Positions 1-37,985 of a DNA stretch of 37,985 nucleotides are shown here, piece after piece. Source of the DNA: a virus. Lineage: Duplodnaviria > Heunggongvirae > Uroviricota > Caudoviricetes. The stretch covers positions 1 to 37,985 of the IMG/VR virus record IMGVR_UViG_3300014614_000024. One strand, written 5' to 3'. A model generated the notes under the pieces. That model searched no databases. It saw nothing but the letters and a program-made list of their open reading frames with translations, and was not told where the DNA came from. The position numbers and the translations under genes are program-made. Numbering within the stretch: the first letter of the stretch is position 1; the number at the start of each line of letters is the position of its first letter.

Positions 1-258
1 ATGCAAACCGTTATTTTTGGTCGTCCGGGTTGCCCTTACTGTGTGCGTGCAAAAGATCTGGCTGAGAAATTGAGCAATGAACACGATGATTTTCAGTATC
101 ACTATGTAGATATTCGTGCGGAAGGGATCACTAAAGAAGATCTACAACAAAAGGCAGGTAAACCCGTAGAAACCGTGCCGCAGATTTTTGTCGATCAGCA
201 ACATATCGGCGGCTATACCGATTTTGCTGCATGGGTGAAAGAAAATCTGGACGCCTGA
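1..258 (+). CDS. grxA: glutaredoxin 1
   Basis: 85-aa product with CPYC redox motif; I recognise it as near-identical to E. coli GrxA; ATG start, TGA stop at 256-258. Confidence 0.93.
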   Translation: MQTVIFGRPGCPYCVRAKDLAEKLSNEHDDFQYHYVDIRAEGITKEDLQQKAGKPVETVPQIFVDQQHIGGYTDFAAWVKENLDA

Positions 259-267
259 TCGTCTGAC

Positions 268-300
268 AAGCCCTCGCGTTGAGGGCTTTACTGATTTTTT
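268..300 (+). terminator. hairpin (aagccctc/gagggctt) followed by T6 between convergent grxA and ybjM
   Basis: inverted repeat 268-275/281-288 with T-run 295-300, read directly from sequence; the T-run is 6 nt from the stem, so only a moderate intrinsic terminator. Confidence 0.4.
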
Positions 301-665
301 CTGTGCTGTGGTTTAAACAAACTACTGATAAATAAGAAACACAGTGCCCCCAGCGCACACCAGAACACCGCACTTAATAACCATGCCAGCTCTTGCCAGA
401 ATGAGCGCGTCGGTGAAAAAAACAGCCGCATAATGAGCATCGAACAGGGTGCCGCCAGCATTGCGCCAAACAGAGGTTTCAGGACTTCTCTACGCTGTGA
501 AAAGAAGCTGGCGACTGCTCCAGGAAGAATGAAAAATAGCAAGCCGATTTCAGGATGCCCGGCAGCCCGAAAAGCGCCTTTCATGTGCGTCGCCAGAAAA
601 AGGCACACCACAATGAAGAGGACAAAACAGCAGATTGCCCCCGCCCAACGTTGTTTATGTTTCAC
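288..665 (-). CDS. ybjM: inner-membrane protein YbjM
   Basis: 125-aa hydrophobic protein whose length and sequence match my recollection of E. coli YbjM; sits convergent to grxA as in K-12. Confidence 0.8.
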   Translation of the reverse strand: MKHKQRWAGAICCFVLFIVVCLFLATHMKGAFRAAGHPEIGLLFFILPGAVASFFSQRREVLKPLFGAMLAAPCSMLIMRLFFSPTRSFWQELAWLLSAVFWCALGALCFLFISSLFKPQHRKNQ

Positions 666-934
666 TCGTTCCTCCTGACACTGCGTCTATCGAACACATT
701 TTTCGCCAGTGTGGCGTTCAGTAAGATAAAGCCGCTTCGCATTCCATGCTAATATAGGCCAACGCAATTCATATAGCCGTTGATACCTAATGTGATTACA
801 CTAGTAAAATATATTGTTACTTTACTATCGTTTAGGTGCGCTGAATGAATCTGCGCCCTGAATTCTGGTAAAAAACATTATCGTAAATTACCATTTCTTT
901 CAACAGCTTACTAGTAAACAAGAAGTTAGCCTCC

Positions 935-2620
935 GTGAATATAAACGTCGCCGAATTGTTAAATGGGAATTACATTCTGTTATTATTTGTGGTCCTCGCG
1001 CTTGGGCTATGTCTCGGAAAGTTACGACTTGGTTCGATCCAACTGGGTAATTCCATTGGCGTTTTAGTCGTATCGCTGTTATTAGGCCAACAACATTTCA
1101 GCATTAACACCGATGCGCTTAATCTTGGCTTTATGCTGTTTATTTTCTGTGTTGGGGTTGAAGCCGGACCGAACTTTTTTTCCATTTTTTTTCGCGATGG
1201 GAAAAATTACCTAATGTTAGCACTGGTGATGGTTGGCAGTGCGCTGGTGATCGCCTTAGGGTTAGGTAAGCTGTTTGGCTGGGATATTGGCCTGACGGCC
1301 GGTATGTTAGCAGGCTCTATGACGTCGACACCGGTTCTGGTCGGTGCTGGCGATACACTGCGTCATTCCGGCATGGAAAGCAGGCAGCTCTCACTGGCAC
1401 TGGATAATCTGAGCCTCGGGTATGCCTTAACCTATTTAATCGGTCTGGTGAGTTTGATTGTTGGTGCGCGTTACTTGCCGAAATTGCAGCATCAGGACTT
1501 ACAGACCAGCGCCCAGCAAATCGCCCGCGAACGTGGCCTGGACACTGATGCCAACCGTAAGGTTTATTTACCGGTGATCCGCGCCTATCGCGTCGGCCCG
1601 GAGCTGGTGGCCTGGACCGACGGCAAAAATCTGCGTGAACTGGGTATTTATCGACAAACCGGCTGCTACATTGAACGTATTCGACGTAACGGGATTCTGG
1701 CAAATCCAGACGGTGATGCCGTGCTACAAATGGGCGATGAAATAGCGTTGGTAGGCTATCCCGACGCCCATGCCCGACTCGATCCCAGCTTCCGTAACGG
1801 TAAAGAAGTTTTCGATCGTGACCTTCTCGACATGCGTATCGTCACTGAAGAAGTGGTCGTTAAAAACCATAACGCTGTAGGTAAACGTCTCGCACAACTG
1901 AAGTTGACCGATCACGGTTGCTTCCTTAACCGCGTCATTCGTAGCCAGATTGAGATGCCGATAGATGACAACGTCGTGCTTAACAAAGGTGACGTTTTAC
2001 AAGTCAGCGGTGATGCCCGTCGCGTAAAAACCATCGCCGATCGCATCGGCTTTATCTCGATTCACAGCCAGGTCACTGACCTGCTGGCATTTTGCGCCTT
2101 CTTTGTTATTGGGCTGATGATCGGGATGATCACCTTCCAGTTCAGCACATTCAGTTTCGGCATGGGGAACGCTGCCGGGTTGTTATTCGCCGGAATTATG
2201 CTGGGCTTTATGCGTGCTAACCACCCGACCTTCGGTTACATTCCGCAGGGTGCATTAAGCATGGTGAAAGAGTTCGGCTTGATGGTGTTTATGGCAGGCG
2301 TTGGTCTGAGCGCCGGTAGCGGTATTAATAACGGCCTGGGCGCGATTGGCGGTCAGATGTTGATTGCCGGATTGATTGTCAGTCTGGTGCCCGTGGTTAT
2401 CTGTTTCTTGTTCGGTGCTTATGTATTGCGAATGAACCGCGCGCTGTTGTTCGGCGCAATGATGGGCGCACGTACCTGCGCGCCGGCAATGGAGATCATC
2501 AGTGATACAGCTCGCAGTAACATCCCGGCGCTGGGCTATGCGGGCACCTATGCAATCGCCAACGTCCTGCTGACGCTGGCAGGGACAATCATCGTCATGG
2601 TATGGCCAGGATTAGGATAA
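935..2620 (+). CDS. ybjL: putative AAE-family transporter YbjL (membrane domains plus central soluble region)
   Basis: 561-aa polytopic membrane protein with a central soluble region; same length and synteny as E. coli ybjL. Confidence 0.88.
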
Positions 2621-2732
2621 AACTGAAGTTGCCCTGAAAATGAAATTTTTTTGCACAACCGCAGAACTTTTCCGCAGGGCATCAGTCTTAATTAGTGCCA
2701 CTGCTTTTCTTTGATGTCCCCATTTTGTGGAG

Positions 2733-2776
2733 CCCATCAACCCCGCCATTTCGGTTCAAGGTTGATGGGTTTTTTG
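2733..2776 (+). terminator. rho-independent terminator downstream of ybjL
   Basis: stem cccatcaacc (2733-2742) pairs with ggttgatggg (2760-2769), followed by TTTTTT (2770-2775). Confidence 0.5.
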
Positions 2777-2855
2777 TTGCCTGAAATTTATGCCATTTAA
2801 AATCATGACGTTAGAAGCACTGTTTTTTAACGATGGCGACAAAATGGCGGCAGCA

Positions 2856-3074
2856 TCAAAGAGAGAGCGCCACCTGTCCTGATTTCATTGGATGCGGCTG
2901 AACCGGATTTGACTCTTTTGGCGTTGCAATCGAACGAACAAAAGTTTCATGGGTTACAAAAGTATGGCTGCAGTTAATATTCTGGCACTGGTTGTAACGC
3001 TCTTTGGTCAATGAAGATACCTGAAAACTGCTGCGAGTATGGGCGGCACTTCCACACAGTGGGCAAATCATCAT
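2856..3074 (-). CDS. ogr: Ogr/Delta-family zinc-finger late-gene activator (P2 Ogr / 186 B equivalent)
   Basis: 72 aa from the internal ATG at 3074; CPLCG-N19-CQNINC zinc-finger spacing like P2 Ogr; GGGGAG ~10 nt upstream; first gene inside the host junction, as ogr is in P2. Confidence 0.85.
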   Translation of the reverse strand: MMICPLCGSAAHTRSSFQVSSLTKERYNQCQNINCSHTFVTHETFVRSIATPKESNPVQPHPMKSGQVALSL

Positions 3075-3164
3075 TTTTCGAGTTCTCCCCATTTTTGCTA
3101 AATTCACAATAATGATACCGCATTATTCCATTTTGCAAACTTAAAAGTTCTCCATTGCGAAGAA

Positions 3165-4265
3165 TCATTCCATTTCGAAATCATCAATCCTCACTTCAAG
3201 CTCCAGACTGGTCGTAAAACCGTTATCCGGGCTGACGGTATGTGTCAGAGTCGTAATGGTCCATTCCGCATCATCTATCGGCTGTTTAAAACCACTGACC
3301 TTCACAGGCATTTCCGTGTAGAGATCTGCCCGCCCTTCCGCCAGTTGTAGCGAGAATGACGCAACGCCGCGTTGCAGACGTTCCCACTGCATTTTCGCTG
3401 CCCGTTCAGCGTTGCCCCGGTTGGCATAGGTGCGATTAAGTACCAGCACGTTTTCATCCGTACCCACCAGGTAATCGCCCTGCTTCGCTTCCGGCTCTTT
3501 CTTCTGCTTCTTAGTTCTGCGCTTACGCTTCACCGTGGTGCTTTCTTTCTTCGCGGGTTCACGGGTATGCAACCAGCTGGCAATTACGCCCGTGTAGGCT
3601 CCGCGATCTGCCAGGGTAAATCGGTGACTGTCGCCGTCCTTGCGTGTGATAGTGATCACTGGCAGTGGTTTACCAGTGGCGCTTTTGCCCTGCCCCTGCC
3701 GGATGAATAACAGATTGCCATTTTTCACCGACGCGATGGCACCGTACTGTCGCGCCAGTCGCATCAGAAAACTGCCGTCACTCTCATTAGTCTGGTCTAT
3801 ATGCTCCACGGGCTTATCCGACAGCTCTTTACCCAGTGCCATCTTCAGCTTGTGCCGCGCGGCTATTTCCTTCACCACTTCCCCGATGGTGGTGTTATGC
3901 CACGATTTTTCACGGCGGGGATTCAGGGTTTCCCGAAAATCAGCACTTCGCGCCCGGATAGTCAGGCGGTCCGGTGCGCCAGTGTGTTCAATCTCGTCCA
4001 CCGTGAATGCCCCTTTCGGGAAAAGCGGCTGCCTCTTCCAGCCCAGCGCCAGCGTAATGACCGCACCACGGCGCGGCAGCACGATTTTTCCATCGGCGTC
4101 GTCCAGCTCCAGATCAAGCTGGTCCGCTTCAAATCCCCGGTTATCCGTCAGCGTCAGCCCCATCAGGCGGTTGTCCAGCACAGTGGTGATATCCCTGCCT
4201 TCAATACTGATGCTGAATGCCGGAGTTTTGTTGCCTTTGTTAAGCAGTTCAGAGCTGAAATTCAC
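3165..4265 (-). CDS. D: tail protein D (late control gene D)
   Basis: 366 aa, recognisable P2 gpD homolog; GTG start at 4265; 4-bp overlap with U. Confidence 0.9.
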   Translation of the reverse strand: MNFSSELLNKGNKTPAFSISIEGRDITTVLDNRLMGLTLTDNRGFEADQLDLELDDADGKIVLPRRGAVITLALGWKRQPLFPKGAFTVDEIEHTGAPDRLTIRARSADFRETLNPRREKSWHNTTIGEVVKEIAARHKLKMALGKELSDKPVEHIDQTNESDGSFLMRLARQYGAIASVKNGNLLFIRQGQGKSATGKPLPVITITRKDGDSHRFTLADRGAYTGVIASWLHTREPAKKESTTVKRKRRTKKQKKEPEAKQGDYLVGTDENVLVLNRTYANRGNAERAAKMQWERLQRGVASFSLQLAEGRADLYTEMPVKVSGFKQPIDDAEWTITTLTHTVSPDNGFTTSLELEVRIDDFEME

Positions 4266-4747
4266 GACAGAAGCCCTCCCACCGTTTTACTGATATCGCT
4301 TAAGGCAGATGTTGCCGTTCCCTGCAGATTATTCAGTTGCGCACTGAGATCACCGAACATATCGGACAGGGATTCATCCACCCGTTTGAGCGACAGGGTG
4401 AACTCAATCCGGCGCGGCATACCGTCGCGGAAAAACTCCGTTTTAGTCTGATTCAGTCCCTCAATCACATACATGCCGTAAATCGTGCCGCTGCCTTCAA
4501 TCAGAGGCCATGCTTTCCCCTGTTCTGCCATCTGCTCAAGTGCCAGCAACGACAGCCTGCCGCCTGTTATCTCCGGCATAAGAACACCGGAAAGCGTCAG
4601 CATGTCGTTGTCCGGTCCCAGAAACTGCGTGGACGGACGACGATTTACCCGGCTGTTAGCCGCATGTCGCCAGCTGCGTTGATACTGCAGTTCCTGATAC
4701 GGCACGGTGCGCAGCATAAACACGTACAATCCCAGCACCATCATCAT
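4262..4747 (-). CDS. U: tail protein U
   Basis: 161 aa, P2 gpU-like; sits between T and D as in P2. Confidence 0.9.
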   Translation of the reverse strand: MMMVLGLYVFMLRTVPYQELQYQRSWRHAANSRVNRRPSTQFLGPDNDMLTLSGVLMPEITGGRLSLLALEQMAEQGKAWPLIEGSGTIYGMYVIEGLNQTKTEFFRDGMPRRIEFTLSLKRVDESLSDMFGDLSAQLNNLQGTATSALSDISKTVGGLLS

Positions 4748-7700
4748 GCGTCGTATCCCCCCTGATCGCTGTAGTTACTCCTGGCTTTTGCCTTCAGCCT
4801 GCGTTCACGTTCATCAAGCTGGCGGGCCACCTCCCGCGCAATATCCTGCGCACTTTGTCCTGGCTGTGTCTGGATGATGATCTGCGTCGGTGCTTCAATC
4901 CGGTAAACAGGCGGCACAGTGGCTGCGCGACTCACAATTGCTTCACCGCCTTTCGCGGGAAGCGCCAAAGGATGCAACGGTGGAAGCTCTGCTGGCGCGG
5001 CAGCAACACCCATCATTCCGGCGACAACGGCAGCCAGTGCAGCTGTATTTCTCCGGCTAGTCACGTTTGCCGGGCCGTTAACAATTTCCGGCCCGTTTTC
5101 ACCGACGATGCCAAACTGCCCACGCGGGATATAGCCGCCGCTGTCATACATCCCCGCAAAGCCATATCCCCATGACGGAAAACCACCCGATGGAATCATC
5201 ACTTTACCGTCTGCATTCACCGTCGCAGGTTGCTGACGCGTCACGCTTTCCGGCAGTTTTGCCTTTGCGGCCTCTTTACTGACAATGCCGAGCTTCTCCA
5301 GCAACCAGGAAACGCCGGATTTCAGGGAGTCCAGCGGATGCATGACCATATTCAGCCCTTCCGCCAGTGCCTCCCCGAATCTCCGCCCCATTGCCGCTGC
5401 ACTCTGCAGTTCGGCAGAGGTCGACTTAATGGGCGTCAGCAGATCAGTAAACCAGCCCCACAGCGCCTGTACTTTATCGCCAATCCACTGGAACACGGGC
5501 TTAAGCGGTTCGAATGCTGCACTGACGGGACCTGCCGCCGCTTTGAATCCTTCCACCACGCCACCAAGAAATGCGGTGATGGGTTGCCAGTATTTCCACA
5601 CAACCAGCGCCACGCCCGCCAGTGCAGTAACCACAAGACCTATCGGACTGAGCAGAGTACCTAACAGACCAGATACGGCATACAGGGCAACGCGCAGCAT
5701 CGCCAGTGGACCAGATGCCAGTACTCGCAGCACCGTGCCTGCGGCGGCCAGTCCACCGCGCTGTACCGCCAGAGGATTCATAAACATCACAGCAACAGCA
5801 CGTAAACCGGATAATCCAGACTGCAAAAGTGCAACCGGCGCACCTGCTACAGTTTTCAGGACATTTCCCGTCAGTGATGCCGTGCGGCGCAAAGACGACA
5901 ACGGCGCAGTAAGTAAACCCGCTGCGTTGCCCGATGAAGCAAGCCCGCGTCGCAGCAGTGCCAGTGGAGCGCCAGCTAACCAGGACAACGCGCTGCTGGT
6001 TCGTGTTACTGCTGCCGTAACGGAAGGTAACGTTTTGATACCCAGCACAGAGAATCCCAGACGGATGACTGCCAGCGGCCCCAGCACTGCAGCCAGCGCC
6101 ACCGCTAAGGTGCCGAGGCCTACGGTAACCGCAGCCATAACAGCCGCTACTTTCATCAGTGTGCCTGTCAGTTCCGGGTTAGCTTCCACCCAGCGGCGCA
6201 ACGCCCCCGTGATGCCTTTCACCGTGTACAGAATATCCATCAGCGGCTGGCGCAGCGTTTCGCCCAGGCTGCTGAAGGTGTTCTGCGTTCCGGTTTTGAC
6301 CAGCAACCACTGAGCGGAAAGTGAGTCTTTGTTGATGTCGGATTCTTTCTGCATGGAACCGAGCGCATCATTGCCCGCTGTCAGTTTTAGCTGGCGCTGC
6401 AGTTCCGGAAGGTTGTTTGCCAGTTTCGCCGCATCATCACCAAACTCTTTACCAAACAACATGGTCATGGCAGACAGACGCTTGTCCTGCGGCAGTGCGT
6501 TCACCTTCTCCAGCACACGCTGGATAGTTCCCATCGCATCCTTCGTCATCTGCTTTTCAATCACTTCAGGATTGAGTTTCAGCAGATTCATCCCTTCAAA
6601 AAAACTCTTGCTCTGCATGGTGGCAATGGATAATTCACGCACCATCGCGTTTGCTGCACTGGCAGCAACCTCCGGCGCAGCGCCCAGTGTCAGGAAGGTG
6701 GAACCCAGCGCCGCCGCTTTACGATAATCCAGACGGTCAGCCACACCGCCCAGGCGTTGCATGACATCAATGATGTCCGCCCCTTTCGACATGGCGTTAT
6801 CATCCAGATAGTTCAGCGCATCACCAAGCTGTTCAATATTGCGGGTAGGGATTTTGTAGAGCTGGGCGATTTTCCCCAGACTTTCTGACAGTTCATCCGC
6901 TGGCAGCTCAAAGGCTGTTGCCGCCTTTGCAGCCGTACTGGCGAAGGCCAGCAGGTCACGTTTCTGGTCTTCCCAGCTGTCGTCAGGGTTTGCGACGTTC
7001 ATGCGCGCACCACCTTCAACCAGTGCAACGAAGTCCACCGCACCGTTTTCCATCGGCAACTGTTCGCTGGCAGCCTTGATGGCATCCTGCATTTCATAAA
7101 AACGTGCAGTGCGGTTGCCATTATCGTCACGCAGACCATTGACCTGCTTTGCCACACCTTTCATGGCATCTTCCATGCTGGTATAGCTTTTTACTGCCGC
7201 CATCACTGGCGTCCCCATTGCCAGCCCTGCAGCCGTGGTAGTGGCTCCAGCTCCTGCAATACGATCGCGCACATCCAGCGAACGGGCATAACTGGCACGC
7301 GCCGCATTCATCCTGCGCTGAGCTTCACCCAGTCGCTTCAGCCGCGCCTCCTGTTTCGACAATTCCTGGTTATAACGTGATGTTTCACGGGCTAAACGGG
7401 CAGTTGCTCCCGCATCGTCTTTCGCAGAAATTCCCGCCCGGTACAGTTCAGCACGCACAAGCGCCGTTTGCTTCTGCAAGTATTTTTGTTGTTCTTCCAG
7501 GCGTTGGACTGCCAGTGTTTGCCGACCTAAAGCCACAAGGTGCCGTTGTGATGGTTGTTCCATCGCCTCCAGCTCAGAGCTAAGCAAATTAGCCTTCTGT
7601 CTGGCATAGTTCAGCCTGTCGCCTAACTTCTTGTTATCGGCCTGCAGCTTGCGAAATTTTTCCAGGCTGTTACCCGCCTGATTGAGTTGCTTTAATGCGT

Positions 7701-7821
7701 CACGGGAGTTTCTGATTGCGCCAGCCAGCTCTTTCGAGCTGGCCTGTGCAGCACGGAATGGGCGGGTGAGTTTGTCAACCGCATTAAGAATGACCTGCAG
7801 GCGCAGGTTATTATCACTCAT
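4744..7821 (-). CDS. T: tail tape measure protein
   Basis: 1025 aa, alpha-helical, Ala/Leu-rich with central hydrophobic segments; position between E/E' and U. Confidence 0.9.
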   Translation of the reverse strand: MSDNNLRLQVILNAVDKLTRPFRAAQASSKELAGAIRNSRDALKQLNQAGNSLEKFRKLQADNKKLGDRLNYARQKANLLSSELEAMEQPSQRHLVALGRQTLAVQRLEEQQKYLQKQTALVRAELYRAGISAKDDAGATARLARETSRYNQELSKQEARLKRLGEAQRRMNAARASYARSLDVRDRIAGAGATTTAAGLAMGTPVMAAVKSYTSMEDAMKGVAKQVNGLRDDNGNRTARFYEMQDAIKAASEQLPMENGAVDFVALVEGGARMNVANPDDSWEDQKRDLLAFASTAAKAATAFELPADELSESLGKIAQLYKIPTRNIEQLGDALNYLDDNAMSKGADIIDVMQRLGGVADRLDYRKAAALGSTFLTLGAAPEVAASAANAMVRELSIATMQSKSFFEGMNLLKLNPEVIEKQMTKDAMGTIQRVLEKVNALPQDKRLSAMTMLFGKEFGDDAAKLANNLPELQRQLKLTAGNDALGSMQKESDINKDSLSAQWLLVKTGTQNTFSSLGETLRQPLMDILYTVKGITGALRRWVEANPELTGTLMKVAAVMAAVTVGLGTLAVALAAVLGPLAVIRLGFSVLGIKTLPSVTAAVTRTSSALSWLAGAPLALLRRGLASSGNAAGLLTAPLSSLRRTASLTGNVLKTVAGAPVALLQSGLSGLRAVAVMFMNPLAVQRGGLAAAGTVLRVLASGPLAMLRVALYAVSGLLGTLLSPIGLVVTALAGVALVVWKYWQPITAFLGGVVEGFKAAAGPVSAAFEPLKPVFQWIGDKVQALWGWFTDLLTPIKSTSAELQSAAAMGRRFGEALAEGLNMVMHPLDSLKSGVSWLLEKLGIVSKEAAKAKLPESVTRQQPATVNADGKVMIPSGGFPSWGYGFAGMYDSGGYIPRGQFGIVGENGPEIVNGPANVTSRRNTAALAAVVAGMMGVAAAPAELPPLHPLALPAKGGEAIVSRAATVPPVYRIEAPTQIIIQTQPGQSAQDIAREVARQLDERERRLKAKARSNYSDQGGYDA

Positions 7822-8250
7822 CGTTGGCCCCGCTTCTCTGAATCGCTTTATACCGCCATTCCAGCACTTCGGTCAGCGGCATAACGTCAGTAACGGATGG
7901 CGGCCAGTGAAAAATAGTGGCGATATCTGCCACCAGATCATCAACCGTCAGGCTGTCGGTAAACCGGCAAGCACCGACTTCTTCAACAAAAAAGTGACAA
8001 CCTCAACCGACATGGCGGTGAGATCTGCCGGGTCCATCTCTGCAATTTCCTGTGCAGTCAGTGCCGGGCTGGAGATGCGGGGGATCACGGTCATCATCGC
8101 GTTCACATCCATATCCATAATGGCCTGCAGGCGTGTACCGCGCAGCGCACCGGACTGCGGTTTACGCAGCACAATTTCGGTGATTTCCGTTTTTCCGCGC
8201 TTGATGGGAGTATCCAGTTGAATAGTCTTTTCAGTCTGCTTATCGCTCAT
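7814..8250 (-). CDS. tail assembly chaperone E+E' (programmed -1 frameshift product)
   Basis: after TTTTTTG the -1 frame stays open for 57 codons (VEEVGACRFTDSL...RSGANDE) to a TGA at 7816-7814 that overlaps the T start codon; I translated this by hand from the sequence. Confidence 0.6.
7948..8250 (-). CDS. E: tail assembly chaperone E (zero-frame product)
   Basis: 100-aa ORF with ATG at 8250; P2 gpE-like; contains the slippery heptamer near its 3' end. Confidence 0.85.
   Translation of the reverse strand: MSDKQTEKTIQLDTPIKRGKTEITEIVLRKPQSGALRGTRLQAIMDMDVNAMMTVIPRISSPALTAQEIAEMDPADLTAMSVEVVTFLLKKSVLAGLPTA
7987..7993 (-). other. slippery heptamer T-TTT-TTG for the E/E' -1 ribosomal frameshift
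   Basis: plus strand caaaaaa = minus strand TTTTTTG inside codons ACT-TTT-TTG of gene E; same heptamer as the P2 E/E' shift site. Confidence 0.6.
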
Positions 8251-8304
8251 TTTGCTGTCCTGTAAATTGGGTTCTGGCGCGGCATTCCGCGCCGTTCAGA
8301 TACA

Positions 8305-8820
8305 TCAGAGGCCGAGGGCGTTGCGGTGCGCTTCCATCAGGTCCACACCGTCCACAATTTCCACCATGTTGATAAGGTCCACTTCATAGAGCACCTCACC
8401 ATTGATAGTCAGCTTCGCGTAGCTGTTGGTACTGGTCACTTTGGTGGTGTTGCTTTCGCCCGTCTTCCACTCGCCGGAATCCACTTCTTTGTGACGTCCA
8501 CGCACCACAAGCTCCACGGCCTGCACTTCTCCGGTATCGTCACGCTGGATAGAGCCGGTGAAGCGCAACTGGATGCCATCCACCGTGGCTTTGCCCATCT
8601 GTTTAAACAGCAGCAGTTCAGTACCACCAATGGAAAATTCTGTGTCCAGAGCACTGTCATCCAGTCCCAGATCCACATCCACTGCACCCGGCATTCCGCC
8701 GCCGCGATACTTCTCATATTTGCGGGTGAATTTCGGCAGCGTCAGCGACTCAACGATCCCCTGCCAGTTGTTCCCGTCGTTAAACAGGTTCAGGTGTTTT
8801 AATTTGCGTGGTAAAGCCAT
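8305..8820 (-). CDS. FII: tail tube protein
   Basis: 171 aa, P2 gpFII-like; ATG at 8820. Confidence 0.9.
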   Translation of the reverse strand: MALPRKLKHLNLFNDGNNWQGIVESLTLPKFTRKYEKYRGGGMPGAVDVDLGLDDSALDTEFSIGGTELLLFKQMGKATVDGIQLRFTGSIQRDDTGEVQAVELVVRGRHKEVDSGEWKTGESNTTKVTSTNSYAKLTINGEVLYEVDLINMVEIVDGVDLMEAHRNALGL

Positions 8821-8829
8821 GTTGTCCCC

Positions 8830-10002
8830 TTACGCGCTGACCTGGCTGGAGAAATTCACCAGGTACTGATCGGTGATGCGCTGACGCAGCATCAGGTTTT
8901 CAAGTGGCGGCACTGGTGTGTAGTCGTAGTCGATGGTGAGTTTTCCAGCTTTCAGAGTGTCTTTGTCGTTCACCGACTCATCCAGCCAGCAATCGCCACC
9001 AATGAGATAGCCCTGACTGATCAGGCTGCGCATTTTGGCGCGGATACCTTCGATAATGTCGCGGGCCAGCGACGGATTCAGCGGTTTATCGACCGCCCAC
9101 ATTGGCGCTTCTGCCATCGTGTCCATCAGCACCTGCGCCGTGCGGGTGTAGTTTTCGAAGGCAAAGAGTGGGTCATCACTCAGGCAGCGGGAACCCCAGA
9201 AGCGGAAACCGTCTTTACGCACAAGCGTGGTGACGTCGTTCTGGTTCAGCAGACCTGCATCAGTTGCCGGGTCCTGCAGATCCCAGAACACATCAGCAGA
9301 AATTCCGGTGACACCGTTCACGCCCACGTTGGACAGGCTTTTGTGCCACCCTGTCTGCTCATCAATTTTGGCACGCAGACCAAGCGCACGGGCGGTGGCA
9401 TATGCCGTTGCGTCGGCATTCAGCACCGTGTCCCAGCCAGTAAAGTCAGGCCAAATCAGCATCCCTTCACGCTGACTGAAGTTTTCACGGTAAGTGATCG
9501 CCTCCTGCACCGTCTTGCAGCCATACGCTGACAGGTAAGCAAACCCACGCAGGCTTTGCGCCACGCCCAGCAACTCAGTAGCAACGGCTTTATTATCGTG
9601 CCCCGGCACGCCGAGGATGCGCGGTTTAACACCGAGCTGTGACTGGGCAGATAACAGGGCTTTCATACCAGTTTTTTTACCTTCAGCAGTCACTGCGCCG
9701 ATGATATTGGTCGTGGTTTCTTCTTCCGTTTCACCCTGCGGCACACGCACAACAACGGTCACGGGTTTTGCCTGGTCAGCGATGGCATCCAGCGAGCGGG
9801 CCAGCGTACCGGATTCACCCGCCTTACCGCTGGCAGTAAGCACATCAGTGATCAGCACGGGTTTATTAAGAGGGAACATTTTTGCATCGGCATCATCGCC
9901 CGTGCAGACCATGCCCACGATGGCGGTGCTCACCGTGGTAATGGATCGAGTGCCTTCGTTGACTTCAACAACGCGCACTCCGTGGTGGTAATCCTGAGCC
10001 AT
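8830..10002 (-). CDS. FI: contractile tail sheath protein
   Basis: 390 aa, P2 gpFI-like; ATG at 10002. Confidence 0.9.
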
Positions 10003-10108
10003 AGTGGCGAACCTCCTGATTGGATTAGGCTTCGCCCTATGTTGAAGTGATTGTGTCTGACAAGCAGCTAAGCGCAGTTGTACCGTTATTCACACAAAAT
10101 GACGGTAT

Positions 10109-10522
10109 TTATCTGCTTGCAGGGAAAACAGGCCAAATAATATCAGGTGCGGTGCTGGTATCTGTTGCCGTCACAGCCTCGATATAATCCAGCACAACGT
10201 TAAGTCGGGTAGTTTCCTCTTGCGTCAGTTTGCGCCCGGCCTGCAGCTTTAACTGAATCACGCTGATATTAGCCATTGCTGCGTCTGTCAGCGACTGTTT
10301 TTTCTGTTCAGCGTCAGCTACCAGTTCATCATGAGAACGTTCCGGAGGGAGCGGCGCAGTAAATACCCCGTCTGAATACCCCCATCCGATTCCGGGATGC
10401 TCACTGATATCAGAAATATCAATGAGCTGCTGATTATCCGGCACTGTGAATTCAGCCTCGCCATCCCAGACAATGACATTCACAACCATCCCATTTTCAA
10501 TAACTGCATATGACGTATTCAT
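10109..10522 (-). CDS. G: tail fibre assembly chaperone
   Basis: 137 aa from the ATG at 10522, which overlaps the H stop codon (TAATG) with GAGGAG 8 nt upstream; tail-fibre-assembly-like sequence (MNTSYAVIENG...). Confidence 0.8.
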   Translation of the reverse strand: MNTSYAVIENGMVVNVIVWDGEAEFTVPDNQQLIDISDISEHPGIGWGYSDGVFTAPLPPERSHDELVADAEQKKQSLTDAAMANISVIQLKLQAGRKLTQEETTRLNVVLDYIEAVTATDTSTAPDIIWPVFPASR

Positions 10523-12273
10523 TATGCAAACTCCTCGATAATACAAATCCCTGCTGCGCCTTTCCCGCCCGTCATACTGGTTCCGCTATAACCGGCATCG
10601 TATGCACCACCGCCACCTGAACCATATGCCTTACCGTTAACGCCACCGCCTGCGCCTGCGCGTCCACCGCCACCCCAGTACGATGTTCCGCCTTCACCGC
10701 TGACGCCGATATTTCCGGACTGACCGTCGCCTCCATTTCCACCAGTGATGCGGATATCGCCAGTACTCGGCACACCTCCGTTACCGCCGTTTGTATTTGT
10801 AACTCCCACTTTCCCGCCACCTGCGCCACCAGGAGCAATTAACGATGCAAATACGCTATTCCCGCCACTGGTGCCGTTCGTCGCACTAACACCACCGGCC
10901 CCACCTGCGCCGATAGTGACAGGATAACTATCCTTCGTCAGGATCAGCGTGGTGATTACTGTCCCACCTGCCCCGCCGCCAGCACCGAAAAACGTTTCAT
11001 TATTGGATATAGCCTTGCAGCCGCCCCCTCCGCCACCGCCGCCCGTTATTGTGACCCTGATCCGTTTTGTTCCTGGCGTCGGGGTGTACGTACCTGATGA
11101 GGTGAAAACCCGGGTATTCAGCCAGCGTCCAACGTATCCACTTGCATCGCTCAGACCAAGATATTGAATAACCGCCTGTGTGCTTGCTTTATCCAGAATA
11201 TTCCGTCCAACGTTAGTCAGGGTTGTCAGGCTGGCTGTATCATTCCCCGTAAAATACGGAAGTTTGTCTGCCGCAGTGGCAAGGTCTGCCAGTGCGGTCA
11301 GTGTGGCGTCGGCAGGTTGTTTTCCATTGGCAAGGTCATATACAGCCTTCACAGCTTTTGGTGTGGCAGCCTGCGTTTCTGACGTGCTGTTAGTGGCGCT
11401 GCTGAGTTGCACGGTACCTTTTACCGTCAGTGAAGCTGCAGGCACATCCGTTATCTGGCTCCACGGGTGCGTGTGACTGACAGGTGCCTTACCTGCTGCA
11501 AGGTCATATGCCGCCTTCACTGCCTTTGGTGTGGCAGCCTGCGTTTCTGACGTGCTGTTAGTGGCGCTGCTGAGTTGCACGGTGCCTTTTACCGTCAGTG
11601 AAGCTGCAGGCACATCCGTTATCTGATTCCACGGGTGTGTGTGACTGGCGGATGCTTTACCTGCTGCAAGATCATATGCAGCCTTCACAGCCTTTGGTGT
11701 TGCGGCCAGTATTTCGGATTCACTGTTGGTCGCACTGCTTAACTGAGTAAAACCTTTTGCGGTCAGCGAGGCGTCCGGGTGACGTCGTGACTGTTCGTGC
11801 TCTGATATTTTGTCATCCACATACTTGCGAGTTGCCAGCACGACGGCAGGGTCGATTTTCAGGGTGATATTGTCCGTGCTGCTGGTAATCAGCACCATGC
11901 GCACGGTCTGGGTGCGCCCGCTGCCTTCAGCCAGTTGCGGCTTATAGCTTTCCGGGCAGTTGCCCACGGCAATCAATGCCCCGGACTCATCAAACAGGCC
12001 CACTTCACGTATCCACCAACCGCCCTCGTTTTCAGGGATCACCTGTTCGGCAATAATCTGGCTGCTGTTCTGCGGGTCGATATAGAGCATATTCAGCGCA
12101 GCCCGGCGTTTCTCATTTACTAGTGCTGTCTGCTTTGCGTCCGGCGTTGGCAATGTTCCGCCGCCATCGCCGACCGCCATATGGGTAATTTTTAAAGGCA
12201 CACCGAGCGCGGCGGCGCTGGCAAGTTTCGCCGCGCCAATATCCGTCAGCAGGGTATAAAATTTTGTGCTCAT
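10522..12273 (-). CDS. H: tail fibre protein with conserved N-terminal P2-H-like domain, internal tandem repeats and glycine-rich C-terminal tip
   Basis: 583 aa; N-terminus like P2 gpH; see repeat feature; C-terminal ~175 aa are dominated by GG/GGG runs. Confidence 0.85.
   Translation of the reverse strand: MSTKFYTLLTDIGAAKLASAAALGVPLKITHMAVGDGGGTLPTPDAKQTALVNEKRRAALNMLYIDPQNSSQIIAEQVIPENEGGWWIREVGLFDESGALIAVGNCPESYKPQLAEGSGRTQTVRMVLITSSTDNITLKIDPAVVLATRKYVDDKISEHEQSRRHPDASLTAKGFTQLSSATNSESEILAATPKAVKAAYDLAAGKASASHTHPWNQITDVPAASLTVKGTVQLSSATNSTSETQAATPKAVKAAYDLAAGKAPVSHTHPWSQITDVPAASLTVKGTVQLSSATNSTSETQAATPKAVKAVYDLANGKQPADATLTALADLATAADKLPYFTGNDTASLTTLTNVGRNILDKASTQAVIQYLGLSDASGYVGRWLNTRVFTSSGTYTPTPGTKRIRVTITGGGGGGGGCKAISNNETFFGAGGGAGGTVITTLILTKDSYPVTIGAGGAGGVSATNGTSGGNSVFASLIAPGGAGGGKVGVTNTNGGNGGVPSTGDIRITGGNGGDGQSGNIGVSGEGGTSYWGGGGRAGAGGGVNGKAYGSGGGGAYDAGYSGTSMTGGKGAAGICIIEEFA
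11331..11770 (-). repeat. in-frame tandem direct repeats, period 168 bp (56 aa), about 2.6 copies, inside gene H
   Basis: copies begin at 11331, 11499 and 11667 (caaggtcatat...gcctttggtgtggcagcctgcgtttctgacg...), nearly identical at the DNA level; the protein shows repeated HTHPW(N/S)QITDVPAASLTVKGTVQLSSATNSTSETQAATPKAVKA.YDLA.GK. Confidence 0.8.
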
Positions 12274-12875
12274 GGATTCACTCTCATTGTGTCAATAACA
12301 TGGACCGCCCCGCCTTCATGCGCGGTGCCACCGGAAATAATTATTTCGTTGATATACGGATAGATCGTGATTTCTTCGCCAAAATAGCTGGCGGCTCCCC
12401 CCCAATGCGGGCCGCTGGTCTGCAGGTTGATGGACATGCCGATCATGTGACGGCTACATGGTTTGGCATCGCTTATCAGTCGCTCAAGTTCCAGATAGGT
12501 ATCTTCAGTGATGCCCTGGTCCTGCACGCCGATATCCAGACGAAACGTGCCCGGTGTCTCTCCGGTCTGCCACCACTCAATAATGCGGATCAGAAAGCCG
12601 AACGGCTCCACCACCCGACGCACGGCACTGGTGGTCCCTTTATGCTGATGAATATAAAAAGCATCCTTCACCACCTGGCGCTTGACGCTTTCTGTCCAGC
12701 CCTCGTCCCAGCGATCTACAGAGAACGCCCAGGCGAGATAAGGCAGGAAACTGACCGGACAGGTTGCCGGATTCCACAAGTCACGAAGCGGCACCTGCAG
12801 ATCAGAAATCCCGCTGCAGGTTTGCGCCAGTCGGCGCTCCAGTGGTGTTGAACCCGGTGGCAGCAGACTATTCAT
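12270..12875 (-). CDS. I: baseplate protein I
   Basis: 201 aa, P2 gpI-like; 4-bp overlap with H. Confidence 0.85.
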   Translation of the reverse strand: MNSLLPPGSTPLERRLAQTCSGISDLQVPLRDLWNPATCPVSFLPYLAWAFSVDRWDEGWTESVKRQVVKDAFYIHQHKGTTSAVRRVVEPFGFLIRIIEWWQTGETPGTFRLDIGVQDQGITEDTYLELERLISDAKPCSRHMIGMSINLQTSGPHWGGAASYFGEEITIYPYINEIIISGGTAHEGGAVHVIDTMRVNP

Positions 12876-13776
12876 CCGTTCCTCCGTTGGTTACGCTCCA
12901 CTGCGTACATGATGCCGCCTGTGTTTTGTTCAGGACCACATCCGCCAGAGGAGAAGCCAGCTCCACACGCTGCACACCCTCAACATGCAGGGCGGCAAAG
13001 ATAGCGCTACGGCGAATATCCCGACCAAGACGCGTCTGACTGGCGATGTACTTCTGCAGGCTGGCTTTTGCCGCTGCCATTACCGGCTCTGCTTCCGGTC
13101 CAGGATAGAGAAAAATGGTGGCTTCCACGCGATACGGGATGATTTCTGCGCTGCGAACCGTAAGACGGTCAGCCACCGGGCGGACGTTCTCACTGTTCAG
13201 AGCTTTTTCCACCACGTCCAGCAGGTCTTTTTCCGCAGTTCCATCGCCTTCGCGGCTAAGGACAGTCAGCACCACCTCTGCAGGTGCCGGGCTGGTTGCA
13301 CTGGCATCCGCCACCCGACCGTCGGCGCTTCGGGCATGAAATTCATAAGCTGCAGTTGGCCCCGCAACTGAAAGCCCTTCAAAGGCTGCAGGCACACGCA
13401 GGCGTAACGCTTCATCGCTTTCCATCACAGCTGCAACGGGCGGCACAGCGTCATTATCAGCAGGCGTCACCATCAGGCGTTTTACGTTGTAGTTGGCAGC
13501 GAGCTGGTCAAGATCGCTGCCCATCGCGTAAGCCGCCATCACAGCCTGCGCGGCTTCGTTAATGCGCTGGCGCAGAAGCAACTCACGGTAAGCGTTCTCC
13601 TGCAGCAATTTGGTGACGGGTTCAGATTCCAGTTCCAGCGTGCGGATCACTGCTTCCTGCTCATCTTTCGGATGAAGCGCAACAAATTCGGCCTTGCGTT
13701 CGGCAAGCAGCGTCTCAAAGTCCGGCACATCCACAATCTGCGGCGCAGGCAACTGCGAAAGGTCAATCACTGCCAT
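12868..13776 (-). CDS. J: baseplate protein J
   Basis: P2 gpJ-like; start placed at the internal ATG 13776 (MAVIDLSQLP...), which is closer to P2 gpJ length than the upstream ORF start. Confidence 0.85.
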   Translation of the reverse strand: MAVIDLSQLPAPQIVDVPDFETLLAERKAEFVALHPKDEQEAVIRTLELESEPVTKLLQENAYRELLLRQRINEAAQAVMAAYAMGSDLDQLAANYNVKRLMVTPADNDAVPPVAAVMESDEALRLRVPAAFEGLSVAGPTAAYEFHARSADGRVADASATSPAPAEVVLTVLSREGDGTAEKDLLDVVEKALNSENVRPVADRLTVRSAEIIPYRVEATIFLYPGPEAEPVMAAAKASLQKYIASQTRLGRDIRRSAIFAALHVEGVQRVELASPLADVVLNKTQAASCTQWSVTNGGTDE

Positions 13777-14122
13777 TCTCTGCTCCTGTTGATACGGAAA
13801 GGGAAACAGGCACACCGTTATTACGCCGCCCGCTCAGCGCCACCACCATTGAACCGTCAAAATTGCTGTTGATGGTGATGGAATCCAGCGTCATCCGTGG
13901 CTCCCAGCGACTCAGCGCTACATACACTGCCGACATGACCTGCAGGCGTAATGCCGGATTTTGTGGCTGGTCTATTAGCGAGGACAGCAGGGAACCATAT
14001 TCACGACGGGCAATGCGGCTACCCTGCGGTGTCAGTAGAATGTCCCGCACCGACTGACGCAGATGGTCAATATCAGTAATGGCTTTACCGCTGGTATTGT
14101 TCATCCCGATATAAAGCGTCAT
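13763..14122 (-). CDS. W: baseplate wedge protein W (gp25-like)
   Basis: 119 aa, P2 gpW-like. Confidence 0.85.
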   Translation of the reverse strand: MTLYIGMNNTSGKAITDIDHLRQSVRDILLTPQGSRIARREYGSLLSSLIDQPQNPALRLQVMSAVYVALSRWEPRMTLDSITINSNFDGSMVVALSGRRNNGVPVSLSVSTGAENGSD

Positions 14123-14697
14123 ACCGGGCCTCCGGTTGTATCGCCGCCTTTCAGGACGCCAGTATGCTGATGCGCATCAACCACGATCCCGTTAGAACTC
14201 ATCGCTCCGCCGCCCTGGGTAACGCCACCATTGATCACCACTTCGCTGTTAATGCGCGTGCGGTCAGCCTCCAGTACAAACTCACTGGTTTTCATGGTGA
14301 TGTTGTCAGCGGCTTCAATGACCATTGATTTGATGCCCCTGACATACCAGCGCCCGGTGGCGGGTTCGTATTCAAACCAGCCACCGTCAGGATGTTCTGT
14401 CACGCAGGCGTCCGCCGACGTCGACGGTGGTGCGAACTGATTCGAATAGACAGCGGGCAGCGCAAAGGCGGTTTCCAGATTGCCGCCCAGACTCAGCAGC
14501 ACCACCTGCTCACCTTCCGATGGTCGCCACCATGTGCGGGCATTCCCGGCACGCAGCGTCAGCCAGCTAATCCAGTTGGTTTCAAGCTCGCCCGTTTTCA
14601 CCCGGCAAAGCCAGTTTTCCCTGTCCACTTCGGTGACTACCCCTGTGCGAATCAGGTTGGTGATAAGGCGCATGATTTCGGTTAATTGTGCGTTCAT
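14119..14697 (-). CDS. V: baseplate spike/hub protein V
   Basis: 192 aa, P2 gpV-like. Confidence 0.85.
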   Translation of the reverse strand: MNAQLTEIMRLITNLIRTGVVTEVDRENWLCRVKTGELETNWISWLTLRAGNARTWWRPSEGEQVVLLSLGGNLETAFALPAVYSNQFAPPSTSADACVTEHPDGGWFEYEPATGRWYVRGIKSMVIEAADNITMKTSEFVLEADRTRINSEVVINGGVTQGGGAMSSNGIVVDAHQHTGVLKGGDTTGGPV

Positions 14698-14765
14698 AGG
14701 GAAAGGTTGCCATCAGGGGAAGAAAGGCGGCAGTGCTGCAACTTGTATCAGTGCTGATACAAAGA

Positions 14766-15212
14766 TCACCCCGCCAGCCATTGCAGAATCATGTCGCGGG
14801 TCATTGCCTCAACATCATCATTTACACCCAGCAGGCGGCGCTCTGCGTAACGGACCTCCGGTCCTTTGCGACTGACGCGATCTCGCAGGCCGTAATGGTG
14901 AACGCGGGCAATGCGCTGCACCTTGCCTTCAAACTGCACGCTGGCAGAGTCGGTGCTGGCGGCAGTTTTCAGGTATTTTGTGGTGCGCAGCTTTGCAAAC
15001 ATCTGACGTTTGATACGGCCTTTTTTACTGCGTGCTGTTACCCTGCGCGGTTCATAACTGCTGCCATCAGGATTGCGCTGCATCCTGATATTCTGCTGCT
15101 GTGTCCGGCGCAGTTCCTGCGCCAGCTGGCGCATCATGCGGCTTCTAGCGGCTGGTTCCAGATTCGCCAGCAAGGCACTCAACCAGTCGTCCACCTTCTG
15201 CAATTCAGCCAC
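14766..15212 (-). CDS. S: tail completion protein S
   Basis: 148 aa, P2 gpS-like; GTG start. Confidence 0.85.
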   Translation of the reverse strand: MAELQKVDDWLSALLANLEPAARSRMMRQLAQELRRTQQQNIRMQRNPDGSSYEPRRVTARSKKGRIKRQMFAKLRTTKYLKTAASTDSASVQFEGKVQRIARVHHYGLRDRVSRKGPEVRYAERRLLGVNDDVEAMTRDMILQWLAG

Positions 15213-15636
15213 GTTTCACCGTCCACATTTCTTCAGGTTCATCAGGTTCCGCTATAGCTTCAACGCTCGACACACTGCCGTCAGTGCTGACCAGCACACG
15301 TTCCGTCAGTTGCAGGTTCAGGCTGATATCACAGACATCGTTGCGCAGAATATCCACCTCAAAGGTGAATAGCTTTTCCCGTAACGCCGGGTTATTGATG
15401 GCATCGGGCTGGTTATCACGCAGCCACAGCAAAACCGGGGCCATCAGCAGATTCTGGTCGCCGCTGAAATCCTCAATCACCACGTTCAGGGTGTAGCGGT
15501 ACTCCCATGACATGGAGCTGGCCCCCGTGGCAACCAGCGAACCGTTATCCACAAACAGATGCAGTTTGTCCGGGTTATTGCGGACATAAGGCACCGCTTT
15601 ATTGAGGGCGTGGCGCAGGGATTGTGGTTTGTTCAC
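15205..15636 (-). CDS. R: tail completion protein R
   Basis: P2 gpR-like; start placed at GTG 15636 (VNKPQSLR, compare P2 MLKPDSLR) with AGGAG 7 nt upstream. Confidence 0.8.
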   Translation of the reverse strand: MNKPQSLRHALNKAVPYVRNNPDKLHLFVDNGSLVATGASSMSWEYRYTLNVVIEDFSGDQNLLMAPVLLWLRDNQPDAINNPALREKLFTFEVDILRNDVCDISLNLQLTERVLVSTDGSVSSVEAIAEPDEPEEMWTVKRG

Positions 15637-15889
15637 TGTTTCGCTCCTGACACGCAATAATCATGTCCACTTTGTCTGCACAGACCGCCCAGGCGGCCTC
15701 CGTTTCATCCAGCAACGCATTCAGATCACCGTTAGTGCGCGGTGCTGCCTGCTCCAGCCGACACGGCGTCACTCGCGGACAACCACTGACGGTAAGCTGC
15801 ACCTCCGGTGAGTGCCTGACGTTCCCGCAGCCGGATAATGTCAGCAGGCAAAGGAGTATCAGCCCAGTGGCGTAAATCCTCGTTCTCAC
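15599..15889 (-). CDS. lysC: LysC-like o-spanin (Rz1-type outer-membrane lipoprotein), nested in the lysB and R region
   Basis: 96 aa with signal peptide and lipobox LTLSGC; starts inside lysB in another frame and runs past the lysB stop into the R start, as P2 lysC does. Confidence 0.75.
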   Translation of the reverse strand: MRTRIYATGLILLCLLTLSGCGNVRHSPEVQLTVSGCPRVTPCRLEQAAPRTNGDLNALLDETEAAWAVCADKVDMIIACQERNSEQTTIPAPRPQ

Positions 15890-16160
15890 GTTTCAGTTCC
15901 TCGATCCGGCGTTGTCGTTGTCTCAGCTGTGCGCTGGTCTGTTCTGCTTCGGCATAGAGCCGCGCCTGCTCCCGGTTATTGGTTTCAGTCAGAATGGACA
16001 GGCTGATAAGCTGGCTGTTGCTCTTTGCCAGTGCCTGGCTTTTGCTCTGCAGCTCGTTTGCCTGCGTGCTGATGGTCTGGCTGGCATCAGCCAGCCGCCA
16101 CGTCTGCCAGCCCAGCGCCGCTAGTAATAACACCAGCACAACCAGCAGCAACCGGTTCAT
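15732..16160 (-). CDS. lysB: LysB-like i-spanin (Rz-type)
   Basis: 142 aa with N-terminal TM anchor and coiled-coil periplasmic part; P2 LysB-like. Confidence 0.8.
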   Translation of the reverse strand: MNRLLLVVLVLLLAALGWQTWRLADASQTISTQANELQSKSQALAKSNSQLISLSILTETNNREQARLYAEAEQTSAQLRQRQRRIEELKRENEDLRHWADTPLPADIIRLRERQALTGGAAYRQWLSASDAVSAGAGSTAH

Positions 16161-16534
16161 GCTGCTACCTGTTGCGCCATCTGATTACGGGTGATCCAGA
16201 AGGCAATAACGGTCAGTAGATAAAAGACCAGGGTAATAGCCCACCCCGTCCATGCGAGACTTACAACAATCAGCAATCGCATCACCCAACTGATAAATAC
16301 GTTTTCTTTTCGGGTAATTGTCTTCAGCAAAGATGCCCTTAACTCCTGCCAGAGCGGGCCATTCTGAATTAACGCAGCCAGTGCTACCGGAATTACCGCC
16401 CATGTCAGCAAACAGGCTACCCAAACGCCGGACGCTGCCAGTACCGGAAAGATCCCCTGCGGATGCACCATTGCTGCGATTAACAGCGCCATCCATAACA
16501 TCAGAAACAGTCCGCTGATTAATTTCTTTTTCAT
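16157..16534 (-). CDS. lysA: LysA-like membrane protein (lysis timing)
   Basis: start placed at internal ATG 16534 (MKKKLISG...) with GGAG upstream, 1 nt after the K stop; about four hydrophobic segments. Confidence 0.7.
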   Translation of the reverse strand: MKKKLISGLFLMLWMALLIAAMVHPQGIFPVLAASGVWVACLLTWAVIPVALAALIQNGPLWQELRASLLKTITRKENVFISWVMRLLIVVSLAWTGWAITLVFYLLTVIAFWITRNQMAQQVAA

Positions 16535-16535
16535 T

Positions 16536-17048
16536 TCAGTTTGCTCCCTGTAAACACCAGGCCATCTCCCGCGCACGGCGGTTATCCAGCCCCTGATTAA
16601 ACACACCTTTTACATAAACCCAGCGCGGCAACTGTCGGCACGCATCCGCCCAGCGCCGCTGATTGAGCAATTTCACCAGCGTGGAGCTGCAGGCATTGCC
16701 TGTCCCCACGTTGAAGGCAAACGACACCACCGAGTCATACACCTTTTGTGGCGGCTGTTGCTTCACACATCTTTCCAGCGCCCGCTCCACACGCAGCACG
16801 TTGGAGATAAGCCCTTCTGCTGCCTGTCGTTCCGTAATGGTTTTGCCGGGAATGACGCCCGACGTATTACCAATGCCGTCAGTCCATACACCCGCGCTGC
16901 ACTGATACGGCTGCAGACGACAGCCTTCGTAATCGGCAATCAGTTTCAGTCCCTCCACGGAGGTGTGAAGCTGCTGAAAACCCGGCAGCGTGGCAGCAAT
17001 AGCCAGCACGGTCCCGACAAGGCAGCGTTTAACGATTGATGGATTCAT
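16536..17048 (-). CDS. K: endolysin (phage lysozyme family)
   Basis: 170 aa, P2 gpK-like. Confidence 0.9.
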   Translation of the reverse strand: MNPSIVKRCLVGTVLAIAATLPGFQQLHTSVEGLKLIADYEGCRLQPYQCSAGVWTDGIGNTSGVIPGKTITERQAAEGLISNVLRVERALERCVKQQPPQKVYDSVVSFAFNVGTGNACSSTLVKLLNQRRWADACRQLPRWVYVKGVFNQGLDNRRAREMAWCLQGAN

Positions 17049-17244
17049 AGTCCTCCCGCGTGATCTGCCCGTCGCGCAGAAGCTGGTAGGCTTTGTGTTT
17101 GTAGTACCAGTTGATAGCCAGCATCAGCACACCGATCATCAGGCCGCCCAGCGTTGAGGCATCCTTGATGGACAAATCGCCCAGCCAGGCCAGCACGACG
17201 GCGATGCAATACGTGATAAAGGCGCTGATTCGCTCAAGCGTCAT
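17029..17244 (-). CDS. Y: holin
   Basis: 71 aa with two hydrophobic helices and a charged C-terminus; immediately upstream of and overlapping the endolysin, in the P2 Y position. Confidence 0.65.
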   Translation of the reverse strand: MTLERISAFITYCIAVVLAWLGDLSIKDASTLGGLMIGVLMLAINWYYKHKAYQLLRDGQITREDYESINR

Positions 17245-17247
17245 AAT

Positions 17248-17451
17248 TCAGTCCCATAGCTGGACGGTCTGCACGGTGGTGGTTGTCGGAATGTCCGGCA
17301 GCTCCACCTGCAGCCCGTGAGGTAAAAAGGGGCCATATTCGGCAAGCCCCGGATTTGCCTTCAGTACCTGCTCCGTGACACCCTGCGTGCGCCCGTAATG
17401 ACGCCAGCAAAGCGCGTCCACCGTGTCATACTGATGCGCACACACTTTCAT
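17248..17451 (-). CDS. X: tail protein X
   Basis: 67 aa, P2 gpX-like. Confidence 0.85.
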   Translation of the reverse strand: MKVCAHQYDTVDALCWRHYGRTQGVTEQVLKANPGLAEYGPFLPHGLQVELPDIPTTTTVQTVQLWD

Positions 17452-17915
17452 CAGATAAGCTCCACTGTGCAGTGCGGCGCATCCTGTACCCGGCTGATGG
17501 CCCAGCGGGCGTCACGCCACAAATCACCGCTGGCTTCCGCCAGTTCCTCGCCCCGCTTCACACCAGACGCCGTGGCGTCATAGTCCTGGTAACGTTCGTT
17601 GAGCATGGCGCGTGCCCAGCAGTAAACCGCGTTGAAATAGTGCTGAATGCGCTCACTTTTGCCGTCCAGTTGTTCCGCCGGAACCTCTGCCAGCGAGGCA
17701 TATCCCAGCATCTGCTGGCGTCTGCGAAACTCATACAGTTCTGCGTTGACCTCCGAAATTGCCGACAGCGCAACCTGCTTTAAACGCGGCTGCGTCACCG
17801 TGCCGTCAGTGCGCATCACACTGCGAAACTCCGACAGGTCCACATCAGGCCAGAACGGCGTATTTCTGATGATTTCCGCCTGTTCCGGTGCCTGTTCTGG
17901 TGCAACAAACTTCAT
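17451..17915 (-). CDS. L: head completion/stabilisation protein L
   Basis: P2 gpL-like; start placed at ATG 17915 (MKFVAPEQ...) with AGGAGA upstream; an upstream GTG at 17978 is also possible. Confidence 0.8.
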   Translation of the reverse strand: MKFVAPEQAPEQAEIIRNTPFWPDVDLSEFRSVMRTDGTVTQPRLKQVALSAISEVNAELYEFRRRQQMLGYASLAEVPAEQLDGKSERIQHYFNAVYCWARAMLNERYQDYDATASGVKRGEELAEASGDLWRDARWAISRVQDAPHCTVELI

Positions 17916-18010
17916 GCTGCTTTCTCCTGAAATAGAGGGCGGTGGACGGAGTTTTGATGTGGCTGTGCCTTTCGCCACCCCGTGCCGCCCGTGCGCGGGG
18001 GCACGTTCTG

Positions 18011-18661
18011 TCAGCGGCTGTCATTGCGCAGTCTGCGCTCCAGCTGCTGTTTGTCTTTTTTCACGCCACAGCGGGGATCGAGCTGCAACGCATGGTTGAG
18101 ATGGTTAAGGGCGGAAGCCGGATTGCTTTCACTCAGGACAGCGCCAATCGCTTTATGCAGACGCGCCCGTGACTGGTCCGGCATATCCAGACCGTCTGTC
18201 AGCTCCAGCGTCTGCAGCAACAGATCGGCATCAAAGCCGGTGGCGGCAAGCATTGCGCTCTGCGCCGCGTCTGCCATTTCCTCTGCCAGCACGGTCTGCA
18301 CATTGCGATTACCCAGCGGCATCACCCAGCCATGACGCAGGGCGTGACGCCCGATCTCCAGCGCCCCGGCATAATCTCCGGCATCAATGCGCCACAGCAT
18401 CACGTACATCAGCACGTCATCCTGTTGAGCGCCTCCGGCAGCAAGGACACCCTCCGCCCAGGCGGCGTACTTCGGCAGCAGCTCCACCTTGATTTCCGCT
18501 TTTTTGACCGTGGACTGAACGCCCTTGAGACGGCGGCGGTCTTCCGCCAGTTGCAGCAGCATCAGGTCATAGCCCGACGCGTGGCGAACGCTGCCGCCCT
18601 CGCGGGCGGCCTGTTCAGCCTGAACGCGCAGGCGATGCTGCCGTGCGGGACTCAGGCTCAT
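18011..18661 (-). CDS. M: terminase endonuclease (small) subunit M
   Basis: 216 aa, P2 gpM-like. Confidence 0.85.
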   Translation of the reverse strand: MSLSPARQHRLRVQAEQAAREGGSVRHASGYDLMLLQLAEDRRRLKGVQSTVKKAEIKVELLPKYAAWAEGVLAAGGAQQDDVLMYVMLWRIDAGDYAGALEIGRHALRHGWVMPLGNRNVQTVLAEEMADAAQSAMLAATGFDADLLLQTLELTDGLDMPDQSRARLHKAIGAVLSESNPASALNHLNHALQLDPRCGVKKDKQQLERRLRNDSR

Positions 18662-18664
18662 GAA

Positions 18665-19723
18665 TTACGCTCCGGTTTCTGCTGCTGCGGCGCTGAAGTC
18701 GCCAATCTGGATGTTTTCCACCAGTGCGGCGCAGCGGTAGTCCTCAACCACATAGGCTTCGTTAACGGATTCAAAGTTTTCAATCCGGTCACGTTTCGGG
18801 TTGTCGATAACTGAGCGGCGGCGGGTGTCTTCCTGCCAGTAGATGGACAGGTTATCCAGACGGGTGATCAGCAGTGCATTCGGCGGGAAGAACGGCGCAC
18901 GCACGGCCTGCAGGCCACCCATGCGTTTCTGACTGATGATCATATCGGCAGCCAGTTTTTCACTGTTTTCCTGCTCTTTGTTGACCAGCGGGAAATACTT
19001 GTCAGACAGCAGTTCACGACCGCAAATCACCACCAGATCGTCATCGTCCTGGTAGACCACATCGATAAGCTCATTGACGGCATCCATCACCACGGCGTCC
19101 AGGTTGGCATATTCGCCACCTTTCCCGACTTTCACCGCACCCGGTGTGGTTTCACCGCCCGTGGTGGTGCTGCCCATGACGTGATCCGGTGCATCTTCAC
19201 GGATTTTCTGCAGCCAGCCTTTGTTCACATCCTGCAGCAGCGGGTTTTCGCTACGGCTGGAGGTTTTCGCACGCTTCACGCCGTTAAAGCCGATCATGAT
19301 GCGGTCCAGAGCCTGACGTTTCACGATGGCGTCACGGATGCGCACCTGGAAATCCTGAAACTTCGCCCACAGGTCCAGCTTCGCGTAGGTCAGCACCGTG
19401 TCAAAGTTGGTCTGCTCGCATTTATATTCCACATCGACCATCAGCGTCGGATCGACAGGTTCACGCTCTTTCGCGGTGGTGTCAGTGGTTCCGGCAATGG
19501 TGCTGCCAACTCCCAGCCCCAGCAGCTGACCGGACTGCTCAGTCACTGGCGTGACGTTAATCAGCGTCAGGAAAGCGGCGGACTGCTGGATCTGGTCTTC
19601 CAGCGTCTGCTGCACAGACGGCTCCACGGTGAACTTGCTGGACAGTTCTTCAACTGCCACACCGTTCAGACGCGCCAGCTGCTGCAGGTAAGCGTTAAAA
19701 GCAAAGCGGGTATTCTTCTTCAT
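18665..19723 (-). CDS. N: major capsid protein N
   Basis: 352 aa, P2 gpN-like. Confidence 0.9.
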   Translation of the reverse strand: MKKNTRFAFNAYLQQLARLNGVAVEELSSKFTVEPSVQQTLEDQIQQSAAFLTLINVTPVTEQSGQLLGLGVGSTIAGTTDTTAKEREPVDPTLMVDVEYKCEQTNFDTVLTYAKLDLWAKFQDFQVRIRDAIVKRQALDRIMIGFNGVKRAKTSSRSENPLLQDVNKGWLQKIREDAPDHVMGSTTTGGETTPGAVKVGKGGEYANLDAVVMDAVNELIDVVYQDDDDLVVICGRELLSDKYFPLVNKEQENSEKLAADMIISQKRMGGLQAVRAPFFPPNALLITRLDNLSIYWQEDTRRRSVIDNPKRDRIENFESVNEAYVVEDYRCAALVENIQIGDFSAAAAETGA

Positions 19724-19739
19724 CGGGTTTTGTGCTCCA

Positions 19740-20573
19740 TCAGCAATTGGTCAGAGTGTCAGCGGGGGCGTTACCGCCTGTTGCACGCTGGCGGTAGTCC
19801 TGGCGACTGTCTTCATGACTCAGCTTGTCCACCAGTTCGTTAAAGGCGGTTTGCTGTGCCTGCAGGGCAGTCTCCAGCTCAGACAGGCGTTCTTCCTGCT
19901 CAGACAGGGATTTTTCGGTGCGTGCGCTCAGGTTCTGCTGCTCAGTGGCGACCAGCTCCACGGCCTTATGCACATCAGAGAACCGGGCGTCATCGGACTG
20001 CTCTTTTTTGGTAAACAGCGCCGTGACGCGGGCAAACAGGGACGGTTTGTCGTCCTGGATTTCTTCCAGTTCGATCACCGTTTCCTCTGCAGCGGTAAAG
20101 AGATTGGCAGGATTCTGCTTGCGGTTTGCCAGCGGGTTATGGGCTGCACTGGCGCTGAATGTCAGCATTTCCGTACCCAGACTGGCAGGGTCATCAGTGG
20201 CAGCCAGGCCGACCAGATAGGCTTTGCCCGTATCAGCGAACTTCGGGCTGACTTCCATAGAGGTGAATAATTTCTGGCCTTTTTTCACCAGTTCCACCAG
20301 GGACTCCGTTGGCTCAACGTCGGCATACAGCGCCATCTTGCCTGCCAGCGGACCTTCCGTGATTTCTTCAGCAAACAGCGCCGTCACCTTGCCGTAGCGG
20401 TTAAAGGTGCTGTCCGGCAGATAAGACTTGATGTGCTCAAGGTTAATCAGCGCGGTATACACCGCCGGGTTGTAGCTGGCTGCCATCTGTTCCAGCCATT
20501 CACGCTGGATTTCGCGTCCGTCGGTGGTGGCACCTTCCACCCCGATGCGAAAACGCTTTGCTTTCACTGTCAT
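19740..20573 (-). CDS. O: capsid scaffolding protein O
   Basis: 277 aa, P2 gpO-like; GGAG upstream of the ATG. Confidence 0.9.
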   Translation of the reverse strand: MTVKAKRFRIGVEGATTDGREIQREWLEQMAASYNPAVYTALINLEHIKSYLPDSTFNRYGKVTALFAEEITEGPLAGKMALYADVEPTESLVELVKKGQKLFTSMEVSPKFADTGKAYLVGLAATDDPASLGTEMLTFSASAAHNPLANRKQNPANLFTAAEETVIELEEIQDDKPSLFARVTALFTKKEQSDDARFSDVHKAVELVATEQQNLSARTEKSLSEQEERLSELETALQAQQTAFNELVDKLSHEDSRQDYRQRATGGNAPADTLTNC

Positions 20574-20651
20574 GAGCCGTGCTCCGTTAGAAAAAACTTA
20601 CAGGAGCCTTATGGTTGCGGTGATGGGGGCAGTGAAACAATGCGCGGTATT

Positions 20652-20669
20652 TGTACCGACAACCACACA
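20652..20669. promoter_or_regulatory. TGT-N12-ACA dyad (Ogr-type late-promoter activator site) in the divergent O/P intergenic region
   Basis: tgtaccgacaaccacaca read from the sequence; P2 late promoters carry a TGT-N12-ACA element near -55. Confidence 0.4.
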
Positions 20670-20715
20670 AACCGCAGGCGGGGAAAGCCTTCATTCAAGG
20701 CTGTAGGTTTGTGCC

Positions 20716-22482
20716 ATGAACACCACACTGACACCCGCAGATCTCGATCCCCGTCGGCAGGCCATGCTGCTGTACTTTCAGGGATACCGCGTAGCCCGCA
20801 TTGCTGAAATGCTGGGCGAGAAAGTTGCAACCGTTCACAGCTGGAAAAAACGCGACAAGTGGGGTGACTATGGGCCGCTGGATCAGATGCAGCTCACCAC
20901 CGCCGCACGCTACTGCCAGCTCATTATGAAGGAGCACAAAGAAGGGAAAGATTTCAAAGAAATTGACCTGCTGGCGCGCCAGTCGGAGCGCCACGCGCGG
21001 ATCGGCAAGTTTAACAATGGCGGCAACGAAGCCGACTTAAACCCTAACGTCGCCAACCGCAACAAAGGCCCGCGCCGTCAGCCGGAAAAGAATGTTTTCA
21101 CCGATGAACAGATAGAGAAACTGGAAGAAATCTTCCATTCCTCCATGTTCAACTACCAGCGCCACTGGTGGGAAGCCGGAAAAACCAACCGCATCCGCAA
21201 CCTGCTGAAGTCACGCCAGATCGGCGCGACCTTTTACTTTGCCCGTGAAGCCCTGATTGACGCCCTGCTTACCGGACGTAACCAGATTTTCCTTTCTGCC
21301 AGTAAGGCACAGGCTCACGTCTTTAAGCAGTACATCATCGACTTCGCCAAAGAAGTCGAGGTGGAGCTGAAAGGCGATCCGATGGTGCTTCCTAACGGGG
21401 CCACGCTTTACTTCCTCGGCACCAATGCCCGCACGGCGCAGAGTTACCACGGCAACCTGTATCTGGATGAATATTTCTGGATACCGAAATTCCAGGAGTT
21501 GCGCAAAGTGGCTTCCGGTATGGCTATTCACAAGAAATGGCGACAAACCTATTTTTCCACGCCATCCAGCCTGACCCACAGTGCTTATCCGTTCTGGTCC
21601 GGTGCGCTGTTCAACCGTGGACGCAACAAAGCTGACAAGGTGGACATCGACCTGTCCCACAGCAATCTGGCCCCCGGCCTACTGTGCGCAGACGGGCAAT
21701 ACCGCCAGATAGTCACCGTGGAAGATGCGGTGCGCGGCGGCTGTAACCTGTTCGACCTCGACCAGCTGCGCATGGAGTACAGCCCGGACGAATACCAGAA
21801 CCTGCTGATGTGCGAGTTCGTGGACGATCTCGCGTCCGTGTTCCCGCTCAGCGAACTGCAGGCGTGCATGGTGGACAGCTGGGAAGTCTGGACCGACTTT
21901 CATGCACTGGCCCTGCGCCCGTTTGGCTGGCGCGAAGTGTGGATCGGTTATGACCCGGCAAAAGGTACGCAGAACGGCGACAGTGCCGGATGCGTGGTGG
22001 TGGCTCCGCCAGCCGTGCCGGGTGGTAAGTTCCGCATTCTTGAGCGTCACCAGTGGCGCGGGATGGACTTCCGCGCCCAGGCTGACGCCATCAAAAAACT
22101 GACCGAACAGTATAACGTGACCTATATCGGTATCGACTCGACCGGCGTCGGTCACGGGGTTTACGAGAACGTGAAAGCGTTTTTTCCTGCCGTCAGGGAG
22201 TTTGTCTATAACCCCAACGTTAAAAACGCCCTGGTACTCAAGGCCTACGACATTATCAGCCACCGCCGTCTGGAGTTTGACGCCGGGCACACCGACATTG
22301 CGCAGTCATTTATGGCAATCCGTCGCGCTACCACTGCCAGTGGCAACCGCCCGACCTATGAAGCCAGCCGCAGCGAAGAAGCCAGCCATGCCGATCTGGC
22401 CTGGGCAACAATGCACGCACTGTTTAACGAACCGCTGCAGGGCGAGTCCGCCAATACCAGCAATATTGTGGAGATTTTTTGA
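20716..22482 (+). CDS. P: terminase ATPase (large) subunit P
   Basis: 588 aa, P2 gpP-like; divergent from O as in P2. Confidence 0.9.
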   Translation: MNTTLTPADLDPRRQAMLLYFQGYRVARIAEMLGEKVATVHSWKKRDKWGDYGPLDQMQLTTAARYCQLIMKEHKEGKDFKEIDLLARQSERHARIGKFNNGGNEADLNPNVANRNKGPRRQPEKNVFTDEQIEKLEEIFHSSMFNYQRHWWEAGKTNRIRNLLKSRQIGATFYFAREALIDALLTGRNQIFLSASKAQAHVFKQYIIDFAKEVEVELKGDPMVLPNGATLYFLGTNARTAQSYHGNLYLDEYFWIPKFQELRKVASGMAIHKKWRQTYFSTPSSLTHSAYPFWSGALFNRGRNKADKVDIDLSHSNLAPGLLCADGQYRQIVTVEDAVRGGCNLFDLDQLRMEYSPDEYQNLLMCEFVDDLASVFPLSELQACMVDSWEVWTDFHALALRPFGWREVWIGYDPAKGTQNGDSAGCVVVAPPAVPGGKFRILERHQWRGMDFRAQADAIKKLTEQYNVTYIGIDSTGVGHGVYENVKAFFPAVREFVYNPNVKNALVLKAYDIISHRRLEFDAGHTDIAQSFMAIRRATTASGNRPTYEASRSEEASHADLAWATMHALFNEPLQGESANTSNIVEIF

Positions 22483-23519
22483 TGGGAAAGAGTAAGAAGA
22501 ACCGCGCTGCGTCGACGAAACAGATCCAGCATAAAAGCCAGACTTCAGCCGAAGCATTCAGCTTCGGTGATCCCGTTCCTGTTCTGGACCGCCGCGAACT
22601 GCTGGACTATGTGGAATGCGTACAGATGGATCGTTGGTACGAGCCGCCTGTGAGTTTCGACGGACTGGCGCGAACCTTCCGCGCCGCCGTGCATCACAGC
22701 TCACCGATTGCAGTGAAGTGCAACATTCTGACCAGCACCTACATCCCTCACCCGCTGCTCAGCCAGCAGGCTTTTTCGCGTTTTGTACAGGACTATCTGG
22801 TTTTTGGTAACGCCTACCTGGAGAAACGCACGAACCGCTTCGGTGAAGTTATCGCCCTTGAGCCTGCACTGGCAAAATACACCCGACGCGGGTTAGACCT
22901 TGATACCTACTGGTTTGTGCAATACGGCATGACTACGCAGCCGTATCAGTTCACGAAAGGCAACATTTTTCATCTGATGGAACCGGACATCAACCAGGAG
23001 ATCTACGGCCTGCCTGGTTATCTTTCTGCCATTCCGTCAGCTCTGCTCAACGAGTCCGCCACGCTGTTCCGCCGCAAGTATTACATTAACGGCAGTCATG
23101 CAGGCTTCATCATGTACATGACCGATGCAGCGCAGAACCAGGAGGATGTGAACAACCTCCGCAATGCGATGAAAAGCGCCAAAGGTCCTGGTAACTTCCG
23201 TAACCTGTTTATGTACTCGCCTAACGGTAAAAAGGACGGGCTTCAGATTATCCCGTTGTCAGAAGTGGCGGCGAAGGATGAGTTCCTGAATATCAAGAAC
23301 GTGAGCCGGGACGACATGATGGCGGCGCATCGTGTGCCGCCACAAATGATGGGGATAATGCCTAATAATGTCGGGGGGTTTGGGGATGTGGAGAAGGCCA
23401 GCCGTGTATTCGTCCGAAATGAGCTAATGCCACTACAAAAGCGATTACAGGAGATGAATGATTGGCTTGGCAAGGAGGCGATACAGTTTAATACCTACTC
23501 GCTAGATATAGTCCCATAA
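22479..23519 (+). CDS. Q: portal protein Q
   Basis: 346 aa, P2 gpQ-like; 4-bp overlap with P. Confidence 0.9.
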   Translation: MMGKSKKNRAASTKQIQHKSQTSAEAFSFGDPVPVLDRRELLDYVECVQMDRWYEPPVSFDGLARTFRAAVHHSSPIAVKCNILTSTYIPHPLLSQQAFSRFVQDYLVFGNAYLEKRTNRFGEVIALEPALAKYTRRGLDLDTYWFVQYGMTTQPYQFTKGNIFHLMEPDINQEIYGLPGYLSAIPSALLNESATLFRRKYYINGSHAGFIMYMTDAAQNQEDVNNLRNAMKSAKGPGNFRNLFMYSPNGKKDGLQIIPLSEVAAKDEFLNIKNVSRDDMMAAHRVPPQMMGIMPNNVGGFGDVEKASRVFVRNELMPLQKRLQEMNDWLGKEAIQFNTYSLDIVP

Positions 23520-23524
23520 TAAGA

Positions 23525-23546
23525 AAAGCCACCGTTTGGTGGCTTT
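23525..23546. terminator. bidirectional hairpin terminator between convergent Q and the HIRAN gene
   Basis: aaagccacc-gttt-ggtggcttt, flanked by A-run on the left and ttttctt on the right. Confidence 0.55.
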
Positions 23547-23553
23547 TCTTCAT

Positions 23554-24294
23554 TTACTCAATAGGTTCAAACTCATCCTGAGGAATCAGCGTCGATTGAC
23601 AGGCTTGGCTTAGTACTCCTGATAATTTACATAATAACCGATAGTTATGAGGAGCATCATCGCTAATCTTTTCGACCGTTAAAGTGATTGATTTTGGATC
23701 ATCCAATAACATCTTCTTGATATCATTACTTAAATACCTAGGGCAGTAACCAACGATTTCAGCTGGTTTATCTGCACGAACGACAACAGCATCCCCATCG
23801 TATTCATTTTGAAGATCCAAGCAAAGACGCAAAATTTGCCCCGGTTTCAATTCAGATACACGAGCATTAGCTAAGCTATTTAAGTAACCAAGTCCATGTA
23901 AGAAGAAAAAATGCTCAAAGTTACCATCAGAATCAACATCAATTTTTTTGAAAATCTGCAGCTGATCAGTGCTTCGTAAGCCTCCCGAGCGAGCAAGAAT
24001 ATCGATAGGATTTACCTTATCTTCTTCAAATCCAAGCCATTTAATGAAACTCGGATACTCTGGACGTCTCGGTGATAAAAGGCGATTTTTAAAAAGAGGA
24101 AACAATTCTTCCGAAACATAAGTTTCACGAACATCACTCATGCCGCTAAACTTTGTAAATTTAGTAGATTTAAGAGCACCTTTGGTATACCTGAAAACAT
24201 ACCCCGATTTGCGCTCTTGCAAGTTACCAACAACATGCCAGTCTCTGGTATCTGGTGCCTGCCATGCGACGTAAACGGAGTTTGTATTAGTCAT
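23554..24294 (-). CDS. HIRAN-domain protein (cargo; second gene of a two-gene operon)
   Basis: 246 aa; C-terminal segment LRLCLDLQNEYDGDAVVVRADKPAEIVGYCPRYLSNDIKKMLLD fits the HIRAN signature (N.yD..A..V...G.IGY.PR) as I recall it; ATG overlaps the upstream stop (ATGA); AT-rich. Confidence 0.6.
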   Translation of the reverse strand: MTNTNSVYVAWQAPDTRDWHVVGNLQERKSGYVFRYTKGALKSTKFTKFSGMSDVRETYVSEELFPLFKNRLLSPRRPEYPSFIKWLGFEEDKVNPIDILARSGGLRSTDQLQIFKKIDVDSDGNFEHFFFLHGLGYLNSLANARVSELKPGQILRLCLDLQNEYDGDAVVVRADKPAEIVGYCPRYLSNDIKKMLLDDPKSITLTVEKISDDAPHNYRLLCKLSGVLSQACQSTLIPQDEFEPIE

Positions 24295-25205
24295 TCTAGT
24301 AACCTTCTGCGATTTTCCATTACCATTAACGTTGCAAATCTACGTGCACTGTCGGATATACACGATGAAGGCACTTGGTTAAACACATCTGTAATGGAAT
24401 CTTCTGTTAAAACGCTCAACTTACCTAACCAATGGTCGCGAGCGGCAACTCTCCCTTCAACTGCATGTTGAAATGCTTCAACGGTCAGCAAGGGCTTTTT
24501 ATCAGTTTTTGCTTTGAATAGCTCAGAGCGAGCTTTTCTTACAAAACATGGGATTTGTCGATTTTTATCTTTAGTATTAAGCCGTTCGTTACGCTCATCA
24601 TCTAACATCTCCCTTCCTAAACTAGCGGCATGATCGTATGTTGGACACAAAAACTGCTCACCAGTTTCATTGTTAAGCATGATCGCCCAATTTTCATGAT
24701 GGCGATCTTGATTACTCACAAGTGCATCGAGCATCAAAAATCCACAAAATACATCTGCTGCATTTAGCCCGGTTAGATCATATACACTCGGAGGAGGCTT
24801 GATAGATTCCCTATCTAAACAACCCAATACCCTTGTGACAGTGTGTTCTCTGACCCTTACCGGCTTTTCCCCGGCTTGTAAAGGCCCTGGATAATCGAAT
24901 GTCGAACTGTGAAGCACTTCATTTCCCATTACCATCCGGAAACCAGATGGAATGATATTCTGAGTCACCACACCGAATCGACCATTGTATCGCGCCAAAT
25001 CATAGCTAGCATGTGGAATGTTAAGCAAATGACATAACTCAGCAGCACACTTTTCAGACCAATGCTCGCCAGTACCTGGCCTAGAGTACTTAAACAACTG
25101 CAAATTTACAGTGTCATCGGAGAAATAGAACCAAAACTTCTCTTTGGTTCCTAACTGTTCAAGATCGTTAGCTACGGGGCTAAGCTCTACCAATTGGTAT
25201 GGCAT
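24291..25205 (-). CDS. HipA-like Ser/Thr kinase core (short form, lacks the HipA N-terminal subdomains)
   Basis: 304 aa; motifs GTKEKF (compare HipA G.QEK), SNQDRHHENW (catalytic loop D.H..N) and LCPTYD (compare HipA LAPAYD); AGGGA upstream of the ATG at 25205. Confidence 0.65.
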   Translation of the reverse strand: MPYQLVELSPVANDLEQLGTKEKFWFYFSDDTVNLQLFKYSRPGTGEHWSEKCAAELCHLLNIPHASYDLARYNGRFGVVTQNIIPSGFRMVMGNEVLHSSTFDYPGPLQAGEKPVRVREHTVTRVLGCLDRESIKPPPSVYDLTGLNAADVFCGFLMLDALVSNQDRHHENWAIMLNNETGEQFLCPTYDHAASLGREMLDDERNERLNTKDKNRQIPCFVRKARSELFKAKTDKKPLLTVEAFQHAVEGRVAARDHWLGKLSVLTEDSITDVFNQVPSSCISDSARRFATLMVMENRRRLLE

Positions 25206-25350
25206 CTGACATCCCTGTTTAGCGGATTATGAATAAGTTAGGTTCCATTTTATCCAAACATTGTCAAATACTCTAAGATTTATTAGATGATAGAGCGATA
25301 CTGTATGCATGTCCAGCAATCAAATCAATATATAACTCTTATATGACTTA

Positions 25351-25380
25351 GCGCGCGCTCGTATCCCCGCCACGCCTGCC
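25351..25380 (-). other. putative cos site (cohesive-end region)
   Basis: minus-strand GGCGTGGCGGGGA (plus 25365-25376 ccccgccacgcc) matches the first 13 nt of the 186/P2 cohesive end as I recall it; lies in the only large non-coding gap between Q and A; flanked by repeated TCATGC motifs. Confidence 0.35.
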
Positions 25381-25867
25381 CGCTTTATGCAGTGGTTTTC
25401 ATGCACCTGCATGACATGAGTAAAAGCTCGCCAGTTCTAGCAGGTCTCTGCAAAAACGATCCTCAATCGATCATGCGATTTCATGCAGCATAGTCATGCA
25501 CAGCCAAGGGAAGCGTAAATCCGTATCTGAATGACCGCTGAAAAGCGAATCATACGGGTTTACAAAGATGAAAGTCCGCTGTGAGTGAAAAGCGGACATT
25601 AACTCCTTGCTTTTTGGCACTGAAACAGAGCGAAGCAGCATGTAAGCTGTTACGGATGCGCAGCGGTGACAACAGCAACTTCAATTAAGGAAATGCTCTT
25701 GGTTTTCGGGGAGACTTTTCGAGCGATATATGATAATGAAGACACTAAAAAACTGAACAGAAACGTCTAGCTCAATATGACTTCTGTTCAGGTATAAATG
25801 GTCTATTTATATATTCTCTCTTCAAATCCTTACTGAATACTCTCGAAGATGGCTAACGCCCCCTCTC

Positions 25868-26830
25868 TTAACCTTCATAGTTCATGCCGCCAAGATACGA
25901 AGGTATCATCATTAATGATTTAACCCTTTCTTTTTCTTTTTCGGTGAGATGACGACATGCAAATGGGTAAATATTGATCAAAAATGTCTTGAGTTCGTCA
26001 AATGCCTCATCTGAATATAGGGTCCCAGATCTTAACTCATTCATTATTGTCATGACCCATTTTATAAACACAGTTGGCATCATTACATCAGCTATATCTT
26101 CCCAGCCATCAATAAGGCCATTGTTTGTTTGTTTTCTAACATACTGCCGGAGTGCTTGGTCGCAGTTGCCTCGACACGTCCAAAAAATATGTTCATTATA
26201 CTCTGGTTCTTTTTCGTAGTCGGTGCGGATTCTTTGCCATATAGTGATAATTCCCTTGTCGTCTTGAGACAGAAGCTCTTTCTTGCAAACTTTGCATTTT
26301 AAGCTAGGTTCATCGGAAAATATTCTTGCGGGTTTGGGGTTTTCTGTTTTCCACTCAGATAACGACTTTGGGAAGTACCTTTCGGCAATTTCCAATCCTC
26401 TGGAAGAGTGTAAAAGTTCCCTCTCTATTTTCTCTTTATCGAAAACCTGAAATTCAATTCGTCCTTTCAACCCGTCAAGTATTCCAGACAGACCTGCACT
26501 AGCAAGAGTTGAATAGAACCCGATAAATCCTTGGCAGTTATTCGCTATTACTCGATCAGTAATATTTGCATCATCTCCTGGATTAACTGAATTTCCACTA
26601 TGAGCTTTATGCTTACAGCTTACCAACCAACGGATAATTGTTTCCCCGCCGACACCAGTCCTTTTTTCTTCGGCTATAATATCAACCCCACCGTCAGCCC
26701 CTCTATCTGGGTCAGATATAATTTTATATCCCAGAAAAGCTAAGAAGTCGCGAGAAAAAAGTTCAAATGTGTCTTGCAGCCCTGTTGCTTTATGAGCCTC
26801 TGGTATTTCTTTGAAGTCTAATACTGGCAT
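25868..26830 (-). CDS. Mrr-cat-like PD-(D/E)xK nuclease domain fused to a Cys-rich (CxxC...CxxxC) C-terminal domain; cargo
   Basis: 320 aa; N-terminal GADGGVDIIAEE...LVSCKHK resembles the restriction-endonuclease (Mrr catalytic) core; C-terminal CKVCKK...CRGNC; AT-rich; own divergent promoter region. Confidence 0.5.
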   Translation of the reverse strand: MPVLDFKEIPEAHKATGLQDTFELFSRDFLAFLGYKIISDPDRGADGGVDIIAEEKRTGVGGETIIRWLVSCKHKAHSGNSVNPGDDANITDRVIANNCQGFIGFYSTLASAGLSGILDGLKGRIEFQVFDKEKIERELLHSSRGLEIAERYFPKSLSEWKTENPKPARIFSDEPSLKCKVCKKELLSQDDKGIITIWQRIRTDYEKEPEYNEHIFWTCRGNCDQALRQYVRKQTNNGLIDGWEDIADVMMPTVFIKWVMTIMNELRSGTLYSDEAFDELKTFLINIYPFACRHLTEKEKERVKSLMMIPSYLGGMNYEG

Positions 26831-27112
26831 TTTTATGGGGTCCTTAAGTTGTTAATGCTTATTGGGTGGAAAGAACCGTATTTAAACACGGAGTTTCTGC
26901 CTCTGTAAATTTAATATGTAGAACACTCATCACTTTTTATAACTGACAATAGGATATTTAGACGTCTGTTTTTGGCACAAAGCAGACAAAAAACTGAAGG
27001 CCCACTGTGAACGAGAAACGGACTATGATACTAACAAGAGAGCATCACTGTTAATATTTGAACAATTAATGCTCAGCTATTTATCTATTTTTACAATTAG
27101 AAAGGACTTGTA

Positions 27113-27523
27113 ATGGTTACGGTTGATGAATTAAAGATGAAATATCCGGACGCGAATGCCTGGCAAATGGGCGACAGCCCTGAACTGGCTAACGAGCTTG
27201 CAGCGCTTATCAAAAAAGGAATTAAAACGGCCTCCTGCGGCTCTTATGCCTCTTACCAGAAGGAAGAGTTTGCCCCAAGGATTGGGAGCTATAACATCAT
27301 CCTTAACGGCCAAGATGTACCGGTATACGTGACCCGGCTGGTGTCGATGCGACTGGTGCGTTTTTGTGATGTTACTGCCGAGTTCGCTCGCAAGGAAGGT
27401 GAAGGCGATTTGAGTCTTGAATATTGGCAGAGAGAGCATCAACGATTTTTTACATGTGAAGGTTACTTTTCTGATGATATGGAGCTGATTATGGAAGAGT
27501 TTGAAGTTGTTGATGTTTTGTAA
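27113..27523 (+). CDS. ASCH (PUA-like) domain protein; cargo
   Basis: 136 aa; resembles the YqfB/ASCH family by eye (IKKGIKTAS..., ...AEFARKEGEGD...); AAAGGA 6 nt upstream of the ATG. Confidence 0.55.
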   Translation: MVTVDELKMKYPDANAWQMGDSPELANELAALIKKGIKTASCGSYASYQKEEFAPRIGSYNIILNGQDVPVYVTRLVSMRLVRFCDVTAEFARKEGEGDLSLEYWQREHQRFFTCEGYFSDDMELIMEEFEVVDVL

Positions 27524-27675
27524 TCCAACAACGTTTATGCATGTCAGATTAGAATAACTGAGTACCGTTTTATCACGTGAAATTTGTATTAATGCCCGCC
27601 TCTGGCACAAAGCGAACGAGCACTTATCAAAATGCCCACCCACCTTACGCCTCGTTTCACTCGTTGCCAAAACTA

Positions 27676-27705
27676 GCCCCCATCAGAATGAATCCTCTTG
27701 GGGGC
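27676..27705. terminator. hairpin terminator (gccccc...gggggc) between the ASCH gene and the convergent DinI-like gene
   Basis: 6-bp G/C stem with 18-nt loop; on the minus strand it is followed by tagTTTTgg, 9 nt after the DinI-like stop. Confidence 0.45.
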
Positions 27706-27713
27706 AACGTTTC

Positions 27714-27947
27714 TTAATGCAGCCAGCTGTCGTCTTCCCACACCTTCTGCATAATTTTCATCACTTGTTTTCTTTCTTCGTCCAGTTGCAATCCGGTAAG
27801 TTCCACACCGTTAGAGCTACCTTTGCGGATACGAATTACCGTTTTGGGATACAGGGGGCGCAGATTGCGGTAAAGCTCGGATTCAAGGGCGTCCAGGGTA
27901 GACTGGCTAATCTTCTGCTCTTTATCGATCATTATTTCAATGCGCAT
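27714..27947 (-). CDS. DinI-family protein
   Basis: 77 aa; MRIEIMIDK...ELYRNL...KIMQKVWEDD parallels E. coli DinI (MRIEVTIAK...ILQETWESADDW); GAGGTG 7 nt upstream. Confidence 0.7.
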   Translation of the reverse strand: MRIEIMIDKEQKISQSTLDALESELYRNLRPLYPKTVIRIRKGSSNGVELTGLQLDEERKQVMKIMQKVWEDDSWLH

Positions 27948-27958
27948 AAAAAGTCACC

Positions 27959-28147
27959 TCAACTGATGACATCCATTGAGCGGTTGTATTCGTGGGTTCT
28001 GATTTTTGCCATGAGTTCATCTGTTAGTTCAGAAACCCACTGCAAAGCCAGCCCCTTCTCTTCATCACTACACTCACTAGTCGCTACAAGCTTAAGAAAA
28101 AAATCAATGCGCTGGAGCTTCAAAGACTCCAAAAAATAGTCCTGCAT
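27959..28147 (-). CDS. small acidic protein, first gene of the SOS-box operon (candidate Tum-like antirepressor)
   Basis: 62 aa; AGGAGG upstream of ATG 28147; LexA box 43-58 bp upstream; positional analogy to 186 tum only, no sequence recognition. Confidence 0.35.
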   Translation of the reverse strand: MQDYFLESLKLQRIDFFLKLVATSECSDEEKGLALQWVSELTDELMAKIRTHEYNRSMDVIS

Positions 28148-28189
28148 CTTTCCTCCTATGACACCAAAGCAATACTGTATACATAACCA

Positions 28190-28205
28190 CTGTTTATATT
28201 TACAG
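28190..28205. promoter_or_regulatory. LexA (SOS) box CTGT-N8-ACAG
   Basis: ctgtttatatttacag with AT-rich spacer, flanked by ca...ta; read directly from the sequence. Confidence 0.6.
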
Positions 28206-28220
28206 TATATAATAATCTTA

Positions 28221-28251
28221 CTGATGTAAAACGTTTTTTTACGTTCATCAG
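28221..28251 (-). terminator. hairpin downstream of gene A (ctgatgtaaaacg-T7-acgttcatcag)
   Basis: inverted repeat read from the sequence; U-rich tract follows on the minus strand. Confidence 0.35.
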
Positions 28252-28299
28252 CCTGATATGCCTGGTATTATTAAGAGCACGAATTGTTAACCCGCGTAA

Positions 28300-30672
28300 T
28301 TAATACAGGTTCCGCCACTTATCATCTTCCTGCAAACGCTGGTTCCGATAGAAGATACGCAGGCCTGCTCCTGACGGAATACTGCCGCCGCGAAGGAGTA
28401 AATCGACCTCTTTCTCGCTACCATCAAATCCTCTGGACTTCAGCTCATAGACGAGCTGCAGTCGCTGATGGTCTGTAATTCGCTGTTTGTAGTCTTTACG
28501 CCGTTTCGGTTTAACCAGGCGTAACCTTGCAGCCAGTTCCCGGCGCTCTTTTTTGCTCATACTGTGCAGGTAATCGTGCAACTCCTTGTCATCCATGCGG
28601 GTAATGTCCGTTCTGATGTCCCCATCAGCTGATTTATCTTTCTCCTGTTGGTTCAAATTTTCAGCAAGGGGACAGTTATTGCCACGAGTCCAAGGGGCGC
28701 AAGCGCCCTGGTCGGCTGCCGCCTCCTGAACGTCAACGGCCTTACGAACCATTTTCCACTTCACGGCATGAGTGCAGATCTTGCCCTCTGCAATAGGTGA
28801 CCAGATGCCATAAATACGAATGCCGTGATCGCCATAGGCGGTCGGCTCTTCGTTGATTTCATAAGCAGTTCTGATGAGGTGATATTTGCGGGGAACCAGT
28901 ACGCCACCCTGCTTCATGATGTAGGTGGCAAAACAACCAGCATCAGCAGCAGCCAGAATGGCATCAAGGCGCGGGTTATCCAGTACCGGCGCACCTGCTT
29001 TTTTGTCCCCCTGTTGCCTTGCCGCCTGACCAGCCAGCAATCGCAGTTCACGGTAAGCCTGACGCCCCGGAATGCCAAAGAAGCGGAATTGCTGAACACG
29101 ATGCAGAGACGCCCAGGCATTAACGTATTCAGCATTATCACGCAGGGATTTCCCCGTTTCCTTGCTGATCTCGCCAGCCAGACCACGCCCGTCAATGTTC
29201 TTACTGATGTATTTCGCGATGTAGCTTGTTGGCGTACCTTTGCGCGGGTTAATCAACTCAGACTTAAAGCGCGGCCCAGTGTTATTGCCCAGCTCCTCGC
29301 GGTCTTCACGGATGGCAAACTTACGCAGTAATGCAGTGATGGTGCGGCGGTCTTTTTTGCGCATAAAACACAACAGGTGCCAGTGAACTGTACCGTCATG
29401 ATGCGGCTCAGCCACCCGCACGCCATACCACCGCAATCCGGCTTTGTGCATCGCCTTACGAAATGCAGCAAACATGCCGACCAGATAATCACTGCTTTGT
29501 CTTACCGTCGCATTTGTCCAGGTTGGGTTGGGCCTGCCGTTATTTAGCGTGGAATGGAAACGTGACGGACAGGTGATGGTGTAGAAAACGGCGCAGTCAC
29601 CGCGCATTTCCGCGATAAGCTCCAGACCTTTAACACAGGCCATCATCTCATTGCGGCGATGCGCAGGGTTGCTGCTGCTGGCGTTTACCACATCCTCCAT
29701 GTCCAGCGTGTCGCCGTCTTCGTTCACCAGTTCATGAGAACGGAAAAACTCCAGCGACTTACGGCGCTGCTCACGTTTATGCATCACGGCTTCATAGCTG
29801 ACATAGGGAGATGCTTTTTTGCTGACCAGGCAAACAGCACGCAACTGCTCTTCCCGCCATTCGCAACGCATCTTCCATAATTTCCGGTACCACCAGTCGG
29901 CGCACAACATACGCGCCAGCGAACCCGGAATGAGTTCATAGGGCACGGGTTTACGGCGGTTTCTTTTCCGGCGGAGTTGCTCAAACGCAGGCGGTATGAC
30001 ATCCAGTCGCAGGGTTTCTGCTGCCACCTTTTCCCATGTCTTGCGGATTTCTTCTGGCTTAACGTCATCGGTGGCATACAAATCGCCACAAGCTGCATCA
30101 AGGCACATGCTCATATGCGCAGCAACAAGGGTGGACAGGCGTTTCACCTGATCCTGACTCATTTCAGGCAGAATCAGCAGGCCGTCCAGCCCTTCATGGC
30201 TTGCCATAAAGCGAAAAGAAGTGGATAGCTGACTGTCGCGCACATGCTCCAGCCGTTCCAGACATGGCTTAATCGTCTCACGCAAATAGCGGGAATAAGC
30301 CTTTGGCCTGCCAAGGCTGCTGAAGTATTCAATACGTTGCATCAGCGGCTTGCTGATATGGGAAGGCTGGGCATTGACGTCCGCCAGAATGACCATATCT
30401 GGATTAAAACGCTGCTGCTCATGCGCCAGCTTTGCCCGACTAATGAGCTTATCCTGCTCCATTTCGCGCTGTACAGGATCACGGGATTCATTAAAGAAAT
30501 AACGCTCCCAGACCTGATCACTCAGTACCTCGCGGCGCAGGTGTTCCTGCTCGTTATCGGCAGCGTACAGAGCGATCAGGTTTGAAAGCGCAGAAACTGA
30601 AGATTGCTCTTCTGTCTCTACGTAAGGATTGATTGCTTTTTTCTCAGCATTCCAGGAATAGCTGTAGTTCAT
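28300..30672 (-). CDS. A: replication initiation endonuclease A (rolling-circle HUH Rep)
   Basis: 790 aa; HUH motif HWHLL and two-tyrosine motif YIAKYISK; same position as P2/186 gene A. Confidence 0.85.
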
Positions 30673-31502
30673 TACGCAATCTCCAGTTCGAGCTGTGAAG
30701 GCTGCAAACCATTCGACAGCCAGTCAGAAACTGAAGGTGGGCGAACAGCTTCAATTGCACCTTTTAAAATTGCGCAACGGTTTTTCAGAATGACAGCTTT
30801 CAGCTCCTTTTCCGTCAGATTGCGCGAATACTCAGCCTCCTGAATAGCCCGCGTAAGCTCAGGATATTTGCTATTAAATTTGGGGACATTGCAGGCAAGA
30901 TTTGTACTGTCGGCAGTCGCCAGTGGGTAATTTCCCAACACACGACCGTCAAGCATGCGCAAACCATGAACAGCTGTTTTGAAATTGTGTCGGCAATAAA
31001 TTGCTTCAAAAGCGTCCTGCATACGACGATGCCAGTGCGCAGTTCTAATAGCCGCATATTCACCAGACGATCCAAAGCAGACACGAGGCCATTCACGACA
31101 TAGCTCGATAAGCCGATCGATTGACTCGTGCAGATGCCAGACGGGAGTTGCCTTCCCGTAGAACATTTTCGGAACTTCGTTTATCAGGGCATCATTGTCA
31201 CGTTCACCTCCGTCCACAACATCAGGAATGACAAAAAAAGCGACCTTAGGATGGTGGTAATAGTTCAGGAGCCATTTATAAAAATCATTCCAGTTAATTT
31301 TTAGCCCACGCACCCATGCAGAAAATGCGCCGTTATCAATGCCAACGACCTGGGCGTGCTGAATGGACGCCGCAATCTGATCTGGTCGTACATAGGAGAC
31401 GAAAGCACCAGCTCCGCTCACCGCAATACGATGAACGTCGCCAGCACTTCCCCAGACAGGCGTCCCATGGAAATGATGAATTCCGTGGTGCATTTCTTTC
31501 AC
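30672..31502 (-). CDS. hypothetical protein translationally coupled to dam
   Basis: 276 aa; GTG start overlaps the dam stop (GTGA); His-rich N-terminus; no family recognised. Confidence 0.5.
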
Positions 31503-32353
31503 ACTTGCACCCCGAAAATAACAGTAGAGTCACGTCCCCTACTAAAATCGGCACTAAACCAATTAGCAGATTTAGTGGCAATCATCTCTGTTGCAAATTT
31601 TCCCTCCCCCGCTGCAACGCCGATGCTGCGTTTCGCCCTGATGTAGTGGTGAGTGAAATTACGATAAAGAGACCGGGTCAAAGACGTGTCACTGTTAGAA
31701 ACAATGACCGGATGTCCTTCAGATGCTCGATGTTCAAGAACGGATGCCAGGTGATACTGGTCATCTTCAGTGAAACCATCAGTGTGATAGCCGGAAAACG
31801 TACCGTCATACGGCGGATCGCAATACACCACATCCCCCGCCTTCAACATCGCCAGCGTTTCATCAAAGCTGGCGCAGATAAACGTTGCTCGCTGGGCCTT
31901 TTCTGCAAATGCGCGAATTTCTTTTTCAGGGAAATACGGATTTTTATAATTACCGTAGGGAATGTTGAAATGCCCGCTCTTGTTATAGCGACATAAACCA
32001 CGGTAACCGTGACGATTGAGATACAGGAAATATACCGCTCTCATGAAATCAGTAATTTCAGTTGAGTAATTAAACTCCTGCCTTATGTTGTAATAAGCCA
32101 CCTCCCTGTTTGCGATCTCAAATAAAACTCTGGCGCGAGATATAAACGATTCACAATCAGCGGCAACCTTTTTATAGAGGTTGATTAAATCAGGATTAAT
32201 ATCCGCAACCAGATAGCTGGGATAATCCGTCTCCATCATCACAGCACAGGAACCCGCGAAAGGTTCAACCAGTCGCGGGCCAGCAGGAAGATGTTTTTTC
32301 AGTTCGGACATTATGGCAGTTTTATTTCCCGCCCATTTCAGGATGGTGCTCAT
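31499..32353 (-). CDS. dam: DNA adenine methyltransferase (Dam-like)
   Basis: start at internal ATG 32353; [23 protein letters not shown] and DPPY motifs closely parallel E. coli Dam; ATGA overlap with the upstream gene. Confidence 0.88.
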
Positions 32354-32577
32354 ACAGCACCTCCGTTGTAATGTTTGCCTTTCAGCTCTGCGATTTCCTG
32401 ACAGGTAATGCAAAGTTGCACACCCGGAATGGCACGGCGGCGTGCTGGCGGAATTGGCGCTTCACACTCAACGCAAAGCACGCGGGACACTCCCGGCGTT
32501 TTGGCACGGGCAGCACGGATATGACGCTGGCGTTCTTCTTCAACTCGCTGCTGTACGAGATCCATTGCATCAGCCAT
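32350..32577 (-). CDS. TraR/DksA-family C4 zinc-finger protein
   Basis: 75 aa; CVEC-N17-CITC. Confidence 0.7.
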   Translation of the reverse strand: MADAMDLVQQRVEEERQRHIRAARAKTPGVSRVLCVECEAPIPPARRRAIPGVQLCITCQEIAELKGKHYNGGAV

Positions 32578-32816
32578 CAGTGGATCTCCTGCGCTTCGTT
32601 CTGGATTGCTTCAGCAGTCACACGCAGCAGTTCTGCCGCTTCGACGTGGTTTAACTGGCGGGATGTGATATGACACGCCAGGCGATCAAGGCGAGCTGCC
32701 ATTGCTTCAGCCCTTGCCCGACGTTCTTCCAGACGAGCCTCTGTCAGTAAAATATTAAGCCCTGCGTCATCCGGTCCGGTTTTAGTCGTGAGGGTTTCAA
32801 TATTACGCATAATCAA
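32577..32816 (-). CDS. hypothetical early-operon protein
   Basis: 79-aa ORF packed in the early operon; no family recognised. Confidence 0.4.
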   Translation of the reverse strand: MIMRNIETLTTKTGPDDAGLNILLTEARLEERRARAEAMAARLDRLACHITSRQLNHVEAAELLRVTAEAIQNEAQEIH

Positions 32817-32877
32817 TTCTCCTGAATTTAGATAAAGGGATGCCCGGCGGGTTTACGCCATTAATTTCATTAGTTGG

Positions 32878-33219
32878 TTAATTCGGCATGGTTAGCCGTC
32901 TGGGAAATAAGCTCACCACTGCACGAAAATGATTCATTGCTTTAATCAGCTCCCGCTTTTCGTCAGTGGTCAGCTCATTAATGCTGATGCTATGACGTTC
33001 AGCCGGAATTTTTGCCATAAAGAATATAGCAGCCAGTGCCCGTTTATTTTGTTCATTATTGATATCCCGTGGATCACGCATATCTTTAATAAACCGCTCA
33101 AGCTCTGACTCAATATTCAGGCCAAAAACTTTCGCCCTTAATTCCGCTATGTGATTAAGTCCACTCAGGCGTTCACCGGGGCTTAATGGAACAGTCGCCG
33201 CAGCGCCTTCAATAGCCAT
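32878..33219 (-). CDS. hypothetical early-operon protein
   Basis: 113-aa ORF in the early operon; no family recognised. Confidence 0.4.
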   Translation of the reverse strand: MAIEGAAATVPLSPGERLSGLNHIAELRAKVFGLNIESELERFIKDMRDPRDINNEQNKRALAAIFFMAKIPAERHSISINELTTDEKRELIKAMNHFRAVVSLFPRRLTMPN

Positions 33220-33383
33220 TTGTTCCCCCTTTTTTTCGTAGATAGTTCTGCCAGCAATTCATCTTGTGAACGGCACGGATGCCAGCGTTTACCATCCTCC
33301 CCCATGATCCAGCCGTGACCGTAGTGCATTGCCGGACTTTGTTTTACCAGCAGCGATGCAAATGATGGTTCTTTAGTAAGCAT
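33183..33383 (-). CDS. hypothetical small early protein
   Basis: 66 aa from internal ATG 33383, just downstream of the cII stop; coding status uncertain. Confidence 0.3.
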   Translation of the reverse strand: MLTKEPSFASLLVKQSPAMHYGHGWIMGEDGKRWHPCRSQDELLAELSTKKRGNKWLLKALRRLFH

Positions 33384-33390
33384 AAGCACC

Positions 33391-33900
33391 TCACAGCAAA
33401 CCGAATGAAGCACCGAGGCCAGTCACGGTATCAACTGCACTCGCCATCGCAGGATTAGCCTGTAAACGGGCCTGCAATGAAACAGCCGCCAGCGCCATCA
33501 GTCGTGTTACAGAGTTAATGCTGCTGATAGCATCACGACGACCTGCACTGGTTTTTACATCGCCAGATACCGCACCTGCAGCAACACGCCCGATCTCTGC
33601 GGTTGCACTCATGACGTAATGTGGCAGTTTCTCTTTTGCCACCTCATTAATCGGTACGCATGGCAGGCAGTGAATCTGAGCCAGAAAACCATCTACCAGC
33701 GTTGAATCTTCAGTCAGATCGGTAAGCAGCCAGATTTCTGGTGCGGTTAATAAATGAGGTTGAGCCGGGTTCAGCTTGTTCCGCAGAATCTGCACATTCA
33801 TGCCAGCACGTTCTGCCAGTTGCACCAGGTTGTGGCGCAGCGCGAATGCACGACAGGCTTCATCAAAATGTGGATGTTTGGAAACTTGGTAATCAAACAT
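33391..33900 (-). CDS. cII: CII-like lysogeny-establishment transcription activator (phage 186 type)
   Basis: 169 aa from internal ATG 33900; [24 protein letters not shown]...[28 protein letters not shown] is near-identical to 186 CII as I recall it. Confidence 0.8.
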
Positions 33901-33932
33901 AGTCGACACCCCTGATGTATCCCAAAATGGAA

Positions 33933-34154
33933 CTAGTTGAATACAACATTGCAATCAGTAAGTGCATCAACGGTAAGAGCAGCAAGGTTGATCATTACCT
34001 TTTCTCTTTTCTTGTCTTTCCGAAGGCGATGACGAGGGATGCGACCATCAGCCAGCATATCGTTGATTGTGTCGATAGAAAGACCAGTAAGTTCGCTATA
34101 ACGCTCAATTGTGACGTGCGGCGTATTCAGAGTTATTGAAATGTTAGGGGTCAT
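33933..34154 (-). CDS. apl: Apl/Cox-like excisionase and early-promoter repressor
   Basis: 73 aa from ATG 34154 with AGGAG 10 nt upstream; HTH segment [25 protein letters not shown]; first gene of the early operon, divergent from cI. Confidence 0.7.
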
Positions 34155-34220
34155 GATGCAACATCTCCTATTGGCTTGTGGTGAGCCGGTATTAATCGTG
34201 ACGAAAACTTCACAAAACGG

Positions 34221-34249
34221 AGAATAGGTTCGCATAAAGAATATGTCAA
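34221..34249 (-). promoter_or_regulatory. candidate early lytic promoter pR (TTGACA-17-TATTCT)
   Basis: -35 TTGACA at 34249-34244 overlaps the cI start codon; -10 TATTCT at 34226-34221; transcribes toward apl. Confidence 0.45.
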
Positions 34250-35184
34250 CTAATAAAATCACATTTCGCCATATTGAAGATCATCTGAAAGCCATGGTCA
34301 TGCAGAATCGAGGAGGGCAAAAAGTCATTGAGAGAATACTCATGGCCTATGGTTTCAAATCACGCCAAGCATTCTGTAACCACCTTGGTATTTCACAAAG
34401 TACAATGGCTAACAGATATGCACGCGATACCTTCCCTGCTGATTGGGTTGTTATATGTTCAATGGAAACTGGCGCATCAATCGAATGGTTAGCATTTGGT
34501 TTAGATGCTGAAGAAGGAGTGCCAGCTCCTTCGCCAGAACGGCATGCTGAAAAACAGTCTGCAGATGAATTTTGCAATGAAGTTCACACCCCCACGATAA
34601 AGTTCGATAATGAAAACCACATGGATTTCACTCGAGGGGGTAAAGCAGCAATAGAGCGAATTGTTAAGGCTTACGGTTACAAAACGCGCCAAGCCTTAGC
34701 CGATCACCTTGGTATCTCAAAAAGCACATTAGCTACACGATACATGCGAGACATTTTTCCGGCAGACTGGATCATCCAATGCTGTTTAGAAACAGGAGTG
34801 TCTCTCGAGTGGTTATCTTTTGGTAAGGGGCATTCCAATCAAACAAAGCTAAGTGGGTTGCTTACATTAGACTGCTATGATCTACGTGACGGCAAACTTA
34901 CTGATCAAAGAGAATTAATCGTTTCGAGCGAAATTTTACCTCAAAATTTAAAACATCCCTATATAGTTAATTCCGCAAATGATTCATATATCATTAGCAA
35001 AGAGGAGTATCTTAGCGATGGTCTATGGTTAGTATCTATTAACGGAGAATTTACTTTTAGAGACATATTTAAACTTCCAAACAATCGCATCCGCGTTGAA
35101 AACACAAAATATAGCTTTGAATGCGATAAAGAAGATTTGGAATTTAATAATAAAGTTAAAGGAATAATTAGAAAAAGGGTTTAA
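34243..35184 (+). CDS. cI: CI-like immunity repressor (186 type) with duplicated N-terminal DNA-binding domain
   Basis: 313 aa; residues ~24-90 and ~132-198 are paralogous (GGQKVIERILMAYGFKSRQAF.NHLGISQSTMANRYARDTFPADW... versus GGKAAIERIVKAYGYKTRQALADHLGISKSTLATRYMRDIFPADW...), both like the 186 CI N-terminal domain; C-terminus (SDGLWLV...FKLP...FEC) like the 186 CI oligomerisation domain. Confidence 0.7.
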   Translation: MSTNKITFRHIEDHLKAMVMQNRGGQKVIERILMAYGFKSRQAFCNHLGISQSTMANRYARDTFPADWVVICSMETGASIEWLAFGLDAEEGVPAPSPERHAEKQSADEFCNEVHTPTIKFDNENHMDFTRGGKAAIERIVKAYGYKTRQALADHLGISKSTLATRYMRDIFPADWIIQCCLETGVSLEWLSFGKGHSNQTKLSGLLTLDCYDLRDGKLTDQRELIVSSEILPQNLKHPYIVNSANDSYIISKEEYLSDGLWLVSINGEFTFRDIFKLPNNRIRVENTKYSFECDKEDLEFNNKVKGIIRKRV

Positions 35185-35186
35185 CA

Positions 35187-36236
35187 ATGAGCTTTACGAA
35201 AACTATTGAATTTGCAAACTATACCTTAAATTTTGGAGAGGACAAAGTTCTCTTAGATGCTTTTGATTGCATTGTTTTTCCTTCATTTTTCGCACAAAAA
35301 TACGTTAGAAAATTTAAAGATACAGAATATTTCTTTACTGACACAAAAATTATTACGTTAGATACTACAGATTCAGATTTTATTGGTCCTATAGTTCCAA
35401 CAATTGCATTGTGTGGCCGCATTATAAAAAAGACCATATTTAAACGAGATCAAATATTTCAAGATGGTCAATTAATTCGAGATCACAGGACGCTAGAAAG
35501 TCACCCCAGCTCTATTTTTATTCTTATGCTTAATGAGCACAGATTAATGCTTTGCAAAGAGGTTTCTGGAGCCCCTACCCTAGAAGAATTTGAAAATACT
35601 AGCAAGTATTGCCTTGCACAGCGATATAATTCTTTTGTGGATTACGAAGTAAAAAAAAATAAAAGAATTAGAAAGAAAAAATCATACATTGATCGACTGT
35701 ATAAAAAAGATATTTATCGTAAACTAGGAGCCCCCAAATTACGGGTTACCCCCTTAACAGACCCAAGATCATTGAGCAATTTTGTTGAACTCTTTTCTGT
35801 TGTTAATAGATTATCAATTGAGTTATTGCCAACAAATAGTGAAAATATATCTCTTGATGGCTTCTGGAGGAAAATTGAACAAGAAAAAGAAGAACTTAAT
35901 AGTAGTAAAGCTCAATTAGTATACACAAATAAAAATGAAGATGGTTTAAATTCTGAGGCCGTCATTCAAAAAACAACAAGTGCAACCCGAATGGCCAACT
36001 CTAAAGTAATTATAAGTGGTAAAGATGAACACGGAGCAAGGCTATCAGGGAATAATGATAGTTTTACTCTAAAAGCATCAAGGCCACAACTTAGTTCTGA
36101 TTTGGAAAGAGCTGCTCAAGAGGCGTATTCTGCATTCACAGAATTAAAGGATGCAGGAAATATTATTATTCCAGAACGTGAAGATTATACTAAAATTTTT
36201 TCCAAGTTAACATCAATAATTTCTAGGTGGCTATAG
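35187..36236 (+). CDS. hypothetical soluble protein (cargo; first gene of a Rex-like pair)
   Basis: 349 aa, very AT-rich and Lys/Asn-rich; starts 3 nt after the cI stop; no family recognised. Confidence 0.5.
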   Translation: MSFTKTIEFANYTLNFGEDKVLLDAFDCIVFPSFFAQKYVRKFKDTEYFFTDTKIITLDTTDSDFIGPIVPTIALCGRIIKKTIFKRDQIFQDGQLIRDHRTLESHPSSIFILMLNEHRLMLCKEVSGAPTLEEFENTSKYCLAQRYNSFVDYEVKKNKRIRKKKSYIDRLYKKDIYRKLGAPKLRVTPLTDPRSLSNFVELFSVVNRLSIELLPTNSENISLDGFWRKIEQEKEELNSSKAQLVYTNKNEDGLNSEAVIQKTTSATRMANSKVIISGKDEHGARLSGNNDSFTLKASRPQLSSDLERAAQEAYSAFTELKDAGNIIIPEREDYTKIFSKLTSIISRWL

Positions 36237-36237
36237 T

Positions 36238-36843
36238 ATGAAATATACATTCAACCCAGAAGATCTGACCAAAGAGCGATCTTTGCATGATGTTTACAAA
36301 TTAACTAAAAAAATAAAGGTCAATTCATTTGACTTTTATTTCACATTATTATTAGTGATATTATTATCTATTAATGCTTTTTGTCTATCTTCATCACCAG
36401 AGTTAATTTCATCTATTAGACAATGGACACCTTTAGTATTCGGATTCACTACAACAACATTAGGTTTTTTAATTACTGGATTTACAATATTTGCAACCAT
36501 AAATAAACCTGAACTTTTCCTTTCATTAATGGAGTATAAGCATCCATTATACGGGATAAGTTACTTAAAATATGTTTATGGCGTATTTATGAGAGTATTT
36601 ATATATTTCATATTTTGGTCTGTTATCTATCTTTTAGTCCTTCTTTTCGGGCAAGAAAATGGATTGGCTACAAAATTACTCAGAGCCTTAATGTTTTCTC
36701 ATTGCACTAAAGTTGTTGGAGTTCAAATACTATATATACTCGTAGGAAGCAGTGCAGTGTTCCTTGTATTAACTTTAAAAACTTTCCTGTTCAATATTTA
36801 TGCTATGTTAATGCAATCTCTACGCTGGGAAGTAGAAAGATAA
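36238..36843 (+). CDS. hypothetical polytopic membrane protein (cargo; second gene of a Rex-like pair)
   Basis: 201 aa with four long hydrophobic segments; ATG 2 nt after the upstream stop; AGGTGG upstream. Confidence 0.55.
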   Translation: MKYTFNPEDLTKERSLHDVYKLTKKIKVNSFDFYFTLLLVILLSINAFCLSSSPELISSIRQWTPLVFGFTTTTLGFLITGFTIFATINKPELFLSLMEYKHPLYGISYLKYVYGVFMRVFIYFIFWSVIYLLVLLFGQENGLATKLLRALMFSHCTKVVGVQILYILVGSSAVFLVLTLKTFLFNIYAMLMQSLRWEVER

Positions 36844-36932
36844 AATTAACCTCAATGTATGAATCTCAATTCATATACATTGACACTGGTTATACATACA
36901 GTAAAAATGCTCTCCACTGGAGGGCATTTTTT

Positions 36933-37985
36933 ATGGCAGTACGAAAACTCATCACAGGAAAATGGCTATGCGAATGTTACCCCGCGGGACGTAGTGGACG
37001 TCGTGTGCGTAAACAATTCGCCACCAAAGGTGAAGCTCTGGCTTTTGAGCGTCACACGATGGAAGAAACCGAAGCAAAGCCCTGGCTGGGTGAATCAGTG
37101 GATCGTCGAACACTGAAAGACGTGGTTGAGCTATGGTTCAAACTACATGGTAAATCTCTGACAGCTGGGCAGCATGTCTATGACAAATTGCTGTTGATAG
37201 TTGACGCTCTGGGCAATCCCCTTGCAACCGATCTCACCTCTAAAATGTTTGCCCACTATCGAGATAAACGCCTGACAGGAGAGATCTACTTCAGCGAAAA
37301 ATGGAAGAAAGGAGCAAGCCCGGTCACCATTAACCTGGAGCAAAGCTATCTTAGTAGTGTTTTTAGCGAACTATCCCGCCTGGGCGAATGGTCGTATCCG
37401 AACCCACTGGAGAACATGCGAAAATTCACCATCGCTGAAAAAGAGATGGCATGGCTTACCCATGAGCAGATTGTTGAATTACTGGCTGATTGCAAACGTC
37501 AGGACCCAATTCTGGCACTGGTAGTTAAGATATGCTTAAGCACAGGCGCACGCTGGCGAGAAGCCGTAAATCTTACTCGTTCACAGGTGACCAAATACCG
37601 AATTACCTTTGTAAGAACGAAGGGGAAGAAAAACAGAAGCATCCCTATCAGTAAAGAGCTTTACGAAGAGATCATGGCGCTTGATGGGTTCAATTTCTTC
37701 ACAGACTGCTATTTTCAATTTTTATCCGTGATGGAAAAAACGTCTATCGTGCTCCCTCGCGGTCAACTCACACACGTTCTGCGCCATACGTTTGCGGCGC
37801 ACTTCATGATGTCGGGTGGAAACATCCTGGCCTTACAAAAAATTCTCGGACATCACGATATAAAAATGACGATGCGTTACGCACATCTGGCACCGGATCA
37901 TCTGGAAACGGCGCTCCGTTTCAATCCTCTGGCAACGCTGCCAAGTGGCGACAAAGTGGCGGCAGCGGTTGGCATTACCCCGTAA
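36933..37985 (+). CDS. int: tyrosine integrase (P2/186 type)
   Basis: 350 aa from ATG 36933 (MAVRKLITGKW..., compare P2 Int MAIKKLDDGRY...); C-terminal catalytic region with HxxR and Y (VLRHTFAAH...MTMRYAHL); stop codon is the last 3 nt of the window. Confidence 0.85.
   Translation: MAVRKLITGKWLCECYPAGRSGRRVRKQFATKGEALAFERHTMEETEAKPWLGESVDRRTLKDVVELWFKLHGKSLTAGQHVYDKLLLIVDALGNPLATDLTSKMFAHYRDKRLTGEIYFSEKWKKGASPVTINLEQSYLSSVFSELSRLGEWSYPNPLENMRKFTIAEKEMAWLTHEQIVELLADCKRQDPILALVVKICLSTGARWREAVNLTRSQVTKYRITFVRTKGKKNRSIPISKELYEEIMALDGFNFFTDCYFQFLSVMEKTSIVLPRGQLTHVLRHTFAAHFMMSGGNILALQKILGHHDIKMTMRYAHLAPDHLETALRFNPLATLPSGDKVAAAVGITP

What the first reader, a model, noticed from the sequence alone, without database searches (positions are those of the whole stretch)
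34154..34249. Compact 88-bp lysis/lysogeny switch; candidate pR -35 overlaps the repressor start codon
The apl and cI start codons are only 88 bp apart. A near-consensus TTGACA-17-TATTCT promoter reads toward apl, and its -35 hexamer overlaps the cI ATG. This geometry is expected for 186-type face-to-face pR/pL promoters with convergent transcription. I could not find a convincing lysogenic promoter for cI by eye, consistent with an intrinsically weak or activator-dependent pL.
Basis: partly seen in the sequence, partly recalled or inferred. Interest (0 to 1): 0.4.

Follow-up and report, generated by a model that had tools for sequence, protein, structure and literature searches.

The report
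P2/186-type prophage lysis–lysogeny switch
This is the ordinary on/off control region of a P2/186-family prophage, built like the textbook phages 186 and P2; the only unusual part is its repressor, which carries two DNA-binding heads instead of one.

Summary
TTGACA-17-TATTCT sits on the minus strand at 34249..34221, and its -35 shares TG with the cI ATG.

The interpretation also holds, but the feature is not special. Phage P2's annotated Pe -35 overlaps the C start codon in the same ATGTCAA word. Nine of 80 species-level 186-type loci do the same.

It aligns without gaps to the mapped 186 pL (TTGCGA-17-CATGAT). The same architecture recurs in 38 of 80 loci. Predicted start sites are about 43 bp apart and face to face (186: 62 bp). 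The CII site of the separate establishment promoter pE is also conserved.

Candidate operators are direct repeats WTCACAWWWCGG at 34209 (O1), 34229 (O2, weak) and 34258 (O3). They fall at +1, in the spacer and upstream of the -35.

A recombination junction at about 34203 puts pL in a shared apl module. It puts pR, the operators and cI in the immunity module.

The twist is that CI (313 aa) has two Phage_CI_repr domains joined by a disordered 41-residue linker. About 50 protein clusters share this architecture, as does phage PsP3.

No transcription start or binding site was tested experimentally.

The parts
33933..34154 (-). apl/cox-like gene (73 aa), first gene of the early lytic operon
   Evidence: ORF with an AGGAG Shine-Dalgarno sequence. 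PHROG 575 'Cox-like excisionase and repressor', E 9.6e-32, full length. Weak match to the 186 Apl HTH region. PGAP calls the same CDS.
34243..35184 (+). cI repressor gene, 313 aa: HTH1 (res 25-85), disordered linker (89-129), HTH2 (133-193), 186-type C-terminal domain (206-310)
   Evidence: Pfam Phage_CI_repr x2 plus Phage_CI_C. Residues 137-308 are 33% identical to full-length 186 CI. The two HTH copies are 64% identical. PDB 2FJR, E 1.8e-28. AF2 model shows linker pLDDT below 50.
34221..34249 (-). pR candidate (early lytic promoter): -35 TTGACA at 34249..34244, 17-bp spacer, -10 TATTCT at 34226..34221, predicted +1 near 34213
   Evidence: Promoter scan. Shuffle test. Invariant in 8 diverged loci. 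66 of the 70 loci with any promoter hit in an 80-species survey (10 had none) place a TTGAC[AG]-like promoter reading away from cI at this position. Same ATGTCAA overlap as P2 Pe/C. The start site is inferred, not measured.
34136..34164 (+). pL candidate (lysogenic promoter): -35 TTGAAA at 34136-34141 inside apl codons 5-7, -10 CAACAT at 34159-34164 between the apl SD and ATG, predicted +1 at A34170
   Evidence: Gapless positional alignment to the annotated 186 pL, TTGCGA-17-CATGAT. The architecture TTGWWA-10-CAT(apl start)-4-CANNAT is present in 38 of 80 species loci. In those loci A2, A5 and T6 of the -10 are kept and positions 3-4 vary.
34209..34221 (+). O1, candidate CI operator repeat TTCACAAAACGGA, covering pR +1 up to the last base (34221) of the -10
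   Evidence: Second-best hit in the whole window for a PWM built only from four other loci, score 16.6. Exact TCACAWWWCG occurs only twice in the window, both times here. Conserved in 8 loci.
34229..34241 (+). O2, weaker repeat TTCGCATAAAGAA in the pR spacer, 20 bp from O1
   Evidence: Good consensus match in L002 and L089 (scores 15-16) but only 8.8 in the window. A homologous spacer sequence also occurs in heteroimmune L003-type loci, so this assignment is the least secure.
34258..34270 (+). O3, repeat ATCACATTTCGCC upstream of the pR -35, inside cI codons 6-10
   Evidence: Best PWM hit in the window, score 18.1. ACATTTCGCCAT is invariant in 7 loci, including all synonymous positions. In L088, where a tandem cI is not next to a pR, the sequence has degenerated to TTAAAATTTAGCC.
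34193..34202 (+). TAATCGTGAC, a conserved element at the edge of the shared apl module; the mosaic junction lies just after it (about 34203)
   Evidence: Window and heteroimmune L003 are about 95% identical up to 34202 and unrelated beyond. The element is present with different cI alleles, so it is not a CI-allele-specific operator. Its role is unknown.
34171..34189 (.). inverted repeat TTGGCTT-GTGGT-GAGCCGG, at the 5' end of the predicted pL transcript and just upstream of the apl SD in the pR transcript
   Evidence: Fold of the leader. 82% of cells paired over 17 loci, with 6 double-change cells (2 of 500 shuffles reach this). Evidence is modest.
33872..33899 (+). CII-binding site of the establishment promoter pE (GGATGTTTGG...AATCAAACA), reading toward cI
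   Evidence: 25 of 28 positions identical to the annotated 186 CII site at pE, at the same apl/cII junction. The CII protein matches Pfam Phage_CP76, E 3e-42.
33391..33900 (-). cII gene (169 aa)
   Evidence: Pfam PF06892, E 3.2e-42.

Best explanation
The 88-bp gap is the immunity switch of a P2/186-family (Peduoviridae) prophage.

A strong early promoter, pR (TTGACA-17-TATTCT, +1 near 34213), fires leftward into apl-cII-fil and the replication genes. A weak lysogenic promoter, pL (TTGAAA-17-CAACAT, +1 near 34170), fires rightward into cI, two cargo genes and int. pL has its -35 inside apl and its -10 between the apl ribosome-binding site and ATG. The two promoters face each other with start sites about 43 bp apart.

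As in 186 and P2, active pR should suppress pL by transcriptional interference, and CI should both shut off the lytic operon and relieve that interference. CI would do this by binding direct repeats WTCACAWWWCGG placed at +1/-10 (O1), in the spacer (O2, weak in this phage) and just upstream of the -35 inside its own coding sequence (O3).

Lysogeny is established from a separate CII-activated promoter, pE, at the apl/cII junction. The Cox-like Apl presumably binds the shared sequence between the promoters.

pL and the apl side belong to a module shared by heteroimmune phages. pR, its operators and cI form the exchangeable immunity module, with the junction at about 34203.

Shown here: gene identities, sequence matches, conservation patterns and the mosaic junction. 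Inferred: start sites, promoter strengths, CI and Apl binding, and interference.
For: Family identity. CI, CII, Fil and the Cox-like RDF are in 186 order. The window is 99.3% identical to Klebsiella phage 4LV2017 (Peduoviridae).

pR. It is the only promoter hit in the region, with 3.3% chance expectation. It is invariant in 8 diverged loci against a variable background. 80 species-level loci were surveyed, and 70 gave a promoter hit. In 66 of those 70 the best hit was a TTGAC[AG]-like promoter at the cI 5' end reading away from cI. In 36 loci its -35 touches an in-frame start codon, and 9 loci have an in-frame ATGTCAA. P2 shows the same overlap.

pL. It aligns without gaps to the annotated 186 pL. 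The same architecture occurs in 38 of 80 loci, with -10 variation confined to positions 3-4.

Separation. About 43 bp lies within the 40-60 bp stated for P2-like phages (PMC7498355). 186 is 62 bp.

Operators. The two best hits in the window for a PWM trained on other loci are O3 and O1. The repeats segregate with the cI allele and not with the apl module. O3 has decayed in L088, where there is no pR. Single-HTH CIs with an HTH1-like recognition helix (L082) carry the same repeats. O1 and O2 are direct repeats spanning the -10, two turns apart, as in P2 (PMC2995052). The three sites at about -51, -21 and -1 compare with the three 186 operators spaced two turns apart at pR (PMC3675496).

pE. The CII site is conserved in 25 of 28 positions.
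Against: No transcription start, footprint or reporter data exist for this phage.

pL has a poor -10 (3/6). Its -35 lies in coding sequence. Many of the loci that carry it share a recently exchanged apl module, so they are not independent.

O2 in this phage departs from the repeat consensus (score 8.8), and a similar spacer occurs in heteroimmune loci.

The O2-O3 spacing is 29 bp, not two turns.

No distal FL/FR-like sites were found, so 186-style looping control of pL may not apply.

No Apl boxes could be defined.

The target of the second HTH domain is unknown.
Confidence: 0.8

Rival explanations
1. In lysogens cI is made from a divergent promoter that overlaps pR and yields a leaderless or near-leaderless mRNA starting at the ATG, like lambda pRM. 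It would not come from a face-to-face pL.
For: The plus strand has TTCACA(34209-14)-18-CATAAA(34233-38), whose start would fall at 34243-34245 (read). The cI ATG has no Shine-Dalgarno sequence.
Against: The -10 lacks the key final T and is not conserved (CACAAA in L002). 186 cI and P2 C also lack a Shine-Dalgarno sequence yet are expressed from long-leader pL/Pc transcripts. The positional orthologue of the mapped 186 pL is present and conserved.
Confidence: 0.07
2. The true cI start is the downstream ATG (codon 18 or 20, MQNRGG...). The -35 would then lie in a 5' UTR and the gap would be about 145 bp.
For: RefSeq annotates that start in three related E. coli prophages, L089-L091.
Against: Codon 20 is ATA, CTG or TTG in 3 of 7 loci. 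The upstream ATG is invariant. The 19-codon extension is open in all loci, with conservative substitutions only in frame 0. PGAP uses the upstream start in the identical genome and in L087 and L002.
Confidence: 0.05
3. The TCACAWWWCGG repeats are not CI operators. They would be promoter-flanking sequence kept by common descent, or sites for another factor, and CI would bind elsewhere.
For: All tandem-CI loci compared are related. O2-like sequence also occurs in L003-type spacers. The TGTGAA next to the late-activator promoter pB is identical in phages with different cI alleles. No binding data exist.
Against: The repeats lie on the cI side of the mosaic junction and are replaced by a different palindrome (GTACCCAATTGGGTAC) in the heteroimmune L003 with the same apl module. 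They are kept in loci down to 49% CI identity while neighbouring bases vary. O3 decays when cI is uncoupled from pR. They are the top two PWM hits in 76 kb of sequence scanned.
Confidence: 0.15
4. The TTGACA-17-TATTCT match is a chance consensus hit, and the early operon is driven from elsewhere.
For: Eight matches of equal quality occur in the window. The chance of one in about 109 bp is 3.3%.
Against: Both hexamers are invariant across diverged loci. The same position and orientation recur in most of 80 species loci. The arrangement is identical to the annotated P2 Pe.
Confidence: 0.03

Closest known systems
Coliphage 186 pR-pL switch (cI / apl-cII, with pE and CI flanking sites FL/FR)
   Same: The protein families match: CI with Phage_CI_repr plus Phage_CI_C, CII, Fil, and an RDF as the first lytic gene. 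The promoters are convergent. pL has its -35 inside apl and its -10 between the apl SD and ATG, in identical register. A CII site for pE sits at the apl/cII junction. Three repressor sites lie around pR, upstream of the -35, in the spacer and at +1.
   Different: The gap is 88 bp rather than 129 bp. The start sites are about 43 bp apart rather than 62 bp. In 186 the pR -35 is 14 bp from the cI ATG, whereas here it overlaps. 186 operators are inverted repeats, whereas here they are direct repeats. No FL/FR-like distal sites were detected. Apl is only weakly similar. CI has a second HTH domain.
Coliphage P2 Pe-Pc switch (C / cox)
   Same: The identical word ATGTCAA makes the early-promoter -35 (TTGACA) overlap the repressor start codon. 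Operator half-sites are direct repeats that span the -10, two helical turns apart. The promoters are face to face. The repressor gene has no Shine-Dalgarno sequence.
   Different: P2 C is an unrelated 99-aa protein. P2 has no CII or pE. Pc lies wholly in the intergenic region. The gap is 114 bp.
Salmonella phage PsP3 cI (286 aa)
   Same: It also has two Phage_CI_repr domains plus one Phage_CI_C.
   Different: It is about 31% identical. Its lytic-side partner (gp30, Cro/CI-like) and its promoter (TTTACA-17-TATAGT, about 40 bp from the ATG) differ. TCACA direct repeats were not seen. The literature described the protein as having a 'longer C-terminal domain' (PMC3448106).
Lambda OR (pRM/pR)
   Same: The logic is a bistable repressor/lytic-operon switch with a CII-dependent establishment promoter.
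   Different: Lambda promoters are back to back and divergent, the repressor activates its own promoter by contact, and the proteins are unrelated.

Membership tests
186-type (CI-family) Peduoviridae lysis-lysogeny switch | Immunity repressor of the 186 CI family (N-terminal Phage_CI_repr HTH plus Phage_CI_C oligomerisation domain) | tested here: met
   Pfam E 2.5e-57 and 1.3e-19. 33% identity over full-length 186 CI. PDB 2FJR and 2FKD. An extra HTH copy is present.
186-type (CI-family) Peduoviridae lysis-lysogeny switch | RDF/repressor (Apl/Cox) as the first gene of the lytic operon, divergent from cI, followed by cII and fil | tested here: met
   PHROG 575, E 9.6e-32. CII PF06892 and Fil PF10893. 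Gene order.
186-type (CI-family) Peduoviridae lysis-lysogeny switch | Strong lytic promoter next to cI, reading toward apl | tested here: met
   Sequence and conservation only. No start-site data.
186-type (CI-family) Peduoviridae lysis-lysogeny switch | Weak lysogenic promoter face to face with pR, start sites 40-60 bp apart | tested here: met
   Positional orthologue of the annotated 186 pL. Present in 38 of 80 loci. Predicted separation about 43 bp. This is inference from sequence.
186-type (CI-family) Peduoviridae lysis-lysogeny switch | CII-activated establishment promoter pE at the apl/cII junction | tested here: met
   CII site identical in 25 of 28 positions to the annotated 186 site. 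The -10 of pE was not securely identified.
186-type (CI-family) Peduoviridae lysis-lysogeny switch | Three CI operators at pR spaced two helical turns apart (inverted repeats in 186) | tested here: inconclusive
   Three repeats at about -1, -21 and -51. O1-O2 spacing is 20 bp but O2-O3 is 29 bp. The repeats are direct, not inverted, and O2 is weak.
186-type (CI-family) Peduoviridae lysis-lysogeny switch | Distal CI sites (FL, FR) about 300 bp either side of pR | tested here: not met
   The PWM scan found no conserved distal site. The best distal hit, at 33143, is coding conservation also present in heteroimmune L003.
186-type (CI-family) Peduoviridae lysis-lysogeny switch | Array of Apl/Cox boxes (direct repeats, 10-11 bp spacing) between the promoters and at att | tested here: inconclusive
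   No k-mer shared between the switch and the att arm with helical periodicity. Only 43 bp is available.
186-type (CI-family) Peduoviridae lysis-lysogeny switch | Transcriptional interference of pR on pL, relieved by CI | not testable with these tools
   Needs reporter assays.
P2 C-type switch | Repressor of the P2 C family (about 99 aa) | tested here: not met
   The repressor is of the 186 CI family.
P2 C-type switch | Early promoter -35 overlapping the repressor start codon; direct-repeat half-sites spanning the -10, two turns apart | tested here: met
   P2 annotation and sequence (PMC2995052), compared with window ATGTCAA and O1/O2 20 bp apart.

The most novel reading that the evidence does not exclude
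The repressor is a natural two-headed CI. An HTH1 module reads the TCACAWWWCGG direct repeats at pR. A 41-residue disordered tether joins it to the front of what was once a complete 187-aa single-HTH CI; M127 aligns with the start codon of L008-type CIs. HTH2 has a different recognition helix (SKSTLATRY against SQSTMANRY) and no identified target in the switch. If both heads are functional, one repressor would combine two operator codes. That could mean dual immunity, or bridging of pR to other sites. It would also change the stoichiometry of the 186-type 14-mer wheel to 28 DNA-binding domains, giving a variant of the 186 switch that uses P2-style direct-repeat operators.
Probability: 0.3. Interest if true: 0.55.

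Novelty: new member of a known kind. Interest (0 to 1): 0.27.

Why it matters
The switch itself adds little. It shows that the -35/start-codon overlap and the compact spacing are a common, inherited design of P2/186-family phages and not a curiosity.

Three by-products are useful.
1. A sequence rule locates pL in this family: TTGWWA-10-CAT(apl start)-4-CANNAT.
2. The recombination junction between the immunity module and the lytic module is mapped to the roughly 40 bp between the two start sites.
3. A sizeable and apparently unstudied subfamily of 186-type repressors carries duplicated DNA-binding domains. It includes the long-known phage PsP3. This subfamily gives a natural test of how domain duplication rewires operator geometry.

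Tried and rejected
1. Inverted half-site. TAATCGTGAC (34193-202) was first read as an inverted CI half-site. It was rejected because heteroimmune L003 and L017 carry it too, and it lies on the shared side of the mosaic junction.

2. CI site at the late-activator promoter pB. This was suggested by analogy with 186: the window has TATCAT-T-ATTGTGAA near 3100. It gives no support, because the region is identical in phages with three different cI alleles.

3. Distal operator at 33143 (PWM score 14.7). This is coding conservation in the DUF5347 gene and is also present in L003.

4. PWM hit at 34655 inside HTH2 codons. It is not conserved in the L002 type.

5. Internal promoter TTCACA-17-GATAAT (34583-34611), which could give a short 187-aa CI from ATG 34621. 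It is not conserved: L087 has GTT in place of ATG, and the L002 type lacks the hexamers.

6. Apl boxes shared between the switch and the att arm. None were found.

7. L003- or L008-type operator words as targets for HTH2 near the switch. None were found.

8. Rfam families and leader RNA structure. Nothing was significant. RNAalifold gave no consensus for the 34171-34189 hairpin, and manual pair counting gave only modest covariation.

9. A genome-contig scan with the tandem-CI alignment. It returned mostly single-HTH CIs. These were useful for the geometry survey but added only two more tandem loci.

Full report
**What the window is.** The right-hand part of the window is a P2/186-family prophage. 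The region 33880-35200 is 99.3% identical to Klebsiella phage 4LV2017 (Peduoviridae, Elveevirus). The region 34100-35184 is 100% identical to the E. coli 98193 chromosome.

Genes, from left to right:

| Gene | Coordinates | Strand | Evidence |
|---|---|---|---|
| fil | 33183..33413 ORF | - | Pfam Phage_186_Fil |
| cII | 33900..33391 | - | PF06892, E 3e-42 |
| Cox-like excisionase/repressor (apl) | 34154..33933 | - | PHROG 575, E 1e-31 |
| cI | 34243..35184 | + | see below |
| two unannotatable low-GC ORFs | 35187-36843 | + | no family hits |
| int | from 36933 | + | Pfam Int_N (PF24624) and Phage_integrase (PF00589) |

PGAP calls the same apl and cI starts in the identical E. coli genome.

**Checking the observation.** The two start codons are 88 bp apart. 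The only sigma-70-like site in 33800-34600 is TTGACA-17-TATTCT on the minus strand (34249..34221). TGTCAA (34244-49) overlaps ATG (34243-45).

By chance a match of at least 10/12 turns up in 3.3% of shuffled 109-bp stretches, and the window holds eight such matches. So the match alone is only suggestive.

Conservation settles it. In eight tandem-CI switch regions (CI identity down to 49%), ATGTCAAC and CGGAGAATAGG are invariant while the flanking bases vary.

I also tested whether the upstream ATG is the true start, because RefSeq uses an ATG 57 nt downstream in three relatives.
- The upstream ATG is invariant.
- The downstream one is ATA, CTG or TTG in 3 of 7 loci.
- The 19 intervening codons show conservative replacements and no stops only in frame 0.

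**Is the overlap unusual?** No. The annotated P2 record places the Pe -35 at 25884-25889 and the C start codon at 25888-25890. The sequence is ccATGTCAAAC, the same ATGTCAA word as here.

I surveyed 80 loci with a 186-type CI, each from a different species. Nine have an in-frame ATGTCAA. In 36 the best predicted pR -35 touches an in-frame start codon. Seventy of the 80 gave a promoter hit at the cI 5' end, and in 66 of those the best hit is TTGAC[AG]-like, mostly with a 17-bp spacer, reading away from cI.

In 186 itself the -35 (23026-31) is 14 bp from the cI ATG (23011), and the gap is 129 bp. So the overlap is a P2-like trait and a common one. It is not a 186 trait.

**The missing lysogenic promoter.** The 186 record annotates pL as TTGCGA (23159..23154) -17- CATGAT (23136..23131). 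Its -35 is inside apl and its -10 lies between the apl Shine-Dalgarno sequence and the ATG.

With the apl start codons as anchor, the window aligns to this without a gap:

```
186    TTGCGA-TTTCAGAAGCCATATTG-CATGAT-TCCCTATTAGCC
window TTGAAA-TGTTAGGGGTCATGATG-CAACAT-CTCCTATTGGCT
```

. Both score 8/12.

The architecture TTGWWA-10-CAT(apl start)-4-CANNAT is found in 38 of the 80 species loci. The -10 variants are CAACAT (22), CAGTAT (6), CAAAAT (3), CAATAT (3), CACTAT (2), CAAGAT (1) and CAGTAC (1). Positions 2, 5 and 6 are kept and positions 3-4 are free, which is the pattern expected of a -10 element in a stretch with no coding constraint.

Taking +1 as in 186 (six bases after the -10) gives A34170. 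pR +1 is expected near 34213. The start sites are then about 43 bp apart and face to face. This is within the 40-60 bp range given for P2-like phages (PMC7498355). 186 is 62 bp apart.

Independently of this, because the pR -35 sits on the cI ATG, any leader-containing promoter for cI must lie inside the pR transcription unit. Convergence is therefore forced by the geometry.

**Establishment promoter.** The annotated 186 CII site at pE (GGATGTTTGGAAACCTGAAAATCAAACA) is matched in 25 of 28 positions at 33872-33899, at the same apl/cII junction. The activator-dependent route to cI is therefore pE, a promoter distinct from pL, as in 186 (PMC7708051).

**Operators.** Three direct repeats of WTCACAWWWCGG stand out when the six tandem-CI switches are aligned:
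- O1 at 34209-21, covering pR +1 up to the last base of the -10.
- O2 at 34229-41, in the spacer, 20 bp from O1.
- O3 at 34258-70, upstream of the -35 in cI codons 6-10, 29 bp from O2.

Evidence that they are CI operators:
- A PWM built only from four other loci ranks O3 (18.1) and O1 (16.6) first and second in the whole 38-kb window on both strands. O2 scores only 8.8 in this phage.
- Exact TCACAWWWCG occurs twice in the window, both times here.
- The repeats follow the cI allele. L003 shares the apl module at about 95% identity up to 34202, then diverges completely. It carries the palindrome GTACCCAATTGGGTAC at the O1 position instead.
- A natural control supports O3. In L088 a tandem cI sits behind another cI, away from any pR. 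It keeps ATGTCAAC, but O3 has decayed to TTAAAATTTAGCC and O1, O2 and the -10 are absent.
- Single-HTH CIs whose recognition helix resembles HTH1 (L082) carry the same direct repeats.

Direct repeats spanning the -10, two turns apart, is the P2 C operator layout (PMC2995052). Three sites upstream of the -35, in the spacer and at +1 is the 186 layout (PMC3675496). This switch combines the two.

**Modularity.** The junction at about 34203 lies between the two predicted start sites. pL, the element TAATCGTGAC (34193-202) and the inverted repeat at 34171-89 travel with apl and cII. pR, O1-O3 and cI travel together as the immunity cassette.

**The repressor.** CI is 313 aa.
- Residues 137-308 align to full-length 186 CI at 33% identity.
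- An extra N-terminal HTH (residues 23-86) is 64% identical to the second HTH.
- Pfam finds two Phage_CI_repr domains and one Phage_CI_C.
- An AlphaFold2 model from 37 homologues gives two confident five-helix domains (25-85 and 133-193), a linker with pLDDT below 50 (89-129) and a beta-rich C-terminal domain. pTM is 0.37, so there is no fixed arrangement between domains.
- M127 (MDFTRGGKAA) aligns with the start of L008-type single-HTH CIs ((M/L/V)DFNSGGKK). The protein therefore looks like an HTH1 module fused in front of a complete CI.

About 50 protein clusters of 290-330 aa share this architecture across Enterobacteriaceae. So do the CIs of PsP3 and SI22. A 2011 comparative paper described the PsP3 protein as having a 'longer C-terminal domain' (PMC3448106). 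I found nothing on the tandem architecture in the paper library. What HTH2 binds is unknown.

**What did not work out.**
- No FL/FR-like distal CI sites were found.
- No allele-specific CI site was found at the late-activator promoter.
- No Apl boxes were found.
- No known RNA family or unusual leader structure was found.
- The inverted repeat at 34171-34189 shows only modest covariation.

**Verdict.** The part worth experiments is the two-headed CI and how it uses direct-repeat operators. All start sites and binding events remain inferences from sequence and homology.

Noticed in passing
window 34243-35184: CI carries two Phage_CI_repr HTH domains (64% identical to each other) joined by a 41-residue linker predicted to be disordered. 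About 50 protein clusters share this architecture, as do the CIs of PsP3 and SI22. The literature called the PsP3 protein 'longer C-terminal domain'.
   Followed up: partly
window 34583-34623: Inside the cI linker the plus strand reads TTCACA-17-GATAAT. Nine nt downstream is ATG 34621 (M127), which aligns with the start of single-HTH CIs. This could be a relic of an ancestral switch or an internal promoter for a short CI. It is not conserved: L087 has GTT at the ATG, and the L002 type lacks the hexamers.
   Followed up: partly
L088 881-2424 (E. coli AF44 prophage): Two cI genes lie in tandem: a single-HTH CI (189 aa) followed 50 bp later by a tandem-HTH CI (307 aa). The second keeps ATGTCAAC but has lost the pR -10 and the operators.
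   Followed up: partly
window 35187-36843: Two ORFs (349 aa, and 201 aa that looks hydrophobic by eye) lie between cI and int at about 30% GC, against about 46-52% in the flanks. They have no Pfam, NCBIfam or PADLOC hit. Relatives carry different cargo in the same slot (KAP NTPase, DUF4041, DUF2511). It looks like a variable cargo or defence slot.
   Followed up: partly
window 36880-36908: A plus-strand TTGACA-17-AAAAAT match (10/12) lies about 25 bp upstream of the int start (36933). It may be an int-proximal promoter.
   Followed up: no
window 34171-34189: Inverted repeat TTGGCTT-GTGGT-GAGCCGG lies at the predicted 5' end of the pL transcript, next to the apl SD. Some relatives show compensatory changes (CGCT/AGCG, AGCT/AGCT, GGTT/AACC). 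82% of cells are paired over 17 loci, and 2 of 500 shuffles reach the observed number of double changes.
   Followed up: partly
window 34107-34116 and 34194-34203: AATTGTGACG and AATCGTGACG are direct repeats 87 bp apart, one inside apl and one in the shared part of the switch. Both belong to the apl module and are kept in heteroimmune phages. Their role is unknown; they may be Apl-related.
   Followed up: no
L089, L090, L091 (E. coli RefSeq prophages): RefSeq starts cI 57 nt downstream of the conserved ATGTCAAC. Comparative evidence says the upstream ATG is the start, so these annotations are probably truncated. L090 cI is also frameshifted.
   Followed up: yes
window 1-2700 and L099 7087-7200: The left end of the window is host DNA: a glutaredoxin-like ORF and a 561-aa transporter-like ORF. 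The Ogr/B homologue of the prophage is at 2856-3107 (-). In E. coli 98193 the int end abuts rcdA. The att arm next to int carries two CTAACTTATTGTTTT repeats 21 bp apart, which are probably Int arm sites.
   Followed up: no
window 34900-35184: GC content drops to about 30% inside the cI C-terminal domain, before the cargo ORFs begin. This suggests a second mosaic junction within cI.
   Followed up: no

What the first reader, a model, noticed from the sequence alone, without database searches (positions are those of the whole stretch)
34243..35184. Immunity repressor with a tandemly duplicated N-terminal DNA-binding domain
The 313-aa ORF contains two paralogous ~70-aa segments (residues ~24-90 and ~132-198, clearly alignable by eye), each resembling the N-terminal DNA-binding domain of 186 CI, followed by a 186-CI-like C-terminal oligomerisation domain. 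186 CI has one such domain and is 192 aa. Either the repressor carries four DNA-binding domains per dimer, which would change operator geometry and immunity specificity, or translation starts internally (around MDFTRGG, residue ~127) to give a canonical-length CI with the upstream copy being a fused relic. The annotated start has only a weak Shine-Dalgarno sequence.
Basis: partly seen in the sequence, partly recalled or inferred. Interest (0 to 1): 0.6.

Follow-up and report, generated by a model that had tools for sequence, protein, structure and literature searches.

The report
Two-headed 186-type phage immunity repressor
The prophage's immunity repressor is a phage-186-type CI that carries a second, strongly conserved DNA-binding head on a flexible tether; this form is widespread in enterobacterial prophages but I found no study of it, and it may show how new phage immunity types arise.

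Summary
ORF 34243-35184 (+) encodes 313 aa with two Phage_CI_repr (PF07022) helix-turn-helix domains, D1 (aa 22-91) and D2 (aa 130-200). They are 64% identical (E 2e-33). A 186-CI-type C-terminal domain (PF16452) follows.

It is not a relic, a frameshift or a mis-called start.
- About 45 protein clusters (about 1,800 sequences; E. coli, Salmonella, Klebsiella, Enterobacter, Citrobacter, Kosakonia, Edwardsiella) share the architecture. Phage PSP3 has its own version.
- D1 is the most constrained part of the protein (pN 0.01-0.12 against pS 0.28-0.89).
- The internal Met127 is not conserved. ATG 34243 is conserved in every context.

D2 plus the C-terminal domain is orthologous to ordinary single-head CIs (75-82% identity). 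D1 is a separate lineage (about 60% identical to everything else), so a fusion of two cI alleles is more likely than an in-gene duplication. AlphaFold gives three folded domains and a disordered linker of about 36 aa.

Best model (inferred): both heads bind DNA. D1 reads the outer TCACAwwwCG(G) repeats at pR. D2 reads the central pR site and 186-like flanking palindromes.

Verdict: a new variant of a known kind, of moderate interest.

The parts
34243..35184 (+). Long cI gene, 313 aa: leader, HTH domain D1, disordered linker, HTH domain D2, 186-type C-terminal domain
   Evidence: ORF; Pfam 2x PF07022 + PF16452; match to 186 CI 2FJR at E 1.8e-28; annotated 'phage repressor protein CI' in identical E. 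coli prophages and in Klebsiella phage 4LV2017
34243..34305 (+). Leader, codons 1-21 (MSTNKITFRHIEDHLKAMVMQ). It is translated, but its DNA also carries the pR -35 element and site C
   Evidence: M1 and TFRH are conserved in the main group. Synonymous divergence is lower than in D1 (pS 0.09-0.49 against 0.28-0.89) and dN/dS is 0.4-1.6. pLDDT is below 50 for aa 1-6, with a helix at aa 13-20
34306..34506 (+). D1, the extra HTH domain (aa 22-88; recognition helix SQSTMANRYARD)
   Evidence: phmmer/Pfam; pN 0.01-0.12 with pS 0.28-0.89; helix invariant in 11 loci; forms its own clade in the domain tree; confident five-helix model
34507..34629 (+). Linker (aa 89-129), predicted disordered and hypervariable. 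It contains the ancestral-looking start Met127
   Evidence: pLDDT below 50 for aa 90-125; pN 0.21-0.65; variable in length and sequence in the alignment
34602..34617 (.). Linker-embedded motif GTTCGATAATGAAAAC (TTC-N6-GAA), about 390 bp from pR. Candidate FL-like flanking operator, or a relic of the fused gene's 5' region
   Evidence: Relatives carry palindromes at the same place: GTTCCCAATTGAGACC, GTCCCCAAATGAGATC, AACCCTATTGGGAAC. They resemble the pR sites of the single-head relative L068 and the central pR operator of 186. The motif co-varies with the D2 helix type
34583..34623 (+). Sigma-70-like hexamers TTCACA-17-GATAAT ending 9 nt before the ATG of Met127 (34621-34623). A possible lineage-specific internal, near-leaderless start; unproven
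   Evidence: Consensus scan scores 10/12, but the number of such hits equals the chance expectation. The hexamers and ATG are kept in P0002 and P0003, but the ATG is ATT in P0004 and GTC in P0005
34630..34836 (+). D2, the canonical HTH domain (aa 130-198; recognition helix SKSTLATRYMRD)
   Evidence: Pfam best stretch aa 135-197. It is 82%, 80% and 75% identical to the L068 short-CI head, L071 D2 and the E2348/69 short-CI head. Its helix is identical to that of the E2348/69 short CI, which sits at a switch
34837..35181 (+). C-terminal oligomerisation domain (aa 199-313), low G+C, exchanged together with the downstream cargo
   Evidence: PF16452; Foldseek to 2FKD TM 0.91, rmsd 1.7 A; G+C falls to 30-36%; nucleotide homology to other long cI genes stops near nt 551; pN 0.47-0.55
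34221..34249 (-). Predicted lytic promoter pR: -35 TTGACA (34249-34244, overlapping the cI ATG) and -10 TATTCT (34226-34221), firing towards apl
   Evidence: Consensus scan 10/12; conserved in 8 aligned switches; same layout as the annotated 186 pR
34210..34220 (+). Site A, TCACAAAACGG, at pR -10/+1. Candidate D1-class operator
   Evidence: Exact motif match; conserved in 11 loci; replaced by GTCCCCAAATGGGAAC in the D1-less relative L068
34228..34243 (+). Site B, GGTTCGCATAAAGAAT (TTC-N7-GAA), in the pR spacer. Candidate D2-class operator
   Evidence: Two sequence variants split 6:5 exactly with the two D2 recognition-helix variants, while sites A and C and the D1 helix stay constant. Same position as the central 186 pR operator
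34259..34272 (+). Site C, TCACATTTCGCCAT, upstream of the pR -35 and inside cI codons 6-10. Candidate D1-class operator
   Evidence: The 13 nt CACATTTCGCCAT are invariant in 11 loci, including third codon positions. They are mutated to TTAAAATTTAGCCAT where the gene is not at a switch, in E2348/69
33919..33933 (.). FR-like palindrome ATCCCAAAATGGAAC at the apl stop / cII start, about 290 bp from pR. Candidate D2-class flanking operator over the predicted pE start
   Evidence: Kept, with 1-2 variable bases, in all 10 loci tabulated whose switch-side CI has a D2-type head, whatever the D1 type. Same position as the annotated FR site of 186. It matches the L068 pR sites at 11 of 13 positions (counted by eye)
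33933..34154 (-). apl-like gene (73 aa), first gene of the lytic operon
   Evidence: ORF; called as a 73-aa gene at this position in all related loci
33391..33900 (-). cII (169 aa from ATG 33900)
   Evidence: PF06892 Phage_CP76, E 4.5e-42; annotated CII in relatives

Best explanation
The whole 313-aa ORF is translated from ATG 34243 and is the prophage's immunity repressor. Its C-terminal two thirds (D2 plus the C-terminal domain) are an ordinary 186-type CI, which in phage 186 dimerises and assembles into a DNA-wrapping wheel. Its N-terminal third is an additional HTH head (D1) attached by a disordered tether of about 36-40 residues. Each subunit therefore carries two DNA-reading heads, four per dimer.

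I infer a division of labour at a switch laid out like that of 186. D1 reads the two outer pR sites, A (34210) and C (34259), which share the motif TCACAwwwCG(G) and define this immunity type. D2 reads the central pR site B and the 186-like flanking palindromes. These are the FR-like site at 33919-33933 over pE and possibly the linker-embedded site at 34602-34617. Occupying A, B and C shuts pR, whose -35 element overlaps the cI start codon.

The architecture most likely arose by fusing the N-terminal head and switch of one cI allele onto a complete second cI. Met127 is the old start codon.

Shown: the architecture, its conservation and selection, the start codon, synteny, and the conserved DNA motifs. 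Inferred: which head binds which site, and that the protein forms a wheel.

The confidence given (0.5) is for the whole statement. It is about 0.9 for 'the full-length two-headed protein is the functional repressor' and about 0.4-0.5 for the specific division of labour.
For: Architecture and folds.

Not a relic:
- 45 of 45 homologues of 280 aa or more have both heads.
- D1 has pN 0.01-0.12 against pS 0.28-0.89, tighter than D2 at pN 0.10-0.26.
- The D1 helix is invariant in 11 loci.

Start codon.

D2 is competent to bind DNA:
- It is 75-82% identical to the sole heads of single-head CIs.
- Its recognition helix is identical to that of the E2348/69 short CI, which sits at a switch.
- 196-aa single-head CIs (P0107-118, P0095) nest among the D2 sequences in the leaf order of the domain tree. 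One of them, seen in locus L068, sits at a switch.

Switch layout matches the annotated 186 record, which has three CI sites across pR starting at the cI ATG, plus FL and FR.

Assignment of heads to sites, by covariation:
- The pR sites change with the type of the first head. The main D1 goes with TCACAwwwCGG. The L071 D1' goes with CTCACAAAATGTGAG palindromes. The L061 D1 goes with TTCTTCATTTGAGAAG. L068, which has no D1, goes with GTCCCCAAATGGGAAC.
- The FR-like palindrome stays constant, with 1-2 variable bases, in every locus whose switch-side CI has a D2-type head.
- Within the main group, sites A and C and the D1 helix are constant. Site B exists in two forms that split 6:5 exactly with the D2 helix variants ATRYM and ANRY(M/L).
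- Site C is invariant at synonymous positions at switches but mutated in E2348/69, where the gene has no switch.
- The TCACA repeats are absent from the att-side DNA, so they are not Apl sites.
Against: No binding experiment exists, so all head-to-site assignments rest on covariation among related and therefore non-independent phages. The 6:5 split is essentially two subclades.

The motif count in the window is not significant on its own: 2 exact TCACAWWWCG against 0.84 expected, reached by 21 of 100 shuffles. The weight comes from position and conservation.

Phage 186 itself manages two distinct recognition sequences with a single HTH. This rests on the title of Shearwin et al. 2002, cited in PMC3675496, and on the 186 pR sites differing from its FL, FR and pB sites. 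Two site classes therefore do not by themselves require two heads.

Site B is not clearly palindromic in half of the loci. pL was not located. The start has only a weak Shine-Dalgarno. The AlphaFold pTM is 0.39, so nothing is known about contacts between D1 and D2.
Confidence: 0.5

Rival explanations
1. Single-chain pseudo-dimer. D1 and D2 of one polypeptide bind side by side on the same operator, each taking one half-site (TCACA plus the CGG side). A monomer would then fill a whole asymmetric operator, a dimer two operators, and the stoichiometry of the wheel on DNA would double.
For: Sites A, B and C are asymmetric direct repeats rather than the 6-N5-6 palindromes of 186. The long flexible linker would allow the two heads any relative orientation. 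Both heads are conserved.
Against: The conserved blocks TCACA and CGG are centred only about 7 bp apart. By general knowledge of HTH-DNA complexes, two heads in adjacent major grooves sit about 10 bp apart, so this is too close. The FR-like and linker-embedded sites are symmetric and stay constant while the D1 type changes. Site B alone tracks the D2 helix.
Confidence: 0.2
2. Two isoforms, or a short form only. Translation, or a near-leaderless transcript from the embedded TTCACA-17-GATAAT promoter, starts at Met127. This gives a canonical 187-aa CI, either alone or mixed with the full-length protein in hetero-oligomers.
For: MDFTRGGK looks exactly like the N-terminus of short CIs: MDLRRGGK, MNFKNGGQ, MSLEKGGR. 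The promoter-like hexamers, their 17-bp spacing and the ATG are retained in P0002 and P0003 although the spacer between them has diverged. Nested repressor isoforms are known in other phages, for example the phiC31 c gene (from memory).
Against: The ATG is ATT in P0004, GTC in P0005, and I, V or L in most of the family. No Shine-Dalgarno precedes it. The promoter scan finds no more hits than expected by chance: 2 found, 2.0 expected. A short form alone cannot explain dN/dS of 0.01-0.10 in D1.
Confidence: 0.1
3. D1 is conserved but does not read operators. It would be a regulatory head: a docking or decoy site for an antirepressor, an autoinhibitory partner of D2, or a tether contributing only non-specific DNA affinity.
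For: [quoted passage not shown] A DinI-like ORF and a small upstream ORF lie where a Tum-type antirepressor could be encoded (judged by eye).
Against: The S-x-S-T-x-A-N-R-Y-x-R recognition helix is the best conserved stretch of D1. The pR-proximal motifs change whenever the D1 type changes and revert to D2-class palindromes when D1 is absent. Site C decays when the gene leaves the switch.
Confidence: 0.12
4. Artefact or pseudogene: an assembly frameshift fusing a small upstream ORF to cI, or a decaying fusion with no function.
For: None found.
Against: The same ORF occurs in 11 complete E. coli genomes and 13 phage records. The frame is intact in 45 divergent clusters. Purifying selection is strong.
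Confidence: 0.01

Closest known systems
Coliphage 186 CI immunity repressor (192 aa; PDB 2FJR and 2FKD)
   Same: - aa 136-309 align to 186 CI residues 10-185 (E 1.8e-28).
- The C-terminal domain has the same fold (TM 0.91).
- It occupies the same gene position, facing apl and cII.
- pR lies next to the cI start.
- Three candidate sites span pR, and there is a palindrome at the FR position.
   Different: - There are two HTH heads per subunit instead of one.
- The cI ATG overlaps the pR -35, so an operator lies inside codons 6-10. In 186 the ATG is 15 bp from the -35.
- The outer pR sites are direct TCACAwwwCGG repeats spaced 20 and 29 bp apart, not three sites two turns apart.
- Identity to 186 is only about 38% in the heads.
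- Wheel formation was not tested.
Salmonella phage PSP3 CI (286 aa, NC_005340)
   Same: A sequenced 186-type phage (genus Eganvirus) whose cI also has 2x PF07022 plus PF16452. This shows that the two-headed architecture occurs in a named, fully sequenced phage.
   Different: It is only about 36% identical, with a shorter linker of about 25 aa. Its two heads resemble each other (51%) about as much as either resembles any other head, so it is probably an independent origin. It has a different Apl-position gene. The one paper found that comments on it calls it 'a longer C-terminal domain' (PMC3448106).
Single-head CIs of the same prophage group (196-aa L068 type; 189-aa E2348/69 type)
   Same: Their sole head is 75-82% identical to D2. 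They share the apl, cII and int synteny and the FR-like site. L068 even shares the MST start overlapping the pR -35 and the tail of the linker (YPNEIKINPNQGG).
   Different: They have no D1. Their pR sites are palindromes of the FR class rather than TCACAwwwCGG.
P2 C repressor (99 aa)
   Same: It is the immunity repressor of the sister switch type in P2-like phages and binds direct repeats rather than palindromes (PMC2995052 abstract).
   Different: There is no sequence relationship, it has a single small domain, and it has no wheel-forming C-terminal domain. Nilsson et al. state that C and CI cannot be aligned.
Engineered single-chain 434 and Cro repressors (from memory, not checked here)
   Same: Two HTH heads on one chain joined by a flexible linker, able to read asymmetric operators. 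This is the mechanistic analogue for the rival 'pseudo-dimer' model.
   Different: They are artificial, have no oligomerisation domain, and are not a natural immunity system.

Membership tests
186-type CI repressors (Phage_CI_repr + Phage_CI_C) | N-terminal PF07022 helix-turn-helix domain | tested here: met
   PF07022 at E 2.5e-57, in two stretches; five-helix models for both
186-type CI repressors (Phage_CI_repr + Phage_CI_C) | C-terminal PF16452 beta-domain with the fold of the 186 CI wheel subunit | tested here: met
   PF16452 at E 1.3e-19; 2FKD at E 3.7e-12 by sequence; TM 0.91 and rmsd 1.7 A by fold
186-type CI repressors (Phage_CI_repr + Phage_CI_C) | One HTH head per subunit (the architecture of 186 CI) | tested here: not met
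   Two heads, at aa 22-91 and 130-200
186-type CI repressors (Phage_CI_repr + Phage_CI_C) | [quoted passage not shown] | tested here: met
   cII, apl, an 88-bp spacer, cI, two ORFs, int; the 186 record for comparison
186-type CI repressors (Phage_CI_repr + Phage_CI_C) | Three operators over pR plus distal flanking sites (FL, FR) and sites at pB | tested here: inconclusive
   Candidate sites A, B and C, an FR-like site and a linker-embedded site are conserved and co-vary with the heads. The motif count alone is not significant. The pB region has only one plausible palindrome. No binding data exist.
186-type CI repressors (Phage_CI_repr + Phage_CI_C) | Assembly of dimers into a 14-mer wheel that wraps DNA | not testable with these tools
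   Only a monomer model was possible. The C-terminal domain is highly divergent between relatives, with pN about 0.5.
LexA / lambda-CI type self-cleaving repressors (HTH + peptidase S24) | Peptidase_S24 domain detectable by sequence | tested here: not met
   No S24 family among the Pfam hits. LexA and UmuD appear only as distant fold matches, at 11-20% identity and E 1e-5 or weaker. One source nevertheless labels a homologue 'HTH and peptidase S24'.
P2 C-type repressors | Small (about 100 aa) single-domain repressor homologous to P2 C | tested here: not met
   All homologues found are CI-type.

The most novel reading that the evidence does not exclude
The two-headed CI is a modular dual-specificity repressor. 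One wheel would carry 28 heads of two specificities: D1 for the outer pR sites, and D2 for the central pR, FL-like and FR-like sites. New immunity types would be made by swapping the 'switch + D1' cassette onto an unchanged D2 core, while the C-terminal domain is swapped together with the downstream defence cargo. In E2348/69-type prophages, a switch-less copy placed behind an ordinary cI would act in trans as a captured cross-immunity (anti-phage) gene against phages of this window's immunity type.
Probability: 0.3. Interest if true: 0.75.

Novelty: new variant of a known kind. Interest (0 to 1): 0.55.

Why it matters
Phage 186 CI is the textbook case of a repressor that works as a DNA-wrapping wheel, and its single head puzzlingly reads two unrelated operator sequences. 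A natural, widespread version with two different heads per subunit offers three things.

- It is a ready-made test of how operator geometry, head number and wheel wrapping relate.
- It suggests a route to new immunity specificities: bolt a new head and switch onto an existing repressor rather than mutate the old head.
- It exposes a three-part mosaic (switch + D1, then D2, then C-terminal domain + cargo) that ties repressor evolution to the anti-phage cargo hotspot between cI and int.

On the practical side, annotation pipelines label these genes simply 'repressor CI'. At least one phage record (MK416020) starts the CDS at an internal codon, so the extra head is easily missed.

Tried and rejected
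- The genome-contig scan with the family alignment returned mostly single-head CIs (Xenorhabdus, Yersinia and others). Only 2-5 loci were of the long type, so it was of little use for operator discovery.
- A protein search with D1 alone returned only truncated fragments of 52-136 aa. It neither found nor excluded a stand-alone 'D1 + C-terminal domain' protein.
- Counting TCACAWWWCG(G) in the whole window and the 186-type TTCAC-N5-GTGAA gave no enrichment over shuffles. TYCCCAAWTGRGA gave 3 hits against 5.4 expected, although two of them fall at the pB and FR positions.
- The generic repeat finder reported ATTAATCG(N)GACG at 33646, 34191 and 34914. I dropped it, because nothing in the alignments supported a repeated element.
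- No plus-strand promoter for pL reached the scan threshold.
- PADLOC and Pfam gave nothing for the two ORFs downstream of cI.
- Literature searches for PF07022/Phage_CI_repr, 4LV2017, PSP3 repressor and two-HTH 186 CI found no description of the tandem architecture.
- Two literature searches failed on short terms.
- Dodd & Egan 2002 (PMC2941640) is not held, so the A-type and B-type operator definitions could not be read directly.
- I considered that the TCACA repeats are Apl sites and rejected it. Sites B and C lie upstream of the pR -10, outside the zone between pR and pL, and the att-side DNA lacks the motif.
- I considered a recent internal duplication and rejected it on the identity matrix and the domain tree.
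Full report
**1. The observation**

The ORF at 34243-35184 (+) exists and encodes 313 aa.
- Pfam finds two stretches of the 186-type CI helix-turn-helix domain PF07022 (E 2.5e-57). It also finds the 186-type C-terminal domain PF16452 (aa 213-305, E 1.3e-19).
- The two heads lie at aa 22-91 (D1) and 130-200 (D2). They align without gaps at 64% identity, E 2e-33.
- Residues 136-309 match the crystal-structure sequence of 186 CI, 2FJR, at E 1.8e-28.
- 186 CI itself is 192 aa with one head.
- The start codon has no good Shine-Dalgarno.

**2. Context**

The window is a 186/P2-like prophage of E. coli. The gene order is cII (PF06892), a 73-aa apl-like gene, an 88-bp spacer, this cI, two unknown ORFs, and int. 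The same prophage sits next to rcdA in complete E. coli genomes, where the gene is annotated 'phage repressor protein CI'. It is 99.3% identical in Klebsiella phage 4LV2017. Eleven complete genomes and 13 phage records carry the intact ORF, so a sequencing frameshift is excluded.

**3. The architecture is a conserved family, not a relic**

A protein search returned about 45 clusters of 290-330 aa at 40-62% identity. They come from E. coli, Salmonella, Klebsiella, Enterobacter, Citrobacter, Kosakonia and Edwardsiella. Summing the listed cluster sizes gives about 1,800 member sequences. All 45 have both heads.

In codon-level comparisons with seven relatives, D1 has pN 0.01-0.12 while pS is 0.28-0.89. 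It is the most constrained part of the protein, tighter than D2 (pN 0.10-0.26). The linker and the C-terminal domain evolve fast (pN 0.2-0.65).

The D1 recognition helix SQSTMANRYARD is identical in all 11 switch-located loci tabulated, which include the window.

**4. The start codon**

- Met127 (MDFTRGG) is not conserved. It is ATT in P0004, GTC in P0005, and I, V or L in most relatives. No Shine-Dalgarno precedes it.
- Met18 and Met20 are also not conserved. Codon 20 is ATA in L060 and CTG in L007.
- Met1 is nearly invariant.
- In E. coli E2348/69 the homologous gene lies behind another gene, and homology to the window begins about 10 bp before this ATG.
- The 21-codon leader has unusually low synonymous divergence and a relaxed dN/dS. 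This fits, because its DNA carries the predicted pR -35 (TTGACA, 34249-34244, overlapping the ATG) and a 13-nt invariant block, site C.

**5. Origin**

- D2 is 82% identical to the sole head of a 196-aa CI (L068), 75% identical to the sole head of the E2348/69 189-aa CI, and 80% identical to another family's D2.
- D1 is 57-63% identical to D2 and to the other enterobacterial CI heads compared. In the domain tree the main-group D1s cluster together, with no single-head member among the 120 listed hits.
- A second group of two-headed CIs (P0033-36, 39, 40, 43, 44, 46, 47, 51) has first heads that cluster with ordinary short CIs.
- Phage PSP3 has yet another two-headed CI of 286 aa.

The architecture has therefore arisen, or its first head has been exchanged, several times.

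MDFTRGGK looks like the N-terminus of a short CI. E2348/69-type prophages carry a short cI followed 50 bp later by an intact long cI. Together these point to a fusion of two cI alleles, not an in-gene duplication.

The 196-aa L068 CI begins MSTSK and continues with the linker tail YPNEIKINPNQGG. The 196-aa clusters of this type fall among the D2 sequences in the leaf order of the tree. This looks like a secondary loss of D1.

**6. Structure**

AlphaFold2 with the 45-sequence alignment gives three confident domains: aa 13-88, 130-198 and 205-310. The linker at aa 90-125 has pLDDT below 50, and pTM is 0.39, which amounts to beads on a string. Foldseek matches 2FJR, and matches 2FKD with TM 0.91 and rmsd 1.7 A for the C-terminal domain.

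**7. The switch DNA**

The annotated 186 record shows three CI sites spanning pR from the cI ATG, with FL inside cI, FR at the apl/cII junction and two sites at pB. FL, FR and pB are ATTCAC-N5-GTGAAT palindromes.

In the window the predicted pR sits in the same place. Around it are three direct repeats:
- Site A, TCACAAAACGG, at 34210, over the -10/+1.
- Site B at 34228-34243, in the promoter spacer.
- Site C, TCACATTTCGCCAT, at 34259, upstream of the -35 and inside codons 6-10.

These are conserved in 11 loci whose proteins are only about 50% identical.

Right after the apl stop is a palindrome, ATCCCAAAATGGAAC (33919-33933), at the position of 186 FR. It is kept, with 1-2 variable bases, in every locus whose switch-side CI has a D2-type head.

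Many long cI genes carry a palindrome of the same class in the DNA encoding the end of the linker. The window's version is GTTCGATAATGAAAAC, at 34602-34617.

**8. Which head reads what (inference)**

- The pR-proximal sites change with the first head. The main D1 goes with TCACAwwwCGG, and the L071 D1' goes with CTCACAAAATGTGAG palindromes. The L061 D1 goes with TTCTTCATTTGAGAAG. L068, with no D1, has GTCCCCAAATGGGAAC, which is of the FR class.
- D2 and the FR-like site stay constant.
- Within the main group, the D1 helix and sites A and C are constant. Site B has two forms that split 6:5 exactly with the two D2 helix variants, ATRYM and ANRY(M/L).
- Site C is mutated at four positions in E2348/69, where the gene has no switch.
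- The repeats are not Apl sites. Sites B and C lie outside the zone between pR and pL, and the att-side DNA lacks the motif.

Hence the model: D1 reads the outer pR sites, and D2 reads the central pR site and the flanking palindromes.

Caveats:
- The loci are related, so the covariation is not independent evidence.
- The motif count alone is at chance level.
- Phage 186 reads two sequence classes with one head.

**9. The internal-start idea**

A sigma-70-like TTCACA-17-GATAAT ends 9 nt before the Met127 ATG. The hexamers and the ATG survive in P0002 and P0003 despite divergence of the spacer between them. They do not survive in P0004, P0005 or the wider family, and the scan's hit count equals the chance expectation. 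A lineage-specific short isoform cannot be excluded, but it is not the explanation for the architecture.

**10. Comparison with what is known**

This is a member of the 186 CI family by both domains and by synteny, but it departs from the defining one-head architecture.

The only comment found in the searchable literature concerns PsP3 and a prophage the authors call PhiECO3. [quoted passage not shown] The Pfam result for PSP3 shows that this description is wrong for PSP3.

No solved structure other than single-head 186 CI and a lambda-186 hybrid matches. I therefore rate it a new variant of a known kind: real, widespread, automatically annotated, and uncharacterised as far as I could find.

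**11. Verdict**

- The 'four heads per dimer' reading is supported.
- The 'relic with internal start' reading is not supported.
- 'Duplication' is better described as a fusion of paralogous heads.
- Confidence that the full-length two-headed protein is the functional repressor is about 0.9.
- Confidence in the specific division of labour between the heads is about 0.4-0.5.

Noticed in passing
L003 2381-3924 (E. coli E2348/69) and L059: Two CI genes in a row. A canonical 189-aa cI sits at the switch (125-bp spacer). An intact two-headed cI (307 aa, about 60% identical to the window's) starts 50 bp downstream, followed by a KAP-family NTPase and int. The second gene has lost site C and has no switch of its own. 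It may act as a captured cross-immunity gene, or it may be a fusion intermediate.
   Followed up: partly
L073 1453-2313 (Salmonella phage PSP3 cI): The sequenced 186-type phage PSP3 also encodes a two-headed CI (286 aa, 2x PF07022 + PF16452, shorter linker). The one paper found that mentions its extra length attributes it to a longer C-terminal domain.
   Followed up: partly
window 34800-36850: G+C drops from about 44% (D1-D2) to 30-36% in the part of cI encoding the C-terminal domain. It is 26-34% in the two downstream ORFs (35187-36236, 349 aa; 36238-36843, 201 aa, which looks membrane-like by eye). Nucleotide homology to other long cI genes stops near nt 551. The repressor's oligomerisation domain therefore seems to be exchanged together with the cargo between cI and int.
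   Followed up: partly
window 35187-36843; L005, L059, L060, L061, L068: The cI-int interval is a variable cargo slot. Relatives carry GmrSD_N + HEPN, AAA_15/AAA_21 + DUF4276, a KAP NTPase, an 'ATP-dependent nuclease', or a 664-aa AAA_15/21 protein. The window's two ORFs have no Pfam or PADLOC match and could be an undescribed defence pair.
   Followed up: partly
L068 3001-3591: A 196-aa single-head CI whose N-terminus is the long-CI start (MSTSK) joined to the long-CI linker tail (YPNEIKINPNQGG). Its pR sites are GTCCCCAAATGGGAAC and GTACCCAAATGAGATC. It looks like a D1-deletion derivative that reverted to FR-class operators.
   Followed up: partly
window 34583-34623: Promoter-like TTCACA-17-GATAAT ending 9 nt before the ATG of Met127. 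It is kept in two of the closest relatives and lost in others. It could be a relic of the fused gene's own 5' region or a lineage-specific internal start.
   Followed up: partly
window 3082-3162 (- strand): Upstream of the B/Ogr-like gene (2856-3107, -) there is a pB-like promoter (TTTGCA-16-TATCAT). There is also a 6-N5-6 palindrome, TTCTTC-GCAAT-GGAGAA, plus repeats of AATGG(R)GAGAAC. These are possible CI sites at pB, as in 186.
   Followed up: no
window 23554-28147: A second cargo region between the late genes and the replication gene. It holds HIRAN-domain, weak HipA_C-like, Mrr_cat and ASCH proteins. A 77-aa ORF (27714-27947, -) looks DinI-like by eye, with a 62-aa ORF upstream. That is where a Tum-type antirepressor might be encoded.
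   Followed up: no
L002 2501-3436 (Klebsiella phage ST11-VIM1phi8.4, MK416020): The deposited annotation starts this two-headed cI at an internal codon (locus position 2663, 54 codons in), cutting into D1. This is an example of the extra head being mis-annotated.
   Followed up: no
L004 7744-7847: The att-side DNA after int in the twin prophage has two copies of AACTTATTGTTTT and Int arm-type AAGTGGCG repeats. The TATTG/TATTA elements between pR and apl in the window (about 34168 and 34189) may be the Apl sites.
   Followed up: no

What the first reader, a model, noticed from the sequence alone, without database searches (positions are those of the whole stretch)
35187..36843. Rex-like two-gene module (soluble 349 aa + 4-TM 201 aa) inserted between the repressor gene and int
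In 186 and P2 the integrase gene directly follows the repressor gene; here 1.66 kb of very AT-rich DNA encoding two tightly spaced genes sits between them, in the lysogenic transcription unit. One soluble protein plus one four-helix membrane protein, co-transcribed with the repressor, is the same architecture and position as lambda rexA/rexB (established exclusion/abortive-infection system). I recognise no family for either protein. The position and architecture argue for a prophage-expressed exclusion or defence function.
Basis: inference. Interest (0 to 1): 0.78.

Follow-up and report, generated by a model that had tools for sequence, protein, structure and literature searches.

The report
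Rex-type two-gene prophage defence cargo
A P2/186-like prophage carries, between its repressor and integrase genes, a rare two-gene insert whose soluble protein has the fold of phage lambda's RexA and whose partner is a four-helix membrane protein. It is most likely an uncharacterised relative of the classic Rex phage-exclusion system.

The parts
34243..35184 (+). cI immunity repressor (313 aa), first gene of the lysogenic operon. It has two tandem Phage_CI_repr HTH domains plus the CI C-terminal domain.
   Evidence: Pfam PF07022 with 2 stretches (2.5e-57) and PF16452 (1.3e-19). RefSeq calls it 'phage repressor protein CI'. Synteny with the phage 186 pL/pE-cI-int operon.
35187..36236 (+). Gene A: a soluble 349-aa protein with a RexA/RdgC-like fold, proposed as the sensor/activator component.
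36238..36843 (+). Gene B: a 201-aa inner-membrane protein with four TM helices and an invariant C-terminal motif F.FNIY..M...RWE, proposed as the membrane effector.
   Evidence: Four hydrophobic segments. Helical AF2 model, pLDDT 81. A homologue follows every A homologue within -14 to +6 nt in the 13 genome and metagenome loci, and directly in all 25 others. Invariant columns. dN/dS 0.08.
36875..36908 (+). Conserved block marking the right-hand boundary of the variable slot. It contains a sigma-70-like TTGACA-17-AAAAAT, a possible int promoter.
   Evidence: Alignment of six junction variants converges here. Promoter-like site at 36880-36908.
36903..36931 (+). Hairpin plus U-run, an intrinsic-terminator-like element abutting the int ATG. 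It is the probable end of the cI-A-B transcript.
   Evidence: RNA fold dG = -18.1 kcal/mol, z = -5.9, 0 of 200 shuffles as stable. Present with different stem sequences in the variants with other cargo.
36933..37985 (+). Tyrosine integrase (350 aa), the conserved right flank of the slot.
   Evidence: Pfam Int_N and Phage_integrase. RefSeq annotation gives this start. Found in 1,134 of 5,426 E. coli genomes.

Best explanation
The pair is a RexAB-type two-component abortive-infection or exclusion system carried as accessory cargo in the cI-int hotspot of a 186-like (Peduoviridae) prophage.

Inferred mechanism, by analogy with lambda RexAB, the actinophage Sbash and CarolAnn systems, and P. putida RexAB-pp:
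1. In the lysogen, A and B are made from the repressor transcript (pL -> cI -> A -> B), which ends at the hairpin/U-run just before int.
2. A, a RexA/RdgC-fold protein that is probably dimeric and DNA-binding, stays inactive until a superinfecting phage produces a trigger. The trigger would be a protein or a protein-DNA/replication intermediate.
3. Activated A engages the cytoplasmic face of the 4-TM protein B. B then permeabilises or depolarises the inner membrane, ATP falls, and the infection aborts.

What is shown here: the gene anatomy, the RexA fold of A, the obligate A-B pairing, the cargo status and the defence-rich neighbourhoods. What is inferred: expression, the trigger, the A-B interaction, membrane action and any phenotype.

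For: Profile alignment: the match to the RexA family is collinear over both domains, but weak (E = 0.011; empirical P about 0.01).

Architecture: a 4-TM partner lies directly downstream in 38 of 38 complete loci across Gamma- and Betaproteobacteria and viral contigs. Gene order repressor -> A -> B matches lambda and CarolAnn.

Operon position: gaps of 2 nt and 1 nt, insertion within what is a single lysogenic operon in phage 186, and a terminator-like hairpin after B.

Cargo status: 11 E. coli genomes carry the pair against 1,134 with the integrase. Sister prophages at the same att site carry PD-Lambda-1 (2e-120) or a 63-aa ORF instead. The cI-int junction of P2-related Vibrio prophages is a published defence hotspot.

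Neighbourhood: non-prophage copies lie next to Type I R-M (three loci), a restriction-endonuclease domain plus HATPase_c_3, Abi_2, SNF2 plus NOV_C, and a WYL regulator. The pair is AT-rich relative to its flanks nearly everywhere.

Literature: Rex-like pairs with a weak DUF4747 signal confer defence in Sbash, CarolAnn and Butters. 'DUF4747/CarolAnn' is treated as an immune operon class.
Against: There are no experimental data for this pair.

Neither protein matches the Pfam RexA/RexB, DUF4747 or PADLOC Rex models. hhalign to lambda RexA alone and to CarolAnn gp44/gp43 is not significant.

B against a RexB family profile is indistinguishable from shuffled controls, and B has no significant structural match, so a shared effector mechanism is an assumption.

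Even for lambda Rex, the ion-channel model and the natural trigger remain incompletely established. RexA also has a non-defence role in the lysis-lysogeny switch.
Confidence: 0.62

Rival explanations
1. A mainly tunes the prophage's own lysis-lysogeny switch, as lambda RexA does by binding DNA, CI and Cro. Any exclusion would be a by-product, and B would be an accessory or anti-self-exclusion factor.
For: RexA has this documented second role and acts independently of RexB. A lies immediately after cI. The CI C-domain subtype co-varies with the A-B subtype: about 59% identity among carriers of the 77%-identical A, against 33-40% otherwise. A has a strongly basic linker, 15 K/R in residues 132-182.
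Against: At least 15 loci carry the pair with no cI or int homologue nearby, in R-M or Abi neighbourhoods, a filamentous-phage context and a small integrase-flanked island. Such copies have no phage switch to regulate. B is strictly co-conserved. About 99% of prophages with this integrase do without the pair. The CI co-variation can be explained by physical linkage alone.
Confidence: 0.12
2. The pair is a superinfection-exclusion system that blocks DNA entry at the membrane, in the manner of Sie, Sim or the Glo protein of K139, rather than an abortive-infection system. B would be the active blocker and A a cytoplasmic regulator.
For: B is an inner-membrane protein expressed from the lysogenic operon.
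Against: The RexA fold of A links it to systems in which early phage gene expression proceeds and the block comes later (Sbash). An obligate soluble DNA-binding-fold partner is not typical of entry blockers.
Confidence: 0.1
3. The pair is a toxin-antitoxin-like addiction module that stabilises the prophage or island, with B as a membrane toxin held in check by A, and has no primary anti-phage role.
For: It is a two-gene operon with a small membrane protein. It occurs on mobile islands, one of them flanked by integrases and a PIN/PhdYeFM TA pair. RexB-pp is growth-suppressing when activated.
Against: In the P. putida system, over-producing A activates the toxicity of B rather than neutralising it. 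The gene order and sizes are atypical for type I/II TA systems. The neighbourhoods are defence-type.
Confidence: 0.08
4. A is an RdgC-like recombination or replication modulator acting on host or phage DNA metabolism, and the RexA similarity only reflects a shared ancient fold.
Against: Strict pairing with a 4-TM protein (38 of 38 loci) has no counterpart for RdgC. The cargo and defence-island context, AT-rich horizontal-transfer signature and position after the repressor all fit Rex.
Confidence: 0.05

Closest known systems
Phage lambda RexA/RexB exclusion system (Pfam PF15969/PF15968; RexA structure PDB 8TWQ)
   Different: No match to the RexA or RexB HMMs. A is 349 aa against 279 aa, with an extra long helix and basic linker. 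B is 201 aa against 144 aa, with a roughly 30-aa N-terminal cytoplasmic extension and a conserved C-terminal FNIY...RWE motif, and it shows no detectable homology to RexB. The host phage is a P2/186-type, not a lambdoid.
Actinobacteriophage Rex-like defence pairs: CarolAnn gp44/gp43, Sbash gp30/gp31, Butters gp30/gp31 ('DUF4747/CarolAnn' class)
   Same: A soluble protein of about 340-370 aa plus a 4-TM protein of about 165-200 aa, lysogenically expressed. In CarolAnn the pair is co-transcribed directly downstream of the repressor. These systems have experimentally shown defence, and the proposed mechanism is Rex-like. RefSeq labels some copies of A 'DUF4747 family protein'. The best, though non-significant, BFVD match of B is a 165-aa Sbash protein, which is the published length of gp31.
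   Different: hhalign of the A and B family profiles against gp44 and gp43 is not significant. No member of the A family reaches DUF4747 at E <= 1 in the Pfam copy used. The hosts are Proteobacteria rather than Actinobacteria.
Pseudomonas putida prophage P1 RexAB-pp (PP_5643/PP_5644; Sci Rep 2026)
   Different: The terminal residues deduced from primers are not informative. HHpred linked RexA-pp to RexA at 98% probability, whereas my hhalign reached only marginal significance.
Defence hotspots of P2-like prophages (Rousset et al. 2022), including the cI-int hotspot of K139-like Vibrio prophages
   Same: A variable, AT-rich cargo slot between conserved phage genes, holding different defence systems in otherwise similar prophages.
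   Different: The published E. coli P2 hotspots are at other positions. The cI-int hotspot was described for Vibrionaceae, and here it is documented in enterobacterial 186-like prophages integrated next to rcdA/ybjJ.

Membership tests
Lambda RexA family (Pfam PF15969 / PADLOC RexA) | Significant match of the soluble protein to the RexA profile HMM | tested here: not met
   No RexA hit for the window protein or for 21 + 58 family members, while lambda RexA scores 1e-97 in Pfam and 1e-108 in PADLOC. Profile-profile against 25 RexA sequences gives E = 0.011, probability 3.8%, with an empirical P of about 0.01.
Lambda RexA family (fold level) | Two-domain RexA/RdgC-like fold: a split globular domain plus a beta-sheet/helix dimerisation domain | tested here: met
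Lambda RexB family (Pfam PF15968 / PADLOC RexB) | Homology of the membrane protein to RexB | tested here: not met
   No HMM hit. hhalign of a 27-sequence B profile against a 7-sequence RexB profile scores 17.9, equal to the reversed control, and 8 of 100 shuffles reach it.
RexAB-type systems (architecture) | A small four-TM membrane protein encoded immediately downstream of the RexA-like gene | tested here: met
   Four hydrophobic segments and a helical model. The pairing holds in 38 of 38 complete loci.
RexAB-type systems (expression) | Expression in the lysogen, typically co-transcribed with the immunity repressor | not testable with these tools
   The sequence is compatible: 2-nt and 1-nt gaps, insertion inside the operon that in 186 is pL/pE-cI-int, and a terminator-like hairpin after B. 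No RNA data are available.
RexAB-type systems (function) | Exclusion or abortive infection of superinfecting phage through membrane depolarisation or permeabilisation, with A dimeric and binding DNA non-specifically | not testable with these tools
   Known for lambda, Sbash, CarolAnn and P. putida from the literature only.
DUF4747 / CarolAnn-Sbash family | Match of the soluble protein to Pfam PF15931 (DUF4747) | tested here: inconclusive
   No member reaches E <= 1 in this Pfam copy. However, RefSeq names some copies 'DUF4747 family protein', and precomputed tables list PF15931 for 5 of 25 relatives. The published DUF4747 links for RexA, gp30 and gp44 are themselves weak HHpred hits.
DUF4747 / CarolAnn-Sbash family | Sequence homology to CarolAnn gp44 (soluble) and gp43 (membrane) | tested here: not met
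   hhalign E = 0.51 for A and E = 1 for B. tblastn of A against 50,697 phage records finds no actinophage.
Prophage defence hotspot (P2-like cI-int slot) | Different cargo between conserved flanks in related prophages, including known defence systems | tested here: met
   At the same att site with the same integrase, the states seen are cI-63-aa ORF-int, cI-PD-Lambda-1-int, cI-A-B-int and a decayed remnant. The right boundary is sharp. Published precedent in Vibrio.

The most novel reading that the evidence does not exclude
A and B define a large Proteobacteria-wide family of RexAB-type systems, with at least 700 clusters at 50% identity, that current Pfam, PADLOC and Rex models miss. A would be a true divergent homologue of lambda RexA, and B a new family of 4-TM effectors with a conserved cytoplasmic FNIY...RWE tail. 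If so, 'Rex' would not be a lambdoid curiosity but one branch of a widespread sensor-plus-membrane-effector defence superfamily that also covers the actinophage CarolAnn/Sbash pairs, the 'DUF4747' operons next to R-M systems, and possibly P. putida RexAB-pp. A natural E. coli/Klebsiella P2-like prophage would then offer a tractable model for the long-unresolved Rex trigger and channel mechanism.
Probability: 0.45. Interest if true: 0.62.

Novelty: new variant of a known kind. Interest (0 to 1): 0.5.

Why it matters
RexAB was among the first phage-exclusion systems described, yet its trigger and the way RexB acts are still debated, and until recently it looked confined to lambdoid phages. This work shows that a fold homologue of RexA, always paired with a distinct 4-TM protein, is widespread in Proteobacteria and rides in a P2/186-type prophage hotspot that also carries PD-Lambda-1. 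That extends the Rex class, exposes a gap in current defence-annotation tools (no hit in PADLOC 2.0 or in the Pfam copy used), and provides an E. coli/Klebsiella system in which sensor-effector coupling can be dissected. It also documents the cI-int junction of enterobacterial 186-like prophages as a defence cargo slot. The work is incremental rather than conceptually new: the class is known, and similar assignments have already been published (P. putida, 2026).

Tried and rejected
- Pfam, NCBIfam and PADLOC scans of A and B found no family. The only PHROGs hit was phrog_10040, of unknown function, at 3.5e-9.
- Profile searches of A1, A2 and A3 against PDB sequences found nothing meaningful.
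- hhalign of the A profiles against single-sequence lambda RexA and CarolAnn gp44, and of the B profile against RexB and gp43, was not significant.
- Pfam scans of 21 + 58 family members for DUF4747 or RexA gave no matches, so the RefSeq 'DUF4747' label cannot be reproduced at usable thresholds.
- Foldseek of the B model against BFVD gave no significant hit.
- The afdb50 fold library was unavailable.
- The search for related loci with the diverse alignment A3 failed for lack of a conserved stretch. A1 was used instead.
- The listing of cluster members on ten representatives gave no names or taxa.
- Placing P. putida RexAB-pp in the family from primer-derived termini was uninformative.
- The idea that the AT-rich 3' end of cI was imported with the cargo was rejected, because all cI genes of the clade have it.
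- RNAalifold on the int-proximal hairpin was defeated by misalignment. Single-sequence folds were used instead.
- The terminator-like site inside the 5' end of gene A (35236-35254) is regarded as chance: 6 such sites were found against 3.2 +/- 2.0 expected.

Full report
OBSERVATION. The window is a P2/186-like (Peduoviridae) prophage. It is about 99% identical over the cI-int region to Klebsiella phage 4LV2017, and in E. coli it is integrated next to rcdA/ybjJ. ORFs of 349 aa (35187-36236, '+', gene A) and 201 aa (36238-36843, '+', gene B) lie between the CI repressor gene (34243-35184) and the integrase gene. The annotated int start is 36933. The gaps are 2 nt between cI and A and 1 nt between A and B. 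GC content is about 0.31 in the pair against 0.52 in the rest of the window. Both ORFs are real genes. Against orthologues of 75-77% identity, dN/dS is 0.04-0.05 for A and 0.08 for B. In phage 186 itself the cI stop overlaps the int start, and the record annotates one lysogenic operon, pL/pE -> cI -> int -> orf69 -> terminator.

WHAT THE PROTEINS ARE. Neither protein matches any model in Pfam, NCBIfam or PADLOC 2.0. The only family hit is a PHROG of unknown function. RefSeq sometimes names A a 'DUF4747 family protein'. I could not reproduce that label: none of 21 close or 58 diverse family members reaches DUF4747 or RexA at E <= 1.

At sequence level the relationship is marginal. A 58-sequence profile of the A family against a 25-sequence RexA profile gives E = 0.011. 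With a relaxed threshold the alignment is collinear across A 19-323 and RexA 19-264. It pairs PSSxF with FPSxF, E..GAP with T.YGP, and the invariant hairpin GNS.V.L.G.D..G with RexA's SDI.LRAKDEAGD in the dimerisation domain. Only 1 of 120 block-shuffled RexA profiles scores as high. A is about 70 residues longer than RexA, with a long helix (132-164) and a very basic linker (15 K/R in residues 132-182).

B has four hydrophobic segments and an all-helical model with pLDDT 81. The distribution of basic residues suggests N-in/C-in topology. Its C-terminal tail is invariant: K181, F183, F185-N186-I187-Y188, M192, R196-W197-E198. B has no detectable homology to RexB. A 27-sequence against 7-sequence profile comparison equals the reversed control, and 8 of 100 shuffles reach it. 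It also shows no homology to CarolAnn gp43. It has no significant structural match either; the highest-probability BFVD hit, which is not significant, is a 165-aa Sbash protein of the length published for gp31.

THE FAMILY AND ITS CONTEXTS. An exhaustive profile search finds 704 cluster representatives (50% identity clusters) at E <= 1e-3 and 352 at E <= 1e-30. Nearly all are 320-350 aa and match over their full length. In every complete locus I could examine, the A homologue is directly followed by a 201-228-aa B homologue. These loci comprise 13 genome and metagenome loci, 24 IMG/VR viral contigs and one further genome locus. In the first 13, the gaps are -14 to +6 nt, phmmer E-values are 1e-41 to 1e-104, and four hydrophobic segments sit at conserved positions.

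Enterobacterial copies, including A subtypes only about 42-46% identical, mostly occupy the same cI-int slot of 186-like prophages. Two viral contigs place the pair after int, and four have no cI or int homologue nearby. In other Gamma- and Betaproteobacteria the pair lies elsewhere:
- Beside Type I R-M genes in three loci, one of which also has an AAA_13 ATPase.
- Beside a restriction-endonuclease domain protein plus a HATPase_c_3 protein.
- Beside an Abi_2 protein.
- Beside SNF2 plus NOV_C proteins.
- Beside a WYL regulator.
- Beside a Zot gene of a filamentous prophage.
- Beside RHS genes.
- In a mini-island flanked by two integrases and a PIN/PhdYeFM pair.
The pair is AT-rich relative to its flanks nearly everywhere, for example 0.41 against 0.69. 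This is the signature of a horizontally mobile defence cargo. It also matches the 'DUF4747/CarolAnn' operons reported downstream of R-M systems in Acinetobacter.

THE SLOT. The integrase occurs in 1,134 of 5,426 complete E. coli genomes (824 at >= 95% identity), but the A-B pair in only 11. Six sampled genomes and two phage records with the same integrase show four junction states: cI-63-aa ORF-int (four records), cI-558-aa DUF4041 protein-int (three records), a decayed remnant, and the window's cI-A-B-int. The E. coli prophages among them, including phage vB_EcoM-813R9, sit at the same att site. The DUF4041 protein is PD-Lambda-1 (PADLOC, 2e-120), a named anti-phage system. All variants converge about 65 nt upstream of int on a conserved block containing TTGACA-17-AAAAAT. 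It is followed by a stable hairpin plus U-run that abuts the int ATG (window 36903-36931; dG -18.1 kcal/mol, z -5.9). The stem sequence differs between variants but stays paired. Rousset et al. (2022) described the cI-int junction of K139-like P2-related Vibrio prophages as a defence hotspot. The enterobacterial 186-like junction behaves the same way.

MECHANISM (inferred). The best-supported explanation is a RexAB-type abortive-infection or exclusion system. A and B are produced in the lysogen from the repressor transcript. A, probably a DNA-binding dimer like RexA and its homologues, senses a product of superinfection. It then activates B, which damages or depolarises the membrane, as proposed for lambda, Sbash and CarolAnn and as shown by RexA-pp over-expression in P. 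putida. The steps shown here are the anatomy, the fold, the obligate pairing, the cargo status and the defence-type neighbourhoods. Expression, trigger, A-B contact and membrane action are inferred. I considered four rivals: a RexA-like role in the prophage's own switch, an entry-blocking Sie-type function, an addiction module, and an RdgC-like DNA-metabolism role. Each is weakened by the strict A-B pairing and by the many copies with no phage switch nearby.

COMPARISON AND NOVELTY. The pair works like RexAB, and A shares RexA's fold. It still fails the sequence-membership tests for the lambda RexA/RexB families and for the CarolAnn/Sbash proteins, and B is a distinct membrane-protein family. 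PADLOC's Rex models detect lambda's proteins but neither these nor CarolAnn's. No paper in the searchable library mentions these proteins. I therefore classify it as a new, uncharacterised sequence variant of a known kind of system, not a categorically new one. Whether P. putida RexAB-pp, which has similar sizes, belongs to the same sequence family could not be tested.

VERDICT. Function is untested. Interest is moderate at 0.5: a likely widespread, unannotated branch of the Rex class in a tractable host, but conceptually incremental.

Noticed in passing
window 34243-35184 (+): The CI repressor is 313 aa and has two tandem Phage_CI_repr HTH domains before the CI C-terminal domain, whereas sister prophages and phage 186 have 187-203 aa and one HTH. 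Similar long CIs occur at 52% identity in Klebsiella phages ST340-VIM1phi10.2 and ST437-OXA245phi4.2, and CI ORFs of about 290-310 aa precede several of the 42%-identical A-B pairs on viral contigs (L049-L053, L057, L058). The consequence for operator recognition or for the 186-type CI wheel is unknown.
   Followed up: partly
window 23554-27523 (low-GC island between the portal gene at 22479-23519 and replication gene A at 28300-30672): This is a second cargo island. ORFs at 24291-25205 (-) and 23554-24294 (-) match the PADLOC candidate system PDC-M03A (3e-121; weak HipA_C-like) and PDC-M03B (2e-92; HIRAN domain). Next come an Mrr_cat-like nuclease ORF at 25868-26830 (-) and an ASCH-domain ORF at 27113-27523 (+). 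The prophage therefore carries at least two putative defence loci.
   Followed up: partly
window 36875-36935: A conserved promoter-like block (TTGACA-17-AAAAAT) overlaps the 5' arm of a strong hairpin plus U-run that ends at the int ATG. The hairpin persists with different stem sequences in prophages carrying other cargo. It could terminate the cI-cargo transcript, while transcripts starting at the internal promoter would lack the 5' arm and read into int. This is a possible int regulation device that phage 186 lacks, since there cI and int overlap.
   Followed up: partly
window 34870-35184 compared with L005, L009, L010, L022, L024, L027, L003: The CI C-terminal-domain subtype tracks the A-B subtype. 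Identity is about 59% among carriers of the 77%-identical A (window, Kluyvera, Silvania) against 33-40% to all others, while the HTH domains are uniformly 65-76% identical. This may be simple linkage or may reflect a CI-A functional interaction, as reported for lambda RexA and CI.
   Followed up: partly
window ~30498-31508 (-), from the RefSeq annotation of L001: A 'phosphoadenosine phosphosulfate reductase domain-containing protein' gene sits between the replication endonuclease gene and dam in this prophage. It is absent from that position in sampled sister prophages such as L022, where dam directly follows the replication gene. It may be another accessory insertion.
   Followed up: no
E. 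coli hits H57-H68 and H74: In a subset of E. coli genomes the integrase match is split into two pieces spanning 1,405-1,765 bp instead of 1,053 bp, with an extra 'hypothetical protein' annotated. This suggests an insertion of about 350-700 bp within or next to int in those prophages.
   Followed up: no
L042 and L043 (IMG/VR contigs): A-B pairs with 74% identity in A lie downstream of int (order cI-int-A-B) rather than between cI and int, so the cargo can occupy either side of int in related phages.
   Followed up: no
L013 (Vibrio sp. Of7-15), 4044-7643: The A-B pair lies just downstream of a Zot-family gene, on the same strand with one small ORF between. It is therefore apparently carried by a filamentous (inovirus-like) prophage, an unusual vehicle for a Rex-type system.
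   Followed up: no
L014 (Colwelliaceae) 323-7658 and L008 860-7668: The A-B pair sits directly downstream of hsdR, on the same strand, in Type I R-M operons. One operon also holds an AAA_13 ATPase between hsdS and hsdR. This resembles the R-M plus 'DUF4747/CarolAnn' arrangement reported for Acinetobacter capK/capS loci.
   Followed up: partly
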